Shown here: positions 1 to 64,000 of the stretch, in pieces | How the letters are laid out: every line of letters begins with the position of its first letter | Position numbering within the stretch: the stretch's first letter is position 1 | Source: Deltaproteobacteria bacterium | GTDB lineage: Bacteria > Desulfobacterota > Deferrimicrobia > Deferrimicrobiales > Deferrimicrobiaceae | DNA: 64,000 nucleotides | Direction of reading: 5' to 3' | NCBI GenBank assembly: GCA_050263095.1 | Contig: JBLNEW010000012.1 | Location: 7,572-71,571, forward strand | Program-made: the position numbers and the translations under genes | Notes under the pieces: generated by a model | Databases searched by the model: none | Seen by the model: the letters and a program-made list of their open reading frames with translations, nothing else | Told to the model about the DNA's origin: nothing

Positions 1-8
1 TGATCGTC

Positions 9-2954
9 ATGGTCGGGACCTTCTACAGCGAGAGCATCCACCGGCACGTGCTTCACGCCTACCCGGGGCGGCTGCCCTACACGGCCGCCCAGTCCGCCAA
101 GCTTGCGCTCGGCGATTACCTTGCCTGGATGCTCGCGGACAGGAACGTCACCGTCCTGTCGCTCAACCCGGCGGCCGTGGCGACGGAGCGGATCCAGAGG
201 GGATCCGGGGTATTCGACAAGGGCTCCAAGGCCAGGGCAAGGATAGGCAGGAAGGTATCCCCCGAGGCGCTCGAGCGGGACACCCTCGAACGGACCGTGG
301 GGCACGAGTTCGTGCTGCCCGGGGATTTCGCTAGGGTTGCGCTGAAGGTCCAGAATATAGTTTTTCGCAGGACGATCGGCGGGCAGCGCCTTCCGATGGG
401 CGGCGTGACCTACGAGCAGCCTCCGGGCGTCATCCCGTCGCCGGCGTCTCTGGGCCGCTACCCTGACATGGTGGGGAAGGTCGCCCTGGTCGCCCTGCAC
501 GGGGTCCAGGGAAGCGACGCCCCGCTGATAGAAGCGTCCGCAAAGGCGCTCGCGCGTTCCGGGGCGAACGTCGTCCTCGCCGGAACCAGGCCCGAGGACC
601 TGGAACAGCTTGCCCTCCAGATAAACTCCGCCGGGGGCGAGGGGATGGCCACCGTCTCGGCCGTGAACCTTTCGCGGCCCGCCGAGGTCCAGGAGCTTTT
701 CGACGGCCTCCCCCGCATCGACCTGCTGCTCCATTTCACGGGAAACGTCGACTGGAAACGTCCCCTGACCCATCTTCCCTTCGAGGAATGGAACGCGTAC
801 GTGGACCGGTTCGGATTCATCCCCCGGCTCCTGTGCTGGCAGGCGGAGCGCCGCATGGACCGGGACAAGACGGGCGGCACCGTCGCCATCGTCGGCCCGG
901 ACCTCTCCGGCGTCCCCTCCATACGCGAACGGAACCTGGTCCAGGTGTTCCAGGCGATGCTGCGCCCCGCGGTCGCCACCGAATCCATGGAGCGCGCGCT
1001 GATGCGCAAGGCTCAGGCCGAGAGCACGGCGCCGTCGCACGTAAGCGAAATCAACCTGGGCCTTGTCCTTCCCGGGAGGACGGACGGCCGGAACAAAACG
1101 GCGAGCGCCGCAAAAACGGCGGCCACCGTCCTGTGGCTTGTCGAGGACGGAAAGCAGGTTTCGGGGGCCGCGATCCTGCCCGACGAGCAGAACAGCATAG
1201 CCCGCCTGCCCGAGGAGCCGCGCGAAGCATCAGGCTCCACCGCGGGAAAAGTCGTCGTTGTCACCGGCGGCATGCGGAACCTCGGCAAGGAGATTTCGCT
1301 GCGCTTCGCCTCCGAACGGGCGACCGTCGTCATCGCAAGCAGGCGCCCGCGCGCCGCCGGAGGATCACCCGAAGAGGCGGAAAAGGCGCGCGCGGAGATG
1401 GCTGCCGCGGACGCCGTCCTTGCGGAGATGCGCCGCCGCGGAGGACGCTCCCTGTGGGTAGACTCCGACGTTTCCCGCCCCCGGAGAGTTCAGGCGCTGA
1501 TCGAGGAGACGCGGAACCGCTTCGGAAGGATCGATGCCTTCGTGAACAACGCCGGCGCCGGAGGAGAATTTTCACTGATCGGCGACGTCCTGAGGGAACA
1601 CAGGCAGAGCTGGGACGCGGTCTTAAGGGCGAATTTCCTCGGCCCCTGGACAGCCGTCTCCCTTCTGCGGGAAATAATGAAAGGCCAGCCCGGCGGAGGA
1701 TCGATCGTCAACGTGTCCACGCACTATGCGGACCACCCGTACCTCTTCCGGACGATCTACACGGTTTCCAAGATCCTGCTCAAGGCGCTGACGCTTTCGC
1801 TGGCGCCGCGCCTCGCGGGCGAGAACATCCACATGGCGGACGTCGCCCCCAGCCTGATCGCCGGTCCCCGCATGGACTGGGTGATGCGGAATTACGCCGG
1901 CAAGTTCGCGGAGCAGTTCGGATCGCTGCGCGACCTCCGCGGCCCGGAAACCAAGGTGCTGCAGGAGCGGTTCGTCCGCTGCTTCGACAGGTCCCTTCCG
2001 CTTCCGGAGCGGGAAGCCTCCGCGAAGGCCTTTATTTCCTCGGTCCGCGGGAGCGGCATGCCGAAGTCCAGGCGGGAAGAAATGGAATCGTGGTTCGCGC
2101 GCATACGGGAATGGTTCGTCGCAACCGTGCCGGACGACCCTCCTACGAACGAGCAGGTCTCGGACGCCGTTCTCTTCGCCGCGAAGAACGCGAGGTTCCT
2201 GGAGGACCGCTTCGTCGGAGTCTCCCCTCTTCCGTCCTTCACCTCGTTCCCGGGGGAGTCTCACGCAAAAAAGGAAAGCATCTCCGGCGAGCCGTTTCTT
2301 TTCCTCTCCATGGGAGTGAGCGACGGATACGGCGACGGGCTGGAGGAAGCCATCCGCGGCGCGGGCGGCGTGGTTACATCGCTTGTCGAACCCCCTTCCT
2401 CCGCCGGCCGGGTGGACATCTCGCGTCCGGCGCCGGGGGCCGGGGCCGGCGGCAAGCGCCGTACGTTCGAAAAGATCTCACGTGACCTCGACCTTACCGA
2501 TCCCAGGCTCCTGGAGCCATGGCTGGACAATACCCTCCTCGGCGGAGCCCCTCCGGCAGGGGCGGTCCTGTGCCTGGGCACCTCCGCTTCGGGCAGGCCG
2601 GTAACGGGATTCGGCGCCGACGAGATGGAAGGATTCATCGTCCACATCGGCAAGGCGCTCAACTCCTTCGCCGAGTCCCTCAGGGCAGTCCGCGAACACG
2701 GCCACGTGGTCGTGATCGTTCCGCCCGCCGTCTCCGAGGAGGCGCATCTCGTACGCGCCGCGGCGCGCCAGATGGTCCGCACCTGCCTCGCGGAACAGCA
2801 CTTCCTTCCCGTCGGGAAAAAGGTGCGGGTGAGCCTGCTCCCGGCTCCCGCGGCACAGGAGGGGCGCGCGTTCCGCCAACGCCTGGCCGACATGCTCTCC
2901 GGGCAGGCCCCTCCCGCGGTCGAGCCGATCCCCATGGGCCGCCCTCGCCCGTAA
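9..2954 (+). CDS. Multi-domain short-chain dehydrogenase/reductase (SDR) family protein, about 980 aa, probably 5'-truncated by the window edge
   Basis: The ORF starts 8 nt from the window edge and its first residues look like the tail of an SDR domain. Two or three further Rossmann/SDR-like segments follow: a glycine-rich VVVVTGGMRNLGK, NNAGAGG, and an active-site-like YTVSK (YxxxK). GC-rich codon usage is consistent with the rest of the window. Confidence 0.5.
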   Translation: MVGTFYSESIHRHVLHAYPGRLPYTAAQSAKLALGDYLAWMLADRNVTVLSLNPAAVATERIQRGSGVFDKGSKARARIGRKVSPEALERDTLERTVGHEFVLPGDFARVALKVQNIVFRRTIGGQRLPMGGVTYEQPPGVIPSPASLGRYPDMVGKVALVALHGVQGSDAPLIEASAKALARSGANVVLAGTRPEDLEQLALQINSAGGEGMATVSAVNLSRPAEVQELFDGLPRIDLLLHFTGNVDWKRPLTHLPFEEWNAYVDRFGFIPRLLCWQAERRMDRDKTGGTVAIVGPDLSGVPSIRERNLVQVFQAMLRPAVATESMERALMRKAQAESTAPSHVSEINLGLVLPGRTDGRNKTASAAKTAATVLWLVEDGKQVSGAAILPDEQNSIARLPEEPREASGSTAGKVVVVTGGMRNLGKEISLRFASERATVVIASRRPRAAGGSPEEAEKARAEMAAADAVLAEMRRRGGRSLWVDSDVSRPRRVQALIEETRNRFGRIDAFVNNAGAGGEFSLIGDVLREHRQSWDAVLRANFLGPWTAVSLLREIMKGQPGGGSIVNVSTHYADHPYLFRTIYTVSKILLKALTLSLAPRLAGENIHMADVAPSLIAGPRMDWVMRNYAGKFAEQFGSLRDLRGPETKVLQERFVRCFDRSLPLPEREASAKAFISSVRGSGMPKSRREEMESWFARIREWFVATVPDDPPTNEQVSDAVLFAAKNARFLEDRFVGVSPLPSFTSFPGESHAKKESISGEPFLFLSMGVSDGYGDGLEEAIRGAGGVVTSLVEPPSSAGRVDISRPAPGAGAGGKRRTFEKISRDLDLTDPRLLEPWLDNTLLGGAPPAGAVLCLGTSASGRPVTGFGADEMEGFIVHIGKALNSFAESLRAVREHGHVVVIVPPAVSEEAHLVRAAARQMVRTCLAEQHFLPVGKKVRVSLLPAPAAQEGRAFRQRLADMLSGQAPPAVEPIPMGRPRP

Positions 2955-2993
2955 ATCATCGGCAGGGTAGATTATGCGCCGGCAGGTCCGCGC

Positions 2994-3938
2994 CTACCGT
3001 TCCGGGTAAGCTGACGAAAGCCGGTCGACCTCCGCCCGGACGGCCTCGCGCAATTCCTTCGGCGCCGTGACTTCCGCCTCTTCGCCGTGCAGAAGGACAA
3101 GCCCCAGGACCTCCTGGAAGCGGGCTTCGGGCAGTTCGAGCACGACCGCCCCGGAAAGCTCCGGCTGCAAGCGCCGGCCCGGGCGCCAGGCCTGCGCCGA
3201 AACCCACCCGGCCTTTCCCCGGGCGAAACGTATTCGCGCGTTCCGCACCTTCCCGCCCCGCAACCCTTTTCGGACCGCGGCGTCCGCGTCGATGCCGACC
3301 TTCGGCGGCGTGAAATTCCGCCCCGTCACCTCGACCCGCCTTATGCTCGAAAGCGGATGACGGAACGCCCTTTTTTGCCTTGGGGAGATCCCTATCAGGT
3401 GCCACGCCCCGCGGTAATAGTGCAGCTTCAGCGGCTCCACCTCCCCGCCGGCGGATTCGCTTCCCTGGCGGGAGTCGAAACGCAGCAGCACCGCCCTGCG
3501 CCGGGTGATCGCACGCAGGAGGTCGAAAAACACCTTGTCAGGCGCATCGCCTCCCCTGTCTGCCTCGAAGGATACCGCCTCCTCCGCGTTCGAAAGCGCG
3601 GTCGCCTTGAACAGCTCGTCGAGCCGGCCGCAAACTTCCGCGGCCTCGTCCCTCAACGGAGGCTTGATCCGCCTGAAGAGGCGCCTGGCGAACAGCAGGG
3701 CTATCACCTCGTCTTTCCGGAAGAAGGCCTGCGGCAGGTAGAACTCGGGATCGCCGTAAACGTACCCCCTGGCGGCGGCGTCGAACTTCAGGGGCGCCTG
3801 GAGCCGATCGCGCAGGAATTCGATGTCCCGCTGGGCGGTCCGCAGCGAAACCCTGAAATGGGCGGCAAGGTCCGCGGACGCCGGGCGGCTCCCCGCGCGG
3901 ATGCGCTCGTCGAGCCACATGACCCGTTCCATCGTCAT
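2994..3938 (-). CDS. WYL-domain transcriptional regulator (N-terminal HTH plus WYL)
   Basis: N-terminal HTH-like segment (LAAHFRVSLRTAQRDIEFL). WYL signature YYRGAWHLIGISPRQKRAFRHPLSSIRRV. A GGAGG RBS lies about 10 nt upstream of ATG 3938. The longer ORF to 4094 has no RBS and overlaps livF. Confidence 0.6.
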   Translation of the reverse strand: MTMERVMWLDERIRAGSRPASADLAAHFRVSLRTAQRDIEFLRDRLQAPLKFDAAARGYVYGDPEFYLPQAFFRKDEVIALLFARRLFRRIKPPLRDEAAEVCGRLDELFKATALSNAEEAVSFEADRGGDAPDKVFFDLLRAITRRRAVLLRFDSRQGSESAGGEVEPLKLHYYRGAWHLIGISPRQKRAFRHPLSSIRRVEVTGRNFTPPKVGIDADAAVRKGLRGGKVRNARIRFARGKAGWVSAQAWRPGRRLQPELSGAVVLELPEARFQEVLGLVLLHGEEAEVTAPKELREAVRAEVDRLSSAYPER

Positions 3939-3939
3939 T

Positions 3940-4662
3940 TCATTCGACCTCCGGCAGGTCGCCCAGGTAGGCCGCCTGCACCCTGGGATCGTTCTGCAGG
4001 TCGGCCGGGTTCCCGTGCAAGACGATCCTTCCCGCCTCCAGCACATATGCCCGATGCGCGACGGACATCGCCATGCATGCGTTTTGCTCGACAAGCAGGA
4101 CGGCGGCGCCGTTCCGGTTGACCTCGCCGATCATCTCGAATATCTCCCTTACGAGCAGCGGGGAAAGACCCATCGAGGGCTCGTCCAGAAGCATAAGGGC
4201 CGGGCCGGCCGCGAGAGCCCTGCCGAGGGCCAGCATCTGCTGCTCCCCGCCCGAGAGAGTGCCCGCCTGCTGGCCGGAACGCTGCGCGAGCCGCGGGAAA
4301 AGCGAGTATACCCTTTCGAGCGATTCCGCCGTCTCCCGCCCCGGCCGCCGCGTGTAGGCGCCCATGTGCAGGTTTTCCCCTACCGTCATGTTTGCGAAGA
4401 TCCCCCGCCCCTCGGGCACGTGGGAAATTCCCATCCTGGCGATCCGGTGTTGCGGAAGTCCCGCCAGGTCCCTGCCGTTGAACTCGATTTTTCCGGAGCG
4501 CGGCGCAAGTACGCCCGAGATCGCCTTCAGTGCGGTTGTCTTCCCCGCTCCGTTGGCCCCGACAAGGGACACGATCTCCCCCGCGCCGACGCTCATGGAT
4601 ACGTCCCGCAGCGCATGAAGATTATCGTGATATACGTTTATATTTTCGATATTTAAAAGCAT
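3940..4662 (-). CDS. livF: Branched-chain amino acid ABC transporter ATP-binding protein LivF
   Basis: Walker A GANGAGKTT, ABC signature LSGGEQQ, Walker B LLLDEP. Typical LivF length (240 aa). Confidence 0.85.
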   Translation of the reverse strand: MLLNIENINVYHDNLHALRDVSMSVGAGEIVSLVGANGAGKTTALKAISGVLAPRSGKIEFNGRDLAGLPQHRIARMGISHVPEGRGIFANMTVGENLHMGAYTRRPGRETAESLERVYSLFPRLAQRSGQQAGTLSGGEQQMLALGRALAAGPALMLLDEPSMGLSPLLVREIFEMIGEVNRNGAAVLLVEQNACMAMSVAHRAYVLEAGRIVLHGNPADLQNDPRVQAAYLGDLPEVE

Positions 4663-4683
4663 ATATTCAACTTTTGCATCACT

Positions 4684-5460
4684 TCATTTCCCGTCCCGGG
4701 AATCCTTGCCAAGGTACGCCTCTATCACGCGCGGATCGTTTCGTATCTCGCGAGGGGTTCCCCGCGCGATCACTTCGCCGAAATCCATGACCACGATCCT
4801 CTCGCAGATGCCCATGACCAGGCGCATCTGGTGCTCGATAAGAAGGATCGCCAGCTTGTACCGTGTCCTGATTCCGAGGATGAATTCCATCAGCTTCCCC
4901 ACCTCGGAGGCGTTCATGCCGGCGGCGGGCTCGTCCAGGAGCAGCAGGTCCGGCTCGGATGCGAGCGCCCTCGCGATTTCAAGCCTCCTCTGGTCCCCGT
5001 ACGGGAGATTTCGCGCAAGGTCGTCTCTGCGGTCCTGCAGGGAGAACAGCGAAAGCAGGTCCATGGCCTTTTCCCTTATCTCCCTCTCGCCAGCGTGAAA
5101 TCCTTCCGACCGGCACACTGCCGATATCGGCCCGTACCGGACGTTCGGATGGCAGGCGGCCCTCACGTTGTCCATCGCCGAAAGATTCCTGAACAGGCGG
5201 ATGTTCTGGAACGTACGGGCGATCCCGAGCCTGCTGATGGCGTGCTGCGGAAGCCCCGAGATCCGCTCCCCCCCCAACGTCACGGTCCCGCGGTCCGGCC
5301 GGTAGATTCCCGTTATCACGTTGAACACGGTCGTCTTCCCCGAGCCGTTCGGGCCGATCATGCCGACCAGCTCCCCGGCGCCCACCTGCAGGTCCACGCC
5401 GTTCAGCGCCTTTATCCCGCCGAAATTCTTTGCCAGCCCGCTCGCCTCCAGGATGTTCAT
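4684..5460 (-). CDS. livG: Branched-chain amino acid ABC transporter ATP-binding protein LivG
   Basis: MNILEASGLAKNFGGIKAL..GPNGSGKTT, LPYGDQRRLEIARAL, LLLDEPAAG. The internal ATG at 5460 overlaps the livM stop (ATGA). The upstream part of the track ORF is antisense noise. Confidence 0.85.
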   Translation of the reverse strand: MNILEASGLAKNFGGIKALNGVDLQVGAGELVGMIGPNGSGKTTVFNVITGIYRPDRGTVTLGGERISGLPQHAISRLGIARTFQNIRLFRNLSAMDNVRAACHPNVRYGPISAVCRSEGFHAGEREIREKAMDLLSLFSLQDRRDDLARNLPYGDQRRLEIARALASEPDLLLLDEPAAGMNASEVGKLMEFILGIRTRYKLAILLIEHQMRLVMGICERIVVMDFGEVIARGTPREIRNDPRVIEAYLGKDSRDGK

Positions 5461-6425
5461 TCCGAAGCGTCCCGCAGGAACCGGAATTCCCTGATCCCGA
5501 ACAGCCCCTGGGGCCGCCGAAGCATCGTGACAACAAGGAGAACGGGGATAAGCACCCAGCGCAGCTCTATGTAGTCCGGCGGCAGCGCCACCCGCAATCC
5601 CTCCAGGAGGAAGATCCAGCCGAAGGAGGCGACGAGCGTCCCGCTCATGTTTCCCAGCCCGCCCAGCACGACGATCATCAGGACGTCCACCGACTTGAAG
5701 AAATCGAAGTTGCTCGGATGCAGGAAGGCGTAGAGATGCGCATAAAGCCCCCCGGCGACCCCCGCGAAGGAACAGCCGACGACGAACCCCGCCATCTTGT
5801 ACCCGAACGTGTCTATCCCGGCGGCCCCGGCGGCTATCTCGTCCTCCCGGATCGCGACGAGGGCGCGCCCGTAGCTTGAATAAACAAGGTTCCGGGCGGC
5901 GAAAAGGGAGGTGCCGAGGAACATGACGGCCCACGCGACCCCCGTCATCTTCGGGATTCCGGTCATCCCCCTCGCACCCCCAAGATGGGGCAGGAATGCG
6001 TCCGCGTTGTCGAAGACGACCTTCATGATGATCCCGAATCCCAGCGTGGCGATGCCGAGGTAGTCCGACGTGAGCCTCAAGGTCGAAAGCCCGACGAGCC
6101 AGGCGATCAGCCCAGCGCCGGCCCCGCCGGCCAGGAGCGAGGCCAGGAAGAACGCCTGCGATTCCCCGCCGCAGGTTTTCATGAGGAGCGCCGCGCAGTA
6201 GGCGCCGATGCCGTAGAAAGCGGCGTGCCCGAGGGAAAACAGCCCGGTGAATCCGTAGATGACGTTGAGCCCGAGGGCGGAAACGGCAGTTATGCAGGCA
6301 AGCTGGAATATCTGGATCCAGTACAAATTGACGGCGCCCGCGGCCGAAAGGACGGTTCCCGCCGCGGCCGCGGCGGCGAAGGGCGCCATGAACCTGGCCA
6401 GGCCGAGAATCGGTTTCATGCCCAT
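5457..6425 (-). CDS. livM: Branched-chain amino acid ABC transporter permease LivM
   Basis: Polytopic membrane protein with a LivM-like hydrophobic profile. It sits between the livH and livG homologues. Confidence 0.8.
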   Translation of the reverse strand: MGMKPILGLARFMAPFAAAAAAGTVLSAAGAVNLYWIQIFQLACITAVSALGLNVIYGFTGLFSLGHAAFYGIGAYCAALLMKTCGGESQAFFLASLLAGGAGAGLIAWLVGLSTLRLTSDYLGIATLGFGIIMKVVFDNADAFLPHLGGARGMTGIPKMTGVAWAVMFLGTSLFAARNLVYSSYGRALVAIREDEIAAGAAGIDTFGYKMAGFVVGCSFAGVAGGLYAHLYAFLHPSNFDFFKSVDVLMIVVLGGLGNMSGTLVASFGWIFLLEGLRVALPPDYIELRWVLIPVLLVVTMLRRPQGLFGIREFRFLRDASE

Positions 6426-6426
6426 C

Positions 6427-7311
6427 CTAGACCTTCTCCGTCCGCTGGGTGCCGAGAATGCCGGTTGGCCGCACGAGGAGGACGAGGATCAGGATGAGGA
6501 ACGCGATGCCGTCCCGGTAAGTCGACGACAGGTAGGCCGAAGTCAGCGTTTCCGCCTGGCCCATGATAAGTCCGCCCAGCACGGCCCCCGGGATGCTCCC
6601 GATCCCCCCCAGGACAGCGGCCGTGAAGGCCTTGAGCCCCGGCATGACCCCCATGAAGGTGTTTATCTGCGGATAGGCGAAGCCGTAGAGCACTCCGCCC
6701 ACGCCGGCAAGGGCCGCCCCCAGTCCGAACGTGACGGATATCGTCAGGTCGACGTTCACTCCCATGAGACCTGCCGTCACGTGGTCGTGCGAGACCGCCC
6801 GCATCGCCCTGCCCAGCCTGGTCTTGCGGACGACGAACTGCAGCAGGACAAGGCAGCACAGCGTGACCGCGAAGATGATCGCCTGGATGTTGGTGATCGC
6901 CAGGTTGCGGAACTCCCATGCGGATACGGCGAACGGCCTTGGAAACGGATAGAAGTTCGGGCCGAAGACCTGGCGCAGCGAGGTGAAATATTCGAGGAAA
7001 AGGGATACCCCGATAGCCGTGATGAGCGACGCGATCCTGGGAGCGTTCCGCAGAGGGCGGTATGCGACCCGCTCCATGGCGATCGCCAGGAGGGCGCACC
7101 CGCAGATTGCGAGCAGGAACACGGCAAGGAGCGGGAGGCGGGCTCCCTCGATCGCGTAGAGGCCTATGAAAGCGCCCACCATGAAGACGTCGCCATGGGC
7201 GAAATTTATCAGCCGCACGATGCCGTACACCATCGTGTAGCCAAGGGCGATCAGGGCGTAAACGAACCCCAGCTGAAGCCCGTTAACGACCTGCTGAAGG
7301 AAATAATCCAC
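6427..7311 (-). CDS. livH: Branched-chain amino acid ABC transporter permease LivH
   Basis: MDYFLQQVVNGLQLGFVYALIALGYTMVYG... is a typical LivH N-terminus. Eight or more TM segments. Confidence 0.85.
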   Translation of the reverse strand: MDYFLQQVVNGLQLGFVYALIALGYTMVYGIVRLINFAHGDVFMVGAFIGLYAIEGARLPLLAVFLLAICGCALLAIAMERVAYRPLRNAPRIASLITAIGVSLFLEYFTSLRQVFGPNFYPFPRPFAVSAWEFRNLAITNIQAIIFAVTLCCLVLLQFVVRKTRLGRAMRAVSHDHVTAGLMGVNVDLTISVTFGLGAALAGVGGVLYGFAYPQINTFMGVMPGLKAFTAAVLGGIGSIPGAVLGGLIMGQAETLTSAYLSSTYRDGIAFLILILVLLVRPTGILGTQRTEKV

Positions 7312-7323
7312 CCGGGCCCGCCG

Positions 7324-8457
7324 TCAGGGACTCACCTCCTTGACGAATTTCTGCCTGCCGCCGGCTATCTGCAGGATCACGGCGCTCTTGATTGCGTTCC
7401 CGTTGGGGTCCATCGCGGATTCCCCGGTCACCCCCTTGAATCCTTTTATCGAGGCGAGCGCCTCGCGGATCTTGCGCGGATCGTCGGAGTCGGCCTTGCG
7501 GATCGCCTCGAGCATCAGGTTGGTGCCGTCGTATGCCAGGGTCCCCAGCGCGTCCGGCGTCTGCCCGAACTTGTCCCTGTACTTCTTCACCCAGGCGACC
7601 ACTTCGGGGCGCGTGTCGTCGGCGGAATAGTGGTTGGAGAAATACCCCCCTTCGATCGCGTTCCCGGCGACCTTCACCAGGTCCGGGGAATCCCAGCCGT
7701 CGGGGCCTACAAGCGTCGCATTGATCCCCTTCTCCCTTGCCTGCCGCGCGATGAGGCCTACCTTGTTGTAGTAGTCCGGCAGGAAGAGCACTTCGGGGCC
7801 CGAGGCCTTCACCTTGGTGAGAAGCGCGGAGAAATCGACGTCGTCCTTTCCGTACGACTCGTACGCCACCACCGTGCCTCCCATCAGCCTGAACGCGTCG
7901 GCGAAATACTCTGCGATCCCCTTGGAATAGTCGTTCGAGGCGTCGTACAGGACGGCCGCCTTGTCCTTCATGAGCGACTCCCTCGCGAACTTGGCCATCA
8001 CCCTTCCCTGGAACGGGTCGATGAAGCAGGACCGGAACATGAAATCCTTTCGCTTCGCGTCTGCGACGGTCACCTTTGGATTGGTGGCTGTCGGGGTGAG
8101 TGTGGGAATTTTTCCGCTCTGCGCCATGTCGGAAACCGGAATCGCGGCCTTGGAGGTGACCGAGCCGATGATCGCGCGGACCTTGTGCTGGTTGATCAGC
8201 AGGTTCGCCGCGTTGCTTGCCTCGGTCGGGTCGTTCCTGTCGTCGACCACGACAGTGACGATCTTCATGCCCGCGACGCCGCCCGCCTTGTTCGCCTCGT
8301 CGACCGCGATCTCGAAGGAGTTCCGCACCGATTCGCCGTAGGTCTTGACGTCTCCCGTCAGCGGCGTTATCAGCCCGATCTTGATTTCCTTGGCCGGGGG
8401 CGCCTTGCACCCCCACAGAGCAAGCGCAAGCGCTGCGACGATCGCCGCCTTTTTCAC
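7324..8457 (-). CDS. livK: Branched-chain amino acid ABC transporter substrate-binding lipoprotein (LivK/LivJ family)
   Basis: Lipoprotein signal KKAAIVAALALALWGC. Periplasmic-binding-protein type I fold motifs. GTG start at 8457 preceded by GGGAGGA. The longer ATG ORF to 8496 lacks an RBS. Confidence 0.8.
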   Translation of the reverse strand: MKKAAIVAALALALWGCKAPPAKEIKIGLITPLTGDVKTYGESVRNSFEIAVDEANKAGGVAGMKIVTVVVDDRNDPTEASNAANLLINQHKVRAIIGSVTSKAAIPVSDMAQSGKIPTLTPTATNPKVTVADAKRKDFMFRSCFIDPFQGRVMAKFARESLMKDKAAVLYDASNDYSKGIAEYFADAFRLMGGTVVAYESYGKDDVDFSALLTKVKASGPEVLFLPDYYNKVGLIARQAREKGINATLVGPDGWDSPDLVKVAGNAIEGGYFSNHYSADDTRPEVVAWVKKYRDKFGQTPDALGTLAYDGTNLMLEAIRKADSDDPRKIREALASIKGFKGVTGESAMDPNGNAIKSAVILQIAGGRQKFVKEVSP

Positions 8458-8576
8458 CCGATCCTCCCGACCCGTCCGGTTAAGTTCCGCCTTCAATGCC
8501 CTATCCTATTTTAAAGTTTCGCGTTTCGTGTAGACCTTTTTTTTATGCCGCCGGCTGTGCGGCCCGCGGAATTATC

Positions 8577-9746
8577 TCAACGGTTCCCGGGTTGAACGGA
8601 TCGTTTATCCTGCGGATTCGCGTAGCTGATCCGATATATCGCCCCCGCCTTGTCGTCGGAAACGAGAAGCGCCCCGTCCGGCATGACAAGCACGTCCACC
8701 GGACGGCCCCAGGCGCTGCCTCCCTTGAGCCACCCTTGAGCGAAAGTTTCATAGCTCGCCGCGCGTCCGCCTTTCAGCCTGACCAGCGAAACACGGTAAC
8801 CGACGGGGCTGCTGCGGTTCCAGGACCCGTGCTCCGCGATGAAGATCTGGTTCCTGTATTCCGCCGGAAACATGCTCCCCGTGTAGAATCGCATGCCCAA
8901 CGACGCAACGTGGGCCCCGAGCTCCATTTCGGGCGGCGTGATTTCCCGTCCGGCGGCCCTGCCTCCGAAATCCGGGTCGCGCACGTCCTTCCCGTGCCGG
9001 TAAGGGAAACCGAAGTGCATCCCCTTCCGGGGGGCCCGGTTCAGTTCGTCCGGAGGCCTGTCGTCGCCCAGCCAGTCCCGACCGTTGTCGGTGAACCAGA
9101 GCTCTTTCGTCTCCGGGTTCCAGTCGAATCCGACAGTATTCCGCACGCCTGCGGCGAACGACTCGAGGGCCGTGCCGTCAGGCTTCATGCGCATGATGGA
9201 GGCGTACCTCGGGTCCTTTTCCTCGCAGACGTTGCACGGAGCGCCGACCGGCACGTAAAGATACCCGTCCGGCCCGAACCGGATGAACTTCCAGCCATGA
9301 TGGGTATCGCGCGGGAAGGTGTCTTTGACGACGGCGGGCTTCGGCGGATCCTTCAGGCGGGCCTCGATGCCGTCGTACCGCAGCACCCGGCTCACCTCCG
9401 CCACGAAGAGCGCTCCGTCCCGGAACGCCACTCCGTTCGGCATGTTCAGTCCCCTGGCGACGGTGATGACCTCGTCGGCGCGGCCTTTCCCGCCGCGATC
9501 GAGCACCGCGTAGACGTTTCCCGCAGTGCGCGTTCCGACGAACAGGATTCCTCCGGGAGAGATCGCCATCGAACGGGCGCCCGGCACGCCGGCGGCATAT
9601 ACGTCGATCCGGAAGCCGGGAGGCAGGCGGATGTCGCCGAGCGGCGCGTCGGCCCCCCGGCACGCCGCGGCGTACAGTAAAACCGTCAGCAGCAGCGCGG
9701 CGCCCGGACCCGCCCTGCGGAGTGCTTTCAAGACTTCGCGGGACAC
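8577..9746 (-). CDS. PQQ-dependent sugar (sorbosone/glucose) dehydrogenase family protein, secreted
   Basis: Signal peptide ([12 protein letters not shown]). Beta-propeller soluble quinoprotein dehydrogenase signatures ([30 protein letters not shown]). GTG start at 9746 with GGGAGG upstream. Confidence 0.6.
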
Positions 9747-9763
9747 GGCCTGCTCCCGCCTCC

Positions 9764-10135
9764 CTAGACGAGGGGCCTCGCCTCGATGACCCTGAAGCAG
9801 GCCACGTACTTGACGGCGGCACCTGCCTGCGGATTCACCGCCCTGGAGGCGCGGGCGCGTATCTCTTCCAGCAATTTCCCGGAGGTCTCGACGTTGGCAA
9901 GCTCGAGGGTCAGCCGGACCCCTTTTCCGTTGCCGTCCGGCGAGAAATAGATGTAAGAGGCATGCGGATTCTCCATCGCGAACCGGTAGGTCCGGCCTTC
10001 CGTCATCCCCCACGCCACCGTTTCCTCGTCGATGACTCGAGGGACTGCGTACACCGCGGTATTGACGGCCCCGTCCGCGCCGGACGTCGCCATTACGCCG
10101 GTGCCACCTTCCTTGAATCGCTCCTCAAGCTTCAT
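9764..10135 (-). CDS. Pyridoxamine 5'-phosphate oxidase-like FMN-binding protein
   Basis: About 120 aa split-barrel-like sequence. Strong RBS (AAAGGGGGAG) 5 nt before ATG 10135. Confidence 0.4.
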
Positions 10136-10168
10136 GCGCTCCCCCTTTTCGGCGCGCTTCCCCCGCGC

Positions 10169-10582
10169 CTATCGCACGACAGGCAATCCCTCCCTGATCC
10201 ACCCGGTGATCCCGCCGGACATGTGCAGGATCCTGCCGAACCGCAGATCCTCCATTATCGACGCAGCCTTTTCGCTTCGATTCCCGGTCCGGCAATACAA
10301 AAGGTATGTCTTCCCGCGGTCGAGCCGCTCCGCCTCGTACCTGAAGCGGCCGGAGGAAATGTCGATCAATACGGATCCCTCGATGTGCCCTTCCCGGTAT
10401 TCCGCCGGCGTACGGACGTCCAGAAGCACGAAATCCTTCTGCGCCCCGTGCTCCCGGATGGCCGCCGCGGCCTCCTTGGGAGAAAGATTTTGTATCGCGC
10501 CGGCCGCGTATCCCGCGCCCGGGGAGAATATCGCCCCCGGCATCGCGGCCAGCAGGACCGCGGCGGCTTTCCACGATTTCAA
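10169..10582 (-). CDS. Rhodanese-domain sulfurtransferase, periplasmic
   Basis: Signal peptide, then a rhodanese fold with active-site loop CRTGNRS. Confidence 0.7.
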
Positions 10583-10639
10583 AAGACGCCTCCGGGAAAA
10601 AAATCGCCTTTCGGAAAGGTTAGATGCAGCGCCGCCCGC

Positions 10640-11071
10640 CTAGATTTCCTCCAGGAGGGTCGAAAAGGTGTCGTGATGGCCTTCCTCGTCCGACAATATT
10701 TCCCGGAAAAGGTGATTCGTCACCTCGTCCCCGTCCCTCCTCGAAACATCGATGATCTTCTTGTAGAGGACTATCGCCCCCTCTTCGTCCTTCTTGTCCT
10801 GCTCCAGCATCTCCTTCAGGGTATTCCCTACGAAGATCGGCGTGGGTTTCGTGGTCGGTATGCCGCCCAGGTAATTGAGCCTCTCCGCGATGGCCTCCGC
10901 GTGCTTCATCTCTTCAATGGCTATCTTCTTGAACGCATCCTTCACCGCGTATCCTTTCACTCCCTTCCACAGCACGTGCTGCCACATGTACTGAACCGCG
11001 ACCTGGATCTCCCTGGCGATCGCCTGGTTGAGCAGCTCGATGAGCTCCTTGGGGGCTTTTCCTGCGGTCAT
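10640..11071 (-). CDS. bfr: Bacterioferritin (ferritin-like diiron protein)
   Basis: [27 protein letters not shown] and EEGH ferroxidase-site motifs. About 143 aa. Confidence 0.7.
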
Positions 11072-11206
11072 GTCCTATGCCTCCTGGCGTGGAATATTGA
11101 TGACGCTTCAAGTTACCATCATAATCCAACGGCCGCATCCACCTTGACAAGCATTGCATCCCGAAGTAACACTTCAACGGAACTACGGCACGCCTGGAGG
11201 AATGGA

Positions 11207-12127
11207 ATGGTCCGCAACGTTATCATACTGGGATCCGGGTGCGCAGGCTCCACGGCGGCGATCTACACCGCCCGCGCCAACCTGCATCCGCTGGTGCTCG
11301 AGGGCCGGGAGCCCGGCGGCCAGCTCGGCCTCACGACCGATGTTGAGAACTTTCCCGGCTTCGTGGACGGCATCCAGGGGCCGGAGCTTGTGGACATAAT
11401 GAAGCGGCAGGCGCAGCGGTTCGGCGCCGAATACGTTTCCGAAGCCGCCGCGGAAGTCGATCTCCAATCGCGCCCTTTCACGGTCAAAACCGATGAAGCG
11501 ACTTATCGCGCCAGGACTCTGATAATCGCGACCGGCGCTTCCGCCAGGATGCTGGGCCTCGAGTCCGAGAGAAGGCTGCTGGGCAGGGGGGTTTCCACCT
11601 GCGCCACCTGCGACGGAGCCTTCTTCCGCAACAAGGAGGTGATGGTCGTGGGAGGCGGCGACACCGCCGTCGAAGAGGCGGTTTTTCTCACGCGGTTCGC
11701 CTCGAAGGTATTCCTGGTCCATAGGCGCGACCAGTTCCGGGCGTCCAAGATAATGGTCGACAGGGCGATGAAAAATCCGAAGATCGAATTCCTCTGGAAT
11801 TCGGTGATCGCGGATATCCTGGACGCGGAGAAGAACGAGGTTACGGCGGTGCGCCTGAAGAACACCAGGGACGGGAAGGAGGAAACCCGCAGGATAGACG
11901 GCGTATTCGTCGCGATCGGGCACGTGCCCAACACGAAGATCTTCGAAGGCAAGCTGGACCTGGAAAAGGGATACATCGTCCTGCACGGCGGATCCAGGAC
12001 CAGCGTCGAGGGGGTGTTCGCCGCGGGGGACGTCCATGATTTCGTCTACCGCCAGGCGGTGACGGCCGCCGGCTGCGGGTGCCGCGCAGCCATCGACGCG
12101 GAGCGCTTCCTGGAAGCCGGCGGGTAG
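11207..12127 (+). CDS. trxB: Thioredoxin-disulfide reductase
   Basis: [15 protein letters not shown] motif, redox-active [19 protein letters not shown] motif. GGAGG RBS 6 nt before the ATG. The 5' 1.5 kb of the track ORF is antisense read-through. Confidence 0.9.
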
Positions 12128-12150
12128 GGATCTCCCCGGGCCTTATCCTT

Positions 12151-12513
12151 CTAAGTCCCTTTTTCCCCCGAGCCGGCATCCGCGGGAGGGGTCTCCATGC
12201 GACGCGCGATCTCCGCCGTGTTGCGGGCGATTTCGGCGGTGTTGTCCGAGATCCGGAAAACGACGATCGCCAGCTCGTAAACGATCCGGGAGGATATGAC
12301 AAGTATAAGGAACGCCAGGGGTGCGACGAAAAACAGCGACAGCATCCCCTTGGCCGCGGACTCGGAGAACCCCTCGATGATCAGCACGATCGATATGAAC
12401 CCCGCAGCGACTATGGAAAGGGCGTACAGGACCTTTATAACGCGCGGCGTGACGAGGGTCTTGAACGAAACATCGAAGAGCGGCTCGTAGATCCGCCTGC
12501 CTTTCTCCTCCAT
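12151..12513 (-). CDS. DUF4282-like small membrane protein
   Basis: Two hydrophobic helices (VIKVLYALSIVAAGFISIVLII, LSLFFVAPLAFLILVISS). Contains the tandem heptad TAEIARN-TAEIARR. Confidence 0.45.
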   Translation of the reverse strand: MEEKGRRIYEPLFDVSFKTLVTPRVIKVLYALSIVAAGFISIVLIIEGFSESAAKGMLSLFFVAPLAFLILVISSRIVYELAIVVFRISDNTAEIARNTAEIARRMETPPADAGSGEKGT

Positions 12514-12521
12514 CCCTGCCC

Positions 12522-12562
12522 CCTAAAAAAAAACCCCGGCGAGCGCTCGCCGGGGTTTTCAT
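12522..12562 (-). terminator. Rho-independent terminator downstream of cspA (weaker bidirectional function possible)
   Basis: On the minus strand a GC stem CCCCGGCGAGCGCTCGCCGGGG is followed by a T10 run. On the plus strand an A-run precedes it and TTTTCATTG follows. Confidence 0.8.
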
Positions 12563-12596
12563 TGTCAAGGGGTTAAACCCCTTGGGCGGTTCCCGC

Positions 12597-12800
12597 TTAC
12601 TTCACCTTTGTTACGTTGGAAGCCTGCGGTCCCTTGGGGCCTTGGGTGATTTCGAACTCGACGCGGTCACCTTCGTTCAGCGACTTGAATCCTTCGGCCT
12701 TGATCGCGCTGAAGTGCACGAACACATCCGGGCCGCCTTCCTGGGAGATGAAGCCGAACCCCTTCGCGTCATTGAACCACTTCACTGTGCCTTGTGCCAC
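12597..12800 (-). CDS. cspA: Cold-shock protein (CspA family)
   Basis: [18 protein letters not shown] (RNP1), VFVHF (RNP2). 67 aa. Confidence 0.9.
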
Positions 12801-12909
12801 TTGCCGTTCCTCCTTAAATTTTTACTGCTGAAAAACCTGAGCGCAAAGCTCAAATTTGACAACATTCGTAAATCTAACAGGTAATCCACCATGCGTCAAG
12901 GAAAGATCT

Positions 12910-14019
12910 TTACGGAAGCAGCTCCAGGAACCTGTCGAACAGGCGCGGCTCGAATTCCTTCCCCCTGCCCTCTTTCATTATGGAGATCGTCGTTTCCCTG
13001 TCCAGGCTTTTCCTGTAGGGACGATAGGTGCGAAGCGCGTCGTAAACGTCGGCGATCTGGGTCATGTACGAAGCGGGCTGCAAGGCCCCTTCGAACCGGA
13101 CGGCCGGATACCCCGACCGGTCGTATTTGACGTGGTGCTCGAAGGCGACGATCATCGGCAGGTCCGAACCGCAATCAAGCTTCCTGAGTATTTTCGCGCC
13201 GGTTGCGGGGTGCTCCGCCATCCTTTCGAATTCGCCGGCATCCAGCCTGCCCGGCTTGTTTAGTATTCCCGCCGGGATCGTCTCCTTCCCTACGTCGTGC
13301 AGCAGCGCGGCCATGCCGAGCTCCTGGACCTGGGGCTCGGAAAAACCGAGGTGGATCGCCTGCGCCACGACTATTACGCAGACGTTCAGGGAATGCGTCA
13401 CCGTGTAGTCGTCGTGCGCCTGCAGGCGCATCAGGCGGTCGATGAGCATCCCCTCCTGGCGAAGCCCCTTCATCACGGCCGCGACCAGATCGCGCCCTTC
13501 GGAGACGCGGGCCCCCGCCCCTTCCCCCGCGAGCGACGTCAGAAGGCTCTTCAAAACCTCGGCGGCTCCCTGCAGGACGTGAGACCTCATGACGGGCGTC
13601 AGTCCGGAAGGGATATTCCCCCCCTCCGCGATCTCCTGGATCCGGCCGCAGGTTATATGCTCCCATCGCATTTCCGCGGCCCCTTCCTTGCCCCCTCCGA
13701 CGTAATATACGAACCGCTTCAATTCACCGAAAGTGATCCCCTCGCCGAACGAGACCTTCTCTATCCCCCTTTCCTGCATCCTGCGGATAAGTTTGACCAG
13801 GGTTGGGGAAATTCCCAGGAATGGGAACTCGTCAACGATGGCGTGATCGCCCATGAAGCCCATGTGCAGGATCTTGAGCCTTTCCGTTTCATCCTTTATT
13901 CGCTGGTGGAGGCGCGTCAGAAGTTCCTGGACGCGCTGATGCGTATCCGGATAGACGGACACCGCCTGGACGGCCAGGGCAAGGTCGGATACCACGCCGA
14001 AAAGTTCCTGCTTCTTCAT
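12910..14019 (-). CDS. HD-GYP domain c-di-GMP phosphodiesterase (no receiver domain)
   Basis: LLHDVGK and HHVKYDRSGYP motifs. ATG 14019 has a GGAGGG RBS and overlaps the stop of the upstream gene (ATGA). Confidence 0.8.
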   Translation of the reverse strand: MKKQELFGVVSDLALAVQAVSVYPDTHQRVQELLTRLHQRIKDETERLKILHMGFMGDHAIVDEFPFLGISPTLVKLIRRMQERGIEKVSFGEGITFGELKRFVYYVGGGKEGAAEMRWEHITCGRIQEIAEGGNIPSGLTPVMRSHVLQGAAEVLKSLLTSLAGEGAGARVSEGRDLVAAVMKGLRQEGMLIDRLMRLQAHDDYTVTHSLNVCVIVVAQAIHLGFSEPQVQELGMAALLHDVGKETIPAGILNKPGRLDAGEFERMAEHPATGAKILRKLDCGSDLPMIVAFEHHVKYDRSGYPAVRFEGALQPASYMTQIADVYDALRTYRPYRKSLDRETTISIMKEGRGKEFEPRLFDRFLELLP

Positions 14020-16049
14020 CGGCCCTCCGTGGATTTGAGCAGGGCCGCGCAATGTTCGCGAACCGCCGCCCTGCGCGACTCCTTTCCCCTGTGCAGGAAG
14101 CCGGTCGCCTCCGCGCCGCCTATGCGGAAAATCGCTGTCGCCGCGTCCACCCTCAGGGAAACTTCCTTGGATGACGCGAATATCGACTCGGCCAGGAGGA
14201 TCCTTCCAAGCGAGGGAACCGCCTCCGGGACCTTGAGTTTCCCCAGCGCAAGCACCGCCTCCCGCTTCACCCGGAGGTCCGTGTTGTCGAGCGTCCGCAC
14301 CAGCTCCGGCCCTGCTCCGCGGTCGCCGATCTCGCCCAGCAGGAAGCACAGGTTGCGGACGAAATACCAGCGGGAATGGGAAAGCCTTTCCAGGATAGCG
14401 GGAACCGCAATGCTCCCCATGCGGACTCCCAGGGACAGCAGGAGCTTTCGCTTGCCCGCTTCCGGCTCCGTCAGGAGGCGGTCAAGCACGGCGGCGATCG
14501 CATCCTCGCCGAATGCGGCAAAAAAGGCGGGAATCCTTTCTTCGTCCTCCCGGGTCATCGCCCTGGAAAGGAACAGGTCCACGATATGGGCGAAATCCGT
14601 CCCCTGTATCGTCCTTCGCACCTCGTCCCGCCCCGCCCCAGGGGCATTTTCGCTTATCGAGGACAGCGCGACGAGCACGGTTTCGAGCAGGGCGAACTCC
14701 ATCCGCGAGATGATGTTGGGAAGGTATTTCCGGATATCCTCGAGCAGCTGCAGGAACTCCGCATCGTTTTTCTCGCGGGCCAGAAGCTCCAGCAGCACGA
14801 GGACCGCCTTCCTGTGCCTGGCCTCCTCCCGGAAATGTTCGAGCAGCGTCGGATCCGGTTCCGCGGAAGGCACGGCGCCGGCTTGCATGCCCGCGCCGGC
14901 CGACAGCGCCTCCATGAAACGTGAATGGTCCTCCCCGGCATATGCCTTTTCCGACCTGGCCAGAAGTAGCTTCTCGACGGCTTCCCAGGTCTTGACTGCG
15001 TAATACTCCTTTGCCCGAAGGCTTTCCCGGGCGCGCTCCTTGAGCCGCGGAAGAAGGGAGCCGTGCACGTTGCGCTCCGCGGCGATGATTTCGAAAATCC
15101 TCCGAAGCCGTTTCCCTCCCTTGTCTTCGGCGGACAGGAGGCTGGCGGTAAGGTCGAGAAAATCGTCATCGGTGTAATCCGCCGACAGGGAGCGGGCGAA
15201 CGAAACCGGAAGGGAAAGTTCGGCCGCGTCCGGGATGTCTTCTCCGGGACCATCCTGCCAGGCGGTTCCCTCATCCAGGAAATGAAGGACTTCCTGCCTG
15301 CGGTCCTCGGGAAGGGACCGCATAGTCTCACCCAGGCGGCGGAACATGCGGCGAAGGACCTCGGGTGACACGGCGTCTTCTTGCTGCTGCGTCCCGGGCG
15401 GGCCCGGGCATTTATGCGCGCAGGCCCGGGCGTGCCTGAGTATGGCGGGAATAAGCTCCGGCGACCCCGAGAGCTCCTCCACTACCTTTCTCTCTCCTCC
15501 CTCGTCCGCGATGTTCGCGGTCAGAAGCATTCGCCACAACGCATCCCCGCGGCCGGAAAGCTCGACGCATTCTTCAGGGTTCATGATCCGCCGCGAAAGA
15601 ACCTCTTTGTAGTTGTAGGGATAAAGGAATATTCCCGGCAGCCGCTCCCGCTGCAGAAAAGCATCGGGGGATTCGTCCGACTTGCCCGACCTCGAATCGT
15701 GCAGGCTGCGGAAAAACGAGAGAAGCCCTTCGGCGGTGGCGTCCCCGCTGAAACCGAGCGTAGCTACCTGATTGATATAAAGATTCTCCGCGAAGGGGGA
15801 AATCAATGCATGTCCTTCGCCCAGGAAGGCATCCCGGTACAGGACACGGTCCCGCGCGATTCCGAACAGAAGCCGGTTTCCGGGCTCCTGCGCGATCCGC
15901 CCCATGAGCGTTGCGTGGATCTGCTTTATGCGCTCGGCAAGGAAAGGATGCCCGGCCTGGTAAAGGCCGGTCCAATGGCATACGCGGGCCAGGTCCAGGA
16001 GAAGCAGTTCCACCTCGGGGAAAACGCTCTCGTGCTGCTCCACTGCCAT
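14016..16049 (-). CDS. HEAT/PBS-lyase repeat protein, about 677 aa
   Basis: C-terminal HEAT-like repeats ([54 protein letters not shown]). Start taken at MAVEQ (GGAGGG 8 nt upstream) rather than the longer ORF. Translationally coupled to the HD-GYP gene. Confidence 0.5.
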
Positions 16050-16503
16050 TCGGGGATCCCTCCGAAAGCGGGCGATATCCCGACAGACACGTCTTCCGGA
16101 GACCTTTATCGCCATAAGACATCAAGATCTTTACCGGAAAATGGTGTCCGTCCTCCGCCCTTCCCCCTGCCTCCCCTATCGGAGATCACACGGCCGCCGC
16201 CAAGTCGATATCCGTCCGCATCCGCGAATCTTCTTGCCTTGGCGGGGGCCGGGTGGTAAAGTGTTTCCAGCCAGAAAAAACACAAGACGCAATCCTCTCC
16301 CCAACGGTCCTTTCGCGGATGCGGGCCGGATGCCCGATAAGGGCATGTGCATCGCTTCCCCGAACGGCTTCCCCTTCGGAAGATCGGACAAGGCTTCAAC
16401 GCCTCCTCCACGGGTTGTGCTTGGTGAACATCCGGCACCGCGCCGCCTGTCCGCGTCATGCGGAAGGCCCCGCGAAATACATCCTTCGAGGAGAAGAGAA
16501 AAA

Positions 16504-17745
16504 ATGTCATTCGAAACGTTCGGGCTCTGCCCCGAGATCCTTCGCGCCGTGAGCGCGAAAAACTACAAGATGCCGACGCCCATACAGGAGAAGGCCATCC
16601 CTCACGTGCTCGAGGGAAAGGACCTTCTGGGGTGCGCCCAGACGGGTACCGGGAAGACCGCGGCGTTCGCGCTCCCCATCCTTCAACGCCTTTTCAGCGC
16701 GCGGGAAAAAGGCCGCGGGCGGCGCTCGATCCGGGTCCTGGTGCTTACCCCGACTCGCGAGCTGGCCGTGCAGATCGCAGACAGCTTCGGCGCTTACGGC
16801 AAGCACACGGGATTGCGGCACGCCGTGGTCTACGGCGGCGTTAGCCAGAAGCCCCAGGAGCAGGCGCTCCGGCAGGGCATGGACATCCTCGTGGCGACCC
16901 CCGGTCGGCTGCTCGACCTTTTCTCGCAGGGGCTGGTGAATCTCCGCTCCGTCGAAACGTTCGTGCTGGACGAGGCCGACCGGATGCTCGACATGGGCTT
17001 CCTCCCCGATATACGGCGAATCATAGACAAGCTTCCGGAGAAGCGGCAGACCCTGTTCTTTTCCGCCACGATGCCGCCCGATATCCGGAGGCTTTCCGAC
17101 ACGATCCTGCGCGATCCGGTCCGCGTGGCCGCAACGCCTGCGTCATCGCCGGCGGAACTGGTCGAGCACTCGGTCTATTTCGTCGAAAGGCAGGGCAAGG
17201 GGGACTTGCTCCTGCATCTTCTGTCGGGAGATTCGATCAAGAACGCCCTCGTCTTCACCCGGACAAAGCGCGGAGCCGACCGGGTCGCCCGGCAGCTTTC
17301 GCGCGCCCGCGTCCGGGCGGAGGCGATTCACGGCGACAAGTCCCAAAACTCACGCGAGAGGGCCCTGGCCGACTTCAAGCGGGGCGCCACTAGGGTGCTG
17401 GTGGCCACCGACATCGCCGCCCGCGGCCTTGACATCGTCGACCTCTCACACGTCGTCAATTTCGACCTGCCGGCCGAGCCTGAAGCCTACGTGCATCGCA
17501 TCGGACGAACCGGCCGTGCAGGCGCGTCCGGCATCGCCCTTTCCTTCTGCGGATTCGAGGAGCGACCCCTGCTCGCCTCGATCGAGCGGCTTATCCGCAA
17601 GCACCTGAGCGTGGTGGACGACCACCCGCATCGCTCCGCCGTGCGCCCCAGCCCCAAGACGAACCTGGACCCGCGCGGGCTGCACAGCGCCCCGCGCCCG
17701 TACATGATCCGCGCCGAAGAGCTGTTGAAGGAAGGACTCGCTTAG
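16504..17745 (+). CDS. DEAD-box ATP-dependent RNA helicase (RhlE/DeaD family)
   Basis: Q motif, [23 protein letters not shown] motifs. Preceded by a leader of about 360 nt. Confidence 0.85.
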
Positions 17746-17766
17746 AGACGGGCCCGATGCGGGCAG

Positions 17767-18753
17767 TCAACGATTGACGGCCCGCATCGCCTCCTCGCCG
17801 TATCGCATGCCGGAAGCGGCCCCCGGAGGCAGAACCTCGTCGATCCGATCCATGTCCCGCTTCGCCAGGGTCACGTTGAAGGCTCCCGCGTTCTCCTCCA
17901 GCCTGTCCCGCCTCTTGGTGCCGGGTATGGGCACCGTGTCTTCGCCCTGCGCCAGCAGCCAGGCAAGAGCAAGCTGCGAAGGCGTGCATCCCTTTTCGGC
18001 CGCGATTTCCTCGACAAGCCGGACAAGCTCGAGATTGCGCCCGAAGTTGTCCCCCTGGAAACGCGGCGAGTTCTTCCGGTAATCTCCTTCCGGAATGTCC
18101 TCGGGCCGCCTGATCTTCCCTGTCAGGAAGCCCCTGCCCAATGGACTGTAAGGCACGAACCCGACGCCGAGCTCCCGGCACACTGGAATGACTTCCCTCT
18201 CCGGGTCGCGCGTCCAGAGGGAATATTCGCTTTGAAGGGCGGCTATCGGGTGGACGGCGCAGGCGCGGCGGATGGTTGCGGGAGCCGCCTCGGACAGTCC
18301 CAGGAAACGGACCTTCCCTTCCCGGACCAGCGCCGCCATGGCGCCGACCGTGTCCTCTATCGGGGTATCCGGGTCGACCCGGTGCTGGTAATAGAGATCG
18401 ATGACTTCGACTCCCAAGCGGCGAAGGCTCGCCTCGCACGCCGATTTGACGTATTCAGGCTTGCCGTTGACTCCCTTCCAGCTTCCGTCGCTCCCCCTGA
18501 CGATACCGAACTTGGTCGCCAGGACCACCTCGTCCCGGCGGCCGCCGATAGCCTTCCCGACGAACTCCTCGTTATGCCCAAGCCCGTAGATGTCGGCGGT
18601 GTCGAGGAAATATATCCCCATGTCGAGCGCCCTGTGAATGGTCGCCGCCGATTCGCCGTTGTCGCGCCGGCCGTAGAACTCCGACATTCCCATGCAGCCC
18701 AGTCCAAGCGCCGACACTGCCGGCCCGCTTTTTCCCAGCCGCCTGGATTCCAT
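17767..18753 (-). CDS. Aldo/keto reductase
   Basis: AKR family motifs ([12 protein letters not shown]). GGAGG 7 nt before ATG 18753. Confidence 0.8.
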
Positions 18754-18811
18754 GAGCGCCTCCTTTCGGAACGGCAATCCGGGGCAGGACCGGCCGCCAC
18801 CCGCTTTTTTT

Positions 18812-19225
18812 TCAGGAAGCGCGCAGCGCCTTCGCCGCCTTTGCGGCGTCCCTCTGCTCGACCCACAGGATCGCGCCGTACCGGCCCGCTCCCGCGGATA
18901 TGCCGTCCAGCGCCCTGATGCCGACTCCGGCCGCCGCCAGTTTCGCCGCGACCGCTGCGATCGCTCCGGCCCTGTCGGACCCCTGGATCAGGAAGCAGCT
19001 TTTTTTGCCGGCGATCTTAAGGCCCGCGCGTTTCGCCGCCTTCCGGAAACGATCCGAATTTTTCGGCACGAAATCCAGCTGGACGCGCCGTCCGCGCGGG
19101 AATCCTGTGAAGGCGAGCAGGTCGACTCCATCGTCACTCAGGGCCTCCAGTATCCTTGCCCCCTCGCCGGTCCTGTTCGGTATAATGACCTTGAAATAGT
19201 CCGCCTTCCGAATCGAATCGGCCAT
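18812..19225 (-). CDS. Small protein with two ACT-like beta-alpha-beta units (putative)
   Basis: 137 aa. GGAGG RBS before ATG 19225. The upstream part of the track ORF is not coding. Confidence 0.35.
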
Positions 19226-19297
19226 TTTTCCTCCCCTTGCGCGAGATTTGGTTAACTTCAATTTATTATAGATTACTTTCCCGGGAGTGACGGTACT

Positions 19298-20755
19298 ATG
19301 TCGCTTATCCGGTCCGTCACCCGAGAGGCGCCCATGACTGGACAAGTCCTGCTTCCCTTGTGGCTCGCCGCGCTGCTCATCCTGCTTGCAGCCTGGGCGG
19401 CGCTCGACCGGCTGCTGATCCCGAGCGTACGCTGGTTCCTGAGGCGCAGGGCCAACATGTTCATCGAAGAGATCGGCAAGCGGCTGAACCTCGAGATACA
19501 TCCCTTCGCGTTGACGAAACGACAGGTGCTGATCGACCGCCTGATGTACGACCCCAAGGTGCAGCAGGCCTGCGCCTCGCACGCCCGGGAGAACAACGTC
19601 CCCCGGGATGTCGTAATGGCCGAGGTCGAGCGGTACGCCCGCGAGATCGTCCCCTCGTTCAACGCCTACGCATATTTCCGGATCGGCTACTGGCTGGCGC
19701 GCAAAACCGCCCGCCTCCTCTTCCGGGTTCGCGTGGGATTCACCGACGACGAGGGCCTCTCGCGCATCGCCCCCGGATCCAGCGTCGTATTCGTGATGAA
19801 CCACCGGAGCAACATGGACTATATACTGGTCGCCTACCTCGCCGCGACCCGGACGGCCTTGAGCTACGCCGTGGGGGAATGGGCCAGGATCTGGCCGCTT
19901 CAGACCCTCATTCGATCCATGGGGGCGTATTTCATACGACGCAACTCGGGCAATCCGCTGTACCGCCTCGTGCTCGAGCGATACGTCTGCATGGCCACAG
20001 AGAGCGGAGTGGTTCAGGCCGTCTACCCTGAAGGCGGCCTGACGCGCGACGGCGCGCTGCGCCCGCCGAAGCTTGGCCTTCTCGATTACATGGTGAGATC
20101 CTTCAATCCGGACGCCGGGCGGAACCTGGTGTTCGTGCCTGTCGGGATAAACTACGACCGCACCCTCGAGGACCGGAGCCTGATTCTAGAGCTGTCCCCG
20201 GGGGCGCGCAGGAAAAGCGTGCCCTTCGTGCTCGGCACCTCGCTCGGGTTCCTTCTTCGCAACCTGTACATGATGGTTGTGGGCCGGTGGTACAGGTTCG
20301 GATACGCATGCGTCAACTTCGGATCCCCCGTCTCGATGAGAGAGTACTGCAATGTCCGCGGGATCGATTTCCGGTCGATGGGCAGGGAGGAGCGCTTCCA
20401 AAAGGTGGAGGACCTCGCAAAAGTTTTGATGGCGGAGGTGGGCAGGGTAATCCCGGTTACTCCGGTCTCCCTGGTCGCGACGGCGTTCGTCCGGAACCCG
20501 GAGAACCGTTTCAGCGGGCTTGAATTGAAGGCCGAGGTGCAGCGGCTGATCGGAGAACTGGTCGCCGCCGGATCCCACGTCTATGTGCCCCGCAAGGACA
20601 GGGAATACGCGGTCGAAGTCGGCCTCCGAATGCTGACGCTGCGGCGCCTGGTCGAAGATGTGGACGGTCTCTGCCGCGCGAGGCCCGAGGAGCTTGCATT
20701 GCTGCGCTACTACGCCAACTCGATCGCGCACCTTCTTCCGGCGTCCGGGCCTTGA
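19298..20755 (+). CDS. Glycerol-3-phosphate / lysophospholipid acyltransferase (PlsB/GPAT family)
   Basis: HX4D acyltransferase motif (NHRSNMDY) and the FIRR and YPEGG motifs. N-terminal TM segment. Confidence 0.65.
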   Translation: MSLIRSVTREAPMTGQVLLPLWLAALLILLAAWAALDRLLIPSVRWFLRRRANMFIEEIGKRLNLEIHPFALTKRQVLIDRLMYDPKVQQACASHARENNVPRDVVMAEVERYAREIVPSFNAYAYFRIGYWLARKTARLLFRVRVGFTDDEGLSRIAPGSSVVFVMNHRSNMDYILVAYLAATRTALSYAVGEWARIWPLQTLIRSMGAYFIRRNSGNPLYRLVLERYVCMATESGVVQAVYPEGGLTRDGALRPPKLGLLDYMVRSFNPDAGRNLVFVPVGINYDRTLEDRSLILELSPGARRKSVPFVLGTSLGFLLRNLYMMVVGRWYRFGYACVNFGSPVSMREYCNVRGIDFRSMGREERFQKVEDLAKVLMAEVGRVIPVTPVSLVATAFVRNPENRFSGLELKAEVQRLIGELVAAGSHVYVPRKDREYAVEVGLRMLTLRRLVEDVDGLCRARPEELALLRYYANSIAHLLPASGP

Positions 20756-20782
20756 GCTATCATTCCGACGGGACTTGTTTTT

Positions 20783-21049
20783 TTAGGATCTGTTTCGCTT
20801 GAGAACGGGGATCCACTTCGCGTTTCGCAGGATGTAGGCGTGGTCTTCGGTTATTTTAAGGGAAAGGACCCCGTGATGCCTGGCCAGGCTCACAAGCGTA
20901 TCTTTCGGCACCCACATTTCATCGAAAGACGGGAACTTCTTGGGCGCTTCCTCGATGCCCATGCCGCACATTATTACAAGGATTATTAACGCCAGATAGG
21001 TTCGCACGGTCCCTCCTGCACGCCAGGCCGGCGATCGGATGCTCTGCAT
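20783..21049 (-). CDS. Hypothetical small protein
   Basis: 88-aa ORF with a hydrophobic N-terminus and locally lower GC. No recognisable domain. Confidence 0.25.
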   Translation of the reverse strand: MQSIRSPAWRAGGTVRTYLALIILVIMCGMGIEEAPKKFPSFDEMWVPKDTLVSLARHHGVLSLKITEDHAYILRNAKWIPVLKRNRS

Positions 21050-21099
21050 GCTCCGGGCGTTTTATTTAGGATTCCGTACTGGTAGGGACGGTTTCAGTA

Positions 21100-23544
21100 T
21101 CAGTGGCTTTTCCCGACCCGGGGAAAAAGCCACCCGGCGGCGAGGTAAAGGAGCCCGCCGGCCGCGACGGTCCCTCGAAATCCGATCCACATCGCACCGG
21201 CCGACGCAAGCGATGCCCCCGCCACCGAGAAAAAGCCATTTATTCCCCATGCATAGGGGATCGCGGGCGCGGTCGATCCGGTCAGTCGCGAGAGTCCCGC
21301 CGGGAACGGCATCCCCATGAGAAACGCCGCCGGTCCCAGGGAAACGATGAATATCGCCGTCCTCGCGGTTTCCCCCAGCGGCAGGAGCGCCCCCGCCGAA
21401 AGGGAAAGGAACAGGAACCCGGCAAGCGCAAGGAGCGCGATACCGGGAAAGACGCGTCCCTTCATGGTCTTTTCCGACCCCCATCTCCCGGAAATAGCGC
21501 TGCCGAGCCCCGAGAAAAACGCGAATCCGCCGATGGCGGCGGTGGAGGCCCGGATGGCGTCGCCCAGAAGGAGAATCCCGATTTTCAGGAAGGTCAGCTC
21601 GATCAGCATGTACGCAAGGCCCAGCGCCGAAAAATAGGCCGCAAGGCTTGCCCCGCCCGCCTTGTCCGGCAGGCGCACGGCCGCAAGCGGAGCAAGCAGG
21701 CAGACCGAGGCCAGCGCAAGAGAAACGGCGAGGGAAGCAAGCAGGAAGACAACCCCCCATTCGACGAACGGAACCCACTGGTTTCCAAGCAGCCTGCGGA
21801 ACTCGGGCAACGAGCCGAGCCGCAGGAAGCGGTGGAAATACGGGGAATCGTCGACCACGGGCGAAAGATCGAACAGTCTCCCGCCGGGCCCGCCTGGACG
21901 GCCGGCGAGCACGCCGGCAACGGCCGTTCGAAGCCCCTTTTCCGCCGCTCCATCCCCGGCTTCCTGTCCGTTCACGGGGGGCCACACAATCGAAAACCCC
22001 GTCTCCCCGCAGAAACGTTCCAGGCGCCTCATCTCCTCTCGGCCAAAGGGGAGCCGTCTCGCGATGATTGCGAACGACCCCCAGCCCCGGACCATGACCA
22101 CCTTCGCCGTTGCCGGGGCGCGGTCGTCCCTTTCCAGCTCCAAACGCAGCGTGGCGAGGATCTTGACGCTTTCCCTGGGCGGGGCCTTGAGCCACCCCGA
22201 GAATGCGATCACGCCGTTTTCCGAAAGGCGTGACATCGCCGCCCGAATCCCCTCCCGCGTCAGGAGGTACGTCTCGCCGGTCGCATGAATCCCGAGAGAC
22301 GAATACGTCGCCGACGATATCTCCGAAACTTCGATCAGGTCGAACCTGCCCCCATCGCGCGCCAGGAAATTCCGCGCGCCCTCCGTCCGGATCTCCGCCG
22401 GCATGGCGGCAGGCAATCCCGCGGAGAACCGGAACAGATCCGACCGCACAAGCGCCGCCAGTTCCGCGGCGGGCTCCACGACGGTGACCGACGATGCGCC
22501 GTTTCTTGCGGCTGTAAGGATCCCCTCGGTCCCCCTGAGCCCGAACTGAAGCACCGCGGGACGGTCAACCATCCGGTACGCCGCCACCAGGGGAAATCCG
22601 TCGAGGTAGGCGGGAGGGCTCTCTCCGCCGTCCTGCGGGACGACGCCGCGGGCCTCGCCGTCGAGGAACAGCGCCGCCTGCGGGGGAATTTCTCCCGCGA
22701 ACCGGAAGCTCAGCCCCGGGGCGACATGTATGCCGCCCGCGAAAAGCGCACGGTAATCCCCGGAGGGGCCGAAGCGGTATGCGATGGTCTTCGCGCCCGG
22801 AAGCCGCGCGGAGACCGCAAGGTCCTTGTATGGGGACAGCGCCAGTTCGGCCGGCGGCAGGAAGAGCAGCAGCGACGAGGCCGCAAGGACCGCCAGGCGC
22901 ACCAAGTACAGCCGTCCTCCGGGCGATCCCGCCGCAAAAAGGGACGCCGCAAGGGCGATCGCAAGCGGCGCGCGCATGAGCGATTCCGTTTCCAGCAGGG
23001 AAAAGGCCGGGAGGGCGATGACGGCTCCGGCGGCGGACCCCGCGAACGCGGCAGCGTAGACGGGACCCGGCTCTTCGAACCGGAAAGCAAACGGGATCGC
23101 GATGGCTCCACCGGCCAGGAAAAATGGAACCGCAAGAAGAAGGAAGAACCATCCGAATCCGATCCACGCGGAAGGCTCCCACATAAGGAGGAACGGATCG
23201 AAGGAGATCGCCTGCGAGGCCCGGAAAGCGAGGTCGAACGACGGGGCGGCCAGGAGCGCCAGCCATGCGAAGACCGCCGCCGGGGCATTTTCGATTCTCC
23301 GGCGGAAAAGGTGCAGAGCGAGCCCGGCGGCCCCGAACCCCAGCATGGCCTGGGAAACGATAAGCGGCACGAAGTGCGGCCAGAAACGGAAAGACAAAAG
23401 CCTTATGAGGAAGATCTCGTCGGCCAGCGCGGCCGCCGACAGGAGGAAGACGGCCGCAAGGACCGCCTCGCGCCCGGGGCGGTCAGTGGCCGAGGAGACG
23501 GACGAAGGCGACCGGGAGGACGTTTCGCTGGGAGACCGAGCCAT
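21100..23544 (-). CDS. Spermidine-synthase-like (polyamine aminopropyltransferase fold) fused polytopic membrane protein
   Basis: Many TM helices flank a central methyltransferase/spermine-synthase-like region (DLIEVSEI...GIHATGETYLLTREG...ENGVIAF). The start is uncertain (about 60 nt overlap with pcm). Confidence 0.4.
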   Translation of the reverse strand: MARSPSETSSRSPSSVSSATDRPGREAVLAAVFLLSAAALADEIFLIRLLSFRFWPHFVPLIVSQAMLGFGAAGLALHLFRRRIENAPAAVFAWLALLAAPSFDLAFRASQAISFDPFLLMWEPSAWIGFGWFFLLLAVPFFLAGGAIAIPFAFRFEEPGPVYAAAFAGSAAGAVIALPAFSLLETESLMRAPLAIALAASLFAAGSPGGRLYLVRLAVLAASSLLLFLPPAELALSPYKDLAVSARLPGAKTIAYRFGPSGDYRALFAGGIHVAPGLSFRFAGEIPPQAALFLDGEARGVVPQDGGESPPAYLDGFPLVAAYRMVDRPAVLQFGLRGTEGILTAARNGASSVTVVEPAAELAALVRSDLFRFSAGLPAAMPAEIRTEGARNFLARDGGRFDLIEVSEISSATYSSLGIHATGETYLLTREGIRAAMSRLSENGVIAFSGWLKAPPRESVKILATLRLELERDDRAPATAKVVMVRGWGSFAIIARRLPFGREEMRRLERFCGETGFSIVWPPVNGQEAGDGAAEKGLRTAVAGVLAGRPGGPGGRLFDLSPVVDDSPYFHRFLRLGSLPEFRRLLGNQWVPFVEWGVVFLLASLAVSLALASVCLLAPLAAVRLPDKAGGASLAAYFSALGLAYMLIELTFLKIGILLLGDAIRASTAAIGGFAFFSGLGSAISGRWGSEKTMKGRVFPGIALLALAGFLFLSLSAGALLPLGETARTAIFIVSLGPAAFLMGMPFPAGLSRLTGSTAPAIPYAWGINGFFSVAGASLASAGAMWIGFRGTVAAGGLLYLAAGWLFPRVGKSH

Positions 23545-24193
23545 CGGCGCTCTTCTCGATGAAAACCAGGTTCTGGGTCAGAAAGGGGCCTCCGACCGGC
23601 ATTACCATTCTTCCGCCGTTCCTCAGCTGTCGCAGCAGAGGGGGCGGGATGTGGCCTCCTGCGCATGTGACGATGATCGCGTCGAACGGCGCCTTCTCTT
23701 CCCAGCCGTAATACCCGTCCCCCTGGCGGACGTGGACGTTCGCGAATCCAAGCTCCGAGAGCGTCCTGCGGCTCCCCGCGGCCAGGGACTCGAAGATCTC
23801 CACCGTATAAACTTCGCGCGCTATCCTGGATGCGACCGCCGCCTGGTACCCGGATCCGGTTCCCACCTCGAGCACGCGGTCGGAAGGCTTCAGGCGCAGT
23901 ATCTCGGTCATGAAGCCGACTATGTAGGGCTGGGAGATCGTCTGCCCCTCGCCGATGGGCAGCGGGCGCGGATCGTACGCCCGGGAGCGCATTTCGCGGG
24001 GGACGAAAAGATGGCGGGGAACATCCCGCATCGACTGCAGGACCCGTGGATCGGAGATCCCCTCGCGCTGGATCTGTTCTCCGACCATGGCAAGGCGGGC
24101 GGCAAGATACGGGTCCTCCTTTGCGGCGGAGGGGCTGCCGCCCGCAAACAGCACCAGGATCGACAGGATCGCCGTCCAACGCGGCAAAATCAT
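23483..24193 (-). CDS. pcm: Protein-L-isoaspartate O-methyltransferase with signal peptide
   Basis: TISQPYIV, LEVGTGSGYQAA SAM motif. GGAAGGA RBS before ATG 24193. Confidence 0.8.
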   Translation of the reverse strand: MILPRWTAILSILVLFAGGSPSAAKEDPYLAARLAMVGEQIQREGISDPRVLQSMRDVPRHLFVPREMRSRAYDPRPLPIGEGQTISQPYIVGFMTEILRLKPSDRVLEVGTGSGYQAAVASRIAREVYTVEIFESLAAGSRRTLSELGFANVHVRQGDGYYGWEEKAPFDAIIVTCAGGHIPPPLLRQLRNGGRMVMPVGGPFLTQNLVFIEKSADGSVSQRNVLPVAFVRLLGH

Positions 24194-26604
24194 TTTCCTT
24201 CCTTGCCCTTTTCCGCTTCTTCCTTTTTTACGGCCTCCCGCAGCTCGGATAGCCGTTCCTCGACGAGACGGTTCAGGGTATTTTCGGGATACTTCCCGTC
24301 CGGTCCCGGCTCCCCCGCCGGCATTCCCATGAGTATCCCGATACCCTCCTCCACGTGCTCGATGGCGTGTATGTGGAATTTCCCCTGCCCCACGGCCTCC
24401 ACGACCTCTCTCTTCAACATCAGGTTTCTCGCGTTCCTCAAGGGGATGACGACCCCCTGCTTCCCGGTCAGCCCCCGCAGCCTGCACAGGTCGAAGAAAC
24501 CCTCGATCTTCTCGTTCACTCCGCCTATGGGCTGGACGTCCCCGTTCTGGTCCATGGATCCGGTCACCGCCACGCCCTGCCGGACCGGGACCCCCGATAC
24601 GGCGCTCAAGAGCGCGTAGAGCTCGGCGCAGGTGGCGCTGTCCCCCTCGATCATCCCGTAGAGCTGCTCGAAGGTTATCGAAGCCGACAGGCTTATCGGC
24701 TTCCTGGAAGCGTATTTCCTGCCCAGGTAGTTCGAAAGGATGAGCACAGCCTTCTCGTGGATCTTCCCCGAAAGCTTCGTCTCCCTTTCGATGTTGACCA
24801 CGCCGCTTTTCCCCGCGTAGACCGTCGTGGTGATCCTGGAGGGCTTCCCGAAACTGTGGTCTCCCATATCCAGTACCGCCAGTCCGTTCACCTGTCCCGC
24901 CTTCTCGCCGGACGTCTCAACGATCAGCGTCCCTTCAGCCATCACTTCCCGCGTCCGGTCCTCCATCATTCCGTGCCTGTAGGTCTTCTCGCCCAGTGCC
25001 TTTTCCACGTGCGTCCCGGACACTACGTCGGCGGAGTCCTTCCTGGCCCAGTAATGGGACTCGCGAATCAGGTTCGAGACGTCGCTGAACTTCGAGGAAA
25101 GCTTCTCCTGGTGTTCCGCCAGCCGGGAACCGTACTCCACGACTTTCGCCACGCCGGAAGCGTCGAACGGCAGGAGGCGCTCCTCGCGGATCTTCGTCGA
25201 GACGAACGCGGCATATTTCAGGATGTTCTCGTCCGACCGGTCCATCCGGTTGTCGAAGTCCGCCTTGACCTTGAAAAGCTCCCCGTACTCCTCGTCGAGC
25301 CCGAGGAGCAGGTAATATATCTCCGGGCTTCCGATGAGGATCACCTTCACGTCCAGCGGTATCGGCTCCGGCCTCATCGTCGTCGTCGTGATCAGCCTGT
25401 ACTGCTCCCAGACATCCTCTATCTTCACTTCCCCGTTCTTGATCGCCCGCTTCAGCGCGTCGTAGGAGAACAGGTTCCGCAGAAGATCGAGCGCGTTGAC
25501 GACCAGGTATCCGCCGTTCGCCGCATGGATCGAACCCGCCTTGATCATGGTGAAATCGGTCATCGCGGCGCCGAACTGCAGCTTGTGCTCGACCCTGCCG
25601 AAGAGGTTGTAGTACGTGGGGTTGCTCTCGAAAACGCAGGGGCTGCCCTTCCGGTTTCCGTTGTTCACGAGGACGTTCACCGAATACCGCGTGAAATTCG
25701 GCTCCTGCTTCGGCATCTTGAGGAACGGCAGCGCCGGCGCCGGATTCTCTTCCGGCACCGCCTTGAAGTCCTCGACGTTTTCAAGGACGTCATCTTGAAC
25801 CGCATCCAGGTATGCGAGCAGCTTTTCGTTTTTCGGGTACTTGTTCTTGAGGTCCTCGACAAGGTGCCCGAGGACGGAAAGCGCCGTGTTCCGTTCCAGC
25901 TTCTCCAGCTTCTCCCCGGTCTCCTTTTCCTCCCTCTTGAGCAATCGCAACACGTCGTCCAGCTTTTCCTGGACGTATTTCCCGTTCTCCCTCAGCTCCT
26001 CCTTGCGATTCGCGTCGAAGGAGTTGAACTCCTCCTCGGTAAGAGGCTCGCCGGACTTGCCGATGGCCACCAGCGAGAACCCGCCCATTGCGGTCTTTAC
26101 CTTGAACCCCTTCGATTCGGCCTCGATTTCCAGGGCGTCGAAAAGCTCCTTCTGCCTGCGCTGGACCGCTTCCGTGATGACGCTCTTCTGTTTCTTGTAT
26201 TCCTTCGACTCGAATATCTTGGGTATCTCGTTTTTCAGGTGATCGACGAGCTCCCGCATGTCCTTCTGGAACTCGACCGACCTGCCCGGCTCGAGCCAGA
26301 CAGCGATGGGATCGCCCGCGTCCTTGAAGTTGTGGACGTAGCACCAGTCGGGCGGGACGATTTCCTTCTCCGCTTTCCTGGATATGAACGACCGTATGGC
26401 GGATGTCTTGCCTGTCCCGCTGTCGCCCAGGACGTAGATGTTGAACCCGGCGCTCTGCAGGTTCAGGCCGAAATCGATCGCGTCCAGCGCCCTCTGCTGG
26501 CCGATTATCCCTTCCAGCGGCGGCAGCTCATCGGTTGTCCTGAAAGCGAATATCCCGGGATCGCAACGCTTGCGGAGGTCGTCCGGGCCCAAGGTCCTCG
26601 CCAT
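24190..26604 (-). CDS. Lon-related AAA+ ATP-dependent protease (S16 C-terminal domain)
   Basis: Walker A GDSGTGKTS. C-terminal Lon proteolytic domain (VTGSMDQNGDVQPIGGVNEKIEG). GGAGGGA RBS. Confidence 0.7.
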   Translation of the reverse strand: MARTLGPDDLRKRCDPGIFAFRTTDELPPLEGIIGQQRALDAIDFGLNLQSAGFNIYVLGDSGTGKTSAIRSFISRKAEKEIVPPDWCYVHNFKDAGDPIAVWLEPGRSVEFQKDMRELVDHLKNEIPKIFESKEYKKQKSVITEAVQRRQKELFDALEIEAESKGFKVKTAMGGFSLVAIGKSGEPLTEEEFNSFDANRKEELRENGKYVQEKLDDVLRLLKREEKETGEKLEKLERNTALSVLGHLVEDLKNKYPKNEKLLAYLDAVQDDVLENVEDFKAVPEENPAPALPFLKMPKQEPNFTRYSVNVLVNNGNRKGSPCVFESNPTYYNLFGRVEHKLQFGAAMTDFTMIKAGSIHAANGGYLVVNALDLLRNLFSYDALKRAIKNGEVKIEDVWEQYRLITTTTMRPEPIPLDVKVILIGSPEIYYLLLGLDEEYGELFKVKADFDNRMDRSDENILKYAAFVSTKIREERLLPFDASGVAKVVEYGSRLAEHQEKLSSKFSDVSNLIRESHYWARKDSADVVSGTHVEKALGEKTYRHGMMEDRTREVMAEGTLIVETSGEKAGQVNGLAVLDMGDHSFGKPSRITTTVYAGKSGVVNIERETKLSGKIHEKAVLILSNYLGRKYASRKPISLSASITFEQLYGMIEGDSATCAELYALLSAVSGVPVRQGVAVTGSMDQNGDVQPIGGVNEKIEGFFDLCRLRGLTGKQGVVIPLRNARNLMLKREVVEAVGQGKFHIHAIEHVEEGIGILMGMPAGEPGPDGKYPENTLNRLVEERLSELREAVKKEEAEKGKEGK

Positions 26605-26685
26605 GATCCCTCCAGATCTCCGACGTATGCGGCCAGCCTTATCCTAGCGCCATCTCCCGTGTGGAATTAAGAAAAAACATCGCTT

Positions 26686-26733
26686 GAAAAGCGGGGCCGG
26701 CAAGCCGGGGCCGGCCCCGCGGATTTATTTTAC
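26686..26733 (-). terminator. Rho-independent terminator after the cache-domain gene
   Basis: Minus strand: GCGGGGCCGGCCCCGGCTTGCCGGCCCCGC stem followed by TTTTCAAGCGATGTTTTTT. Confidence 0.6.
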
Positions 26734-26734
26734 G

Positions 26735-27208
26735 TCACTCGTAGATCCCCGCGCCGACGTACGCGTTCTTGCCCGGCACCCGGTATACGTAGGTGACCTT
26801 CTTGCGCGCCTTAGGATCCCCGGGGTTGGTCCACATGTAATCGACCCAACCTTCCCCCTTCCCTTTGGCAACATCCGTGAATTCCTTGAACAGGAGCTTC
26901 CCAGGATCCCCCTTGTCCTTCATGCCGAGAACGTTTGTCCCGACAAGGGCGGGGCTCATGGGATGCGCGAGCATCTTTCCGTCGAAGTCCGTCATGAATA
27001 CATACGTGTCCTTCCAGACGAATTTTCCCTGCTTGTTGTTGATCTCCTTGATCGCTTCCGCCTCGCCCTTCTCGCTGTACAGCTTGGCCGCTTCCTTGGT
27101 CTTTGCAATGCACTCTTCCTTCGTGGCTTTTTCCGCCGCCACGACATTCGAGGTCAGAAAAAGGCCGAACAGCAACACCAGGGTCAATACCGCAGCTTTC
27201 TTCATCAT
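26735..27208 (-). CDS. Periplasmic Cache-like domain protein
   Basis: Signal peptide plus a single Cache-like fold (about 130 aa). Confidence 0.45.
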   Translation of the reverse strand: MMKKAAVLTLVLLFGLFLTSNVVAAEKATKEECIAKTKEAAKLYSEKGEAEAIKEINNKQGKFVWKDTYVFMTDFDGKMLAHPMSPALVGTNVLGMKDKGDPGKLLFKEFTDVAKGKGEGWVDYMWTNPGDPKARKKVTYVYRVPGKNAYVGAGIYE

Positions 27209-27335
27209 TCCTCCCCTCCTCAGAATCCCTGTTTCGGTTGATTGCCGCCCAGAGCTCCGATCGCCTGTTCAGGTTTTCCTGCCGCCCGCCTCCTTTCCGT
27301 TCCACGAACGGCATCTTTACATAATACCGGATTTT

Positions 27336-28109
27336 CTAACCGGATGGCTTCTCCCTCTCATGAAGTTTCATGACGCGGAAAGCCTCGGCGTATTCGGGCG
27401 CCCTGGGGACTCCGGGGTCGGCGCATCCGGCGCCATTCCCTTGGACCCTGGCCCTCTCCGCTTCGTTCCTTGCCCATTCGATAATTCTCGCGGCGGGATC
27501 CCACCCTTCCAGCTGGCTGGCATGCGCCTTCAGGGCCTCTATCTTCCTGTCGATCGTGCCGGAAATGTCGATCCAGGTGTTGGGCGACGGAGTCGACCCT
27601 ATGTACACCGCACGGACCTTGTGCGGCAGCCCCTCCTCGGGCCACAACAGCTCCATCTCGGCGGCGGGGAACACGGCCTCGAGCGCGGCCGCGGCCGCTG
27701 CGCGATGGTCAGGGTGGTTGATGTAGCTGTCGTCGAAGAACCACGCTTGCGGATCTCCGCATACCACGACCTCCGGGCGGAACCGGCGGATCTCGCGCAC
27801 CAGCTCGCGGCGCAATTCCAGCGTGGGCAGCAGGGCGCAGTCGTCGTGGCGCAGGAACACCACTTCCTTGACGCCCAGGATCCCGGCCGAGGCCCTCTCC
27901 TCTTCCTCGCGCGTAATCGCAAGCGTTTCGCGCGTAAATGTGCGGTCGTGCGTGCCCGCGTTGCCGCTCGTCAACACGACGAGCGCGATCTCGCACCCGG
28001 CCTTCGCCCATCCCGCCATGGTCCCGGCGACCGTAAACTCGGCGTCGTCCGGGTGGGCGAAAATCGCCATCGCCGACCCGGGGACGTAGCCGGCGTCGTA
28101 CCTGGGCAT
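27336..28109 (-). CDS. PIG-L/LmbE family deacetylase
   Basis: AHPDDAE zinc-binding motif and HxDH. GGAGGAG RBS 7 nt before ATG 28109. Confidence 0.65.
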   Translation of the reverse strand: MPRYDAGYVPGSAMAIFAHPDDAEFTVAGTMAGWAKAGCEIALVVLTSGNAGTHDRTFTRETLAITREEEERASAGILGVKEVVFLRHDDCALLPTLELRRELVREIRRFRPEVVVCGDPQAWFFDDSYINHPDHRAAAAAALEAVFPAAEMELLWPEEGLPHKVRAVYIGSTPSPNTWIDISGTIDRKIEALKAHASQLEGWDPAARIIEWARNEAERARVQGNGAGCADPGVPRAPEYAEAFRVMKLHEREKPSG

Positions 28110-28308
28110 CGCATCTCTCCTCCGGCTTTCAGATGCCGGAACGGGCGGCATGGATTTAATCCCTTCCGAATCCAATCGTTAAGAAATATCCCAATAAAAT
28201 AATAAAGTTATATTGCAGGCCTTCCGATAATTCCCTCAAGTGGGATCCATGGAAAGAGGCCCGGGGAATCCCATGGCCGGACATTTTTTGCCCTTGCGGA
28301 GCTAACGT

Positions 28309-30888
28309 ATGGATATAAAAGGGGTATTTCTGGCCCCAGTCAAGAAGTTGAAATCCCGCATCAACGGAAGGCTGGACTCGGAGCACGAGCAATCCCTAAT
28401 CCGGCTCGCCTTGACGCTGATCTGCTTCCTGTATTTCCTCTCGGCTTTCATCGCCAACCGGCACGAACAGGGCGGAGTCGGCTGGGCCTTCTACTCTGCC
28501 GGTTGTTACATAATATTTTCCCTGGTGGTTTTCGCGGCCATCGTCATCCGGCCGGGGATATCGCCGATACGCAGGATCGCAGGGATGCTGGGGGACATCG
28601 GCATAACCACGTACTGCCTTTACGTAGGAGGCGCCAATACCGCCCCCATTTACATCCTGTATCTTTGGGTGACTATAGGCAACGGCTTCAGGTACGGCAA
28701 TAAATACCTGTTCGCGAGCACTTTGGCCAGCGCCGCCGGATTCACGTTCGTGATCTGGGCGACCAGCTACTGGCGCGACCAGCTTCCCCTTTCGATCGGA
28801 CTTTTCGTGGGGCTGATCATCCTGCCGCTGTACATCTCGACGCTGATCCGAAAGCTGACGGACGCGATGAAGAAGCTCAAGGACGCGACGGCCCGCGCGG
28901 AAGACGCGAACCACGCGAAGAGCCAGTTCCTGGCCAACATGTCCCATGAGCTTCGCACCCCGTTGAACGGAATAATGGGAATGGCGGAGCTGCTTCAAGA
29001 CACGCGCCTCTCCGACGAGCAGAAGAACTTCACCGACACGATCTACGATTCGACCCGCACCATGCTGTCCCTGGTGAACGACGTCCTGGACATCTCCAGG
29101 ATCGAGGCGGGGAAGATCGTGATAGAAAAAACGGATTTCGATCTGCACGACCTGCTGAAAGAAACGGCGTCCATGCTGCATCACGCCGCCAACGCAAAGG
29201 GACTGCAGCTTTCCACGATCATGCCCCCCAACGTTCCGTTCCTGTTGCAGGGCGATCCGCTGCACATACGCCAGGTCGTCCTCAACCTTCTGTCGAACGC
29301 GGTCAAGTTCACTGAATCGGGAGAGGTCACGCTGCGCGTCCAGCGCGTCCTCGAGACGCCCGACAAGGTTTCGCTGAAGTTCGAGGTGTCCGATACCGGC
29401 ATCGGCATGACCGAGGAGCAAAGGGAGAAGATCTTCGAGCGGTTCGCGCAGGCCGACGGCTCCATCACGCGCCGTTACGGCGGGACCGGGCTCGGGACCA
29501 CCATCTCCAAGCAGTTGATCGAACTTATGGGCGGGTCCATCGGCGTCGAGAGCGCCGCCGGCGTCGGAAGCACCTTCTGGTTCACGCTGTCATTCGACAA
29601 GCAGGCCGCGGCGGATGCGCCCCTCGCCCCGGACAAGGCGACCGATTGCAGGTTCCTGGTCGTCTCATCCGATCCGGATACGATGGACGCCTTGTGCGCG
29701 CACATGAAATCCTGGCACATAGAGACCGATGCGATCCCCCGCGCGGCGATGGCGTTCTCGAAGCTGGTCTCGGCGTTCGACCAGGGCAACCCCTATCACG
29801 CGGTCATAGTCGTCGAGCAGGACCTCGACATGGGGCTGTCCGAATTCGCCACCGTAGTGAAAACCGTCAAGAAGATCGCCAAATCCCGCCTGATCGTCGT
29901 TTGCCGCCCCTTCGCCGTTCCCAGCCTGGACGACCTCGCCCGGAAGGGGTATTGCGTCGCCCTGGAGAGCCCTCTCGACAAGACGATGCTCTTCAACGCC
30001 ATTCACTTCGTCAGGCCGGACACCCCCGACAAGGAAGACCTGGCGTTTCTCGCCAACCGCTACAGGCAGAAGAAGTCCGGCGCGGACAGGCTGCGCCTCC
30101 TCGTGGCCGAGGACAACGCGGTCAACCAGAAAGTCATCAGCCTCATATTGGAAAAGGCCGGGCACAGCGTCCGTCTCGTCGAAAACGGGGAGCTTGCCCT
30201 GGACGCGCTGCAGAACGAGAAATTCGACCTGGCCCTCCTGGATCTCAACATGCCCGTAATGGGAGGAATCGAAGCCGCAAAAATGTACCAGTTCATGTCG
30301 CTGAACCGCCCGCGGGTACCGCTGGTCGCGCTTACGGCCGATGCTACGCCCGAGACCCGGAAAAAATGCGAAGAAGCTAAATTCAACGCGTACGTCACGA
30401 AGCCTTTCGAGTCGAAAAACCTGCTCGAGGTCATTAACAGGCTGGCTCCCAAGGCGGCCGACAGGCGCGAAAGCGCGCATTTCCATGCCCTTTCCGAGGG
30501 CCAGGAGAAAAAACCGGCAGGTCTCGATGAACCCCTCGATTTCTCCGTCATACGGGATCTTGTCAGCCTCGGGGCCGACGGGAATTTCATCCGCAACATG
30601 ACCCGGCTGTTCATGGAAGGGACTGAAGAGAAGCTCCGGCAGATGAGGCATGCCTTGACGACGCGGAACTCGGAGGAATTCAGGAGGCTCAACCACGCCC
30701 TGAAAGGTTCGGCGGGCCAGATCGGGGCGATGCCCCTGTCGTCCCTGTGCGGCGAATATGCGCTCGCCGGCCACGATGAGTTCGTCCGTTCGGGGAAGGA
30801 GATGATCGACAGGTTGAACGCGGAGTTCCTCAAGGTCGGCGAGGCCCTCAGCGGCCAGGCCGAAGAGCTTAAAAAAACCAATCCTTGA
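28309..30888 (+). CDS. rpfC: RpfC-like hybrid sensor histidine kinase (membrane sensor, HisKA, HATPase, REC, HPt)
   Basis: Multi-TM N-terminus beginning ...DSEHEQSLIRL. H-box SHELRTPLN. G1/G2 boxes. Receiver LLVAEDNAVNQKVI...DLALLDLNMP. C-terminal HPt HALKGSAG. Convergent with an rpfF homologue. Confidence 0.7.
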   Translation: MDIKGVFLAPVKKLKSRINGRLDSEHEQSLIRLALTLICFLYFLSAFIANRHEQGGVGWAFYSAGCYIIFSLVVFAAIVIRPGISPIRRIAGMLGDIGITTYCLYVGGANTAPIYILYLWVTIGNGFRYGNKYLFASTLASAAGFTFVIWATSYWRDQLPLSIGLFVGLIILPLYISTLIRKLTDAMKKLKDATARAEDANHAKSQFLANMSHELRTPLNGIMGMAELLQDTRLSDEQKNFTDTIYDSTRTMLSLVNDVLDISRIEAGKIVIEKTDFDLHDLLKETASMLHHAANAKGLQLSTIMPPNVPFLLQGDPLHIRQVVLNLLSNAVKFTESGEVTLRVQRVLETPDKVSLKFEVSDTGIGMTEEQREKIFERFAQADGSITRRYGGTGLGTTISKQLIELMGGSIGVESAAGVGSTFWFTLSFDKQAAADAPLAPDKATDCRFLVVSSDPDTMDALCAHMKSWHIETDAIPRAAMAFSKLVSAFDQGNPYHAVIVVEQDLDMGLSEFATVVKTVKKIAKSRLIVVCRPFAVPSLDDLARKGYCVALESPLDKTMLFNAIHFVRPDTPDKEDLAFLANRYRQKKSGADRLRLLVAEDNAVNQKVISLILEKAGHSVRLVENGELALDALQNEKFDLALLDLNMPVMGGIEAAKMYQFMSLNRPRVPLVALTADATPETRKKCEEAKFNAYVTKPFESKNLLEVINRLAPKAADRRESAHFHALSEGQEKKPAGLDEPLDFSVIRDLVSLGADGNFIRNMTRLFMEGTEEKLRQMRHALTTRNSEEFRRLNHALKGSAGQIGAMPLSSLCGEYALAGHDEFVRSGKEMIDRLNAEFLKVGEALSGQAEELKKTNP

Positions 30889-30891
30889 ATT

Positions 30892-31797
30892 CTAGGTACG
30901 GATTCCTTCGTCGGCGATGAGCCGGGGGCCGCCGCTCTCCTTGGCGACCTGCGCGCGCACGAGCCTTTCCATGATTCTCAGATCGGAATCGTCCAGGCTT
31001 AGGGCGGTGTCCACCCAGATATCGGCGGTTCTCTCCAATTCTTCCTTGGCGACGCGGAACACCTCCTGGCGGACCTTGCTGATCCCCTGCCTTGCTTTTA
31101 TCCTCCGGGAATGGTTCTTTATGAACTCGTATACCGCTTTCTCCCCGCCGCCGTCCTCCGAAAGGATGTCCACCACGCCTTTTTGGTGCAACTCCTCGGC
31201 CGTGTATACGTTTCCGCTGGTCATTATCTCCTCTACCTGCTTCATTCCAACCCTTCTTGCCAGGAAGTGATAAGCCCCCATGCCGGGAAACAGGTTGAAC
31301 AGTATTTCCGGCAGGCCGAACCTCGCGCGCTTCTCTGCGATCATGATCGAACAGCACAAGGCCGCCTCGAATCCCCCTCCGAGGGCATCGCCCTGGACAA
31401 GGGAAATCGTGGTCATCGGAAGATTGTAATTGGCCGACTGGATGTAGACGTTGTCGATGCAAAGCTGCGCATATCTCCTGAGCCCCTCGCGGTCCCGCTC
31501 CGATATCATTTTCTTGAAAAGAAATATGTCTCCCCCGTAACTGAATATGGCGGGATGTTTGGACGCGAGAACGGTGTAAAGGATAGGAAGGGAACCCGAC
31601 TTCGAAAGGTGATCCCTGCCGTATTCCTCGATATTGTCGTAGCAGCGCTTCAGGCTCTCGAGCAAGGGTTCGTTGAAGCAGGACCTCCCCTCGGGATCGA
31701 GGAACGTCCAAAGGACTTTGTGGGAGGGATCGAATCTTAATTTGAGCTGCTTCGCCGACTCGAACACCGGGGGGAATCGCTGTACGGAAACCTGCAT
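30892..31797 (-). CDS. rpfF: DSF-family signal synthase RpfF homologue (crotonase superfamily)
   Basis: Long near-identical stretches to Xanthomonas RpfF as I recall it (LVQGDALGGGFEAAL, GLPEILFNLFPGMGAY, IWVDTA, MERLVRAQ). Both catalytic Glu positions are present. Confidence 0.75.
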   Translation of the reverse strand: MQVSVQRFPPVFESAKQLKLRFDPSHKVLWTFLDPEGRSCFNEPLLESLKRCYDNIEEYGRDHLSKSGSLPILYTVLASKHPAIFSYGGDIFLFKKMISERDREGLRRYAQLCIDNVYIQSANYNLPMTTISLVQGDALGGGFEAALCCSIMIAEKRARFGLPEILFNLFPGMGAYHFLARRVGMKQVEEIMTSGNVYTAEELHQKGVVDILSEDGGGEKAVYEFIKNHSRRIKARQGISKVRQEVFRVAKEELERTADIWVDTALSLDDSDLRIMERLVRAQVAKESGGPRLIADEGIRT

Positions 31798-32094
31798 GGT
31801 GTCTCCTTTTATCGGTTTTCCCGCGTCAATATCGGCATGACGAAAAATTTGTCCATATTGGGAAAATTCAAAACCTTATGCCGCGTCCGTCCCTCCACGC
31901 CGGAAAGGAAAAACAATCGCATTCGGTTACACTTATATATGGCCGAATAAAATTCCGCTGAATCCGATTCAGTACTTTGACCCCCCGGTCGTGCATAAAA
32001 TAATATAGGCGGATCGAAAAATTGCAAATCTTATTTTTTGCTTGGTGTTTGAAGCGTCGAATGAAAGTAAAAAATTAAATGCATTTTCACGCGA
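31798..32094. promoter_or_regulatory. AT-rich (about 35% GC) 300-bp regulatory region upstream of rpfF, with a 15-bp palindrome
   Basis: Strong compositional drop relative to the 65% GC background. CTGAATCcGATTCAG palindrome at 31959-31973. The ATTCGG...CCGAAT inverted repeat at 31921-31948 listed in the findings was not verified. Several A/T tracts. Confidence 0.5.
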
Positions 32095-33144
32095 TCATCC
32101 GCGCCGCCTGTGGTCGTCGGTCAGTGGAAAAGTTTTCCCATAAACGATCTGTCGTACCCCATCGAGGAAATCGAGCGGGAATCCCAGCTCGATCCTGCTC
32201 GCTTCGTCCAGGCGCTTAATCTGCTCCGGCGCCAGGCGGAACTCGAGCACGCCCAGGTTGTCCCTGAGCTGGGAAACCTTCGTCGCGCCGACTATCGGGA
32301 TCATCACGCCGCGCTCGCGCTGCCTCACCCAGGACATGGCCACCTGCGATGCGCTGCGGCCCGTCTCGGCGGCTACCGCCGCGACCTCATCCGCGATCCG
32401 GAAGTTCCGTTCCGTCAGGAATGCGTCACCCCACTGCGCGGCGGTCGAAAAACGCGTCTCTTTCGGACGGTCCTTGCCGGCCCTGTATTTGCCGGTAAGG
32501 ACGCCGCCCCCTAACGTCCCCCAAGGCGTCACCGCGAGGTCCAGCGCCTCCGCCATCGGCAGCAGGTCCCGCTCCGGGGTGCGCTCGATGAGGCTGTAAG
32601 GAATCTGCAGCCCGACGAAAGGCGTCCATCCCTTCAGGTCCGCGAGCGTGTTCGCCCGCGCAACGGCCCACGCGGGCGTGTCGGAGATGCCGGCATACAG
32701 GATTTTCCCCGAGCGCACCGCGTCGTCCAGGGCGCGCATCAGCTCGTCCGCGGGAGTCATGGGGTCCCACGCGTGGACCCAGTAGAGGTCGACGTAATCG
32801 GTGCGGAGCCGCGCCAGGCTGGCTTCCAGGGACTGCGCCAGGTTCTTGCGATGATTCCCGCCGGCGTTGGGGTCGTCGGGGCTCATGTTCAGGGTGTACT
32901 TCGTGGCGATCACGAACCGCTCGCGATCCGAAGCCACGAACTCCCCGACGAACCTTTCGCTGGTGCCGTTCGTGTAGTAGTTGGCGGTGTCGATGAAGTT
33001 CCCGCCCGCTTCGGCGTATGCCTCGAATATCCTGCGGCTCTCCTCCCTGGACGCGCCCCACCCCCACTCTTCCCCGAAGGTCATCGCTCCAAGGCAGATT
33101 TCCGACACCCTGAGGCCGCTTCTTCCCATCAGCTTGTACCGCAT
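32095..33144 (-). CDS. Aldo/keto reductase
   Basis: AKR motifs (IDTANYY, GISD). 349 aa. Confidence 0.8.
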   Translation of the reverse strand: MRYKLMGRSGLRVSEICLGAMTFGEEWGWGASREESRRIFEAYAEAGGNFIDTANYYTNGTSERFVGEFVASDRERFVIATKYTLNMSPDDPNAGGNHRKNLAQSLEASLARLRTDYVDLYWVHAWDPMTPADELMRALDDAVRSGKILYAGISDTPAWAVARANTLADLKGWTPFVGLQIPYSLIERTPERDLLPMAEALDLAVTPWGTLGGGVLTGKYRAGKDRPKETRFSTAAQWGDAFLTERNFRIADEVAAVAAETGRSASQVAMSWVRQRERGVMIPIVGATKVSQLRDNLGVLEFRLAPEQIKRLDEASRIELGFPLDFLDGVRQIVYGKTFPLTDDHRRRG

Positions 33145-33214
33145 GTGCCCTCCTTCCGCGCGAATAACCCATCAAGGCAGGCGCATCCGGCCAGTATGAT
33201 GTCGTTACGGCCCG

Positions 33215-33688
33215 TCAGGTCTCAACCCACTCCTCCTGCAGGACTTCGCCCTGCAGGCTAACCACCACGTACCGGATCGGGACCTTCCTCGAGCTTCCCT
33301 GAAGGGCCTGGACCGCCGTCGCCAGGAGTCCCCTGCAACAGGGAACCTGCATGATCAGCACCGTCAACGTGTTTATCCCCGAGTCCTCGTAAAGCGCCCT
33401 GATCTTCTCGACATAGGCTTCCTGCCCCCCGTCCAGCTTCGGGCATGCGATCGCCAGCGATTTCCCCTTCAGGAAATCGTTATGGAAGTTCGCCATGGCG
33501 AACGGGACGCAGTCGGCCGCAAGGACCACGTCCGCCCCCTGGAAATAGGGCGCTCCCGGAGATACCAGGTGCAGCTGGATCGGCCACTGCCGCAGCTGCG
33601 AAGGAACCTTGGCGGCGGTTCCGCCCTGTGCCTCCTCCTTCTTGAACTCGATCGTCCTGGACCCCGGGCATCCTGAAAATCCGCTCAT
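33215..33688 (-). CDS. Cys-rich redox protein, possibly MvhD/FlpD-like Fe-S subunit
   Basis: Cys motifs (AADCVPF, ACPKLDGG, VPCCRG). ATGA overlap with the upstream hemerythrin-like gene. GGAGGTGA RBS. Confidence 0.3.
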   Translation of the reverse strand: MSGFSGCPGSRTIEFKKEEAQGGTAAKVPSQLRQWPIQLHLVSPGAPYFQGADVVLAADCVPFAMANFHNDFLKGKSLAIACPKLDGGQEAYVEKIRALYEDSGINTLTVLIMQVPCCRGLLATAVQALQGSSRKVPIRYVVVSLQGEVLQEEWVET

Positions 33689-34488
33689 CGCCTCACCTCC
33701 GTGCTGCGCTCAAGAAACGTTTCCTCCAGCGTTTCGACAAATGTCTCGTACTTTTCCCGTGTATGCGCGAACCGTTCATCCGCCTCGCGGAACTTCGAGA
33801 ACATCTCGCCCACCTGGCGGACCGACAGGCTCCTGTCCATCCATGGATAAAGGATCTCGTCCTCCTTTTTTATGTGCTCCGAAAGGACCCCCGCATAGCC
33901 GAAGAGGTTTGCGGCTACCCCGTCCCGATCCCCCTGCTCCAGGGCGCCCAGGATCCCCTTCACGTGGCCCCTGCCCCGCCTGTGGTCCTCGTGCATCGCC
34001 TTGAGTATGTCGAGCTCGGGATCGAAGTACGCGAACAGTATGTCCTCCTCCTTGGCGTGATGGAAGCGGTCCGCATAGCTGCGTATGAAGTCCACGCCGT
34101 CGAGAACAAGCTGCCGCCCGCGCTCCGATTCCAGCTCCAGCCTTTCGGCGAATTCGGGAACGAGGGCGATGAACCTCTTTATAAGCGTGTGCTCTCCGAC
34201 CAGAAGCTTCATGGGGGCCGACAAGGCGGCGCCGCCCGGGCGGGCCGGACGGGATTTCCTCGATTCCGGCAGCCTGACATCCTCTCCCGGGGCGACGACG
34301 GAGGCGACCTGCTTCATCAAGGCGCTCTCGTCCTCGGGAGACAGGTTATGAATCTCCATTATGTCTCCGAAGAGGCACGACCCCACGCTGCAGGGAACGC
34401 AGCCGATGCCGCGTCCGTCGAGGATCGCTCCCACCCCCTGGAACCGGTCGATCAGCTCCTTTATCGGGATTCCCAGATACCGCTCCAT
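33685..34488 (-). CDS. Hemerythrin-like (HHE cation-binding) domain protein with a CxxC-containing N-terminal domain (RIC/ScdA-like architecture)
   Basis: N-terminal GCVPCSVGSC. C-terminal hemerythrin-like His/Glu/Asp residues (HHAKEED, HEDHRRGRGH, HIKKEDE). GGAAGGAG RBS 5 nt before ATG 34488. Confidence 0.5.
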   Translation of the reverse strand: MERYLGIPIKELIDRFQGVGAILDGRGIGCVPCSVGSCLFGDIMEIHNLSPEDESALMKQVASVVAPGEDVRLPESRKSRPARPGGAALSAPMKLLVGEHTLIKRFIALVPEFAERLELESERGRQLVLDGVDFIRSYADRFHHAKEEDILFAYFDPELDILKAMHEDHRRGRGHVKGILGALEQGDRDGVAANLFGYAGVLSEHIKKEDEILYPWMDRSLSVRQVGEMFSKFREADERFAHTREKYETFVETLEETFLERSTEVRR

Positions 34489-34596
34489 GGATTCTCCTTC
34501 CATTTCCCTTTTGCGCCATTCTCCGGCAGGCGGCCCCCGATGTCCTTGACGGAGGTCAAGTGTGAATTTTCCCTCCAGGTCCGGCGATAAGAATCT

Positions 34597-36825
34597 ATGA
34601 TGCCAAGCGAAAATACATTTTCGGGCCGTTCCACAAAGTCCTTCTTCTCGTGGCCTATCCGGCGCCATCTCATGCTGCTCGTTTTTCTGGCGGTCCTTCC
34701 GTCGTTGGGGATAATCCTTTACACGGGTCTTGAAACCCGGCGCAATACCCTCGCGGAGGCGCGGCGGGACCTGTCTCATCTCATGGAGCAGCTCGTTTCG
34801 GCCCAGGAAAACCTCGCGGACCAGTCGCGATACATGTTCGAGACGCTTTCGGAGCTGCCCGAGATCCATAGCCTGGACCCTGCCGCCTGCAACCGCCTTT
34901 TCGATTCCCTTCTGCGCCGCATGCCCCATTACGCCAATATCTTTTCGATGGACACGAAGGGAAACGTCATAGCCTCGGGGGTGCCCGTCAAGCCCATAAA
35001 CGCTTCGGACCGCAAATATTTCCGCGAGGCAGTCGAGACGCGAGGCTTCTCCGTAGGGGAATATGCGGTAAGCAGGTCGACGGGGAAACCGTCCCTCCAC
35101 TTCGCATACCCCGTGTACGACAAGGACAGGGACCTCCTGACGGTGGTCGCGGCCGCGTTCGACATCCAGCATTTCGAGATGACCTACGCAAGGAAAGCTA
35201 TGCCGAAGGATTCGATGCTCCTGATCACGGACCACGCCGGGGTCGTCCTGCACGACTCCCGGAATTCCTCCGGCGGCGGAACCGTCACGGGGGAGGTGAA
35301 GATTCTCGAAGCATTGAAGAATCCGGGGCGCGAAGGGATGTTCAACGCCCGTTTATCCGACGGGGTCCAGCGGCTTTTTGCGTATCGAAAGCTTCGCCTT
35401 TCCCCTTCCATGCCTCCCTACCTGCTTGTCGCTGCCGGCATCCCGGAGACCCATATTTTCGGGGGCCCTCAAGATATCCTCACGCGCAACCTCCTGTTTC
35501 TCGGCATCGCCACCCTCCTCGCGGCCGCGGCCGCCTGGATCCTCGGGAACTTCGTCATAGTCGACAGGATCAAGGCACTGGTCACGGTCTCGCAGCAGCT
35601 CGGCAACGGAGACCTGTCGGCGCGCGCCGGCCTTCATCATTCAGGCGGCGAGCTGGGGGTCCTGGCGAAATCCTTCGACGAGATGGCCGAATCGGTCGAG
35701 CGGGACATCTCGGAACGCAAACTGGCGCAGGAGGCGCTGCGTCACTCGGAGGAGAGGTACCGCCAGGTAGTGGAGAACGCCAGCGACGCCATCTTCGTGG
35801 CCAGGGGCGGATTCATCACGTTCACGAATCCGCGGCTGACGGAGAAGACGGGGTATTCCCCGGAAGAAATCGCGGCCGTTCCCTTCACTCGATTCATCCA
35901 TCCCGAAGACCGGGAGATGGTTGCCGACCGCCACAGGAAACGGCTGCAGGGACAAGCGCCCCCCACCAGCTACCCCTTCCGGATCCTCACCAGATCGGGA
36001 GGGATGCTGTGGGTGGAAATCGCCTCGGTTCTCGTAAACTGGGAGGGTGAGCCGGCCACGCTCAATTTCCTGAGGGACATCACCCATCAAAAGAACCTGG
36101 AGGGGCAGCTTATCCACTCGCAGAAAATGGAAGCCGTGGGCGCGCTGGCCGGGGGGATCGCGCACGACTTCAACAACCTCCTCCAGGCCATATCCGGCTT
36201 CGCGGCGCTCCTGCTCCTGGACATGCCGGACGACGACAGGCGCCGGTCCCATCTCCTGAACATCGAGAAGGCGACCGGCCGCGCCTCCGAGCTCGTGAGA
36301 GGGCTCCTGGCATTCAGCCGCCGGGAGGAATCCCCGCAGGTGCCCATCGACCTAAACGCCGCGGCAGCTTCCGCGGTCGAGCTTTTGAGGCGCGCGGTAC
36401 CGAAGACGATCAGGGTCGAGGCGCGCTTTTCGCCTGGCCTTCCGCAGGTCCGGGGCGCCGCTTCGCAGATAGAACACGCGATCATGAACCTGGGAACCAA
36501 CTCCCGCGACGCCATGCCGCAAGGGGGCGTGATATCCGTCGAAACGGGCCAGTGCCAGGTATCGGCGGACGACCTCCGCCGGCCCGATGACGCCATCCCC
36601 GGCAGTTACGTCGTCCTGCGGGTCAAGGACACGGGCGTTGGAATGGACGCCGTGACGATGAACAGGATGTTCGATCCGTTTTTCACGACGAAGGAGGTAG
36701 GGGCGGGATCCGGCCTGGGCCTTTCCGCCGTCTACGGGATCGTAAAGAGCCACAACGGATGGATCCGCTGCGAGAGCGAGCCGGGCAAGGGAGCCTGTTT
36801 CGAGCTTTATTTCCCGGCCCTCTAG
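34597..36825 (+). CDS. Sensor histidine kinase (periplasmic Cache-like sensor, HAMP, PAS, HisKA, HATPase)
   Basis: TM, extracytoplasmic domain, TM, HAMP, PAS. H-box AHDFNNLLQAI. N/G boxes. No receiver domain. Confidence 0.75.
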   Translation: MMPSENTFSGRSTKSFFSWPIRRHLMLLVFLAVLPSLGIILYTGLETRRNTLAEARRDLSHLMEQLVSAQENLADQSRYMFETLSELPEIHSLDPAACNRLFDSLLRRMPHYANIFSMDTKGNVIASGVPVKPINASDRKYFREAVETRGFSVGEYAVSRSTGKPSLHFAYPVYDKDRDLLTVVAAAFDIQHFEMTYARKAMPKDSMLLITDHAGVVLHDSRNSSGGGTVTGEVKILEALKNPGREGMFNARLSDGVQRLFAYRKLRLSPSMPPYLLVAAGIPETHIFGGPQDILTRNLLFLGIATLLAAAAAWILGNFVIVDRIKALVTVSQQLGNGDLSARAGLHHSGGELGVLAKSFDEMAESVERDISERKLAQEALRHSEERYRQVVENASDAIFVARGGFITFTNPRLTEKTGYSPEEIAAVPFTRFIHPEDREMVADRHRKRLQGQAPPTSYPFRILTRSGGMLWVEIASVLVNWEGEPATLNFLRDITHQKNLEGQLIHSQKMEAVGALAGGIAHDFNNLLQAISGFAALLLLDMPDDDRRRSHLLNIEKATGRASELVRGLLAFSRREESPQVPIDLNAAAASAVELLRRAVPKTIRVEARFSPGLPQVRGAASQIEHAIMNLGTNSRDAMPQGGVISVETGQCQVSADDLRRPDDAIPGSYVVLRVKDTGVGMDAVTMNRMFDPFFTTKEVGAGSGLGLSAVYGIVKSHNGWIRCESEPGKGACFELYFPAL

Positions 36826-36868
36826 CGGGCGCCGATCGACCGCCGGTTGTATAATCTTCTTACGGGAC

Positions 36869-37750
36869 ATGCAACCGACCAGGCATACAACGGGAATCTT
36901 TTACCATCCGTCGTTTTCCCGGCGCAGCTATCTGACCGTCGGGGCGCGGCTGGCCGACTTCCCCATGGCGCTGGACCCGGTGATTGCCGGCGGAAAAGCC
37001 AGGATGTACGAGCCGGCCCCCGTCTCGCGGGACTTGCTGCTCAAGATCCATACCGCCGACCTGCTGGAAGGCGTCAAGGGGGATCCCCTCTGCTCCACCG
37101 CCTGGCACTCGGCGGGGGGCGTGGTGTCGGCTGGGGAGAAAATCGCAGGCGGAGAGATAACCAACGCCTTCGCATTCATAGGCGCGGGCGGGCACCATTC
37201 GGGGCGGGACTATTTCGGCGGATATTGCTGCTTCAACGACGTGGCGCTATGCATCGTCAACCTGCGGGAGAAATTCGGCCTTAAGCGTTTCGCCATCCTC
37301 GACACCGACGCCCACCACGGCGACGGCACCCGCGACCTTTTCCGGGACGACCCGGATATCCTGCACGTATGCGTTTGCGGCACGGATTTCGAATCTCCCG
37401 ACGGCACGAAAGTCGACATCTCTTATGAAGGACTCCCGGGCGGCCGCCGCGAAGAATCGGCCGCCAACGACGCGTATTTCGACCTGGTCTCCCGGAATTT
37501 CCCCGGCAGGGCCTCCAGGTTCGGGCCCGACTTCGTTTTCTGGTATTTCGGCTTCGACACGCACCGGGGCGACTACGGCGACATCGGCCTTACGGGGCCT
37601 TGCTACTGGAACATCGCGATTATGATGAGGAACTTGGCGAGGGAAGCGTGCGGGGGAAAGCTCGAGGTGGTTCTTGGCGGCGGTTCCCATACGCAGCTGG
37701 CCACCTACCTGATACCTCCGATAATAGAAAGGCTGGCCGGGAAGGACTGA
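36869..37750 (+). CDS. Histone deacetylase-family amidohydrolase (AcuC/HDAC-like)
   Basis: ILDTDAHHGDGT and GGGH motifs. Confidence 0.75.
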   Translation: MQPTRHTTGIFYHPSFSRRSYLTVGARLADFPMALDPVIAGGKARMYEPAPVSRDLLLKIHTADLLEGVKGDPLCSTAWHSAGGVVSAGEKIAGGEITNAFAFIGAGGHHSGRDYFGGYCCFNDVALCIVNLREKFGLKRFAILDTDAHHGDGTRDLFRDDPDILHVCVCGTDFESPDGTKVDISYEGLPGGRREESAANDAYFDLVSRNFPGRASRFGPDFVFWYFGFDTHRGDYGDIGLTGPCYWNIAIMMRNLAREACGGKLEVVLGGGSHTQLATYLIPPIIERLAGKD

Positions 37751-37825
37751 AGGCGTCCGGCCCCTGCTTTTTCTATATACAGTATACAGTCCGGTATGTG
37801 GTATAGTTCGGGGCAACGTTTTTAA

Positions 37826-38821
<996 letters not shown>

Positions 38822-38877
38822 GCCGGCAAAACAGTCCCCCCCGGGCCCGTTTTCGCCCAAGAGCCTTAAAGAAGATA

Positions 38878-38912
38878 TCCGGCCGGAAGGGAGTCTCCCT
38901 TCCGGCCGGACC
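38878..38912 (+). terminator. Putative terminator after mdh
   Basis: CCGGCCGGAAGGGAgtcTCCCTTCCGGCCGG hairpin. The T tract is weak. Confidence 0.4.
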
Positions 38913-38936
38913 CGTTTCCGGCTAGTATTAACTATC

Positions 38937-39488
38937 TTGCGGAGGAAACGGGCCTTGGCGAAGAGAATTCTCCCTCACCCCCCGAAAAGCTGGCGGGCGG
39001 ATGCCGTGCAGGCGATCAAATCCTTCGATCCCTCGATACAGGCCGAGGCCGCGCGCATCCTGAAACGACGCGAAACCATGACGGCGCTGGCCTACATGAT
39101 GGAGGCCGCCGGCGGATCGTTCAACCCCGGCAATTTCTACCACGCCCTGAGGATCTGCTCCGACTGCGCCACGCCGCGGCGCCCGCCATTCGCCAGCCGC
39201 AAGAGGGCCGGGGAAATAGCGTCCGCGATAGGCACGCTTCTCGAGTCGGAGGAGATCTCGTTTTTCCTCAAGGAGACCGTCGAGGGCCGGACGGCCAGGC
39301 GCCAGCTGGACAAGGCGAAAACTTTCGCCGAGGAATTCACGAAGATCCGCAAGGGCGCAAGGATCAGGTTCGAGCAGCAGGATTGTTTCCTGCGGCTCTA
39401 CAAGCTTTTTCATTCCATATACAAGCGTCCCGTGATCAAGGCGGTCAGGAGCTGGATGAAGGCCGCCTTCCCGCGCAAGACGATTTGA
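38937..39488 (+). CDS. Hypothetical protein
   Basis: 183-aa basic protein. No recognisable domain. Confidence 0.3.
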   Translation: MRRKRALAKRILPHPPKSWRADAVQAIKSFDPSIQAEAARILKRRETMTALAYMMEAAGGSFNPGNFYHALRICSDCATPRRPPFASRKRAGEIASAIGTLLESEEISFFLKETVEGRTARRQLDKAKTFAEEFTKIRKGARIRFEQQDCFLRLYKLFHSIYKRPVIKAVRSWMKAAFPRKTI

Positions 39489-39512
39489 CTTTTTGAAGGG
39501 GCGTCGCATTAA

Positions 39513-40163
39513 ATGAAAAAACCTCATCCCGTCACCGGAGGGATACCGATGAAGCTTGCGCTGCTCGCCGGCGTCGTGCTGCTTGCCGCAGCCTGCGCCA
39601 CGGTGCCGCCGGCACGCCCGCCGTCGGGCCGGACCTCCGTAGTCCTGCTTCCCGACGAGCACGGAAAAACCGGCGCGGTCGTCGTTTCCGGCGGGGGAAG
39701 CGAGCGCACGCTTTCGGAGCCGCGCCAGGCGGTCAGCGTCGAAGCGGGCGCGTCGCCCGGGAAGACGTTCGTCATGCCCGAGAAGGAGGTGACAGCCGCC
39801 GTAGGCGCTGCCCTGGAAACGCTTCCGAAGGCGCCGGTACGATACATCCTCTACTTCAAGCACGACTCCGCCGAGCTTACCGCCGAATCGCGGTCCAGGC
39901 TCAAGGAAGTGATGCGCGCCACCAGGGCGCGCGCTCCGGTCGACGTCAGCGTCGTGGGCCACACCGACACGGTCGGCGACAAGCCTTACAACTACCAGCT
40001 CTCCCTCAAGCGAGCCAAGGCGGTGGCGGCCATTCTTGCGGCGGAGGGGCTGGATCCTTCCATACTGGAGATCGCCTCCCACGGAAAGGACAATCCGCTC
40101 ATCCCCACCGGCGACCAGGTTTCCGAGCCCAGGAACCGCCGCGTTGAGGTGACGGTGCGATAA
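39513..40163 (+). CDS. OmpA-family peptidoglycan-binding lipoprotein
   Basis: Lipobox LLAAAC. OmpA C-terminal-like motifs (GHTDTVGDKPYNYQLSLKRA, NRRVEV). Confidence 0.6.
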   Translation: MKKPHPVTGGIPMKLALLAGVVLLAAACATVPPARPPSGRTSVVLLPDEHGKTGAVVVSGGGSERTLSEPRQAVSVEAGASPGKTFVMPEKEVTAAVGAALETLPKAPVRYILYFKHDSAELTAESRSRLKEVMRATRARAPVDVSVVGHTDTVGDKPYNYQLSLKRAKAVAAILAAEGLDPSILEIASHGKDNPLIPTGDQVSEPRNRRVEVTVR

Positions 40164-40164
40164 G

Positions 40165-42177
40165 GTGCAGCGCCCTACGCGAACCCGCTCCATGCCTGTC
40201 TTCGCCACCGGCGCGCTCCTCACGCTGCTCATGGGCGCCCTGTGCCTGTGGCCTCCGCCCCTGGCCGTATTCCTGGACGGGAAGATCTACGACTCGTTCA
40301 TGCGCTCCACACGCCGTCCCGCGAACACGGGATCCGTGACGATCGTGGACCTGGACGAGGCCAGCCTCGAAAAGATAGGACAGTGGCCGTGGCCGCGCTA
40401 TCGCGTTGCCCGTCTCCTCTTGAAGATCCGTGAAGCGGGAGCCGCGGCGGTCGGGCTCGACATGGTCTTCGCCGAGCCGGACCGGACGTCCCTCAACTCC
40501 CTTTCAGGCGAGATCCGCCGCGACCTCGGCGCCGGGATGGCCCTTGCGGGGATACCGCCCGACGCGCTGGACACGGACCGCGCCCTTGCCCAGGCACTCT
40601 CCGGCGTTCCCGCCGTTCTCGGGTACCAGTTCGACTTCGGCTCCCCCCGCGGGCGGTCTTGCGTCCTGCACCCGCTTCGGGCCGCGATCCGCTCGGACGG
40701 AGGCGAGGACGAATCCATGGGACTGTTCGACGCTCCGGGAGTAGTCTGCAACCTGCCCGTTCTTTCCCGCGCGGCGGGCTCGTCGGGCTTTTTCAACGTA
40801 ACGCCCGACTCCGACGGCATGTTGCGCCGCGTTCCGCTCGTTATCCGCCACAAGGGCGCGCTCTACCCGAGCCTTGCCCTGGCGGTCTACCTGCGCGCCC
40901 GCGGCGGCGACGCCGTGCTGGAGGCGGGTCCTGAGGGGATCGAGGCTCTGCGGATTTCCGGAAGGAGCATCCCCCTGGACAGGCGGGGGAACCTGGTGGT
41001 GAACTACCGCGGCCGGCGAAAGGTATTCACCCACGTCTCCGCGGCTTCCGTCCTGGACGGGACCGCGGATCCCGCAGCGCTCTCGGGCAAGATCGCGATC
41101 CTGGGAACGACGGCCGCGGGGCTCCACGAGATCAGGACCACCCCGCTTGAGGCCGCCCAGCCGGGCGCCGAGATACACGCCACGGTCATCGACAACCTTC
41201 TGGCGGAGGACCCGATCGCGCAGCCCCGGTGGGCGCGGGGACTCCAGATCTTTCTCGTCGTAGTCCCCGGCTTCCTGATGACGGCCCTCCTGGCGCGGGC
41301 GCGCGCCTTATGGGGACTGGTCGCCGTCGTTCCCGCCACCGGCGGAGTCTGGCTCGGCGCATGGTGGCTCCTCGCCGGCCACCGTGTCTTCCTGTCGCCG
41401 CTCATGCCGGCGGCTACTCTCGCGCTCGTTTTCTCCCTTCTCACTTCGCTGCGCTACCATCAGGCCGACCGGGAAATGAGGGAGCGGACCCGGAAGCTTG
41501 CCCTCACCCAGGACGCGGTCATCCAGAGCCTCGCCGCGCTGGCGGAGACCCGCCACCACGAGACCGGCGGCCACATCCAGCGGACCCGGCGCTACATGCG
41601 GATACTCGCGATGCGCCTGCGGAACCACCCCCGCTTCAGCGGATATATGGACGACGCGGCGGTGGACCTGCTTTTCCGCCTCGCCCCCCTGCACGATATC
41701 GGGAAGGTGGGAGTTCGCGACCACATCCTTCTCAAGCCCTCGCCTCTGACCCCGGAGGAGTTCGAGGAGATGAAGAAACACACCGTTTACGGGTCCGAGA
41801 CCATAAGGCAGGCGCAGAACTTTTTAGGCGAGGATTCGTTCCTCCAGGTGGCCGACGAGATCGCGCTGAGCCATCACGAGAGGTGGGACGGGACCGGCTA
41901 CCCCCGCGGCCTGCGGGAGGACGAGATCCCCATCCCGGGGCGGCTCATGTCGGTGGCGGACGCCTACGACGCCATCATAAGCGCCCGCGGATACAAGCCG
42001 GCCATGCCGCACGAGGAGGCGGTGCGCATACTTCGCGACGAGAGCGGAACGCACTTCGACCCGGACGTCGTCGATGCCTTCCTCGATACGCAGGAAGAAT
42101 TCCGGCAGGTCGCCGACCGCTTCGGAGGCGAGGTGGTGGAGCCGGAGCCGCCCGCCGGCTTCAGGGGACGCTACTGA
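40165..42177 (+). CDS. CHASE2 sensor domain, HD-GYP c-di-GMP phosphodiesterase
   Basis: N-terminal CHASE2 (IVDLDEASL, GQWPWPR). TM helices. C-terminal HD-GYP (LHDIGKVGV, HHERWDGTGYP). GTG start directly after the OmpA stop. Confidence 0.7.
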   Translation: MQRPTRTRSMPVFATGALLTLLMGALCLWPPPLAVFLDGKIYDSFMRSTRRPANTGSVTIVDLDEASLEKIGQWPWPRYRVARLLLKIREAGAAAVGLDMVFAEPDRTSLNSLSGEIRRDLGAGMALAGIPPDALDTDRALAQALSGVPAVLGYQFDFGSPRGRSCVLHPLRAAIRSDGGEDESMGLFDAPGVVCNLPVLSRAAGSSGFFNVTPDSDGMLRRVPLVIRHKGALYPSLALAVYLRARGGDAVLEAGPEGIEALRISGRSIPLDRRGNLVVNYRGRRKVFTHVSAASVLDGTADPAALSGKIAILGTTAAGLHEIRTTPLEAAQPGAEIHATVIDNLLAEDPIAQPRWARGLQIFLVVVPGFLMTALLARARALWGLVAVVPATGGVWLGAWWLLAGHRVFLSPLMPAATLALVFSLLTSLRYHQADREMRERTRKLALTQDAVIQSLAALAETRHHETGGHIQRTRRYMRILAMRLRNHPRFSGYMDDAAVDLLFRLAPLHDIGKVGVRDHILLKPSPLTPEEFEEMKKHTVYGSETIRQAQNFLGEDSFLQVADEIALSHHERWDGTGYPRGLREDEIPIPGRLMSVADAYDAIISARGYKPAMPHEEAVRILRDESGTHFDPDVVDAFLDTQEEFRQVADRFGGEVVEPEPPAGFRGRY

Positions 42178-42959
42178 CCGGCAGTCCCCTGGCGGCCCGG
42201 GCTGCCCGTGCATCCGGCCTTGCGCGCAGGCCACGACTCTCCATGCCTGTCGATTACCAGCACGTCGACGGGCGGGCCTACGCGTTTCGAACCCCCGTCG
42301 ATCACGAGCTGCACAAGGAAGGGAGCTCCGGTTGCGGCCGGCAGGAGGCCGCCCTTTCCGTGCTCGGAGATATGGCGATCGATAGGCCCCCGCTCGCCCA
42401 GGAAGAAATGCATCGTGCCGTTCGGGCAATCCCCCGGGCATACTGACCGCGATGAATCCATATTGACGTTGCCGGACGGATCCTCCGACCCGCGGAATCC
42501 GATTGCCGCCGCGACGGGCCGACCGTCTTCGTACGACGCCAACAGGACCGATGTGATGAAGCCGTCTTCCGCCTTCATCGTTTTGGCGTAAAGGGAAGGG
42601 TCCCTGCGCTTCATCCGCCCGAGATATGAACCGAGCATGCCGGCAATCCGCTCCGATATTTCGTTTACGGCATCCGACATTGTTCTCCGGCGCCCGAGAA
42701 TCTCGGAGACCGTCCCCTCCGCATCGAACTCCCACGGCAGGTCTTTCGCAAGCCCCGCGATCGCGAAGCCGGCGCCGTTGACCGTGAATATCTTGCAGAC
42801 GAGCTGCGTCGATTCGATCCGGTTCCCGCGCGAAGTGCCGAGGCTGTCGGCGGCTATGACCGCCTCAGCCGGGGTCCTGACCCCCACGATCGTCGACGCG
42901 TGCGTCGCGGTCGCCTGGGCCGCAAGGCACAACAGGGCAAACATGACGGCTGCCGGCAT
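42171..42959 (-). CDS. Hypothetical secreted protein
   Basis: Signal peptide. No recognisable domain. Lies upstream of ade in the same orientation. Confidence 0.35.
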   Translation of the reverse strand: MPAAVMFALLCLAAQATATHASTIVGVRTPAEAVIAADSLGTSRGNRIESTQLVCKIFTVNGAGFAIAGLAKDLPWEFDAEGTVSEILGRRRTMSDAVNEISERIAGMLGSYLGRMKRRDPSLYAKTMKAEDGFITSVLLASYEDGRPVAAAIGFRGSEDPSGNVNMDSSRSVCPGDCPNGTMHFFLGERGPIDRHISEHGKGGLLPAATGAPFLVQLVIDGGSKRVGPPVDVLVIDRHGESWPARKAGCTGSPGRQGTAGQ

Positions 42960-42971
42960 GCGTCGTCTCCT

Positions 42972-44633
42972 TTACCCGGAATAATGCGCGGTCCGGTTCG
43001 ATGGTTTCGCAACGACAGCTTCGACGAACCTGCCTTCGTCGACGTCGAACATCCCCAGGTCGCCGATTTTAAGCCGCGGGATCACCAAAAGGCTCAAGAA
43101 AGACATCGCCATGAACGGCCAGTCCGGAAGGCAGCCCATATCGCGGGCGCGCCGCTGCAGGAGCTCGAGCCGGGCGCCCACGTCGCGGGGAGGGTCCGTG
43201 CTCATCAGCCCCGCAATCCCCAGCGGGAGCGAGACCGTGGACCTTCCCGCGGAAAGGCAGAAACCCCCCGATTCGCGAATTATCGTATTGACCGCGCATG
43301 CCATGTCCGCCGGGTCCGCGCCGACGACCACGATGTTGTGGGCGTCGTGGGCCACGCTCGATGCGATCGCTCCGGATTTAAGACCGAAACCCTTCACAAA
43401 GCCGCAGCTGACCGGGGCGTCGCGATAACGGTTAACCACGGAGATCGAAAGTATGTCCCTCCCGGGGTCCGGCGCCACGCGGCCCGTCTCGACGCGCATC
43501 GCGGCGGTTTCCCACTCCGTCACTATCTCGTCGCGGACGGCTACGATCACGCGGACCTCGGCCGTTTTGCCGGACGCCGCAACGGTGAAGTCGGTATCCC
43601 GCCTCGGGGCGACGGAAATCGTTCCCGCCAGCTTCACCGGGCTCGCCTCGAACACGGGCGCCCCCCCGGCGGCCGCGAGCGTTCCGCCTATGTACACCTC
43701 ATCGACCTTGAAGGAGGACATGTCCCTCACCCTTGCGATGTCGGCCGCGCGGCCGGGTGCGATGGCCCCCGACGGCAGCCGGTAATGCAGCGCCGGACGG
43801 ATGGTGACGGCCCTGACGGCGTGGATGGGATCGATCCCGGACGCCACCGCCTGGGCAAGCGTACCGTCCAGGTGTCCATGCAGCAGGTCGGGAGCAAGCT
43901 TGTCGTCCGACACGAGGAAAAAATCGTTCTCTTTCGCGAAAGGGACAAGCGCCGGCAGGTTTTTGGCGACCGAACCCTGCCGCACCATGATCCGCATCCC
44001 CAGGGAATGCTTCTCAAGCGCCTCCTTCGCGCTTGTGCACTCGTGGTCGGTCGAAATTCCAAGATTTATGTATTTCATTAGATTATCGCCTGCAAGCAGT
44101 GGACAATGGCCATCAATCGGCTTTCCGGCACTGCGCGCCGCCTGGATCTTCGCCATGACTGCGGGATCGCGCGAGACCGCTCCGCGATAGTTCATGACCT
44201 CCCCCAGGGCCACCACATCCCCCTCCCGCAGGAGGCTCTCGACCTCCCCTGCCCCCAGTTCCGCGCCCGCGGTTTCGTACGGAGTGGCCGGGACGCAGGA
44301 AGGGGCGGTGAAATAGACCCGCAAGGGCGATCCCGCGGCGTCCCGCCGCATGTAGGAAATTCCCGGCAGGCCCAGGACGTTGGCGATTTCATGCGGGTCC
44401 GTGACTACGGCCGTGGTCCCGTGGGGGACGACAGCCTCGGCGAACCGGGAAGGACAAAGCAGGGACGAGTCCACGTGTATGTGGGAATCGATGAAGCCCG
44501 GCAGAAGGAATCCCGAAAACGTCCCGGAAATGCGCTCAACGGCGATGATTACCCCGTCCCTGTGGACGACCCTCCCCGGGAATACTTCTCCCGAGATCAC
44601 ATCGACGATATTTCCTTCGATGCAACGGTTCAT
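42972..44633 (-). CDS. ade: Adenine deaminase
   Basis: Amidohydrolase motifs FIDSHIH and TDHE. Typical Ade length (553 aa). Confidence 0.8.
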   Translation of the reverse strand: MNRCIEGNIVDVISGEVFPGRVVHRDGVIIAVERISGTFSGFLLPGFIDSHIHVDSSLLCPSRFAEAVVPHGTTAVVTDPHEIANVLGLPGISYMRRDAAGSPLRVYFTAPSCVPATPYETAGAELGAGEVESLLREGDVVALGEVMNYRGAVSRDPAVMAKIQAARSAGKPIDGHCPLLAGDNLMKYINLGISTDHECTSAKEALEKHSLGMRIMVRQGSVAKNLPALVPFAKENDFFLVSDDKLAPDLLHGHLDGTLAQAVASGIDPIHAVRAVTIRPALHYRLPSGAIAPGRAADIARVRDMSSFKVDEVYIGGTLAAAGGAPVFEASPVKLAGTISVAPRRDTDFTVAASGKTAEVRVIVAVRDEIVTEWETAAMRVETGRVAPDPGRDILSISVVNRYRDAPVSCGFVKGFGLKSGAIASSVAHDAHNIVVVGADPADMACAVNTIIRESGGFCLSAGRSTVSLPLGIAGLMSTDPPRDVGARLELLQRRARDMGCLPDWPFMAMSFLSLLVIPRLKIGDLGMFDVDEGRFVEAVVAKPSNRTAHYSG

Positions 44634-44752
44634 CTCCGGCGCGCTCCGCCGTCGAACATGTTCGCCCTTTTTCCGGGCAGGGTTACGGCAAAAAGCCTTT
44701 AATGCTATCGTAGCACTGCCCGATCAATCCGAAATAAGGCAAGAGGCGTTAT

Positions 44753-45283
44753 TTGAGCCCGGAAAAGCCTGCCCTGCTCATCACCGAAGAGGCGATAAGG
44801 CGGCGCGTGGCGGAAATGGCGCGGACCATCTCCTCGGATTACGCCGAAGTGGACGACCTGCTCCTGGTGGGCATCCTCCGCGGCTGCTTCATCTTCCTTG
44901 CCGATCTTTCCCGCCGGCTTTCGATTCCGCGGTCCATCGACTTCATGGCGGTCTCTTCGTACGGACGGTCAACGACGTCGACCGGCGCCGTGCGCCTGAT
45001 CATGGACCTGCGGACCGAGATCGCGGGAAAACACGTCCTTATCGTCGACGATATCGTCGACACCGGCTACACGCTCCAATACCTCATGGAGGCGTTGAAG
45101 CCGCGCATGCCGGCGTCCCTGAAGACGTGCGTTTTCTTAAGGAAGCGGGAGAGTTTCAGGATGGATTGGGAAATCGACTACGTCGGATTCGACATCCCCG
45201 ATCTATGGGTCGTGGGGTACGGACTCGATTATGCGGACCGGCATCGCACCCTTCCTTACATAGGATCCGTGAAGGCCGGCTGA
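44753..45283 (+). CDS. hpt: Hypoxanthine-guanine phosphoribosyltransferase
   Basis: PRPP-binding VLIVDDIVDTGYT. TTG start with AAGAGG RBS. Confidence 0.8.
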   Translation: MSPEKPALLITEEAIRRRVAEMARTISSDYAEVDDLLLVGILRGCFIFLADLSRRLSIPRSIDFMAVSSYGRSTTSTGAVRLIMDLRTEIAGKHVLIVDDIVDTGYTLQYLMEALKPRMPASLKTCVFLRKRESFRMDWEIDYVGFDIPDLWVVGYGLDYADRHRTLPYIGSVKAG

Positions 45284-45311
45284 ACGGGACACCGTCCGTT
45301 CGCGGCTCATT

Positions 45312-47444
45312 TCAGCCGTCCAGGGTCTCCCGGACCTTCCTTCCCAGGTCTTCCGGCGAAAACGGCTTCTGGAGGAACGAGGTGCAGCTTTCCACTATCC
45401 CGTGATAGGCAAGGGAGTTGTCGGAATATCCGGATATGTACATCGTTTTCATCTCCGGCCGAACCAGGGAAATTCTCCTGGACAGTTCGACGCCGCTCAT
45501 CTCCGGCATCACGATGTCCGTCACGAGCAGGTGGATCCTGTCTCCGTAGCGTTCGCAGACCCCAAGGGCCTCCACCCCGTTGCAGGAATCCAGGACCCTG
45601 TATCCGCTCCTTTCCAGGACTTCTCTAAGCAGCTTTCGGACCGTATCGTCGTCTTCCACCAGCAAGACCGTCTCCGATCCGCGAAAACGCCCGGAAGGGG
45701 CGGCATGGGCGATCGACTCGGGCCTCTCCTCCACCCGGGGGAGATAGATCTTGAAATTCGTGCCCCGCCCGGGCTCGCTGTAAACCCAGATGTATCCCCC
45801 GCTGTTCTTCACGATCCCGTACACCACCGAGAGGCCCAATCCCGTCCCCTTCTCGCCTTCCTTCGTGGTGAAGAACGGATCGAATATCTGCCGCTTCGTC
45901 TCCCCGTCCATCCCGGACCCGTTGTCGCTCACCACGAGCATCGCGTAGCTGCCCGGGCGCACGGGGATGTTCTCGAATATCCTTACGTCGTCCAGCTGCA
46001 CGTTCGAGGTCTCGATCGACAGCTTGCCGCCGCGCGGCATCGCGTCGCGTGCGTTCACCGCCAGGTTTATGATCACCTGCTCGATCTGGCCGGGGTCCGA
46101 CTTCACCGGCCACAATCCGGGATCCAGGACGGTGCGTATCTCGATGTCCTCGCCGATAAGCCTTCGCAGCATCGATTCAAGGCCGAGCACCAGCCCGTTC
46201 AGGTCCAATACCTTTGCCTGGGCCGCCTGCTGGCGGCTGAAGGTCAGCAATTGCCTGGTGAGCGTGCCGGCGCGCTCTCCCGCCTTCCGTATTTCCTCGA
46301 CGTTTCCGCGCCGCGGATCGTCCTCATCCAACTGGGTCAGGAGAAGGTCGCTGTAACCGTCGATGGCCGTGAGGATGTTGTTGAAGTCGTGCGAAACGCC
46401 GGCCGCCAGCCGTCCCACCGCCTCCATTTTAGCCGCCTGGAAAATCTGTTTCTTGAGCTTGCGCCGCTCCTCCTCCGCCATCCTGCGTTCCGTGATGTTT
46501 TCGATAACGGACATGACCCCTTGCATGTCGCCGCTTTCCTGGCGCAGGGGCGCGGCGGAAAACCTGATGTCCACCTGGGTTCCATCCTTGCTCCGGCGCC
46601 TGGCCTCCACCCCTGTCAGCGTCTCGCCGTCCAGCACCCTCGCGCGCAGCGCCCGGCTCTCCTCTTCGTCGCACTCATGGACCGTCGGGTCCGGGCGGCC
46701 GGCCACTTCGCTCTCTTTCCACCCGAATATCTTCTCCGCCGCCCGGTTCCACATCCTCACGTTTCCATCGGTATCGTGGACCACGATGACCAGGGGCGAT
46801 GCATGAACGAGCGTATGGAGCGCCCGGTAGACGTCTCTGCGCCTGAACTCCGGAACGGGCGAATCGGAATCCCTTCCGGCGGCCGCGGTGCGGGTAGTCC
46901 GCAGCATGTAGCGCGCGCGATGGCCCAGGATCAGGCAGTTGAACGGCTTCGTCACGAAATCCGTGGCGCCGACCTCGTATGCGCGATTGATCGATTCGAC
47001 GTCGTCCAAGACCGTCATCATCATTATCGGGACGTGGCTGCCTCCCGGCATCCTGCGAAGGGCGGCGCAGACTTCGAAGCCGTCGATATCATCCATCAGC
47101 ACGTCGAGCAATACTATGTCCGGCATGAAGCGGCCGAATGCCGCGAGCGCTGCGGTTCCGCTCTCCGCTTCCTCTACGGCAAATCCGGCTCCGGAGAGGG
47201 ATGCGGAGGCAAGAAGGCGGGTCGTCTTCTCGTCGTCCACGATCAGCGCCAGCGGGCGGTCGCTTTCCGCCCGTTTCCTGTACCCGGCGCCCTTGCTGAA
47301 GGCGTCTATCGAGAAACTCACGACCTTTCCGAATGAATCTCGTTCAAACAGCGGGAATTGTTCTAAAGACGCCGCATTGCGCGTTAATATTGTTGATTCC
47401 CCACCGACATCTTTGGAATATGCGCTCATCGCATCCGCCCTCAA
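45312..47444 (-). CDS. Cytoplasmic hybrid histidine kinase (REC, PAS, HisKA, HATPase, REC)
   Basis: N-terminal receiver (LIVDDE...DIVLLDVLM). PAS. H-box SHDFNNILTAI. C-terminal receiver (LLVEDDD...LLVTDIVMP). Confidence 0.75.
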   Translation of the reverse strand: MRADAMSAYSKDVGGESTILTRNAASLEQFPLFERDSFGKVVSFSIDAFSKGAGYRKRAESDRPLALIVDDEKTTRLLASASLSGAGFAVEEAESGTAALAAFGRFMPDIVLLDVLMDDIDGFEVCAALRRMPGGSHVPIMMMTVLDDVESINRAYEVGATDFVTKPFNCLILGHRARYMLRTTRTAAAGRDSDSPVPEFRRRDVYRALHTLVHASPLVIVVHDTDGNVRMWNRAAEKIFGWKESEVAGRPDPTVHECDEEESRALRARVLDGETLTGVEARRRSKDGTQVDIRFSAAPLRQESGDMQGVMSVIENITERRMAEEERRKLKKQIFQAAKMEAVGRLAAGVSHDFNNILTAIDGYSDLLLTQLDEDDPRRGNVEEIRKAGERAGTLTRQLLTFSRQQAAQAKVLDLNGLVLGLESMLRRLIGEDIEIRTVLDPGLWPVKSDPGQIEQVIINLAVNARDAMPRGGKLSIETSNVQLDDVRIFENIPVRPGSYAMLVVSDNGSGMDGETKRQIFDPFFTTKEGEKGTGLGLSVVYGIVKNSGGYIWVYSEPGRGTNFKIYLPRVEERPESIAHAAPSGRFRGSETVLLVEDDDTVRKLLREVLERSGYRVLDSCNGVEALGVCERYGDRIHLLVTDIVMPEMSGVELSRRISLVRPEMKTMYISGYSDNSLAYHGIVESCTSFLQKPFSPEDLGRKVRETLDG

Positions 47445-47547
47445 TGTTACATTACGGAAATATTTAGCATAACTTCAATACAATTTTGAAATTACGATAA
47501 AAAAAATGACGGAACGGGTGGCAGGAACGACTGATGCGCCTGATCGG

Positions 47548-47865
47548 CTAGTCCAAGTCGATGTCGCGAACCGGCTTGGACGGCAACGGCTCGTCCTTGG
47601 CTTTTTCCAGGAAGTCCTTGAACCTTCTGTCCATCTCGGTGCCGCGCCCCTTCTCCGCCTCGACGATCTGCTGATATCTCTTATGTATGCGGGACGACTC
47701 TTCCTGAAGCAGCTTCCCGGCGTGCTTCAGGTCGGCCTCCTTGCGCGGGTTGACGGGATCGCGGCTTTCCAGGACGGCGCTGCTCGAGGCGTCCACGACG
47801 AGATGCGTCCCGCATCTGGGGCAGTCGACCTCCACTACGGGCTTGCTGCCGGTCTTATCGGACAT
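47548..47865 (-). CDS. Zinc-ribbon small protein (hypothetical)
   Basis: CPRCGTH zinc-ribbon motif at the N-terminus. Charged helical tail. AT-rich promoter region shared divergently with pckA. Confidence 0.35.
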   Translation of the reverse strand: MSDKTGSKPVVEVDCPRCGTHLVVDASSSAVLESRDPVNPRKEADLKHAGKLLQEESSRIHKRYQQIVEAEKGRGTEMDRRFKDFLEKAKDEPLPSKPVRDIDLD

Positions 47866-47945
47866 GGTCGCGACTCCCCTGCGGCGCGTTATTTTATATA
47901 TTATTATACGGATAAAATATCATACGGAGAAAAGAGGCGAGGAGA

Positions 47946-49565
<1,620 letters not shown>

Positions 49566-49650
49566 CGCGGTTCGGATTCAACCGGGATCCTTTCCTTTTC
49601 CCCGTGAATCTAAATTTCGTGAATCCAGGAGGAAGAGGGGGAGGTTTGCG

Positions 49651-50553
49651 ATGAAATCGCCATTCGTCATCTGCGGAGCGACAGGGAACGTGGGGAGGAA
49701 GATCGCCGACATCTTATTGACCGCCGGGGAGCCGGTTCGCGTCATAGGGAGGGAGCGGGTCCGGCTGGGACCCCTCGCCGCCAAGGGTGCGGAGCCGTGG
49801 CCGGGCGACATCGGGGACGCGTCCTTCCTGGCGAAAGCATTCGCAGGGGCCCGCGCGGTGTTCGCCATGATCCCGCCCAAACACGACGCCGCGGACCACA
49901 GGGGCTATCAGAACCGGATCGCGGAAACGGTGGCGGCGGCGATCGCGAAGGCCCGCGTCCCTCGCGTAGTCGCCTTGAGCAGCATCGGGGCGCACCTTTC
50001 GGAGGGATCGGGTCCGATACTGGGACTTCACCATCTCGAGAACAAGCTGGGCGAGCTCCGCGACGCGGCGGCGGTCCACCTGCGGCCCGGCTACTTCATG
50101 GAGAACCACCTCTGGAGCATCTCCGTGATACGCGAACACGGTGTCGCGGGAAGCCCTGTCCGGCCCGACGTCCCGATTCCCATGGTCGCGACGAAGGACA
50201 TTGCGCACGCCGCGTCCCGCCTGCTGCTGGAAGGGACGTTCACCGGGCACGCCGTCCGTTACCTTCTGGGACCGCGCGACCTGACGTTGTCGGAGGCCGC
50301 CGGCATCCTCGGCAGGGCGATCGGGAAGCCGGACCTCCGGTACGTCCAGTTCCCCGAAGAGGAGGCGCGCAAAGCCATGTCCGCGATGGGAATGTCCGCG
50401 AGCGCGGTCGATGCCATGCTCGAGATGCAACGCGGCTTCAACGAGGGGAAAATCCGCCCGACCCGGGATCGGGACGTGGGGAGCACAACGCCTACGACTC
50501 TGGAGGAGTTCGCCGAAACCGTTTTCGCCGCGGCGTACCGCAGGGCGGCCTGA
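49651..50553 (+). CDS. NmrA-like NAD(P)-binding protein
   Basis: CGATGNVG Rossmann motif. NmrA/atypical SDR family length. Confidence 0.65.
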   Translation: MKSPFVICGATGNVGRKIADILLTAGEPVRVIGRERVRLGPLAAKGAEPWPGDIGDASFLAKAFAGARAVFAMIPPKHDAADHRGYQNRIAETVAAAIAKARVPRVVALSSIGAHLSEGSGPILGLHHLENKLGELRDAAAVHLRPGYFMENHLWSISVIREHGVAGSPVRPDVPIPMVATKDIAHAASRLLLEGTFTGHAVRYLLGPRDLTLSEAAGILGRAIGKPDLRYVQFPEEEARKAMSAMGMSASAVDAMLEMQRGFNEGKIRPTRDRDVGSTTPTTLEEFAETVFAAAYRRAA

Positions 50554-50587
50554 ATCGAAGTCGTGATGGCATAGAAGCGAAGCGATC

Positions 50588-51259
50588 ATGTGCGGGCGAT
50601 TCACGCTGTTCGAATCCGGCCGGATCCTTTCGAAGATGTTCGACGCCCCCCTTTCGGACGCCCCTGCCTCGAGATACAACATAGCCCCGTCCCAGACGGT
50701 CCTTGTGGTCCGTCGCGCCCAGGGATCGGGACGGCGCGAGTTCGCCCTCGTCCGGTGGGGGCTTGTCCCTTCCTGGGCCGGGGACCCGGCGATCGGAAAC
50801 CGGCTCATCAACGCCCGCTCCGAGACCGCGCACGAAAAACCCGCGTTCCGGGCCGCCTACAGGAGCCGGCGCTGCCTTATCCCGACGAGCGGTTTCTACG
50901 AATGGCGGCGGCTCGAGCGGGCGAAGCAGCCGTACTTCATCCGCATGACTGACGGACGGCCCTTCGCCTTCGCCGGATTGTGGGAGCATTGGGAAGGGCC
51001 GGACGGAAACGCGATCGAATCGTGCGCGATCCTGACGACCGGATCGAACCGGGTCCTCTCGCCCATCCACGACCGGATGCCAGCGATCATCGGCCCCGGG
51101 GACTACGACCGCTGGCTCGATCCCGCGGACCGAAAGCCGGAATCGGCGAGCCCCCTTCTTGCGCCGTACGATCCCGATGAAATGACATCCTACCCGGTGA
51201 GCGCCCGCGTCAACAGCCCGGCGATCGACGACAAGGCGTGCATAGCCTCTCTCTCGTAG
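50588..51259 (+). CDS. yedK: SOS response-associated peptidase (SRAP/YedK/HMCES family) abasic-site processing protein
   Basis: Starts MCGRF (catalytic Cys2). Conserved SRAP motifs (NARSET, FYEW). Immediately upstream of lexA. Confidence 0.8.
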   Translation: MCGRFTLFESGRILSKMFDAPLSDAPASRYNIAPSQTVLVVRRAQGSGRREFALVRWGLVPSWAGDPAIGNRLINARSETAHEKPAFRAAYRSRRCLIPTSGFYEWRRLERAKQPYFIRMTDGRPFAFAGLWEHWEGPDGNAIESCAILTTGSNRVLSPIHDRMPAIIGPGDYDRWLDPADRKPESASPLLAPYDPDEMTSYPVSARVNSPAIDDKACIASLS

Positions 51260-51265
51260 CCGACG

Positions 51266-51295
51266 GTCAGCAGGTATGTTAGCATACCCTCATGG
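51266..51295. promoter_or_regulatory. Putative LexA operator (GGTATGTTAGCATACC) overlapping the lexA start
   Basis: 16-bp core GGTATG-N4-CATACC, 4 nt before the lexA ATG. Related to the 30-bp palindromes at 51913 and 58076. Confidence 0.55.
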
Positions 51296-51903
51296 GCGCT
51301 CCACTCACCCGGTCGCAGCGGCAGGTCCTGGCGTTCATCCGGGAGTTCATCGCGCGCCACAGGTTCGCCCCCACGGCCAGGGAGATCGCCGCGCGCTTCG
51401 GCATCGCCGAGAAGAACGGCTTCTACTACCTGGACGTCCTCGAGCGCAAGGGGTTTTTAAGGCGCGGAAAGCACCAGCCCCGGCGGATCGAGCTCCTTGG
51501 AGAGCCCCTGCCCCGGACTCCGGCGCGGGTGCCCGTCCTGGGCCGCGTCCCGGCAGGCAACCCCCTGGAAGCGTTAGAGGAGATCGAGGAAGAGCTGTTC
51601 CTGGACCCCTCCCTGCTGGGAGAAGGGGAAGTCTTCTCCCTGCGCGTCAAGGGGGACAGCATGGAAGGCGCCCACATCTGCGACGGGGATTACGTCCTGG
51701 TCAGGGCGCAGCAGGACGCCGAGGGAGGGGAAATCGTCGTGGCGGTGATCGACGGAGATGCCACGGTCAAGAGGTTCCGCCGGCAGCGCGGCAAGGTAAA
51801 GCTCGAGGCGGCCAACCCGTCCTACCCGCCGATCGCCGTCCCCGCCGACTCGCCCCATTTCCGCATCGCAGGCAAGGTCATCGGGGTCTTCCGGAAAATG
51901 TAG
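51292..51903 (+). CDS. lexA: LexA repressor
   Basis: N-terminal winged HTH. Ala-Gly cleavage-site region. S24 peptidase Ser...Lys dyad (GDSMEG ... KRF). Confidence 0.85.
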   Translation: MGAPLTRSQRQVLAFIREFIARHRFAPTAREIAARFGIAEKNGFYYLDVLERKGFLRRGKHQPRRIELLGEPLPRTPARVPVLGRVPAGNPLEALEEIEEELFLDPSLLGEGEVFSLRVKGDSMEGAHICDGDYVLVRAQQDAEGGEIVVAVIDGDATVKRFRRQRGKVKLEAANPSYPPIAVPADSPHFRIAGKVIGVFRKM

Positions 51904-51912
51904 GCCAGGCCG

Positions 51913-51942
51913 CCATATAGGTATGTTAACATACCTATATGG
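51913..51942. promoter_or_regulatory. Perfect 30-bp palindrome CCATATAGGTATGTTAACATACCTATATGG (putative LexA operator) overlapping the downstream start codon
   Basis: The reverse complement is identical. The ATG of the next gene (51939) lies inside the right arm. Confidence 0.6.
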
Positions 51943-52595
51943 GCAATCCGGCCGATATCGAGCGCGCCTCCTTCATCTGCCTCTCCCCGCCTCCGGGCAG
52001 GATGGCGGGGATCTTCGGAGACGGGGCCTGCCCCCTGGCGCTGCGGGCGCTGGCCCGGCCGCTGCTGCTCGGGGAAGCCGTCGTCGCCGTGGACGGGGGG
52101 AACCGGTTCGACCCGTACGAGATCGGCAAGGCGGCCAGGGCGCTGGGGGGAGACGGGAAGGACGCCCTCGAAAGGATCCGCGTCTCCCGGGCGTTCACCT
52201 GCCACCAGATGGAGGCGCTCCTGGTCCGCAAGCTGCCTTCCGCCCTGGCACGGTACGACGCCCGGCTTGCCCTGGTCCTGGGCCTGCCGGAGACGTTCAC
52301 GGACGCCGACGTCCCGTACGCGGAGGCTTGCCGCATCTTCCGTAGCTGCCTGTCCGCGCTGCGGCGGATCGCCTGGAAGGGAACCCGCATAGTGCTTGTC
52401 GGCAAGGCGGAAGCCGCAAGGCGGGGCGCGGGATATCGTTCCCCGGCGCCCGCCGCCGAAAACCGCGACGGGTTTTTCCGGCACCTCGCCCGGACGGCCG
52501 ATCCCGTGCTCCTTCTGCACCGGGAAGAAAACGGGCTGCGGTGGGAGCTGCGCCGGAGAGGCGCTTCCCCTGCCCGCCTGCCGGGAGGACGATGA
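51939..52595 (+). CDS. Putative SOS-induced RecA-fold-like protein (ImuA/SulA-like, hypothetical)
   Basis: 218-aa ORF directly after lexA with the operator at its start. Degenerate P-loop-like VAVDGGNRFD. Function inferred from context only. Confidence 0.4.
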   Translation: MGNPADIERASFICLSPPPGRMAGIFGDGACPLALRALARPLLLGEAVVAVDGGNRFDPYEIGKAARALGGDGKDALERIRVSRAFTCHQMEALLVRKLPSALARYDARLALVLGLPETFTDADVPYAEACRIFRSCLSALRRIAWKGTRIVLVGKAEAARRGAGYRSPAPAAENRDGFFRHLARTADPVLLLHREENGLRWELRRRGASPARLPGGR

Positions 52596-52889
52596 ATGGG
52601 CCGCACGGTGCTCCCGTTCACCCAGGAGCTGTACCGCGAGGAGGAATCCTGGAAATCGTTCCGGCGTGCGCTGCGCCGCGAGGACCGGGAGCTCTTCGAC
52701 GAGCTGTTCGCCGCCGCCCGCTACCACACGGCCGCCTGCACCTGCTCTGGTCGGGCCGTCCCCTTCGAGGCGATCCTGATGAGCATCCTGCTCGAGGAGC
52801 GGCGGGCGGTGCGCGAACTCTCCCGCCGGCTGGACGAGCTGGCGCGCCGGCTGATGGAGGGGGAACCGAAATGCCCAGGCGGCAAATGA
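52596..52889 (+). CDS. Hypothetical small protein, translationally coupled to the preceding gene
   Basis: 97 aa. Its start abuts the preceding stop. Charged/helical. Confidence 0.3.
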   Translation: MGRTVLPFTQELYREEESWKSFRRALRREDRELFDELFAAARYHTAACTCSGRAVPFEAILMSILLEERRAVRELSRRLDELARRLMEGEPKCPGGK

Positions 52890-52968
52890 AGTTTCACTGA
52901 ATGCCTTCCGATAAAACTGTTGATAAGTTCCGGCACGCGACGCAGATCCTATTTGGGGAAGGATACCC

Positions 52969-54297
52969 GTGGATTCGTTTTCATCCCTGATAACAAAAGC
53001 GGCACTGCTGTTCCTGGGCATCGCCCTGTTCGCCGAGTACCTGTTCCGGAGACGCAAATTACTGGCCGAGTCCGGAAAGAACAGGTCCAAACAGCAAAAA
53101 CTCATTGAATTTTCGAAGGAATTGAAATTACTTAAGAAGAACCTTGCCCGAAAGACCGAAATCGCCGACCAGATTCCCCTTATCATCAAGAAGCTGACTG
53201 AGAATCTTAGTCAAAGCTCCCTTCCCGCAATGGCCGTCCGGTCCGCCAAGGAGCTGTTCCATGCGGAGAAGGCGGGATTCTTCACCCCGGTCAACGGCAC
53301 CGCCGAATATACCCTGGAGGTCGGCGCCGGCTTCCCCCCCGATTGGCAGGGCAAGATAAGAATCGACGCCGACGAGGGAATCCTGGGCATGGCGCTCCAG
53401 AAGAAGGTGGTGGTCTCCCGGATGGATCCGCTCTCATTCGCCGGCAGAAGATCGTCCAGCCGGTCGCTCGAGCAGCTTGGGGCAATCCCCGACTTCGTAG
53501 CGCCGGTTTTCGGCGTTTCCGGAACGATAGGCGCCCTTGTCATCGCCGGTTGTCCGTTCCCCCTCGAAGAGGAGCGGAAATACATGTCGATGCTCGCCGA
53601 TCTGCTCTCCACCGCCATGCAGAAGGCGACCCTTATCGATTCGAGCATATCCAGGTCCTGGGTCGATCACCTGACCGGCGTATCCAACAGGCTGCATTTC
53701 CTGCAGAGGTTCGAGAGCGAAGTCCGGCGCTCCGAGAACTATCGGCAAGCGCTGGCCCTGTTCATGTTCGACATAGACGAGTTCAAAAAGATCAACGACA
53801 CGTACGGACATGCCGCAGGAGACGTCGTGCTGAAGAAAATGGTGGAAATCGTCAGGCAGAACACCCGGAGCTCCGACCTTATCGGGCGATTCGGGGGCGA
53901 CGAGTTCATGGTGCTGATGATGTCTTCCAACGCGGAACAGTCGCGCCATTACGCCGAGAAGCTGCGTGAGATCATCTCCGCGACGGATATCCGGATTCCG
54001 GGACAGGACGCTCCCGTCCGCCTGACGATCAGCGGCGGATTGGCGATGTGGCCGGTCGACGGGCAGTCGACCACCGAATTGATGCAGTGCGCCGATGTCG
54101 CCCTCTACGAAGCGAAACGCAAAGGAAGGAACAACATCGTTCTCATCCAATCCCTGGGCCTTGACGGCGCGATCCTCCACGGGCAGGGATCGGAGCCGGC
54201 GAAGCAGGTCCCGGCAGCCGGCGATAATGCGGCAGGCATCGAGGAAAAGGATGGCGTCCTGGAGCTGTGCGACGACGAATGGGAATCGCTGGCATGA
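52969..54297 (+). CDS. Membrane-anchored GAF-GGDEF diguanylate cyclase
   Basis: N-terminal TM. GAF-like region. GGDEF active site RFGGDEF with RxxD I-site. The 5' part has markedly lower GC. Confidence 0.75.
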   Translation: MDSFSSLITKAALLFLGIALFAEYLFRRRKLLAESGKNRSKQQKLIEFSKELKLLKKNLARKTEIADQIPLIIKKLTENLSQSSLPAMAVRSAKELFHAEKAGFFTPVNGTAEYTLEVGAGFPPDWQGKIRIDADEGILGMALQKKVVVSRMDPLSFAGRRSSSRSLEQLGAIPDFVAPVFGVSGTIGALVIAGCPFPLEEERKYMSMLADLLSTAMQKATLIDSSISRSWVDHLTGVSNRLHFLQRFESEVRRSENYRQALALFMFDIDEFKKINDTYGHAAGDVVLKKMVEIVRQNTRSSDLIGRFGGDEFMVLMMSSNAEQSRHYAEKLREIISATDIRIPGQDAPVRLTISGGLAMWPVDGQSTTELMQCADVALYEAKRKGRNNIVLIQSLGLDGAILHGQGSEPAKQVPAAGDNAAGIEEKDGVLELCDDEWESLA

Positions 54298-56969
54298 AGA
54301 ACCTGTCCAGGTTCAGGAACAGCATCGCGATTCCCATCGTCTTCATCCTGCTGATACTGACCGCCGGGATACTTCTGGCGGGCTTTCAGATCAACAGGAA
54401 CGTTTTTTACAACGTTTTCGAAGAGAGGGAGAAAAGCAAGGCGAAAAACATACACCTGACCATCGAATCCATGCTGTCCAGCGAAGAAAAAAGGCTCAAC
54501 AGCCTTGCGAAGGTGCTGAAAAGGGATACGGACATCTCGTATTCGCTTTACCACTACAAGCTTGCCGGCGGCGACTTGAGACCGTTGAAATCGGTCATGA
54601 ACCAGCTGTACGCGCAGATGAACCTGCCTTTGTTCATAATGGCGGACAGGAACGGGAACATCCTCTACCGGACGGACAAATCGAAGGAACAGGAAAAGCT
54701 CCTCTCGTTCGACGCGTTTCACGAGGCGTTGAAGGGAAAGCAGGTCATCACCGCATCCAGGTCTCCCAGCGGGTGGGGTCTGCGGGCAGTCGTCCCGATC
54801 CATGCCTTCGAGAATCGCGAGCCGTCGGGAATCATGATTCTCGGAAGCAGGATCGACGACGGGTTCGCGAAAAAGATCGCAAGCGAAACCGGCAGCCAGG
54901 TCTTCATCGCTACGCCGGAAGGCGTGATCGCCGGTTCGTACAAGACGCTGGACTCTTCGGCGATGGACCTGTCCCTCGTGAACAGAAGCCTGGCGGACAA
55001 AAAGCCCCTGTTCTTCGCGGACCGGCGCAATTTCCGATCCTACACTTACGTCCCGATCAGAATAATCGACGAGGAATTCTGCCTCGTCGTCGAGACGGAC
55101 ATAAGCGTCGTGAAGGAACTGTTGAGCAAATACAGGATGGAGATGTTCCAATGGGGGCTGATCATCTTCCTGTGCGTCGCATCGATAGGCGCCGCCTTCA
55201 CTTTCACGATCATCCATCCGCTGAACGAACTGCAGGAAAAAGCCCGCGGGGTCGTCAGGGAATATTCCGGGGACGATTCGAAAGCCGCCTCCAGGGGAAA
55301 CGAGATATCGACGCTGGTGCGGGCGTTCAACCTGATGGTGGAAACCATCAGGGACCACATTTCCGAGCGGAAAAAAACCGAAGAGGCGCTGCGTGAGACC
55401 GGACGAACGCTCCAGGCGCTGATCGAAGCATCTCCGCTGGCCATCATCGTCACCGACGCATCCGGCGATATAAAGGTATGGAATCCCGCCGCCGTGCACA
55501 TCTTCGGATGGAGCGGGAACGAGGCGATCGGCCGAGGGAACCCCATCTGCGCGAAAGAGGGGAATTCCGAGCTCGGCGCCATCCTGACGCTGACGTTGAA
55601 CGGCGAGAAAATCTCGAACATCGAGATTCAATGCAAGGGGAAGAACGATTCCGCGATCGACCTTTCATATTACGGCGCCCCGCTCGTCGACGGCGACGGC
55701 CGGATCATCGGCATGACGGCGATCATGGCCGACATAACGGAGTCCAAACAGGCGCGGGATGCCCTGCGGCGAAGCGAGGAGCAGCTGAGGCAGTCCCAGA
55801 AAATGGAAGCGATCGGAAAACTTGCAGGCGGGGTCGCGCACGACTTCAACAATCTCCTATCGGTGATCACCGGCTACAGCGAACTGCTGATGGGCAGGCT
55901 CGGGAAGGACGGCCAGGGCTTTCGGGAAATCGAGGAGATAAACAAGGCGGGGGAACGCGCGGCCGCGCTGACCCACCAGCTGCTCGCTTTCAGCCGCCGC
56001 CAGGTCCTCAACCCGAAAACGATCCGGATGAACGATGTCGTGTCGAGCCTGGGAAAGATGCTCCGGCGCCTGATCGGCGAGAATATCGAGCTGGCGACGT
56101 ACGTCGACGCGGACCTGTGGACGGTGCGCGCGGACCCGATACAGATCGACCAGATCGTCCTCAATCTTGCGGTCAACGCCCGCGACGCGATGCCGCGCGG
56201 CGGAAAGCTCTCCATTTCGACTTCCAATGTCGAAATCGATCTTCCGCTCGTCGAAGGCCCGCTGAAAATACCGGCGGGACAATACGTCGTCCTCGAAGTG
56301 ACCGACACCGGATGCGGAATGGACGAGCACACCGTCGCCCGCATCTTCGAGCCGTTTTTCACCACGAAGAAGCACGGGAAAGGCACGGGCCTTGGACTTG
56401 CGACCGTCTACGGGATAGTAAAGCAAAGCGGCGGATACATCCGCGTCACCAGCAACCCCGGCAGCGGTACAAGCTTTATCGTCTACCTCCCCCGCGACAA
56501 TAGCGCCGAGACGGTGGACATGATCGAATTGTTCGCACCGGGGGAATCGCCGTGCGTCGAAACCATCCTCCTGGTAGAAGACGAGGATACCGTGCGGAAA
56601 CTGGCGTGCGAAACATTGCGGGGGTACGGATACACCGTTCTCGAAGCCTCCAATGGACCGGAGGCAGTTTCGGCCAGCGCGAAGTTCGACGGGACCATCC
56701 ACCTGCTGATAACCGACGTTGTCATGCCGGGGATGAGCGGGCTCGAGTTGTCGCAAAACCTTAAAAAAAGCCGTCCCGGGATGCCGGTGCTTTTCATGTC
56801 GGGGTATTCGGAGGAGGTGCTGTCGCGGGTCGGGTTCATGGGGCCCGGGGAAGCTTTCTTCCAGAAGCCGGTCACCCCTGCGAGGCTCTACGCAAAGATT
56901 CGCGAAATACTTCGGCTCACTTCTCCACAATCACATGCTGCTGGCGCATCCCGCCCACCACTAATGTAA
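54294..56969 (+). CDS. Hybrid sensor histidine kinase (periplasmic sensor, HAMP, PAS x2, HisKA, HATPase, REC)
   Basis: ATGA overlap with the GGDEF gene. H-box AHDFNNLLSVI. C-terminal receiver (LLVEDED...LLITDVVMP). Lower GC in the sensor half. Confidence 0.75.
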   Translation: MKNLSRFRNSIAIPIVFILLILTAGILLAGFQINRNVFYNVFEEREKSKAKNIHLTIESMLSSEEKRLNSLAKVLKRDTDISYSLYHYKLAGGDLRPLKSVMNQLYAQMNLPLFIMADRNGNILYRTDKSKEQEKLLSFDAFHEALKGKQVITASRSPSGWGLRAVVPIHAFENREPSGIMILGSRIDDGFAKKIASETGSQVFIATPEGVIAGSYKTLDSSAMDLSLVNRSLADKKPLFFADRRNFRSYTYVPIRIIDEEFCLVVETDISVVKELLSKYRMEMFQWGLIIFLCVASIGAAFTFTIIHPLNELQEKARGVVREYSGDDSKAASRGNEISTLVRAFNLMVETIRDHISERKKTEEALRETGRTLQALIEASPLAIIVTDASGDIKVWNPAAVHIFGWSGNEAIGRGNPICAKEGNSELGAILTLTLNGEKISNIEIQCKGKNDSAIDLSYYGAPLVDGDGRIIGMTAIMADITESKQARDALRRSEEQLRQSQKMEAIGKLAGGVAHDFNNLLSVITGYSELLMGRLGKDGQGFREIEEINKAGERAAALTHQLLAFSRRQVLNPKTIRMNDVVSSLGKMLRRLIGENIELATYVDADLWTVRADPIQIDQIVLNLAVNARDAMPRGGKLSISTSNVEIDLPLVEGPLKIPAGQYVVLEVTDTGCGMDEHTVARIFEPFFTTKKHGKGTGLGLATVYGIVKQSGGYIRVTSNPGSGTSFIVYLPRDNSAETVDMIELFAPGESPCVETILLVEDEDTVRKLACETLRGYGYTVLEASNGPEAVSASAKFDGTIHLLITDVVMPGMSGLELSQNLKKSRPGMPVLFMSGYSEEVLSRVGFMGPGEAFFQKPVTPARLYAKIREILRLTSPQSHAAGASRPPLM

Positions 56970-57333
56970 CCGACGTGCCGGGCTTAAGCTTGCCGTAGGG
57001 ATTTCTGAACATGAGGGAGTGAACGGCCGCCTCCTCCGGATTCCTTATTTCCGCCAGTCGGCCGATTCGCCGCAGGATCATGAGGTAATACTTTCCGCCG
57101 GTTCCCTCGTCGATCAGGTAGGTGTCGGCAGGGTCCGCGGCGATCTCCTTCATTCCGTGCAGCCGGACTTGGACGTCCACTATCTCCTTGCTCGGGGCAA
57201 GCCTGCAATAGACCACTTCGATCCTCGGTGCATCCGCCGGCTTCGGGACGTCCACCGGCGGTCGAACGGCTTCCCTGCGCGAACACGCCTGAAGAAGCGC
57301 AAGCAATACGGCGAACAGGATTAATTTCCGCAT
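56917..57333 (-). CDS. Hypothetical lipoprotein
   Basis: Lipobox LLALLQAC. No known domain. Its 3' end overlaps the convergent kinase gene. Confidence 0.3.
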   Translation of the reverse strand: MRKLILFAVLLALLQACSRREAVRPPVDVPKPADAPRIEVVYCRLAPSKEIVDVQVRLHGMKEIAADPADTYLIDEGTGGKYYLMILRRIGRLAEIRNPEEAAVHSLMFRNPYGKLKPGTSVTLVVGGMRQQHVIVEK

Positions 57334-57432
57334 CTTCTTCCTGACTCCGCGCCCCCCGAATCGTTCATGCCGACTGCAATATATCACGGAAGGAGGATTC
57401 CTCTCCGCGGGGGCCGGGAGCGGCCCCGCCGA

Positions 57433-57981
57433 TCAGCCTTCCTTGAATTCCGGGCTTGCCTTGGCGATCGCCCACGCGGCGATCGTCATCCCGTCCCATA
57501 TCGCGCCGGCGCCGATTCGAGCGTCGATCTCGCCGCGCGTCGCCCGGACGATCTCGAACTCCTCCGTCTCGTCGGGCGCCTCCCCTACGTACCGCAATCC
57601 CCTGGCGACATAGACCCGGCACATCTCGTCGGTGACGCCGTTGTAGGGATTGAACTCCCCGACCAGGACCAGCCTCTCCGCCGAATAGCCTGTCTCCTCC
57701 GCCAGCTCGCACCCGGCCGTTTCGACATGGTTCGACCCGTCCTTCACGCTCCCGCAGGGAAACTCGACGCTCTCCCTGTCCATAAGGTAGCGATACTGGT
57801 TCACCAGCAGCACTTTCCCGTCGTCCAGAACCGGGACGACCATGGATGAGCCGTTCGTATGGACGTAATGATACTCGCCGGGCTTCCCCGACGGCAGCTC
57901 TACGGCGTCCCGCTTGTACGTCCACCAGGGGTTCCTGAGCACGACAGACTCCGCAAGCTTCTTCCACGATTTAAGCGCCAT
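57433..57981 (-). CDS. NUDIX hydrolase (ADP-ribose pyrophosphatase-like)
   Basis: Nudix box GSVKDGSNHVETAGCELAEETG. Divergent from the polB-like gene. Confidence 0.75.
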   Translation of the reverse strand: MALKSWKKLAESVVLRNPWWTYKRDAVELPSGKPGEYHYVHTNGSSMVVPVLDDGKVLLVNQYRYLMDRESVEFPCGSVKDGSNHVETAGCELAEETGYSAERLVLVGEFNPYNGVTDEMCRVYVARGLRYVGEAPDETEEFEIVRATRGEIDARIGAGAIWDGMTIAAWAIAKASPEFKEG

Positions 57982-58075
57982 TGCCGCAGGCCCCTTCCCT
58001 CGTTCGATTCCCTCTTCCGGTTATCCGATTATATGCAAAACCGCAACCCGGGTTGCCCGAAGAGGCGACGACGGG

Positions 58076-58105
58076 TCATATAGGTATGCTAACATACCCA
58101 TATGG
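58076..58105. promoter_or_regulatory. Third copy (27 of 30 positions) of the palindromic putative LexA operator, overlapping the polB-like start codon
   Basis: TCATATAGGTATGCTAACATACCCATATGG. The ATG at 58102 lies inside the right arm. Confidence 0.55.
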
Positions 58106-60342
58106 GCGACCCGCTCACCCCGTCATGGGACATGGCCGGATGGGTGTTCGACGTGATCCCCGCGCCGGGCGGTATGACCGTGTGGTTCCGCTCCGAGTCC
58201 GGGGAAACGACGGCGCTGTCCGCCCCTTTTCGCCCCTCCTTCGTCCTGGCGGGGGAAACGCTGAATGAGACGACCCTTCGGGCGGCTTCGGCCCGCTGGA
58301 ACTGCTCACTTGCGCGCGGGGAAGGCGCCGAGTTCTTCTCCGGCAGGGCGGTTCCCGCCTGGACTTTCACGGTCCCCGCGCCTGCCCTCCTGGGGCCTAC
58401 CGTCCGGAAAGCCGAGAAGGCGTTCGGGCCGGAGGCGCTGTTCAACGCCGACATCGCCCCGGAGCAGCAGTTCGCCTGCGCCACCGGGCTCTACCCGCTC
58501 TCGCGCGCCCGCGTGGAATGCGACGGCGACGGGACGATCGTTTCCTCGCGGGTCCTCGACTCCCCGTGGGATATCGACTCGCCCCTCCCCTTCTTTTCCA
58601 CCGCGCTCCTTCGCGCGGAAGGCAAGGGGCACCCGGAGCACGGGAGGGTCCGCCCGCTGGAGCTCACCGCCTGCGGCGTCACGCACGTTCTTTCGTGGGA
58701 AGACGGGGCGGGGTTCCTCCGGGAGCTATTGCGGCTCCTTGAAAGGGCCGATCCCGACCTGCTAGTCACGGAGTACGGGGACGATTACCTGCTGCCGCGC
58801 CTGCTCGGCCTGGCCGGCCGGCTGCGGGTCCCCCTTCCGCTGGGGCGCCCGTCGCGGCGCCCGGGGGCGGACGCCGCGGTCCGCCGCGCCAGGGAGCGGT
58901 CGTACCTTTCCTACGGCCGCGTGGTCTTTCTCGCCGCCCCGCACACGCTTTCCGGACGGTGGCACGTGGACGCGCGCAACTCCTTCCTATTCGGGGAGAC
59001 CGGCCTGCCGGGCCTGATCGAGCTTGCGCGCCTCTCCGGCATCCCCCTCCAGCGCCTGGCGCGGACCTCGCCGGGCACGGCCATATCCGCGATGCAGGTC
59101 GCCACCGCCCTGCGCCGCGGGATCCTGGTGCCCTACAAGAAGCGGGAGCCCGAGGAGTTCAAGTCCGGGGCCGAACTGGTCGTCACCGACAAGGGGGGGC
59201 TCACGTACCTGCCGCGCCCAGGGCTGCACGAGAACGTGGGCGAGCTCGACTTCGCCTCGATGTACCCGTCCCTCATGGACCGCTACAACATCTCCCCCGA
59301 AACGATCAACTGCGGGTGCTGCGGCGGCCATCCGCCCTACGGCCGCCCCGGCGTCCCCGTCCCGGAGATCGGCGCCCGCACGTGCGTCCGCCGAAGGGGG
59401 CTCGTTCCCGATACGATCGCCCCGATCCTGGCCAAGCGGCGGCTTCTCAAAAATCGGCAGGCGGCCTGCGCGCATCCCGAAGAGCGCGAGCTGTTCAGGA
59501 AACGGCAGACGGCGCTCAAATGGCTCCTCGTGGTCTGCTTCGGGTTCCTGGGATACCGCAACGCCCGGTTCGGCCGGATCGAGGCGCACGAGGCGGTAAC
59601 CGCCTGGGGGCGGGAGAAGCTCCTTGCCGCCAAGGAGACCGCGGAGAGCCTCGGCTTTCTCTTCCTGCACGGGCTGACCGACGCCGTCTGGGTCAAGCGG
59701 GAAGGCGCGTCCGAGGAGGATTACCGGGAGCTCGCCGAACGGATCACGGAGAAGACCGGAATGCCGATCGCGCTGGAGGGGGTCTACCGGTGGCTGATGT
59801 TCCTCCCCTCCAAGCGCAATCCCAAGGTGGCCGTCCCGAACCGGTTCGCGGGAGCGTTCTCCACCGGGGCGATCAAGGCGCGCGGGATCGCCATGCGCCG
59901 GTCCGACACCCCGCCGGTGGTCGCGGCCCTCCAGCGGGAGCTTTTGGAGCGGATGGCCGCGGCGGAAACGGCCGCGGACCTCAAGGCCATGCTGCCGGAG
60001 CTTCGCGGGATCACGGAGCGCGCCGTCGCCGGGCTTTCCGAGGGGCGCATCCCGCCCGAGGCGCTGGCCGTCGCGCGGCGCCTTTCCAAGGCGCCAGAGC
60101 AGTACGTCGCCGACACCGCGGCCGCCGCGGTCACCCGGGAGCTGTGCGGGCGCGGCGTGACGCTGCGGCCCGGATCCAAGATCCGGTACCTGCTTGCCGA
60201 CGGTAAAGGGCGGGCGATGGGCTTCCTGGACGGGAACGAGACGCCGGATTTCGCGCGGTACGAGGAGATGCTGCGGGAGGCGGAAGACGAGCTGCTCGGG
60301 CTTGTTCGGGAGCATGACCGATGCTTCTTCGGGAGCGAATGA
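58102..60342 (+). CDS. polB: Family-B DNA polymerase, Pol II-like, with divergent catalytic motifs
   Basis: Co-linear by eye with E. coli Pol II. Motif A DFASMYPS is intact. Motif B reads KWLLVVCFGFLGY (canonical KxxxNSxYG). Motif C reads HGLTDA (canonical YGDTDS). The exo II region reads YGDDYL (canonical NxxxFD). Confidence 0.65.
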   Translation: MGDPLTPSWDMAGWVFDVIPAPGGMTVWFRSESGETTALSAPFRPSFVLAGETLNETTLRAASARWNCSLARGEGAEFFSGRAVPAWTFTVPAPALLGPTVRKAEKAFGPEALFNADIAPEQQFACATGLYPLSRARVECDGDGTIVSSRVLDSPWDIDSPLPFFSTALLRAEGKGHPEHGRVRPLELTACGVTHVLSWEDGAGFLRELLRLLERADPDLLVTEYGDDYLLPRLLGLAGRLRVPLPLGRPSRRPGADAAVRRARERSYLSYGRVVFLAAPHTLSGRWHVDARNSFLFGETGLPGLIELARLSGIPLQRLARTSPGTAISAMQVATALRRGILVPYKKREPEEFKSGAELVVTDKGGLTYLPRPGLHENVGELDFASMYPSLMDRYNISPETINCGCCGGHPPYGRPGVPVPEIGARTCVRRRGLVPDTIAPILAKRRLLKNRQAACAHPEERELFRKRQTALKWLLVVCFGFLGYRNARFGRIEAHEAVTAWGREKLLAAKETAESLGFLFLHGLTDAVWVKREGASEEDYRELAERITEKTGMPIALEGVYRWLMFLPSKRNPKVAVPNRFAGAFSTGAIKARGIAMRRSDTPPVVAALQRELLERMAAAETAADLKAMLPELRGITERAVAGLSEGRIPPEALAVARRLSKAPEQYVADTAAAAVTRELCGRGVTLRPGSKIRYLLADGKGRAMGFLDGNETPDFARYEEMLREAEDELLGLVREHDRCFFGSE

Positions 60343-60407
60343 GGCTATAATCGAGTCCGCTCCCTGACGCTCGCGTTTATTCCGATTTTTGAAAAGGAGA
60401 GACGAGA

Positions 60408-60842
60408 ATGAAAGCGTTACTTGTCGGGACGCTGCTGGCAGCGCTCATGATGCAGCCCGTCGCCGGGTCCTGCGGCGGCGACCTGGACAGTTTCATCGGA
60501 AACCTGAACGTTCAGGCCAGGGCGGACCTGCCGGGCTTCAAGGTCAAGCTGTCGGCGCAGTTCGGCATTCCGGTGCCGCAGGTGGAAGCGGTCATCGCAA
60601 ATGTGCAGACGCCGGGGGACGCATACATGGTGCTGCGGGTCGGGCAGGTCGCCGCGCAGCCCAGGGAAGTGGTCCTGGACGAGTACCGGGCGCACAAGGG
60701 CAAGGGATGGGGCGTGATCGCGAAGAACCTCGGCATAAAGCCCGGCTCGCGGGAGTTCCATGAACTAAAAAAGGGGTTCGACGGCGGCTCCGGCAAGGGA
60801 CAGGGGAAGGGTAAAGGCAAGGGGAAAGGGCGGGGCAAATAG
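60408..60842 (+). CDS. Secreted hypothetical protein with a C-terminal Gly-Lys repeat tail
   Basis: Signal peptide. C-terminal GSGKGQGKGKGKGKGRGK. Confidence 0.4.
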   Translation: MKALLVGTLLAALMMQPVAGSCGGDLDSFIGNLNVQARADLPGFKVKLSAQFGIPVPQVEAVIANVQTPGDAYMVLRVGQVAAQPREVVLDEYRAHKGKGWGVIAKNLGIKPGSREFHELKKGFDGGSGKGQGKGKGKGKGRGK

Positions 60843-60859
60843 CGGCGAGGGACGGACGT

Positions 60860-64000
<3,141 letters not shown>

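Follow-up and report, generated by a model that had tools for sequence, protein, structure and literature searches.

A putative DSF-type synthase and sensor kinase gene pair in a Deferrimicrobiota (MBNT15) bacterium

The convergent gene pair and its surroundings

The window analysed here is a stretch of 64,000 nucleotides from a bacterium that is uncultured, known from a MAG, and placed in the candidate phylum Deferrimicrobiota (MBNT15). Its ORF map contains an 859-aa hybrid histidine kinase on the forward strand (28309–30888) and a 301-aa crotonase on the reverse strand (30892–31797), exactly as reported in the first-pass annotation, and the two ORFs are convergent with their stop codons 3 bp apart. 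The crotonase gene is referred to as rpfF-like, a DSF-synthase homologue, on the basis of the ORF, the ECH_1 and NF006452 matches and the PDB matches, and the kinase gene as rpfC-like, on the basis of the ORF, the Pfam domains and colinearity with RpfC of Xanthomonadales. The convergent order, described earlier as the classical layout, is indeed the commonest one among 84 related loci. The exact 301-aa sequence is present in NCBI (MGE5698666.1), where the pair is annotated as ‘crotonase/enoyl-CoA hydratase family protein’ and ‘ATP-binding protein’; the IMG clusters of these exact proteins are named ‘DSF synthase’ and ‘sensor histidine kinase RpfC’.

At this locus rpfC is monocistronic, and its upstream neighbour is a divergent PIG-L deacetylase gene. 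The 133-bp spacer between the two (28176–28308, forward strand) is the presumed rpfC promoter region, and is replaced by msrA in the relatives L001–L003. On the other side, an AT-rich intergenic region of 297 bp (31798–32094, reverse strand) separates rpfF from an aldo-keto reductase gene and probably serves as the rpfF promoter region. It contains several sigma-70-like hexamer pairs as well as most of the promoter-like sites in the segment 27900–32300, where 8 were found and 1.6 are expected, and a ribosome-binding site (AGGAG) is located 7 nt before the rpfF ATG.

The pair had also been described as lying in a stretch of locally lower GC content. Numerically this is true, since the lowest-GC kilobase of the window (31001–32000) has a GC content of 0.531, and positions 28001–29000 have 0.567, against about 0.63 overall. 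The dip is modest, however, and both rpfF (0.561) and rpfC (0.597) fall within the range of the other window genes (0.543–0.715). Much of it is due to the AT-rich region upstream of rpfF, and the low GC content provides no real support for a foreign origin of the pair.

The RpfF-like synthase

The 301-aa protein has a crotonase-superfamily fold according to Pfam (ECH_1, 7.5e-26; ECH_2, 2.2e-11). Its top matches in the PDB are RpfF structures, with E-values from 1.4e-55 to 1.3e-42 (7zq7, 1.4e-55; 3m6m, RpfF from Xanthomonas campestris pv. campestris (Xcc), 5e-53; 6dgn and 5fus, about 1e-43), compared with only 5e-15 for the best metabolic crotonase. Among NCBIfam models, the broad DSF synthase family NF006452 (PRK08788) is matched at 345 bits, its cutoff being 177, and the next metabolic model at 73 bits. 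The distinction between RpfF and a generic enoyl-CoA hydratase, which the first-pass annotation had put forward as a check, thus falls on the side of RpfF. The RpfF sequences of 3m6m (415 bits) and 6dgn (397 bits) match NF006452 as well. The equivalog model for Xanthomonas-type RpfF, NF053515, gives 221 bits, which is below its cutoff of 550, so that we do not class the crotonase among the Xanthomonas-type equivalogs. This cutoff is passed only by Xcc RpfF (574 bits) among the RpfF proteins scanned, and those of 6dgn (182 bits) and Arenimonas (373 bits) also fail. As judged from its sequence, the 301-aa protein belongs to the broad DSF synthase (RpfF) family and is closer to RpfF than to metabolic hydratases.

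Alignment with Xcc RpfF places Glu144 and Glu164 at the positions of the catalytic residues Glu141 and Glu161, and both are invariant in the alignment, with the sequences of Xcc and 6dgn among those compared. The active-site segment extends from the Glu144 codon (31366–31368) to the Glu164 codon (31306–31308), i.e., over 31306–31368 on the reverse strand. The motifs GGGFEAAL and GLPEILF, in which the two catalytic glutamates had been located at first reading, are present and contain Glu144 and Glu164, respectively. The long blocks of identity with Xanthomonas RpfF that were noted at the same time hold for the active-site region but not elsewhere, the overall identity to Xcc RpfF being 39%. In the RpfF–RpfR (BDSF) systems of Burkholderia and Cronobacter, the synthase is likewise a member of NF006452, with 33% identity between the window protein and the RpfF of 6dgn, but the receptor is the soluble RpfR (PAS-GGDEF-EAL), whereas the window pair has a membrane kinase of RpfC type. 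Loci of the RpfF–RpfR kind account for 12 of the 84 related loci; they encode a GGDEF protein of about 670 aa on the same strand and lack an RpfC-type kinase beside rpfF.

The RpfC-like sensor kinase

Over its full length the kinase is colinear with RpfC from Arenimonas and Luteimonas, at 37–38% identity, and the AlphaFold2 (AF2) model of the whole protein has a mean pLDDT of 87.8. The RpfC-type membrane input domain (residues 1–185; 28309–28863, forward strand) consists of a short N-terminal segment and, in the AF2 model, five membrane helices (residues 25–49, 54–80, 86–129, 131–151, and 159–180) with pLDDT above 90. AF2 thus places five long helices within residues 25–180, whereas the simple hydropathy profile is compatible with either five segments or six. 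No Pfam model matches residues 1–185. An HMM built from the input domains of window relatives matches the rpfF-adjacent kinases of Luteimonas and Arenimonas with E-values of 1e-52 to 1e-58, and the blocks conserved when the window kinase is aligned with these proteins include SPxRR, GNGFRYG, and LPxY. An exhaustive HMMER search recovered the RpfC-type input domain in 2,196 clusters.

The sensor motif R21-L-D-S-E-H-E-Q28 (28369–28392, forward strand) caps the N-terminal end of TM helix 1, which starts at residue 25 in the AF2 model, and aligns with residues 15–22 of Xcc RpfC. In Xcc these residues are RADSEHAQ, of which Arg15, Asp17, Ser18, Glu19, and Gln22 are essential for DSF sensing (PMC5391125). 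All five are kept with identical spacing in the window kinase, as Arg21, Asp23, Ser24, Glu25, and Gln28, and the motif R-x-D-[ST]-E-x-x-Q occurs in 106 of the 150 best input-domain homologues. At the position of Xcc Ala21, where an A21D exchange halved the response (PMC5391125), the window kinase has Glu27, and glutamate is the family norm at this site. The sensor-domain signature of RpfC, on which the first-pass annotation had made its assignment depend, is accordingly found both as a homologous domain and as a complete set of sensing residues.

A kinase with the same input domain, PA1396, is present in Pseudomonas aeruginosa, which is not known to have a cognate RpfF. The five-TM topology of PA1396 has been determined experimentally, and the AF2 helix pattern of the window kinase is consistent with it (PMC6536496). 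One glutamate, in the N-terminal segment of PA1396, is conserved in all RpfC-type input domains (PMC6536496), and the matching window residue is Glu25, which is invariant across 95 sequences. For sensing, PA1396 relies on TM helices IV and V and does not need the N-terminal segment (PMC6536496), and the precise binding site may therefore vary within the family. The domains listed for PA1396 in a figure legend are HisKA, HATPase_c, and REC, with no HPt (PMC6536496), whereas the window kinase has an HPt domain.

The kinase core (28915–29595, forward strand) comprises HisKA (residues 203–268), with the invariant phospho-acceptor His213, and HATPase_c (residues 315–429), both identified by Pfam. 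A true receiver follows at residues 598–709 (30100–30435, forward strand; Pfam Response_reg, 1.1e-21), with Asp645 as phospho-acceptor, Lys698, and Asp602, all three invariant in the alignments, and an HPt domain at residues 764–817 (30598–30759, forward strand; Pfam Hpt, 9.5e-09), with the conserved phospho-acceptor His796. All relay residues, His213, Asp645, and His796, are thus present. The kinase shares with Xcc RpfC the short N-terminal sensor motif, a predicted five-helix membrane domain, the HisKA-HATPase-REC-HPt order and the three phospho-acceptors. It differs from the aligned RpfC proteins of Xanthomonadales by a one-heptad insertion in the helix connecting TM5 and DHp, and from Xcc RpfC, where CA and REC are joined by a short linker, by an extra pseudo-receiver at this place, about 150 aa long. 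Because of this extra domain the kinase does not simply reproduce the Xcc architecture, and of the RpfC architecture first assigned to it, the RLDSEHEQ segment (residues 21–28) and HisKA-HATPase-REC-HPt were found, with the pseudo-receiver as an unforeseen addition.

The pseudo-receiver (residues 448–568; 29650–30012, forward strand) is not detected by Pfam. In profile–profile comparison it matches the REC domains of response regulators (probability 96.8%, E 2.5e-10), and AF2 gives it a (βα)5 fold with secondary-structure elements at pLDDT 94–97. It would lack phospho-acceptor chemistry, the acidic pair being replaced by Ser453/Ser454, the aspartate by Val502 and the lysine by Ser554. The domain is missing from the Xanthomonadales RpfC proteins compared, and present in 56 of 60 sampled rpfF-adjacent homologues, i.e., it is the majority form. 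Taken together, the evidence supports the 859-aa protein as an RpfC-type DSF sensor kinase, with putative DSF binding and a putative autophosphorylation response.

Putative DSF signalling and its possible output

Based on homology, the conserved catalytic, sensor and relay residues, the domain folds and the conserved pairing, we consider it likely that the two genes encode synthase and sensor of a quorum-sensing system of the DSF family (cis-2-unsaturated fatty acids) in this Deferrimicrobiota bacterium, and from the same evidence we infer its signal chemistry, ligand binding and output. The two glutamates of the RpfF homologue would dehydrate a 3-hydroxyacyl-ACP from fatty-acid synthesis and cleave the thioester, releasing a diffusible cis-2-enoic acid that would build up with cell density. 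The RpfC homologue would detect this signal on the outer side of the inner membrane, using the five-helix domain together with the R-x-D-S-E-H-x-Q motif capping TM helix 1, and binding would raise autophosphorylation of His213. Phosphate would then pass to Asp645 of the true receiver, to His796 of the HPt domain, and on to a response regulator whose gene lies elsewhere in the genome, with turnover of c-di-GMP and surface or biofilm behaviour as the probable output.

The locus resembles the Rpf/DSF system of Xcc in its convergent rpfF and rpfC, in both catalytic glutamates and in five identical sensor residues. Apart from the host, a Deferrimicrobiota MAG instead of a plant-pathogenic gammaproteobacterium, and the limited identities given above for RpfF and RpfC, it differs in gene content. 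The Xcc system comprises RpfF, RpfC, the HD-GYP regulator RpfG and the acyl-CoA ligase RpfB, whereas neither rpfG, rpfH nor rpfB is found near the window pair. On the source contig, neither RpfG nor RpfB is encoded in the surrounding 40 kb or so, and none of the window ORFs scanned matches the AMP-binding family. The absence of an adjacent REC-HD-GYP protein was already recognised in the first-pass annotation, and it extends to REC-HD-GYP, REC-GGDEF and stand-alone response regulators throughout the window and 10 kb past either edge. The two HD-GYP proteins that had been pointed out are indeed encoded at 12910–14019 (HD_5 only) and 40165–42177 (CHASE2 and HD_5), and neither contains REC.

In our survey of 84 non-redundant loci, a convergent RpfC-type kinase gene follows rpfF in about 54, with 4 more cut by contig ends, and the pair is retained at 86%, 60%, and 51% RpfF identity though the flanking genes differ. 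After correction of ORF-overlap misclassifications (20 + 16 from the automatic tally, 5 more reassigned by eye), about 45 of these 54 rpfC genes are linked to a gene for REC-HD-GYP or REC-GGDEF, and about 8 have no linked regulator (L001, L004, L005, L007, L009, L011, L038, and L060). Wherever present, the linked partner is co-operonic and a c-di-GMP enzyme, and c-di-GMP turnover is therefore the likely output here also. The closest counterparts in architecture are long-form loci of environmental Beta-, Gamma- and Alphaproteobacteria (e.g., Thiobacillus L041, Methylophaga L059 and L069, Hyphomicrobiales L064), in which a kinase of about 840–880 aa with pseudo-receiver is likewise convergent to rpfF. 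Their operons also include a regulator gene, for REC-HD-GYP in Beta- and Gammaproteobacteria and for REC-GGDEF in Alphaproteobacteria, whereas the window locus has neither.

A different output is conceivable for true RpfF and RpfC homologues, if the kinase feeds another regulator, e.g., an unlinked transcription factor, or mainly sequesters RpfF by a receiver-fold domain and so creates a self-limiting signal producer. That no response regulator is encoded in the window or in the 10 kb beyond either edge, a lack of linkage shared with the 8 or so unlinked related loci, is consistent with such an arrangement, and the pseudo-receiver could be a protein-docking surface. Xcc RpfC is also reported to sequester RpfF via its receiver-fold domain, and PDB entry 3m6m presumably contains RpfF together with the RpfC receiver domain. 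A regulatory interaction of RpfC with RpfF is described in the literature. On the other hand, none of the relay residues His213, Asp645, and His796 is lost, and their retention points to a downstream phospho-acceptor. In addition, every linked partner in the relatives is a c-di-GMP enzyme, and in one Deferrimicrobiaceae genome rpfC has genes for an Hpt and a REC-GGDEF protein, divergently oriented, beside it. We regard an output other than c-di-GMP as unlikely.

Broad acyl-ACP thioesterase activity is known from RpfF enzymes, and the crotonase could instead be mainly an enzyme of lipid metabolism or membrane homeostasis (acyl-ACP thioesterase/dehydratase), with a kinase that responds to free fatty acids or to the state of the membrane and not to a dedicated cell-density signal. 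A link of RpfF to membrane integrity is made in the title of PMC8659556, and the RpfC-type input domain, with its 2,196 clusters, is very widespread and often stands without adjacent rpfF, as in PA1396. However, the tight convergent pairing of synthase and sensor is conserved across phyla, a hallmark of a signal and its receptor, the residues needed for the DSF response are conserved in the kinase, and DSF-family molecules have been detected in Leptospirillum, a non-proteobacterial rpf carrier (PMC8357829), which makes a mainly metabolic role very unlikely. That a metabolic enoyl-CoA hydratase lies by chance beside an unrelated hybrid histidine kinase, as the generic NCBI annotation and the unreached RpfF equivalog cutoff might suggest, is hardly credible and contradicted by the E-values of RpfF structures and of metabolic crotonases, which lie 40 orders of magnitude apart, the 345 bits for NF006452 against 73, the RpfC-specific input domain and motif, and the recurrence of the pairing in dozens of genomes.

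DSF signalling thus being the preferred reading, its novelty is smaller than implied by the first-pass remark that such systems are sparsely characterised outside Xanthomonadales and Burkholderia. Systems of this kind are widespread and already recognised, with both proteins named in IMG and RpfF relatives in at least 574 species genomes; it is the host phylum that is new, and the MBNT15 genome paper makes no mention of quorum sensing. In the Nitrospirota, Leptospirillum ferriphilum and L. ferrooxidans possess an rpfFCG cluster, and DSF-family compounds were detected in culture, so that homologues outside Proteobacteria in an iron-cycling bacterium can be functional (PMC8357829). In Leptospirillum all genes of the cluster, rpfG among them, run in one direction, with rpfC split in two in L. 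ferriphilum, whereas the window pair is convergent, with an intact rpfC and no rpfG.

We can also imagine, though we think it rather unlikely, that the long form with pseudo-receiver, besides dominating among RpfC proteins, is also their ancestral architecture, and that the textbook protein of Xanthomonas is derived from it by reduction. Where the regulator is unlinked, the pseudo-receiver, and not the true receiver, could then dock or sequester RpfF, freeing the true receiver and HPt for relay to the unlinked regulator. If so, the pair would represent fatty-acid quorum sensing in an uncultured iron-reducing phylum, with an output unlike the RpfG paradigm.

The convergent gene pair and the identity of RpfF

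The convergent crotonase and kinase ORFs proposed in the first-pass annotation are borne out by the ORF map with exact coordinates: rpfC, encoding an 859-aa hybrid histidine kinase, spans 28309–30888 on the + strand, and rpfF, encoding a 301-aa crotonase, spans 30892–31797 on the − strand, with 3 bp separating the stop codons. In a Pfam scan the crotonase matches ECH_1/ECH_2 and the kinase matches HisKA (residues 203–268), HATPase_c (315–429), Response_reg (598–709) and Hpt (764–817); no family was found for kinase residues 1–200 and 440–590. An AGGAG ribosome-binding site is located 5′ of the rpfF ATG, and upstream of the gene lies an AT-rich intergenic region of 297 bp with several promoter-like hexamer pairs. 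A terminator-like hairpin was sought in the gap between rpfF and rpfC, and none fits. Upstream, a PIG-L deacetylase gene runs divergently from rpfC, which is therefore monocistronic. Just 133 bp (28176–28308) separate these two genes, and msrA (PMSR), which is placed between them in relatives with 86% identical RpfF (L001:13490–14357), is missing there.

When the crotonase is compared with solved structures, the four top matches are all of the RpfF type (7zq7, E = 1.4e-55; RpfF from Xanthomonas campestris pv. campestris, Xcc, 3m6m, 5.3e-53; 6dgn, annotated as RpfF, 3.6e-43; and 5fus, 1.3e-42), as against 5e-15 for the best metabolic enoyl-CoA hydratase structure. The top NCBIfam model is NF006452, with 345 bits against a cutoff of 177, and the best metabolic model reaches 73 bits; the structure matches and the NF006452 score both favor the proposed assignment as an RpfF-type protein rather than a generic hydratase. 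The second-best model, the RpfF equivalog NF053515, gives 221 bits and is below its cutoff of 550. Reference RpfF sequences scanned with NF006452 and NF053515 score, respectively, 415 and 574 bits (Xcc, 3m6m), 397 and 182 (6dgn, which we take to be Cronobacter RpfF), and 375 and 373 (Arenimonas, whose genome belongs to Xanthomonadales and has rpfC and rpfG next to the gene), which identifies NF006452 as the broad family of DSF synthases. A Cronobacter RpfF system has been described (PMC4698668). Judged from these sequence scores, a miss on the narrow NF053515 cutoff does not count against function. The crotonase shares 39% identity with Xcc RpfF and 33% with the 6dgn protein in a 14-sequence alignment, in which Glu144 and Glu164, equivalent to Glu141 and Glu161 in Xcc RpfF, are invariant.

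The sensor, relay and pseudo-receiver of RpfC

In Xcc RpfC, DSF binds a 22-residue N-terminal sensor (Cai et al. 2017, PMC5391125), in which residues 15–22 read RADSEHAQ, and Arg15, Asp17, Ser18, Glu19 and Gln22 are essential (PMC5391125). The corresponding segment of the window kinase, Arg21 to Gln28, reads RLDSEHEQ, with all five essential residues present at identical spacing. A word-indexed homolog search with the N-terminus alone returned three short matches, and exhaustive HMMER with residues 1–200 was used instead; the RpfC-type input domain was then found in 2,196 clusters at 50% identity (1,562 with E ≤ 1e-10), most of them hybrid kinases of 830–870 aa, and the motif R-x-D-[ST]-E-x-x-Q is present in 106 of the 150 top homologs. 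An HMM built from relatives of the window kinase only matches the kinases encoded beside rpfF in Luteimonas sp. J29, Luteimonas soli and Arenimonas malthae with E-values of 1e-52 to 1e-58. Together with the five conserved residues, these Xanthomonadales matches support the RpfC sensor signature that the first reading had proposed. The window kinase is colinear with the Luteimonas and Arenimonas kinases over the full length at 37–38% identity, with conserved blocks in the membrane domain, and His213, Asp645, Lys698 and His796 are invariant in the full-length alignment.

The AlphaFold2 model of the kinase, computed from a 95-sequence alignment (mean pLDDT 87.8, above 90 for the input domain), contains five long helices within residues 25–180, with the DSEHEQ motif capping helix 1 and helix 5 continuing directly into the DHp helix. 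The five modeled helices agree in number with the topology published for PA1396 of P. aeruginosa, where a homologous input domain was found by experiment to have five TM segments and the N-terminus outside (PMC6536496). Simple hydropathy could be read as five or six hydrophobic segments, and six would place the N-terminus inside the cell; residues 86–129 form one long helix in the model, which favors five. The glutamate equivalent to Xcc Glu19 is conserved across all RpfC-type input domains (PMC6536496), and its counterpart in the window kinase, Glu25, is invariant in the 95 sequences. The helix that leads from TM5 to the H-box carries a seven-residue, one-heptad insertion (residues ~186–192; positions ~28864–28884), shared in a nine-sequence alignment only by the window kinase and a Deferrimicrobiaceae homolog (L004).

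Unlike Xanthomonas RpfC, the window kinase has an extra domain at residues 448–568 (29650–30012, + strand), delineated by profile comparison and AlphaFold2, which we assign as a pseudo-receiver. In a profile–profile comparison of 53 insert sequences with 47 receiver (REC) domains from stand-alone regulators, the two sets being clean and disjoint, the profiles matched with a probability of 96.8% (E = 2.5e-10, 106 aligned columns, 12% identity), and the segment is modeled as a complete (βα)5 receiver fold with pLDDT 94–97. The residues for phospho-chemistry are absent: Ser453 and Ser454 replace the acidic pair, Ser554 replaces the lysine, and Val502 is found at the end of strand 3, in the position expected for the aspartate. 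Across the family, about half of the pseudo-receivers have an aspartate at the acceptor position, and the acidic pair and lysine are mostly lost. The spacing between the HATPase_c part and REC is 143–189 residues in 56 of 60 rpfF-linked RpfC homologs, and 37–44 residues in only four, three from Xanthomonadales and one from a betaproteobacterial MAG; the architecture of the window kinase is therefore that of the majority, and it is the much-studied Xanthomonas protein that is unusual. A modest general point is that most rpfF-linked RpfC proteins contain a pseudo-receiver that is absent from the model Xanthomonas protein.

Based on homology to characterized systems, the standard RpfF/RpfC mechanism is most likely for the pair. 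RpfF would act on an acyl-ACP intermediate to release a cis-2-enoic acid, and RpfC would sense this compound at the membrane and relay phosphate from His213 to Asp645 and on to His796. His796 would then pass the phosphate to a regulator not linked to the pair, which, by analogy with the relatives, is probably a c-di-GMP enzyme.

Comparative loci and the output regulator

A scan that took one genome for each species found RpfF relatives in at least 574 species. Among the matches listed, 80 loci were retained, from Alpha-, Beta-, Gamma-, Zeta- and Deltaproteobacteria, Campylobacterales, Opitutaceae and one Bacteroidota isolate; domain mapping took in these and five loci of closer homologs, 84 being non-redundant. 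A convergent RpfC-type kinase follows rpfF in ~54 of the 84 loci, contig ends truncate a further four, and in three the orientation differs. By automatic tally, the gene adjacent to rpfC in its operon encodes a REC-HD-GYP protein in 20 loci (Beta- and Gammaproteobacteria, including Xanthomonadales) and a REC-GGDEF protein of ~715–750 aa in 16, mostly in Alphaproteobacteria. The same sensor is wired to two alternative c-di-GMP outputs, HD-GYP and GGDEF, according to clade. Over-extended ORFs or a gene in between led five loci (L008, L023, L037, L068 and L070) to be tallied as lacking a regulator, and these were reassigned by eye as having a linked one. Twelve loci encode a GGDEF protein of ~670 aa on the same strand and no RpfC, resembling the arrangement of Burkholderia RpfR. 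No linked regulator is found in ~8 loci, which are like the window in this respect (L001, L004, L005, L007, L009, L011, L038 and L060). In Deferrimicrobiaceae GCA_036504035.1, with a 60% identical RpfF, genes for an Hpt protein and a REC-GGDEF protein lie divergently beside rpfC.

Whether RpfF identity is 86%, 60% or 51%, the two genes remain paired in neighborhoods that otherwise differ, which argues for a joint function of rpfF and rpfC. Homology, conserved residues, folds and recurrent pairing, all shown for the two genes, support the initial reading of an rpfF/rpfC-type DSF pair.

Input domains are variously arranged among the relatives. P0125 (1257 aa), P0126–P0131 (~1010–1060 aa) and L040:10881–13949 have two or three tandem RpfC-type input domains N-terminal to a single kinase core, and additional input-domain ORFs between rpfC and the regulator gene in L037 (13824–15541) recall Xanthomonas rpfH. 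In a Campylobacterales MAG (L031:1882–3714), a 610-aa protein convergent with rpfF has the input domain fused directly to GGDEF; such a protein would be a one-component sensor linking DSF to c-di-GMP without a phosphorelay.

Neither an AMP-binding acyl-CoA ligase nor any REC-HD-GYP, REC-GGDEF or stand-alone response regulator was detected by Pfam annotation of the whole 64-kb window; no response regulator was present within 10 kb past each window edge either (source contig ENA ERZ27292721 k141_369592, 92,774 bp). The earlier statement that two HD-GYP proteins occur without an adjacent RpfG holds: the protein encoded at 12910–14019 has HD_5 only, with its gene overlapping a HEAT-repeat gene by 4 bp, and that at 40165–42177 has CHASE2 and HD_5. 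As stand-ins for RpfG they were rejected, since neither carries REC, one has its own CHASE2 sensor, and the other is in the apparent HEAT-repeat operon. The first of these is a 369-aa protein, with no Pfam match in the first 200 aa, and lies downstream of the gene for the 699-aa HEAT-repeat protein (12910–16115, − strand); because of the overlap the two genes probably form one operon. A second c-di-GMP/two-component module, unrelated to the rpf pair, is located at 52969–56969 (+ strand), where the gene for a 442-aa GGDEF protein, its N-terminal 230 aa unassigned to any family, overlaps the start of that for a dCache-HAMP-PAS hybrid kinase with a C-terminal REC.

Origin, host and neighboring genes

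A lower-GC stretch had been noted around the pair. The dip is measurable, with GC of 0.531 (the lowest in the window) in the kb that covers rpfF and the sequence upstream of it and 0.567 in the first kb of rpfC, against ~0.63 overall, but it is small and partly intergenic, and the whole genes (rpfF 0.561, rpfC 0.597) are within the spread of the other window genes (0.543–0.715). Horizontal acquisition, considered on the basis of the low GC, is not supported: other native-looking genes are equally low and the locus is syntenic in the relative with 86% identical RpfF; there is no real positive evidence for a recent foreign origin.

The exact proteins are present in NCBI under generic names (MGE5698666.1 and MGE5698665.1; source, a MAG labeled "Deltaproteobacteria bacterium"), and in IMG they are called "DSF synthase" and "two-component system sensor histidine kinase RpfC". 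Automated annotation of both is already correct. Their 90% clusters include members from Candidatus Deferrimicrobiaceae, which belongs to the phylum Candidatus Deferrimicrobiota, once MBNT15 (PMC9386147), predicted to comprise peat and sediment bacteria that reduce iron and are facultatively anaerobic. We found no signaling system reported in the literature on this phylum, and its genome paper does not mention quorum sensing or DSF. The pair is new for the phylum, where it has been undiscussed, and has a minority "orphan" layout; if functional, it would extend DSF-type fatty-acid cell–cell signaling to an uncultured candidate phylum. Beyond Proteobacteria, DSF systems are experimentally documented in Leptospirillum (PMC8357829). 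The pair does not overturn current understanding, and adds evidence that RpfF/RpfC pairs are common among environmental bacteria and no speciality of plant pathogens.

Two further ORFs with good coding statistics, of 814 aa (21100–23544, − strand) and 183 aa (38937–39488, + strand), have no Pfam match; the former has a counterpart at the same position in the relative L001, likewise unmatched. The first ORF of the window (9–2954, + strand; see also L092:14358–20885) encodes the C-terminal portion of a protein of 1,668 aa that has two short-chain dehydrogenase modules, and beside it is a >893-aa protein with zinc-ADH/enoyl-reductase and ECH_1 domains; the two might be malonyl-CoA reductase-like and propionyl-CoA synthase-like.

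Follow-up and report, generated by a model that had tools for sequence, protein, structure and literature searches.

Bacteria acquired the PolB2 system from archaea; no other multi-subunit translesion polymerase of family B is, to our knowledge, known from prokaryotes. Its biochemistry and genetics come from the archaeal enzyme, and the bacterial systems are known from genes and structure predictions. The archaeal system of Sulfolobus islandicus consists of PolB2 (Dpo2), arCOG07300 and an inactive RadA; the polymerase is damage-inducible, is an exonuclease-dead family-B enzyme in which the first catalytic Asp is replaced, and is regulated via Orc1/Cdc6-type factors.

In bacteria, Makarova et al. 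(2014; PMC4104785) recognized lexA, an inactivated radA, arCOG07300 and an 'inactivated' polymerase as one operon, with Leptospirillum ferriphilum LFML04_0990–0993 as an example. Timinskas, Timinskas and Venclovas (2025; PMC11791011) give the order iRadA–PPB2–PolB2, report enrichment of lexA and SRAP near polB2 and describe the MGRT and D(K/R) motifs. Their models show a heteropentamer PolB2:iRadA:PPB2x3 in which a PolB2 loop mimics the RadA oligomerisation motif. Their supplement contains the arrangement 'SRAP LexA iRadA PPB2 PolB2' in a Deltaproteobacteria MAG (HGLTDA) and 'LexA iRadA PPB2 PolB2' in Ca. Deferrimicrobium borealis (HGLTDA/LTD). The names PolB2, LexA and RadA do not occur in the text of Kazlauskas et al. 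(2020; PMC7544198).

Other SOS-regulated polymerases offer looser parallels. The imuA–imuB–dnaE2 (ImuC) cassette is a LexA-controlled multi-gene translesion cassette with a RecA-superfamily accessory gene first after lexA, and follows the analogous logic of accessory proteins combined with an error-prone polymerase. Escherichia coli Pol V (UmuD'2C–RecA) and Pol II (polB) are SOS-regulated as well. Pol V combines a RecA-family subunit with a small subunit whose N-terminal arm points toward the active site, a parallel drawn in PMC11791011. Pol II is a family-B, LexA-controlled polymerase.

Here, we analyse a locus within a 64 kb window (the whole stretch of 64 000 nucleotides of Deltaproteobacteria DNA studied). 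The locus very probably encodes a LexA-repressed PolB2 'mutasome', the bacterial version of the archaeal translesion-synthesis complex, with PolB2 as the catalytic subunit, iRadA as an inactive RadA and PPB2 as a small helical subunit. The operon with its lexA and SRAP neighbours is already published (PMC4104785, PMC11791011); the locus is of a known kind and opens no new question. The present analysis establishes the gene identities, the family-defining motifs, the positions of three operators relative to start codons and the co-occurrence of four genes across phyla.

Gene organization of the locus

All genes of the system lie on the strand shown. The SRAP gene (50588–51259) encodes a YedK-like, abasic-site-shielding protein that covers positions 1–214 of the 214 of the Pfam profile PF02586 (E = 1e-77), and its translated N-terminus MCGRF contains the catalytic Cys2. 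SRAP also adjoins lexA in relatives L003, L005, L012 and L017. The SOS repressor gene lexA (51292–51903) matches TIGR00498 in the NCBIfam scan (196 bits, cut-off 111; E = 4e-58), as well as PF01726 and PF00717. Its product combines a winged-helix DNA-binding domain with an S24 autopeptidase domain, and the translation contains the Ala-Gly cleavage site in VPAGNP, the Ser in GDSM and the Lys in TVKRF. It is followed by the genes for iRadA (218 residues, 51939–52595) and PPB2 (97 residues, 52596–52889). These four ORFs lie where an earlier note on this DNA had placed them, and the spacing that it gave is also correct: 35 bp separate the lexA stop codon from the 218-residue ORF, and the ATG of the 97-residue ORF abuts the TGA of its neighbour. 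PolB2 is encoded at 58102–60342. In public records the four genes of the system are labelled only 'hypothetical protein'.

Compared with the published bacterial PolB2 mutasome operon, the locus has the same three families, motifs and order, with lexA upstream and SRAP adjoining. In contrast to it, 5.2 kb lie between PPB2 and PolB2, and predicted operators of their own precede both PolB2 and iRadA. The features that are local are a lower-GC four-gene block, a duplicate at PolB2 of the operator and initial codons of lexA, and leaderless-looking genes. PMC11791011 mentions operons 'interspersed with other genes', and its consulted parts do not describe operators, operator duplication or leaderless starts.

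The polymerase

PolB2 is an archaeal-type family-B DNA polymerase (PF00136, E = 1e-30). In the PDB it is closest to Thermococcales PolB (E = 4e-50), with E. coli Pol II far behind (E = 3e-7), and matches to the Pol II models of NCBIfam fall well short of the cut-offs. No alignment to archaeal PolB is obtained for residues 1–204. Motif A is preserved (ELDFASMYPS). Motif C, HGLTDA (residues 523–528), aligns with YIDTDG of Pyrococcus abyssi PolB, such that a Leu takes the place of the first Asp of DxD; this L/I-x-D form is conserved in 54 PolB2 homologs. The motif A Asp (Asp383), the motif C Asp (Asp527) and the motif B Lys are each at least 95% conserved across the 54 bacterial homologs.

Judged by alignment of its motifs, the 3'–5' exonuclease site is lost. 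No conserved DxE is found in Exo I (candidate region FSTALLRAEG), Exo II reads YGDDYL instead of NGDNFD, and the Tyr of Exo III is replaced (RWHVD). An assignment to the E. coli Pol II type was rejected on account of LTD in place of DxD, the lost Exo motifs and the far closer relationship to archaeal PolB. Pol II moreover consists of one subunit, has a functional exonuclease and retains the DxD motif, in contrast to the three proteins found here. Pol V differs in being a Y-family enzyme.

The loop that precedes motif A reads TD363K364GG. Conservation of Asp363 reaches at least 95%, and its C-terminal neighbour is Lys, Gln or Arg in the relatives displayed. By relative position, we judge Asp363–Lys364 to be the likely counterpart of 253-DK-254 of S. 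islandicus.

The replaced first Asp of DxD and the missing exonuclease site, together with the loss of the ATPase residues of iRadA, recall the older 'inactivated PolB2' hypothesis of PMC4104785, according to which the complex might be catalytically dead or serve a regulatory role, for example in marking or resolving stalled forks or in regulating replication initiation. We consider this unlikely. S. islandicus Dpo2, which has IID for DxD, is an active polymerase that is needed for damage-induced mutagenesis (PMC11791011 and works cited there), and the conservation of Asp383, Asp527 and the motif B Lys in the bacterial homologs argues for retained catalysis.

Predicted palindromic operators and promoter geometry

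The 16 bp palindrome GGTATGYTARCATACC is present in three copies in the 64 kb window, located 5' of lexA, the iRadA ORF and the family-B polymerase gene. Searching the window with the 16-mer GGTATGTTnnCATACC at zero to one mismatch returns only 51273–51288, 51920–51935 and 58083–58098; the remaining matches, with three mismatches each, are those at 9250 and 38415 only. With three or fewer mismatches allowed, eight strand-matches are observed; 100 shuffles averaged 1.6, and eight was never reached. The core GTATnnTAnnATAC has three exact matches against 0.09 expected. Three near-identical sites are thus far above chance.

Predicted operator 1 (GGTATGTTAGCATACC, 51273–51288) lies 3 nt 5' of the lexA ATG and has a centre, TGTTAGCAT, that can be read as an extended −10 element. 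Predicted operator 2 has the core GGTATGTTAACATACC at 51920–51935. The earlier note had located the ATG of the 218-residue ORF (51939) within a perfect palindrome there; this is correct, and the palindrome is longer than noted, spanning 30 bp at 51913–51942 (CCATATAGGTATGTTAACATACCTATATGG). Predicted operator 3 (GGTATGCTAACATACC, 58083–58098) is positioned 3 nt 5' of the PolB2 ATG and is part of an ∼45 bp module copied from the 5' end of lexA, such that the operator and initial codons of lexA recur at the PolB2 gene. The proposal of an operator at each promoter of the cassette therefore stands for lexA, the 218-residue protein and the polymerase and falls for SRAP: the 16-mer and core searches of the 64 kb window found no operator upstream of SRAP or of the NmrA-like gene, which leaves co-regulation of SRAP unsupported.

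Among 31 relatives, 29 carry a palindrome of the form GTAT-N6-ATAC at an unchanged spacing from the lexA ATG, and it is kept despite turnover between GGTATGTnAnCATACC and TGTATAnTAnTATACA variants. A palindrome retained 5' of lexA is what autoregulation of lexA would lead one to expect. From position and symmetry we infer that the palindrome is a LexA-binding site, and GTAT-N6-ATAC is a candidate LexA box for Deferrimicrobiota. In contiguous operons the sole copy is the one 5' of lexA. Operator 2 is shared with the closest relative, L003; no site is present at this position in L004 or in the relatives with contiguous operons.

The three sites of the window lie within the duplicated ∼45 bp module, and their likeness could arise from common descent alone; the palindromes might then be sites for another regulator, or mere promoter elements or RNA hairpins of duplicated 5' regions. 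This is very improbable given the fixed distance of same-form palindromes from the lexA ATG in 29 of the 31 relatives, despite the sequence turnover, and given the single copy before lexA in contiguous operons. With the palindromes taken as LexA sites, the reading of the locus as an SOS (LexA) cassette is upheld, with lexA identified and palindromes before lexA, iRadA and polB2.

The lexA, iRadA and polB2 transcripts look leaderless, as far as their 5' sequences indicate. An SD-like sequence precedes none of 31 lexA genes of relatives, and TAnnAT occurs at −12 to −7 in 23 of the 31. SD-like sequences do occur in the window, at PPB2 (GGAGGA), the NmrA-like gene, GGDEF and PEPCK. A scan of 50400–53100 for consensus sigma-70 promoters and terminators returned no sites, and the promoters proposed here follow from our reading of the extended −10 element within the operator. 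Such compact, apparently leaderless LexA-gated units could be handy constructs for experiments on bacterial PolB2.

Operon context in related loci

lexA is directly upstream in 63 of 67 related loci; of 58 loci, 55 have an adjoining PPB2 and 51 have PolB2 within 500 bp after PPB2. In L002, lexA, iRadA, PPB2 and PolB2 are contiguous and overlapping. The loci come from Deferrimicrobiota, Nitrospirota, Nitrospinota, Rokubacteria, Methylomirabilia, Ignavibacteriales and one Bathyarchaeia archaeon; for the latter, the tblastn identities are 38% (iRadA) and 36% (PPB2). The 218-residue family and the PolB-like genes are thus tightly linked across phyla. The window keeps the order iRadA–PPB2–PolB2 on a single strand, with a 5.2 kb interruption. 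The earlier note had linked the operator-bearing PolB-like gene 5 kb away to the cassette, and the contiguous operons of the relatives show that it was right to do so: these independent co-occurrence counts place the distant polymerase within the cassette.

The intervening block (52969–57981) is outside the system and consists of four genes, annotated from Pfam apart from the third: a GGDEF cyclase (52969–54297) and a Cache/PAS hybrid histidine kinase (54267–56969) on the same strand as the system, and a 156-residue ORF (56917–57387) and a NUDIX gene (57433–57981) on the opposite strand. Its GC content is 0.50–0.62, compared with 0.64–0.73 in the flanks. The block is missing from 51 of the 58 related loci, and its content varies in the nearest relatives, L003 having NUDIX alone and L004 the kinase and a 150-residue ORF. 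With 5.2 kb and four unrelated genes in between, two of them on the opposite strand, PolB2 cannot be co-transcribed with PPB2.

A tentative and rather doubtful scenario is that insertion of the lower-GC signalling block (GGDEF and hybrid histidine kinase) split the operon, which was rescued by copying the ∼45 bp 'leaderless SOS module' (LexA box, embedded −10 element, ATG and first codons) from lexA onto polB2 and iRadA. Read-through into GGDEF and the kinase from the LexA-controlled iRadA–PPB2 promoter may follow, since these genes are on the same strand and the scan of 50400–53100 finds no terminator-like site after PPB2. If true, c-di-GMP signalling in the lineage would be tied to DNA damage.

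The iRadA and PPB2 proteins

iRadA comprises a RadA/Rad51 core only, without the N-terminal helical domain. Pfam and NCBIfam scans at E ≤ 1 match Rad51, RadA and Dmc1 models only, and a PDB profile search gives RadB (PDB entry 2cvf, E = 6.5e-4), then RadA and nothing else. The AlphaFold2 model has a pLDDT of 88 and a pTM of 0.85; in Foldseek its top matches have an E value of 4e-11 and a TM-score of ∼0.67, and all 50 matches listed are RadA, Rad51 or Dmc1 cores. The family counts 1555 cluster representatives at E ≤ 1e-3. The Walker A motif is destroyed, with GDGACPLA instead of GxxxxGKT; in the alignment, GPYASGKT of RadB stands opposite GDGA(t/c)(r/p)LA of the iRadA family. The profile and fold matches bear out the earlier idea of a RecA-superfamily accessory protein, here with the ATPase motifs missing.

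The same scans, PDB profile search and Foldseek comparison do away with the suggestion that the 218-residue protein is ImuA or SulA, giving RadA, RadB, Rad51 and Dmc1 instead, and the predicted fold is likewise that of RadA/Rad51/Dmc1. For SulA, PF03846 is not matched at E ≤ 1 and no SulA is among the 50 Foldseek matches listed; for ImuA, no family match is obtained in Pfam or NCBIfam at E ≤ 1. The identification as iRadA replaces the ImuA/SulA label. The noted absence of imuB and dnaE2 is confirmed by Pfam in ten large ORFs of the window and seven ORFs of the locus, the two ORFs near 1000 residues in the window being a short-chain dehydrogenase fusion and a carbamoyl-phosphate synthase. No imuB or dnaE2 is found downstream in 80 related loci, which have PPB2 and PolB2 instead.

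A degenerate imuA–imuB–dnaE2-type cassette, with an ImuA/SulA homolog as the 218-residue protein and ImuB and DnaE2 lost or located elsewhere, would also have a RecA-fold protein lacking a working ATPase site directly after lexA, but is effectively refuted by the unmatched ImuA and SulA models, by PDB profile and fold matches that are RadB, RadA or Rad51 throughout, and by the next genes in 51 of 58 related loci, which are PPB2 and a family-B polymerase and never imuB or dnaE2. The locus is not an imuA–imuB–dnaE2 cassette minus two genes; it is an archaeal-derived iRadA–PPB2–PolB2 system. It differs from that cassette in the RadA rather than ImuA lineage of its accessory protein, in having no Y-family ImuB, in its family-B rather than family-C polymerase, and in the PPB2 subunit, which has no counterpart there.

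The 97-residue protein had been described as an unknown coupled to the preceding ORF. Its position and coupling are as described, and it can now be named: it is PPB2 (arCOG07300, Pfam DUF8156), as identified by the MGRT motif and by PF26485 in its homologs. MGRTVLPFT at the N-terminus corresponds to the published 'MGRT' arm, and Gly2, Arg3 and Thr4 are invariant across 28 homologs. Precomputed annotations assign PF26485 to 120 of 120 PPB2 homologs among the matches listed; our local Pfam scan of the 97-residue protein missed DUF8156, the local copy apparently lacking PF26485. The AlphaFold2 model (pLDDT 82) is all-helical, with a disordered arm (residues 1–6) and helices at residues 7–25, 28–50 and 57–88. 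Foldseek returns no significant match for it in the PDB. The PPB2 homolog of the Bathyarchaeia archaeon reads IGRTVPSY.

Proposed mechanism

In the absence of damage, LexA would occupy GTAT-N6-ATAC, overlapping the −10 elements of the lexA, iRadA–PPB2 and polB2 promoters. Each promoter is placed such that transcription could start at the A of the ATG, which would yield a leaderless mRNA. Upon DNA damage, RecA filaments would trigger self-cleavage of LexA, and the three units would be derepressed together. In this respect the locus would differ from archaeal PolB2/Dpo2 in having LexA, as predicted here, in place of Orc1/Cdc6-type factors. iRadA, PPB2 (a predicted trimer) and PolB2 would then assemble, and the complex would carry synthesis from primer ends beyond lesions or mismatches, with no proofreading. 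The adjoining SRAP, which has no operator of its own, may shield abasic sites in single-stranded DNA. Complex formation and stoichiometry are suggested by the AlphaFold-Multimer models of homologs in PMC11791011; the translesion extender activity and damage induction are likely by analogy with S. islandicus Dpo2, as cited in the same paper, the three components being homologous.

Where archaeal PolB2/Dpo2 has PCNA as clamp partner, the locus studied here would use the beta clamp. A QLxLF-like beta-clamp motif at the C-terminus of iRadA or PolB2 is confined to a fraction of systems, and inspection of the alignments identified no convincing clamp-binding motif in either protein of this locus. 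By eye, the iRadA C-terminus ASPARLPGGR shows no QLxLF-like motif. Near the C-terminus of PolB2, a conserved EELLGLV (EEVLGPLFS in L002) is, by the same kind of inspection, loosely QLxLF-like and suggestive only.

The lexA cassette and its RadA-like protein

The earlier note described an SOS cassette of four open reading frames (SRAP, lexA, a 218-aa ImuA/SulA-like ORF and a small 97-aa ORF), and all four are located on the + strand where it had placed them. SRAP (50588–51259) covers the whole Pfam SRAP profile (E = 1e-77), and its translated N-terminus, MCGRF, shows that the catalytic Cys2 is present. LexA (51292–51903) scores 196 bits against a cut-off of 111 for TIGR00498, and the Ala-Gly cleavage site and the Ser/Lys dyad are visible in its translation. 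The 218-aa ORF (51939–52595), now called iRadA, indeed starts 35 bp past the lexA stop codon, and its own TGA abuts the 97-aa ORF (52596–52889), now called PPB2, as had been proposed.

In direct family scans, the 218-aa protein has solely sub-threshold matches to Rad51, RadA and Dmc1, and no match to ImuA or SulA. A word-indexed search gives 235 matches; all of the 120 listed are at least 56% identical and are unnamed proteins from Candidatus Deferrimicrobiota and 'Deltaproteobacteria bacterium' MAGs. When compared with PDB sequences, a family profile built from 39 sequences picks up RadB (PDB entry 2cvf, E = 6.5e-4) together with many RadA entries. In this alignment GDGA(t/c)(r/p)LA stands opposite the Walker A motif GPYASGKT of RadB, and the Walker A Lys and Thr are therefore gone in the 218-aa family. 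Structure prediction, which the earlier note had proposed, gives a confident AlphaFold2 model (pLDDT 88, pTM 0.85). The best 50 Foldseek matches listed from the PDB are all RadA/Rad51/Dmc1 ATPase cores, the best with E = 4e-11 and a TM-score of about 0.67. The profile alignment, the model and the Foldseek matches place the 218-aa protein in the RadA/Rad51 lineage, as a core-only member with a dead ATPase. The suggested RecA-fold accessory protein is thus retained, while an ImuA or SulA identity is rejected because family scans, PDB profile and fold all point to RadA, RadB, Rad51 or Dmc1. The family is large, since the same profile finds 1555 proteins at E ≤ 1e-3 among 1.8 billion cluster representatives.

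Translation of PPB2 is coupled to that of iRadA, and PPB2 also has its own GGAGGA. There are 262 homologs, with PF26485 (DUF8156) on all 120 listed, and the N-terminal MGRTV is invariant in an alignment of 28 homologs. Structure prediction, likewise proposed earlier, gives three long helices preceded by a flexible arm (pLDDT 82). A direct Pfam-A scan did not report PF26485 for the 97-aa protein itself; the family is precomputed for all listed homologs, one of them 98% identical, and the library scanned apparently lacks this recent family.

PolB2 is the third component of the cassette

PolB2 (58102–60342, + strand, 746 aa) is a family-B polymerase of the archaeal type, matching Thermococcales PolB with E = 4e-50 versus 3e-7 for E. 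coli Pol II in a comparison with PDB entries. Motif A is preserved (ELDFASMYPS). In motif C the sequence is HGLTDA, compared with DTD in archaeal enzymes, so that the first catalytic Asp is replaced by Leu; Ile occupies this position in Nitrospira homologs. In the homolog alignment D527 is conserved, as is D363 (≥95%) of the TD363K364GG stretch ahead of motif A. The exonuclease motifs are degraded: the DxE of Exo I is absent, NGDNFD of Exo II has become YGDDYL and the Tyr of Exo III is lost.

A profile scan with the 218-aa family over one genome per GTDB species yielded 80 loci. With two further related loci, L001 and L002, this makes 82 in which the five window proteins were placed by tblastn. 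lexA is directly upstream of the 218-aa homolog in 63 of the 67 loci with enough sequence, and PPB2 is adjacent in 55/58. The polymerase follows PPB2 within 500 bp in 51 of 58 loci; in four it is farther away, and in three the retrieved locus lacks it. These loci come from taxa including Deferrimicrobiota, Nitrospirota, Nitrospinota, Rokubacteria, Methylomirabilia, Ignavibacteriales and Abyssobacteria, and from one archaeon (Bathyarchaeia). In L002, one uninterrupted run of overlapping genes comprises lexA, the 218-aa homolog, the DUF8156 gene and a 763-aa family-B polymerase. The co-occurrence analysis proposed in the earlier note thus identifies the polymerase 5 kb downstream as the cognate third component of the lexA–218-aa–97-aa cassette.

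On the 326 kb Deferrimicrobiota contig of L001 (the same locus as L027), lexA–iRadA–PPB2 (9364–10933) is followed by genes for a 5'-nucleotidase and a TRAP transporter. No PolB2 occurs within 10 kb, and the gene is either located elsewhere in the genome or lost. Haloarchaea have iRadA–arCOG07300 pairs without a polymerase (PMC4104785). The Bathyarchaeia MAG contig (L046, 523–2066) encodes a 238-aa iRadA and a PPB2 starting IGRTV at a non-canonical start codon. Its sole polymerase trace is a 177-aa ORF resembling the PolB2 N-terminus (MERVEGWILDLHPG...), which suggests a gene truncated or frameshifted in that assembly.

Relation to the published PolB2 system

Makarova et al. (2014) described PolB2, arCOG07300 (helical, about 90 aa) and an inactivated RadA as one operon, joined by lexA in some bacteria, e.g. 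Leptospirillum ferriphilum LFML04_0990–0993 (PMC4104785). Timinskas et al. (2025) gave the names iRadA and PPB2, defined an 'MGRT' arm in PPB2 and a D(K/R) motif in PolB2, and predicted a PolB2:iRadA:PPB2x3 complex with AlphaFold-Multimer (PMC11791011). They report that the bacterial order is exclusively iRadA–PPB2–PolB2, at times interspersed with other genes, in a neighbourhood enriched in lexA, SRAP and DUF72. In their supplementary table, a Deltaproteobacteria bacterium MAG is listed with 'SRAP LexA iRadA PPB2 PolB2' and Candidatus Deferrimicrobium borealis with 'LexA iRadA PPB2 PolB2'; both entries carry HGLTDAIWV/LTD. The window matches these entries in clade and arrangement, and its protein and gene-order features are those of the published definition. 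The cassette is therefore the already known PolB2 system. The earlier note was right about an SOS cassette, about an accessory protein with a RecA fold and about the connection to the polymerase, but not about the protein family.

Experimental work in this literature is limited to the archaeal enzyme: studies cited in PMC11791011 show S. islandicus Dpo2 to be an active extender polymerase that is induced by damage and needed for targeted mutagenesis. As judged from homologs, RecA-stimulated self-cleavage of LexA would lead to production of iRadA, PPB2 and PolB2, which would assemble and elongate primer termini past lesions, with no proofreading. Abasic sites would be shielded by SRAP. Leaderless geometry, operator copying and variability of the genes between PPB2 and PolB2, which are described below, do not appear in the available portions of the PolB2 accounts (PMC4104785 and PMC11791011).

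Operators and promoter geometry

The palindrome with an embedded ATG reported earlier is real and longer than claimed: CCATATAGGTATGTTAACATACCTATATGG (51913–51942) is a perfect 30-mer that includes the iRadA ATG. With at most one mismatch, the 16 bp core GGTATGTTnnCATACC occurs in the window at 51273, 51920 and 58083 only. Shuffled sequence contains on average 1.6 matches even when three mismatches are allowed, and the observed count was not reached in any of 100 shuffles; the relaxed core GTATnnTAnnATAC has three exact matches versus 0.09 expected. An operator had been claimed at each promoter. This holds for lexA, the 218-aa gene and the polymerase, and fails for SRAP, which has no copy of the core in the window scan and whose co-regulation is therefore unsupported.

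At the sequence level, three LexA-box-like palindromes thus gate lexA, iRadA–PPB2 and polB2. We infer that LexA binds these candidate operators because 29 of 31 relatives have a GTAT-N6-ATAC palindrome in the corresponding position ahead of lexA, although its sequence has turned over between the variants GGTATGTnAnCATACC and TGTATAnTAnTATACA. In contiguous operons this palindrome is the sole copy. The locus provides a candidate LexA box for an uncultivated phylum.

At all three sites (51273–51294, 51920–51941 and 58083–58104) the palindrome stops 3 nt short of the ATG. Their centres, TGTTAGCAT, TGTTAACAT or TGCTAACAT, form an extended −10-like TGnTAnnAT at −12 to −7 from the A of the ATG. Among the 31 clade lexA genes (upstream regions of L001–L044), none has a Shine–Dalgarno-like sequence between −18 and −4 and 23 have TAnnAT at −12 to −7. 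Five of the eight exceptions (L023, L024, L025, L026 and L028) carry CAnCAT there, each with TTGACC 17 nt upstream. Shine–Dalgarno-like sequences are present in the window before PPB2, the NmrA-like gene, the GGDEF gene and the PEP carboxykinase gene. Together, these features suggest that the SOS mRNAs are leaderless and that their −10 element is the operator itself, which LexA would occlude.

A fourth, weaker operator-like sequence, ATATATTATTATAC (47896–47909), is non-palindromic and has one mismatch to GTATnnTAnnATAC. It is located 37 nt ahead of the PEP carboxykinase gene, which starts at 47946, and probably represents no more than promoter DNA rich in AT. This gene is also near lexA in L001. 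In L002 the lexA operator variant ACTATGTCTGGTAACATACC (9340–9372) retains the right half-site, with the left half displaced by about 4 nt, and is either degenerate or a spacing variant.

Proposed operon fission and operator copying

PolB2 is detached from PPB2 in five loci: the window, L003, L004, L056 and L076. L003 (Deferrimicrobiaceae SMAG_U3980) is the closest relative, with proteins 94–96% identical to those of the window. Among the Deferrimicrobiota-group loci scanned for the operator (L001–L045), extra operators occur only in the window, L003 and L004. We compared the 5' ends of polB2 and lexA (window 58078–58125 and 51268–51315; L003 6330–6380; L004 5385–5435 and 10250–10300). The PolB2 5' region CATATAGGTATGCTAACATACCCATATGGGCGACCCGCTCACCC differs from the lexA 5' region of L004 at 4 of 44 positions, and 20 of 24 coding bases are common to polB2 and the window's own lexA (MGDPLTPS versus MGAPLTRS). 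PolB2 proteins from contiguous operons have unrelated N-terminal extensions, and the lexA-like 5' end is confined to the subclade with PolB2 detached from PPB2. It looks as if a lexA module of about 45 bp, comprising operator, −10 element, ATG and first codons, was copied before polB2, and the iRadA operator in the window and in L003 seems to be another copy of it. The locus would then illustrate operon fission rescued by a copied leaderless SOS promoter module.

The intervening block has a GC content of 0.50–0.62 versus 0.64–0.73 in the flanks. It contains GGDEF, hybrid kinase, 156-aa ORF and NUDIX genes in the window (52890–58082), NUDIX alone in L003 (5678–6334) and a kinase with a 150-aa ORF in L004 (6959–10256). 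A scan of the locus found no terminator-like site after PPB2, so transcription from the SOS promoter may continue into the GGDEF and kinase genes. These two ORFs overlap by 31 bp, the former ending at 54297 and the latter starting at 54267.

Follow-up and report, generated by a model that had tools for sequence, protein, structure and literature searches.

A palindromic candidate LexA operator at the start codons of lexA and PolB2 mutasome genes in Candidatus Deferrimicrobiota

[quoted passage not shown] In a 64-kb stretch of DNA from Candidatus Deferrimicrobiota (candidate phylum MBNT15), the whole of which is called the window here, three copies of one palindrome lie at the starts of lexA and of two genes downstream of it (Table 1). 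What is the function of this palindrome, and is LexA the protein that binds it?

The preliminary description had reported a perfect 30-bp palindrome, a copy identical to it at 27 of 30 positions and a third copy of the core, each placed on the start of a gene. Re-checking reproduced the sequences and the coordinates of all three. The pattern GGTATG-N4-CATACC matched exactly three times in the window and never in 100 dinucleotide-preserving shuffles, which excludes a chance origin of the copies. Searching the window for the 16-mer with up to three mismatches gave no additional site. The ATGs at 51292, 51939 and 58102, none preceded by another start codon in its ORF, all lie 3 nt past the 16-base core. 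Those of iRadA and PolB2 fall within the right arms of copies 2 and 3, and copy 1 lies between SRAP and lexA, in the 32 bp that separate the stop codon of the former from the ATG of the latter.

Table 1. Candidate operators and genes of the cassette, in window coordinates
Feature	Position	Strand	Description
SRAP	50588..51259	+	YedK-like abasic-site peptidase; PF02586, 261 bits; directly upstream of lexA
Candidate operator copy 1	51273..51288	.	GGTATGTTAGCATACC; PWM 29.9 bits; extended -10-like TGtTAGCAT at 51277-51285
lexA	51292..51903	+	203 aa; winged-HTH PF01726 and S24 peptidase PF00717; TIGR00498
Candidate operator copy 2	51913..51942	.	perfect 30-bp palindrome CCATATAGGTATGTTAACATACCTATATGG; PWM 33.0 bits; core 51920-51935, GGTATGTTAACATACC; -10-like hexamer TAACAT 51927-51932
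iRadA	51939..52595	+	218 aa; RecA/RadA fold; first gene of PolB2 mutasome operon
PPB2	52596..52889	+	97 aa; DUF8156 / arCOG07300; PF26485 on the identical gene in L010
GGDEF gene	52969-54297	+	Pfam; inserted between PPB2 and PolB2
Hybrid histidine kinase	54267-56969	+	Pfam; inserted between PPB2 and PolB2
NUDIX	57433-57981	-	Pfam; inserted between PPB2 and PolB2
Candidate operator copy 3	58076..58105	.	TCATATAGGTATGCTAACATACCCATATGG; 27/30 identical to copy 2; PWM 29.9 bits; core 58083-58098, GGTATGCTAACATACC; -10-like hexamer TAACAT 58090-58095
PolB2	58102..60342	+	746 aa; archaeal-type family-B polymerase

The LexA protein scored 196 bits against TIGR00498 (cut-off 111). Its Ala-Gly cleavage site and its catalytic Ser and Lys are intact, matching E. 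coli LexA in the alignment, and its recognition helix starts with AEKNGFYY. The 218-aa gene had been labelled imuA-like. Its product had no match in Pfam and a weak RadA match in NCBIfam, the AlphaFold model (pLDDT 86.5) gave RadA/Rad51 cores as best Foldseek matches (E ~1e-10), and its P-loop is degenerate (FGDGACP, without Lys-Ser/Thr). On the grounds of fold, gene order and the literature (PMC11791011, PMC4104785), ImuA was rejected and the protein identified as iRadA. PPB2 starts with MGRTVLPF; this MGRT arm is given as a feature of the PPB2 N-terminus in PMC11791011. The "polB-like" gene does encode a family-B polymerase, which is more exactly the PolB2 of an iRadA-PPB2-PolB2 mutasome operon. 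Its motif A is preserved as DFASMYPS; motif C has LTD in place of DTD, the Exo II Asp position is occupied by Leu, and no exonuclease domain was detected in it by Pfam.

A bacterial iRadA-PPB2-PolB2 operon that neighbours lexA and SRAP is already known (Timinskas et al. 2025, PMC11791011; Makarova et al. 2014, PMC4104785). The locus agrees with it in gene content and order, in the inactivated RadA, the MGRT-type PPB2 and the loss of the first DxD Asp (missing in most PolB2 sequences, PMC11791011), and also in having lexA first, SRAP adjoining (a known neighbour of bacterial polB2 loci, PMC11791011) and occasional interspersed genes. The order iRadA-PPB2-PolB2 is kept in the window, with three genes inserted before PolB2. 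The PWM scan found no operator at SRAP.

In related loci, the motif precedes lexA in 16 distinct promoters (LexA 67-100% identical), iRadA in 6 and PolB2 in 3. The lexA site of copy 1 is also found in L178, L154 and L142; orthologous sites are present at iRadA in L010, L154, L178, L142 and L186, and at PolB2 in L001/L005 and L186. The earlier definition of the motif as a 30-bp palindrome was upheld for the 16-bp core, which alone is conserved, strictly as GTATG-N4-CATAC. It was not upheld for the outer arms: CCATATA and TATATGG are palindromic in many relatives but not in all, and the lexA copies behind SRAP have non-symmetric flanks. Within the 16-bp dyad, positions -7 to -3 and +3, +5, +6 and +7 are invariant across 19 distinct sites. 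The distance from the end of the motif to the ATG is nearly always 3 nt; it is 5 nt in L167 and 6 nt, with a degenerate left half, in L003. The lexA site of L186 also deviates, by a weaker right half.

When 236.7 kb of lineage DNA were scanned with the PWM, the motif lay solely at the start codons of lexA, iRadA and PolB2, and no site of at least 10 bits was found outside these promoters. Similarly, GTAT-N6-ATAC was confined to them within the 198 kb scanned. Viral contigs scanned with the 14-base GGTATGNTANCATACC gave at least 120 matches, and among the matches listed most were one unrelated low-GC marine phage sequence, protein-coding in appearance. For this reason, the exact 16-mer was used for the whole metagenome collection. 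Of its 52 matches there, all nine on contigs of 63-69% GC precede lexA or iRadA, and the remaining 43, from contigs of 25-57% GC, have unrelated contexts. The exact 16-mer misses variants with CTAA or TTAG centres or TGTATG arms, which is probably why no PolB2 site was among the matches. Searching the genome-contig collection with the LexA protein returned four loci, one of them from an unrelated Firmicute. In the window and the related loci, the genes carrying the motif so far are lexA and the mutasome genes only. Canonical SOS genes were not found by Pfam in 20 of the larger ORFs of the first 39 kb of the window, and neither the window nor the related loci examined contain recA, uvrA, ruvAB or dinB. 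The motif may be the box of the whole SOS response or that of a LexA serving this cassette alone.

These distributions bear on whether the palindromes could be ends of a mobile element or dispersed REP- or MITE-like repeats. Three similar palindromes within 7 kb, two of which (copies 2 and 3) bracket a block with inserted genes, may give that impression. Against it, there is no transposase or integrase, no further copy occurs in the 64 kb or the 236.7 kb, and all copies stand in register with the starts of the same three gene families in many genomes, whatever intervenes. The sole low-GC family with the motif is the unrelated marine-phage coding stretch. We consider the probability of this origin negligible.

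A link to LexA itself comes from its recognition helix. The inner bases of the operator co-vary with the first residue of this helix, which is either Glu or Val. LexA proteins with GIAEKN are associated with GTATG-TTAA-CATAC (13 promoters), and those with GIAVKN are associated with GTATAGTAnTATAC (3 promoters: L008, L009 and L187). The co-variation was predicted from the list of LexA proteins and then met on new loci, and no exceptions were found in the 13 + 3 promoters. The pairing is independent of overall LexA identity, since the Glu-type LexA of L189 is 73% identical to the LexA of the window and the Val-type LexA of L187 is 83% identical. However, it may reflect one split between two clades, that is, effectively one event and not 16.

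This co-variation also helps to judge whether another dimeric regulator, encoded elsewhere, uses the palindrome to control lexA and the mutasome genes. WYL regulators mediate LexA-independent damage responses in some bacteria, and a WYL/WCX-domain regulator is encoded in the window at 2994-4094. In addition, the PolB2 cassettes of other phyla have other repressors or none: HTH_3-S24 in Nitrospira sp. NS4, LexA in a Manganitrophaceae MAG and no repressor in an Armatimonadota MAG. The motif is absent at all three cassettes and is therefore not common to all PolB2 cassettes. On the other hand, the site always lies at the start of lexA itself, which is a signature of autoregulation, its inner bases shift with the LexA recognition-helix residue, and no other regulator gene is conserved beside the cassette across the loci examined. 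A different regulator is therefore improbable. The position at lexA and at damage-tolerance genes, the exclusivity and the co-variation together favour a candidate LexA operator over a mobile-element end, as the preliminary description had proposed.

The palindrome also has features of a promoter. It contains TGnTAACAT, an extended -10-like element whose final T is 7 nt upstream of the A of the ATG. A GGAG, GAGG or AGGA core at -17 to -4 was found in 0 of 6 operator genes versus 33 of 51 neighbouring genes; PPB2, inside its unit, is itself preceded by a GGAGG Shine-Dalgarno sequence. From the lack of Shine-Dalgarno sequences together with the -10-like element 7 nt before the ATG, we infer that the lexA, iRadA and PolB2 transcripts are leaderless and that LexA occludes their promoter. 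The promoter assignment is based on the extended -10 reading, as a simple sigma-70 consensus scan of 50400-58400 gave no -35/-10 pair. In both Glu-type and Val-type variants the dyad centre is 11 nt from the ATG and a TAnnAT hexamer occupies -12 to -7; the Val-type sites are without the TG of the extended -10.

Could the element then be just a strong promoter or start element of leaderless genes, with incidental symmetry and no repressor? The geometry of TGnTAACAT followed by 6 nt and ATG is good for a leaderless promoter, and the cassette repressor genes of Nitrospira and Manganitrophaceae have TTGACA-17-TAACAT/TAATGT 6-8 nt before the ATG without any palindrome. But the left half has no promoter role in this orientation and is nevertheless conserved like the right one (-7 to -3 being among the invariant positions), both halves change symmetrically in the Val-type variant, and no other gene in the 236.7 kb uses the element. 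We judge such a promoter without repressor to be very unlikely.

The palindrome might instead act at the RNA level, as a hairpin for processing or attenuation, or as a translation block in which read-through transcripts have their AUG sequestered. Folding energies are -28.6 kcal/mol (z = -4.8) for copy 2, whose stem includes the iRadA AUG, and -19.6 kcal/mol (z = -2.4) for copy 3. Copy 1, in contrast, is not more stable than shuffled sequence (z = 0.04), the stem length is not conserved while the 16-bp core is, the hairpins have no downstream T-run, and the Rfam search gave no relevant match. Moreover, the left arm would not be transcribed from these promoters if the transcripts are leaderless. 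An RNA function as the main explanation is thus highly improbable, and the folding could affect read-through from lexA in a secondary way. An intrinsic terminator was also considered and rejected: no copy is followed by a T-run, and the terminator scan did not return these copies.

The number of sites follows the structure of the operon. Contiguous lexA-iRadA-PPB2-PolB2 cassettes (L008, L187) have one operator, and cassettes split by inserted genes (the window, L005, L186) have two or three, so that a unit separated from the others retains a copy of its own. In the window the block of three unrelated inserted genes spans 52969..57981; these genes split the operon, which accounts for the separate candidate operator-promoter of PolB2.

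The palindrome is probably the binding site for a dimer of the LexA encoded at 51292-51903 and at the same time the core promoter of the lexA, iRadA-PPB2 and PolB2 units. One LexA winged-HTH domain would bind each half-site GGTATG, with Glu40, the first residue of recognition helix 3 and the counterpart of E. coli Ser39 in the alignment, reading the inner bases. The extended -10 TGnTAACAT would lie in the centre and right half of the palindrome. Because its last T lies so close to the ATG, transcription would start at or a few bases from the start codon and give leaderless mRNAs, and PPB2 would be co-transcribed with iRadA as one unit. With LexA bound, both the -10 element and the start site would be covered, and RNA polymerase would be blocked. 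After DNA damage, RecA-stimulated self-cleavage of LexA would release lexA (autoregulation) and the three PolB2 mutasome subunits. That LexA binds the site, where transcription starts and that damage induces these genes are all predictions from sequence.

Is such an operator already known? The earlier statement that the motif does not match known LexA boxes was borne out: GGTATG-N4-CATACC is unlike the published motifs compared (lists in PMC8565304 and PMC4951493). The E. coli, Gram-positive, alphaproteobacterial, Geobacter, Bdellovibrio, Verrucomicrobia, Leptospira and Bacteroidetes boxes are absent at these promoters. Seventeen LexA motifs have been counted, each defined for one clade (PMC8565304). 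As cited there, the box of Geobacter sulfurreducens is GGTT-N10-AACC. It shares the outer GGT...ACC with the present motif, and the lineage is near Desulfobacterota, but the consensus compared is 18 bp long versus 16 bp here (GGTA-N8-TACC) and its inner bases differ. In Geobacter, lexA is autoregulated and recA is outside LexA control (PMC4951493), a precedent for a small regulon. Like the E. coli CTGT-N8-ACAG and Gram-positive GAAC-N4-GTTC boxes, the 16-bp dyad suits a LexA dimer. It also resembles known SOS boxes in lying in the lexA promoter and before a polymerase gene predicted to be damage-inducible and in overlapping the predicted core promoter, and the domain structure and cleavage residues of LexA are canonical. 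It differs from them in sequence, in the regulon seen (lexA and the PolB2 mutasome only) and in standing 3 nt from the ATG of genes without a Shine-Dalgarno sequence.

In Pseudomonas putida, the lexA2-imuA-imuB-dnaE2 cassette has a LexA box that differs from the main SOS box of the host. In both cassettes lexA heads a self-contained set of translesion-polymerase genes, self-regulated there and predicted to be so here. The P. putida cassette encodes C-family DnaE2 and Y-family ImuB in place of B-family PolB2, and the accessory proteins are unrelated in sequence. Phage lambda cI mRNA from PRM is leaderless, and operators of the repressor itself overlap this promoter. The present lexA is likewise an S24-family repressor gene, with a predicted operator-overlapped promoter and a predicted leaderless transcript, whereas lambda has three tandem operators, positive and negative autoregulation and a different DNA-binding domain.

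For the PolB2 complex, which was acquired from archaea, regulation by damage in bacteria has so far been inferred from gene neighbourhood only, according to the passages concerned in PMC11791011 and PMC4104785. The LexA passages of both papers mention no binding site, the word "promoter" does not occur in PMC11791011, and within these parts of the literature we found no description of an operator for a lexA-linked PolB2 mutasome. What is added to them is a candidate cis element for one phylum, of which each separated unit keeps a copy. Most likely, the palindrome is a LexA binding site not described before, with the promoter inside it. It would give the uncultured candidate phylum MBNT15 (Deferrimicrobiota) a LexA motif and would be the first concrete cis-regulatory element tying the bacterial SOS repressor to the PolB2 mutasome; its operator and leaderless promoter appear to be fused. 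It leaves the overall view of the SOS response as it is.

The two natural LexA variants, one helix-3 residue apart and with operators differing at the inner bases, would provide a ready-made specificity pair. A tentative and rather doubtful extension is that this LexA is, or was duplicated into, a dedicated switch of the PolB2 mutasome, in which Glu40-to-Val re-targeted GTATG-TTAA-CATAC to GTATAG-TA-CTATAC and paralogous circuits coexist, each driving leaderless transcripts from an operator-embedded promoter. If true, it would exemplify how, in nature, one residue lets LexA motifs diverge after duplication. One MAG (CAYILU01) contains both a Glu-type and a Val-type lexA (contigs L002 and L188); a genome may therefore have more than one LexA, and the two specificities might coexist as orthogonal circuits.

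The arrangement of the palindrome in the window was re-read and agreed with the preliminary description. A perfect 30-bp palindrome spans 51913-51942, 58076-58105 agrees with it at 27 of 30 positions, and 51273-51288 bears the 16-bp core, GGTATG-N4-CATACC. At each copy 3 nt lie between the end of the core and an ATG, and no start codon precedes this ATG in its long ORF. The core was found three times in the window versus none in 100 dinucleotide-preserving shuffles, and no extra site appeared in the window when the 16-mer was relaxed by three mismatches.

The genes around these sites are listed in the table. The homologues that share 72-95% identity with the window LexA belong to MAGs labelled Candidatus Deferrimicrobiota or Deltaproteobacteria, a lineage that is candidate phylum MBNT15. 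The 218-aa protein gave a confident model (pLDDT 86.5), which Foldseek places among RadA/Rad51 ATPase cores (E about 1e-10); the P-loop of the protein is degenerate (FGDGACP). The DUF8156 protein starts with MGRT. In the polymerase, motif A is intact, LTD replaces DTD, and the aspartate of Exo II is gone. All of this agrees with the published PolB2 mutasome operon, iRadA-PPB2-PolB2. As described in PMC11791011 and PMC4104785, the bacterial operon has the gene order of the window, at times with interspersed genes, and lexA and SRAP are enriched nearby. The LexA passages of these two papers mention no binding site and the word "promoter" is absent from PMC11791011, so the gene context of the cassette is already known and the cis element appears not to have been described in these sources. 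A RecA-triggered response of the window LexA is plausible, because its Ala-Gly cleavage site is conserved, as is the Ser/Lys dyad. Just 3' of PolB2 lies a 144-aa ORF (60408-60842, + strand) with a hydrophobic N-terminus, a C-terminal GKGQGKGKGKGKGRGK tail and no family match. The related locus L010 also has it; in L005 and L008 it is missing from the corresponding position.

Genes of the window cassette, and stretches noted in PolB2 cassettes of other phyla
Feature	Locus	Position	Strand	Basis or source
SRAP	window	50588-51259		PF02586
LexA	window	51292-51903		TIGR00498, 196 bits; wHTH + S24 domains
218-aa protein (iRadA)	window	51939-52595		without Pfam match
97-aa DUF8156 protein (PPB2)	window	52596-52889		PF26485
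GGDEF protein (diguanylate cyclase)	window	52969-54297		Pfam
Hybrid histidine kinase, dCache/PAS	window	54267-56969		Pfam
NUDIX protein (hydrolase)	window	57433-57981	-	Pfam
Archaeal-type family-B polymerase (PolB2)	window	58102-60342		Pfam, NCBIfam
PolB2 cassette	L190	4300-4423		Nitrospira sp. NS4
PolB2 cassette	L192	4300-4428		Manganitrophaceae MAG
PolB2 cassette	L191	5040-5160		Armatimonadota MAG

Related loci were gathered from a genome collection by protein, by exact-protein look-ups, and from a metagenome collection by the exact 16-mer. In every one of them the motif lies directly before lexA, iRadA or PolB2. The 16-mer gave 52 metagenome matches. Nine were on contigs of 63-69% GC, and all nine precede lexA (L140, L167, L175, L179, L181 and L184) or iRadA (L142, L154 and L178); seven are distinct, since L167/L179 and L140/L181 are duplicate contigs. 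The remaining 43 had unrelated flanks and came from contigs of 25-57% GC. We also ran a palindromised weight matrix, built from 19 distinct sites, over 236.7 kb of lineage DNA. Cassette promoter sites scored 21-33 bits and the degenerate lexA site of L003 scored 12.7 bits. Beyond the lexA, iRadA and PolB2 promoter sites, nothing in this DNA reached 10 bits, and intragenic copies, for which a check had been proposed, were likewise absent at this threshold. This result refuted both a dispersed repeat and a mobile-element terminus, the latter in line with the earlier argument for an operator.

Site number tracks the structure of the operon. A single site is present where lexA-iRadA-PPB2-PolB2 is contiguous (L008, L187), and two in L005, where a kinase gene alone separates PolB2. 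Three are present in L186, where lexA/iRadA and PPB2/PolB2 (the latter by SnoaL and PBP genes) are both separated, and likewise in the window, where the GGDEF, histidine kinase and NUDIX genes interrupt the operon between PPB2 and PolB2 (52969-57981). The regulon is hinted to be small, because the metagenome matches and the 236.7 kb, DNA without recA, uvrA, ruvAB or dinB promoters, contained cassette sites only. This LexA may be either a global SOS regulator or one dedicated to the cassette.

At least 120 IMG/VR matches to GGTATGNTANCATACC were also obtained (viral loci L014-L133, e.g. L016 4524-4539 and L020 6995-7010). A single conserved sequence of low GC (31-43%), TGAACGTAAAGGTATGTTAGCATACCCACACTATAT, accounts in either orientation for about 70% of the 120 listed, and many of its carriers among these matches stem from marine samples. 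Its variation falls on apparent wobble positions (frame GGT ATG CTA ACA TAC CTN TAC GTT), so the sequence probably encodes part of a conserved phage protein and would have no relation to the high-GC operator.

Two classes of LexA protein can be told apart by the residue that opens recognition helix 3 (GIAEKNGF versus GIAVKNGF), a position aligned with Ser39 of E. coli LexA. The first Val-type loci, L008 and L009, carry the palindrome TATGTATAGTACTATACATA, which differs from the Glu-type, and have the same 11 nt between dyad centre and ATG. From these two loci we predicted that the motif type tracks the helix residue rather than overall LexA similarity, and tested this on new loci. The prediction was confirmed by two LexA homologues: P0011 is Val-type at 83% identity to the window LexA and has the operator GTATAGTAATATAC, and P0035 is Glu-type at just 73% identity and has GTATGTTAACATAC. 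In L187 the Val-type LexA is encoded at 2259-2870. No exception was found among 16 lexA promoters. The outer GTAT/ATAC bases are common to both operator types, which differ at -8, -3, -2 and the mirror positions. Each class may correspond to one clade, in which case the co-variation would count as a single evolutionary event. One MAG assembly holds both a Glu-type lexA with the operator GGTATGTTAACATACC (L002, CAYILU010000156.1) and a Val-type lexA with GTATAGTAATATAC (L188, CAYILU010000261.1); two paralogous LexA/PolB2 circuits per genome or two strains binned together are both possible.

The promoter-only sites and the pairing with the LexA helix residue support the suggestion that the palindrome is a LexA operator, an assignment that we consider probable; the operator would serve lexA and the PolB2 mutasome. 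It would be a new LexA-box variant from an uncultured phylum, with predicted control of these genes. It matched none of the published LexA boxes compared: the E. coli, Gram-positive, alphaproteobacterial and Geobacter boxes, as the preliminary description had proposed, and the Bdellovibrio, Verrucomicrobia, Leptospira and Bacteroidetes boxes do not occur at these promoters. Seventeen LexA motifs are counted in PMC8565304, and the palindrome is absent among the motifs quoted there and in PMC4951493. The Geobacter box, GGTT-N10-AACC, has the outer GGT/ACC bases in common with the palindrome, but its length is 18 bp versus 16 bp for the core here.

When the A of the ATG is numbered +1, Glu-type sites have TG at -15/-14 followed, at -12 to -7, by TAACAT or TAGCAT; Val-type sites have TACTAT, TAGTAT or TAATAT at -12 to -7 and no TG. 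The Glu-type arrangement is a predicted extended -10 element, at a spacing that would let transcription begin at the start codon itself; a simple scan detected no canonical -35/-10 promoter here. None of six operator-bearing genes has a GGAG, GAGG or AGGA core between -17 and -4, compared with 33 of 51 neighbouring genes that do, and PPB2, internal to the operon, has its own GGAGG. The spacing and the missing core together suggest, with somewhat better than even probability, leaderless mRNAs, a reading that depends on the extended -10 assignment. Bound LexA would then occlude both the -10 element and the transcription start site, and the LexA-box variant would be fused to a probable leaderless promoter.

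A further reading is that the palindrome acts as an RNA hairpin, which might for instance keep iRadA untranslated in read-through transcripts from lexA. As RNA, copy 2 (before iRadA) is predicted to form a 13-bp hairpin with the iRadA AUG inside (-28.6 kcal/mol, z = -4.8). Copy 1 (before lexA) is no more stable than shuffled sequence (z = 0.04), and conservation is confined to the 16-bp core. Such a role could be at most secondary. On a lexA read-through transcript (window 51900-51955), the hairpin of the 30-nt palindrome would bury the iRadA AUG, leaving iRadA's own transcript as the sole template for its translation.

PolB2 cassettes do not carry the motif in general: it is absent from those of three other phyla, which have another repressor or none: an HTH_3 + S24 repressor in Nitrospira sp. 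NS4, a canonical LexA in the Manganitrophaceae MAG, and no repressor in the Armatimonadota MAG. L190 and L192 have palindromes of their own, CACAA-N9-TTGTG and GGCTCT-TGAC-AGAGCC respectively. The Nitrospira sp. NS4 and Manganitrophaceae repressor genes have TTGACA-17-TAACAT/TAATGT placed 6-8 nt 5' of the ATG and look leaderless; leaderless expression may thus be a general feature of PolB2 cassettes.

Elsewhere in the window, a WYL + WCX domain transcription regulator (2994-4094, - strand) has no palindrome copy nearby; some WYL-family members regulate phage-defence islands or responses to DNA damage that do not depend on LexA. A LonB/LonC-like AAA protease (24190-26604, - strand), unrelated to the palindrome, combines AAA_32, LonB lid, LonC helical and Lon_C domains.

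Follow-up and report, generated by a model that had tools for sequence, protein, structure and literature searches.

A probable PolB2 mutasome with a split operon and repeated palindromic putative operators in a Deferrimicrobiaceae genome

The open reading frame at 58102 to 60342, on the forward strand of the 64,000-nucleotide stretch of DNA analysed here ("the window"), in all likelihood encodes PolB2 of the bacterial G2 group, the catalytic subunit of the three-protein PolB2 mutasome, a damage-tolerance polymerase. The cassette to which it belongs has already been described. A lexA-iRadA-arCOG07300 (PPB2)-PolB2 operon was reported in bacteria by Makarova in 2014 (PMC4104785), the bacterial PolB2 clade was named G2 by Kazlauskas in 2020 (PMC7544198), and the complex was modelled as the "PolB2 mutasome" by Timinskas in 2025 (PMC11791011); PMC8764526 and PMC12926913 complete the literature behind the identification. 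An initial annotation of this DNA had proposed an undescribed cassette of LexA, an ImuA-like protein and a divergent family-B polymerase, and the first three of these papers contain that same operon. The copy in the window is ordinary save that its operon is split and that polB2 has an operator of its own. What is new locally is this split, together with a duplicate of the lexA operator and opening codons ahead of polB2; this genome has a further duplicate ahead of iRadA.

Identity of the polymerase

The reading frame is intact across 746 aa and its product is a family-B polymerase (Pfam PF00136, E 1.4e-30), as had been annotated. The further claim, that the protein resembles Pol II along its whole length, did not survive. 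A sequence search of the PDB identified Thermococcales PolB as the best solved relatives (E 4e-50), whereas Pol II was matched at E 3e-7 over residues 303-619 only. The top NCBIfam models were archaeal-type PRK05761 subfamilies, at 389 and 326 bits, versus no more than 59 bits for models of Pol II: NF004421, NF004422 and NF004420 scored 59, 39 and 28 bits, where the cut-offs run from 570 to 1435. When the AF2 model of the protein (pLDDT 90, pTM 0.89) was compared with the PDB by Foldseek, the top 50 matches were archaeal PolB throughout, with TM values up to 0.73. Of the family-B groups, archaeal PolB1/B3 come closest to PolB2, ahead of phage PolBs and far ahead of Pol II from E. coli. Orthology to Pol II was rejected because the scores lie far under the NCBIfam cut-offs and the PDB similarity is marginal; in addition, the exonuclease residues and those of motifs B and C are altered relative to the active DEDDy, KxxxNSxYG and YxDTD sites of the E. 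coli-type enzymes. Published phylogenies nest the bacterial G2 clade within archaeal B2 and hold that bacteria acquired PolB2 from archaea (PMC7544198, PMC11791011). In the public record the system appears as a "DNA polymerase domain-containing protein" and two "hypothetical proteins".

Active-site signatures

Two alignments gave the register of the motifs, one made by HMMER against Pyrococcus abyssi PolB and one by MAFFT from 122 sequences, and conservation was counted over 120 representatives, each from a distinct 50%-identity cluster. Placement relative to the KOD reference sequence is backed by independent HMMER alignments for motifs A-C, for Exo II and for the region of Exo III, and not for Exo I. 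For Exo I the MAFFT placement against KOD is unreliable, and the strand was re-placed by AF2 secondary structure in a register that is approximate. All motif coordinates below refer to the forward strand.

Motif A (ELDFASMYPSLM, 59242 to 59277) reads ELDFASMYPS and is intact, with the catalytic D383 in 120/120 representatives and Y388, in the steric-gate region, in 115/120. Motif B (TALKWLLVVCFGFLG, 59509 to 59553) reads KWLLVVCFG in the HMMER and MAFFT alignments versus KILANSYYG: the lysine is kept, and Asn, Ser and Tyr are replaced by Val, Val and Phe. This variant is itself strongly conserved (K473 119/120, W474 113/120, V477 113/120, F480 117/120, G481 119/120). Motif C (FLHGLTDAVW, 59662 to 59691) has HGLTD where the reference has YSDTD, so that the first Asp of the DxD pair is L525. 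Not one representative has Asp in that column, which holds Ile in 65, Leu in 32, Tyr in 12, Asn in 5, and Met and Val in 3 each. The second Asp, D527, is found in 120/120 and H523 in 111/120. In the KxY region R581 is present in 109/120 representatives, and position 582 is Tyr or Phe in all of them.

Exo II (LLVTEYGDDYLLPR, 58759 to 58800) reads TEYGDDYLL versus TYNGDNFDF, with L230 at the catalytic Asp position; that column is Leu, Ile or Val in 99/120 representatives and Asp in 3/120. The approximately placed Exo I strand, residues 167-173, carries an acidic pair in just 10/120, and a search of the 120 representatives for a conserved DxE found none. The site of Exo III, YxxxD in proofreading PolBs, is occupied by a family-specific GRWHxD motif (58954 to 58971), of which G285 and R286 are present in 120/120, H288 in 117/120 and D290 in 115/120. 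Judging from the alignments and the predicted structure, the 3'-5' exonuclease active site of PolB2 is lost. A further signature, the D(K/R)GG motif defined for PolB2/G2 (PMC7544198, PMC11791011), lies in the loop before motif A (59188 to 59199; D363 120/120, K/R364 108/120, G365 120/120).

The by-eye register behind the first description of these motifs, with A intact and B, C and Exo II changed, was right, and the replacement of the first metal ligand of motif C by Leu stands, with D527, D383 and K473 all kept. Its interpretation as catalytic degeneration has to be given up. The unusual residues are family-wide conserved signatures and not the product of decay, because the substitutions themselves are conserved across the 120 representatives, and the archaeal orthologue Dpo2 synthesizes DNA robustly with IID at the DxD position (PMC8764526). 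A pseudogene is ruled out by this conservation: that polB2 is a decaying relic of a Pol II-type repair polymerase, as its substituted catalytic residues and its position apart from its partners might suggest, is improbable in the extreme, given an intact 746-aa frame, a family of over 4,400 homologues, a count of 747 clusters at E<1e-30, conserved substitutions (W474, V477 and H523 above), a model of pLDDT 90 and marginal similarity to Pol II.

A different possibility is that PolB2 has no catalytic activity and acts as a scaffold, in the manner of ImuB or of Pol epsilon's C-terminal half, recruiting another polymerase or the clamp instead of making DNA itself. It is how the literature saw PolB2 before 2020 (PMC4104785), and it would account for the lost first Asp of motif C, the changed Asn, Ser and Tyr of motif B and the vanished exonuclease site. 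We nonetheless consider it unlikely. D383 and D527 are invariant over the 120 clusters, K473 is missing from one, and with R581 and Tyr/Phe582 they form a pattern that fits an active site under selection; moreover, Sulfolobus Dpo2 polymerizes robustly with the same IID-type motif C (PMC8764526). Most likely PolB2 is an active polymerase that works as Dpo2 does. Its activity is extrapolated from the Sulfolobus enzyme because no assay of a bacterial PolB2 was found in the literature searched, a circumstance that also favours the scaffold.

Partner proteins and gene order

The 218-aa protein encoded at 51939 to 52595 (forward strand) is iRadA, an inactivated RadA/Rad51-type ATPase core. A profile of 22 iRadA orthologues matches P. 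furiosus RadA (E 2.5e-11) and also DMC1 and Rad51. The alignment to RadA covers the ATPase core only and begins past Walker A, and the position of the Walker B Asp is Gly. The GKT/S P-loop is absent from the iRadA sequence, which has GIFGDGACPL instead. By its sequence, then, the protein is an ATPase-dead RadA core without the N-terminal helical domain. An ImuA identity, implied when the protein was called "ImuA-like", was rejected on the profile matches to RadA, DMC1 and Rad51, which place it in the RadA/Rad51 lineage and not with RecA/ImuA.

Immediately downstream, at 52596 to 52889 on the same strand, is the 97-aa PPB2 (arCOG07300 / DUF8156), which starts MGRTVLPFTQ. This third component was overlooked in the first reading. 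The MGRT motif is invariant in a 16-sequence alignment and forms the N-terminus of 67/75 orthologues. A single-sequence AF2 model (pLDDT 73) consists of a free N-terminal arm and helices at 7-25, 28-51 and 57-88. A local Pfam and NCBIfam scan of the window protein gave no match, and a known orthologue was equally blank there; the orthologues in loci L001-L007 carry a match to PF26485. PPB2 was identified by synteny, the MGRT motif and the fold because the copy of Pfam that was scanned did not include PF26485. Published modelling predicts a PPB2 trimer, one MGRT arm of which is inserted between PolB2 and iRadA (PMC11791011).

The order in the window, immediately behind lexA, is iRadA-PPB2-PolB2, all on one strand, with a 5.2-kb insertion before polB2. 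In 60/64 loci from more than 10 phyla, polB2 is immediately preceded by orthologues of iRadA and PPB2 in this order, and the three genes are contiguous in 57/64 loci from other phyla. LexA is present in 23/64 of the polB2 loci. Directly upstream of lexA in the window, at 50588 to 51259 (forward strand), is a gene for an SOS-response-associated peptidase (SRAP, YedK-like; Pfam PF02586, E 1.1e-77), which is also found in L003 and L004; SRAP and lexA are reported to be enriched beside polB2 operons (PMC11791011). A search of the window from 50.5 to 60.4 kb for a Y-family or C-family polymerase found none.

The inserted block (52969 to 57981) splits the operon and lies outside the mutasome. It encodes a GGDEF protein (52969-54297) and a PAS/HisKA/receiver hybrid kinase (54267-56969) on the forward strand, followed on the reverse strand by a small exported protein (56917-57387) and a NUDIX hydrolase (57433-57981). 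The same kind of insertion occurs in the closest relatives, L003 and L004 (89% identity) and L005 and L006 (85% identity). It is missing from L001, L002, L007, L088 and L090, in which PPB2 runs directly up to polB2 or into it; L090 is near-contiguous, with about 260 nt from PPB2 to the called polB2 start. Interspersed variants of the iRadA-PPB2-PolB2 order have been acknowledged previously (PMC11791011). In L089, whose PolB2 is 71% identical, polB2 is stand-alone, with neither the partner genes nor a recognisable operator within 8 kb upstream.

lexA and the palindromic putative operator

The gene at 51292 to 51903 (forward strand) encodes a LexA of 203 aa, with an Ala88-Gly89 cleavage site, the Ser of a GDSM motif (121-124) and Lys160. 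It scores 196 bits with NCBIfam TIGR00498 (cut-off 111) and matches Pfam LexA_DNA_bind and Peptidase_S24.

A 16-bp palindrome, GGTATG-N4-CATACC, is present in three copies in the 64 kb against 0.06 expected. Each copy ends 3 nt before an ATG: that of lexA (GGTATGTTAGCATACC, 51273 to 51288), that of iRadA (GGTATGTTAACATACC, 51920 to 51935) and that of polB2 (GGTATGCTAACATACC, 58083 to 58098). The palindrome common to the polymerase gene and lexA, as first noticed, is thus real and is shared by the gene for the 218-aa protein. The accompanying remark that the start codon lies within the palindrome is correct for the imperfect outer arms (CATATA...CATATG), which include the ATG, and incorrect for the core.

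In related loci a motif of the form nGTATr-N4-yATACn stands at the same 3-nt distance from the lexA ATG in L001, L003, L005, L007, L088 and L090, which with the window makes seven distinct loci; in L002 it is merely half-conserved before lexA. A copy belonging to polB2 was found in the split loci (window, L003 and L005) and only there. This is not a universal rule, because the stand-alone polB2 of L089 has none, and LexA control of polB2 is not universal among the relatives. The copy before iRadA occurs in the window genome only, among the loci compared; none lies between lexA and iRadA in L001, L002, L003, L005 or L007.

The copy before polB2 lies inside a larger duplication. An alignment shows that a module of about 45 bp from the 5' end of lexA is repeated before polB2 (about 58078-58128), and it extends into the coding sequence: the first 27 coding nucleotides of polB2 and lexA are identical at 20/27 positions (MGDPLTPS versus MGAPLTRS). 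The same is seen in L003 and L005.

The palindrome could be the site of another regulator, or a transcription or translation signal common to the three genes. It differs from the LexA boxes GAAC-N4-GTTC, CTGT-N8-ACAG, GTTC-N7-GTTC and TGTTC-N4-GAACA (PMC4951493), its constant position by the ATG could mark a promoter or leaderless start element, and LexA binding is a prediction from sequence. Against this, it precedes lexA itself in the seven loci, as expected of an autoregulated repressor; it forms a dyad of 16 bp around a spacer of 4 bp, as most LexA boxes do; polB2 gains a copy once it is separated from lexA; and LexA boxes are known to diverge greatly from one phylum to another (PMC4951493). 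We regard a role unconnected with LexA as improbable. The encoded cleavable LexA, the shared palindrome and its conservation in orthologous loci argue for lexA and polB2 as members of a predicted LexA regulon, and expression is most likely repressed by LexA through the palindrome.

The palindrome overlaps a -10-like TGnTAnCAT element, and together with the 3-nt distance to the ATG this suggests leaderless transcripts. A sigma-70 consensus scan of 50400-60600 found no full promoter, and for that reason the suggestion draws on the fixed spacing and on the likeness to an extended -10.

Proposed function and evolution

By analogy with archaeal Dpo2, PolB2 would serve in translesion synthesis as an exonuclease-free extender of mismatched or lesion-paired primer ends. 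It would do so in a complex with its partners, in which the MGRT arm of PPB2 is predicted to sit between PolB2 and iRadA. LexA binding at nGTATr-N4-yATACn would repress expression, and DNA damage would bring about RecA-stimulated self-cleavage of LexA and derepression. In the lineage of the window, signalling genes came to separate PPB2 from polB2, and the 5' module of lexA, with its operator, predicted promoter and first codons, was duplicated ahead of polB2, which would have kept it under SOS control; in the window genome the module was duplicated ahead of iRadA too.

A more far-reaching reading, which we offer tentatively and hold to be less probable than not, treats the module of about 45 bp (the operator, an extended -10 within it, and the opening 4-8 codons of a leaderless mRNA) as self-sufficient. 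Copied before polB2 and iRadA, it would have created three independent LexA-repressed leaderless units; the inserted GGDEF and kinase genes might be under SOS control, and the palindrome would be an undescribed Deferrimicrobiota LexA box. The inserted GGDEF and hybrid-kinase genes follow PPB2 with no terminator predicted between them, and their SOS control, if true, would link DNA damage to c-di-GMP signalling.

The main value of the analysis is a correction: the "degenerate" polymerase belongs to the PolB2 mutasome family, found widely among uncultured bacteria. A well-defined LexA-linked PolB2 could serve as a candidate for examining the carry-over of the archaeal extender mechanism to bacteria, and is useful as such because we found no biochemical study of bacterial PolB2 complexes in the literature searched. 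The split, with duplication of the operator and first codons, would be a clear small case of regulon membership kept after an operon has been broken, and with the palindrome a phylum that has been little studied gains a candidate LexA box.

Comparison with known systems

The closest described counterpart is the bacterial G2 operon, as in Leptospirillum ferriphilum LFML04_0990-0993 (lexA-iRadA-PPB2-PolB2), which has the same three proteins in the same order, with lexA and SRAP adjacent. Shared with the G2 mutasome are the lost first Asp of motif C, the D(K/R) motif, the predicted dead exonuclease, the MGRT arm and the ATPase-dead iRadA. The window differs in its 5.2-kb interruption (GGDEF, hybrid kinase, small exported protein and NUDIX) and in that polB2 and iRadA each have their own copy of the lexA operator or 5' module. 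It also differs in having no evident clamp-binding motif in PolB2 or iRadA: a regular-expression scan of 120 PolB2 homologues of the clade, 68-97% identical to the window protein, found no beta-clamp-binding motif in their final 40 residues, and none was seen by eye in the C-terminus of the window iRadA. Many other members of the PolB2 system, unlike the window clade, do carry such a motif.

Dpo2 of Sulfolobus islandicus is likewise a family-B polymerase with a hydrophobic residue for the first DxD Asp and no proofreading, encoded with iRadA and PPB2. It is DNA-damage-inducible and experimentally active, extending mismatches and lesions (PMC8764526). Dpo2 is archaeal, is regulated by factors of the Orc1-2/Cdc6 type in place of LexA, and has PCNA, not the beta clamp, as its clamp. 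It is also the shorter protein, with an exonuclease domain that has decayed further.

The initial annotation had compared the locus with the ImuB/DnaE2-type SOS cassettes, and as a functional analogy to ImuA-ImuB-DnaE2 or Pol V this can be kept, with a LexA-linked divergent family-B polymerase beside an inactive RecA-superfamily protein. ImuA-ImuB-DnaE2 is also under LexA control, often in an operon with lexA, and is an error-prone polymerase of several proteins, one of them an inactive member of the RecA superfamily. It is built from a C-family catalytic subunit (DnaE2), an inactive Y-family adaptor (ImuB) and a RecA-derived ImuA, and has no sequence relationship to PolB2 or PPB2. The neighbours of polB2 in the window are a RadA-type iRadA, PPB2 and the GGDEF, kinase, small exported and NUDIX proteins, and membership in that group was rejected.

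E. coli Pol II (polB) resembles PolB2 as a family-B, LexA-regulated repair and translesion polymerase; it differs in being a single-subunit enzyme whose DEDDy proofreading site is active, whose motifs B and C are canonical and whose C-terminus carries a clamp motif. E. coli Pol V (UmuD'2C-RecA) has a Y-family polymerase, a small subunit derived from an S24 peptidase and an active RecA. It shares with the PolB2 mutasome an SOS-controlled architecture in which a polymerase is combined with a small subunit bearing an inserted N-terminal arm and a recombinase-type subunit (PMC11791011).

Family and fold of the polymerase

The polB2 ORF (58102..60342, + strand) encodes a 746-aa protein that matches Pfam DNA_pol_B with an E value of 1.4e-30. 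The initial annotation had described this protein as Pol II-like, but it scores far below the cut-offs (570 to 1435) of all three NCBIfam models for E. coli-type Pol II, at 59, 39 and 28 bits. Its top NCBIfam models are the archaeal-type PRK05761 subfamilies NF004416 (389 bits) and NF004418 (326 bits), both under cut-off. The closest entries in a PDB sequence search were PolB from Pyrococcus and Thermococcus (E 4e-50 and similar), and Pol II (3k57) matched at 3e-7, over residues 303-619 only. When an AlphaFold2 model made from 26 homologues (mean pLDDT 90, pTM 0.89) was compared to the PDB with Foldseek, all of the 50 top matches were archaeal PolB, for example Pyrobaculum 5mdn and KOD, at TM ~0.7. 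These results place the window PolB2 with the archaeal-type family-B polymerases and not with Pol II. The family is large, with more than 4,400 matches in the 90% collection and 747 clusters at E<1e-30.

Conservation of the altered motifs

Motifs were placed by a HMMER alignment to P. abyssi PolB and by a MAFFT alignment that sets the query beside a KOD reference sequence and 120 representatives, each from a different 50%-identity cluster and 33-66% identical to the query. The two alignments agree, and they bear out the register in which the motifs had been read by eye. Motif A reads ELDFASMYPS, motif B KWLLVVCFG (vs KILANSYYG), motif C HGLTD (vs YSDTD) and Exo II TEYGDDYLL (vs TYNGDNFDF).

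The same motifs had been called degenerate, but the substitutions themselves are conserved among the representatives. D383 of motif A and D527, the second Asp of motif C, are kept in 120/120; in motif B, K473 is kept in 119, F480, which replaces Tyr, in 117, and W474 and V477, the latter replacing Asn, in 113 each. H523 is kept in 111. The column of the first motif C Asp holds Ile in 65 representatives, Leu in 32, Tyr in 12, Asn in 5, Met in 3, Val in 3 and Asp in none of the 120. The column of the Exo II catalytic Asp is Leu, Ile or Val in 99/120, and the Exo I strand (approximately residues 167-173, placed by the secondary structure of the model, so that its register is approximate) carries an acidic pair in 10/120. 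Exo III is replaced by GRWHxD (residues 285-290; 58954-58971), in which Gly and Arg are found in 120/120, His in 117 and Asp in 115; this motif might be structural, or might form an interface with the partner proteins PPB2 and iRadA. Upstream of motif A lies a D363-(K/R)-G-G motif, the Asp of which is invariant among the 120. The deviations are conserved, defining signatures of the family and not decay.

In some family members (representatives P0140, P0204 and others of ~1250 aa), motif B is interrupted at query residue 480 by an intein of ~500 aa that includes a LAGLIDADG homing endonuclease (Pfam Intein_splicing, LAGLIDADG_3, Hom_end).

Partner genes and synteny

Upstream of polB2 are a SRAP gene (50588-51259; PF02586, E 1e-77), lexA (51292-51903; TIGR00498, 196 bits vs a cut-off of 111), iRadA (51939-52595; 218 aa, RadA-type profile match) and PPB2 (52596-52889; 97 aa, starting MGRTVLPFTQ). 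LexA retains an Ala88-Gly89 cleavage site, the serine of GDSM and Lys160. The 218-aa protein had been taken for an ImuA-like partner, but a profile of 22 orthologues matches P. furiosus RadA at 2.5e-11, and DMC1 and Rad51 also. The RadA match begins after Walker A and covers only the ATPase core; the protein has Gly at the position of the Walker B Asp, and its P-loop region, GIFGDGACPL, is without GKT/S. It is iRadA and not an ImuA. We identify the 97-aa protein as PPB2: its alignment keeps MGRT in every sequence, a single-sequence AlphaFold2 model has three helices behind a free N-terminal arm, and close orthologues carry a precomputed match to PF26485/DUF8156. The N-terminal MGRT arm was identified by Timinskas et al. 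2025 (PMC11791011). The window proteins are public as MGE5698684-691 ("Deltaproteobacteria bacterium" MAG), where iRadA and PPB2 are annotated as hypothetical; their closest named relatives are from Candidatus Deferrimicrobiaceae.

Scanning one genome for each species yielded 80 PolB2 loci from Nitrospirota, Chloroflexota, Acidobacteriota, Bacteroidota, Ignavibacteriota, Chlorobiaceae, Armatimonadota, Elusimicrobia, Thermodesulfobacteriota, Methylomirabilales and others. Every ORF of these loci was compared with the window iRadA, PPB2 and LexA by phmmer. Of these loci, 64 have at least 1.5 kb of sequence upstream of polB2. In 60 of the 64, polB2 is preceded on its own strand by iRadA and PPB2 in the window order, at a distance of no more than 400 nt in 57 of the 60, and 23 of the 64 include LexA. 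An MGRT start was seen in 67 of 75 PPB2 proteins.

Many iRadA proteins of Chloroflexota and Acidobacteriota (loci L011, L014, L018, L023, L024, L036, L076, L082) end in a beta-clamp-binding motif of the QLRLF, QPRLF or QLNMF type, as reported in 2025 (PMC11791011). Bacteroidota and Ignavibacteriota share a different conserved tail, R(R/G)PG(T/N/A)(L/F), and Deferrimicrobiota iRadA, the window's included, end ...ARLPGGR without a clamp-binding motif. None was evident by eye in the window iRadA C-terminus, and none was found in the PolB2 C-termini of 120 clade homologues, a separate set 68-97% identical to the window PolB2.

A split operon

In the comparison loci L001 (80% PolB2 identity), L002 (73%), L007 (81%) and L088, lexA-iRadA-PPB2-polB2 form an uninterrupted run in which gene ends overlap; in L090 the run is nearly unbroken, with ~260 nt from PPB2 to the called polB2 start. 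PPB2 and polB2 are separated by a hybrid histidine kinase gene and a small reverse-strand gene in the window and in its closest relatives, L003/L004 (89%) and L005/L006 (85%). The insertion includes a GGDEF gene in the window and L003/L004, and additionally a NUDIX gene in the window. A Deferrimicrobiaceae relative with a 71% identical PolB2 has a stand-alone polB2 (L089:8001-10337), and the 8 kb upstream hold no lexA, iRadA, PPB2 or recognisable operator; here the operon seems to have broken up independently, with LexA control apparently lost.

The genes for the GGDEF diguanylate cyclase and the PAS/HisKA/receiver hybrid kinase (52969-56969, + strand) come after PPB2 in the same orientation, with no predicted terminator in between. 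Read-through from the putatively LexA-repressed promoters could reach them, which, if true, would place c-di-GMP signalling genes under SOS control. The hybrid kinases at 54267-56969 (+) and 45312-47444 (-) are very similar in their C-terminal halves (HisKA, HATPase, receiver), with common stretches such as ...AGVSHDFNNILTAI.../...GGVAHDFNNLLSVI... and ...NLAVNARDAMPRGGKLSI.... The two are apparently paralogues, and the first is the one inserted in the PolB2 operon. The NUDIX hydrolase gene (57433-57981, - strand) is divergent from polB2 and immediately upstream of it. In L003 a NUDIX gene lies elsewhere, ~3.4 kb downstream of polB2. The placement of a sanitising NUDIX enzyme beside a translesion-synthesis polymerase may be coincidence.

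Operator copies and a duplicated lexA module

The palindrome that the initial annotation had seen before both lexA and the polymerase gene was confirmed, and a further copy precedes iRadA. The 64-kb window has three copies of GGTATG-N4-CATACC, vs 0.06 expected, at 51273-51288 (lexA), 51920-51935 (iRadA) and 58083-58098 (polB2), and each copy stops exactly 3 nt before an ATG-GGC start. A single operator, also ending 3 nt before ATG, precedes lexA at L001:8430-8445, L007 (~8439-8454), L088:6448-6463 and L090:6127-6142; the site before lexA in L002 is only half-conserved. The loci where polB2 has its own operator copy are exactly those with the split operon (the window, L003/L004 and L005/L006).

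The copy before polB2 continues into the coding sequence, where polB2 and lexA share 20 of the initial 27 nt (MGDPLTPS vs MGAPLTRS). N-termini starting MG, MD or ME are rare among the 120 clade homologues, being six singletons in a four-residue tally (MGNP, MGDT, MGTP, MDDP, MEKP, MDKG); the ones checked against context, MGNP, MDDP and MEKP, are from the split subclade, and most other homologues start MSRR, MPRR or MNGW. The window iRadA gained the operator plus ATGGGCAATCC, matching the L003 lexA start. We read these sequences as duplication of a ~45-bp module of lexA promoter, operator and first codons, which would have preserved the SOS control of polB2 once the operon had split.

The candidate LexA box of the lineage is nGTATr-N4-yATACn, always ending 3 nt before ATG. 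It matches no LexA motif in PMC4951493, according to which LexA boxes vary widely among phyla. The operator holds TGnTA(A/G)CAT, an extended -10-like element (a TAnnAT hexamer, with TG in front in most copies) whose last T is 7 nt before the A of ATG, and the gap between operator and ATG is too short for a Shine-Dalgarno sequence. This spacing suggests that the lexA mRNAs may be leaderless, in which case LexA would occlude both the -10 element and the start site. A two-hexamer sigma-70 scan of 50400-60600 gave no site, and the leaderless, LexA-occlusion reading is therefore a proposal.

Comparison with known PolB2 systems

The initial annotation had known of no described cassette of this kind, but the same system was published in 2014, 2020 and 2025. 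Makarova et al. 2014 described PolB2, an inactivated RadA and arCOG07300 as a conserved operon of archaea and several bacteria, with lexA in the same operon in some bacteria, e.g. Leptospirillum ferriphilum LFML04_0990-0993 (PMC4104785). Kazlauskas et al. 2020 placed the bacterial clade within archaeal B2, called it G2 and defined it by a non-conserved Exo I, a missing Exo III, a single motif C Asp and a D(K/R) motif (PMC7544198). Timinskas et al. 2025 proposed a model PolB2:iRadA:PPB2(3) "mutasome", found the bacterial operon order to be always iRadA-PPB2-PolB2, at times with other genes interspersed, and reported lexA and SRAP as enriched in PolB2 neighbourhoods (PMC11791011).

S. islandicus PolB2 has IID where DxD is expected (PMC11791011), and Feng et al. 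2022 found Sulfolobus Dpo2 to incorporate nucleotides robustly, to lack proofreading and to be efficient at extending mismatched and lesion-paired termini (PMC8764526). No biochemical test of bacterial PolB2 complexes was found in the literature searched. An SOS-linked mutagenesis or translesion-synthesis cassette was right in spirit as a first reading, but the system is already known and its "degenerate" motifs are its conserved signatures. The window cassette is exactly the system of PMC4104785, PMC7544198 and PMC11791011; of modest novelty are the split operon of this Deferrimicrobiota member, its three copies of the lexA 5' module and the candidate LexA box of the lineage.
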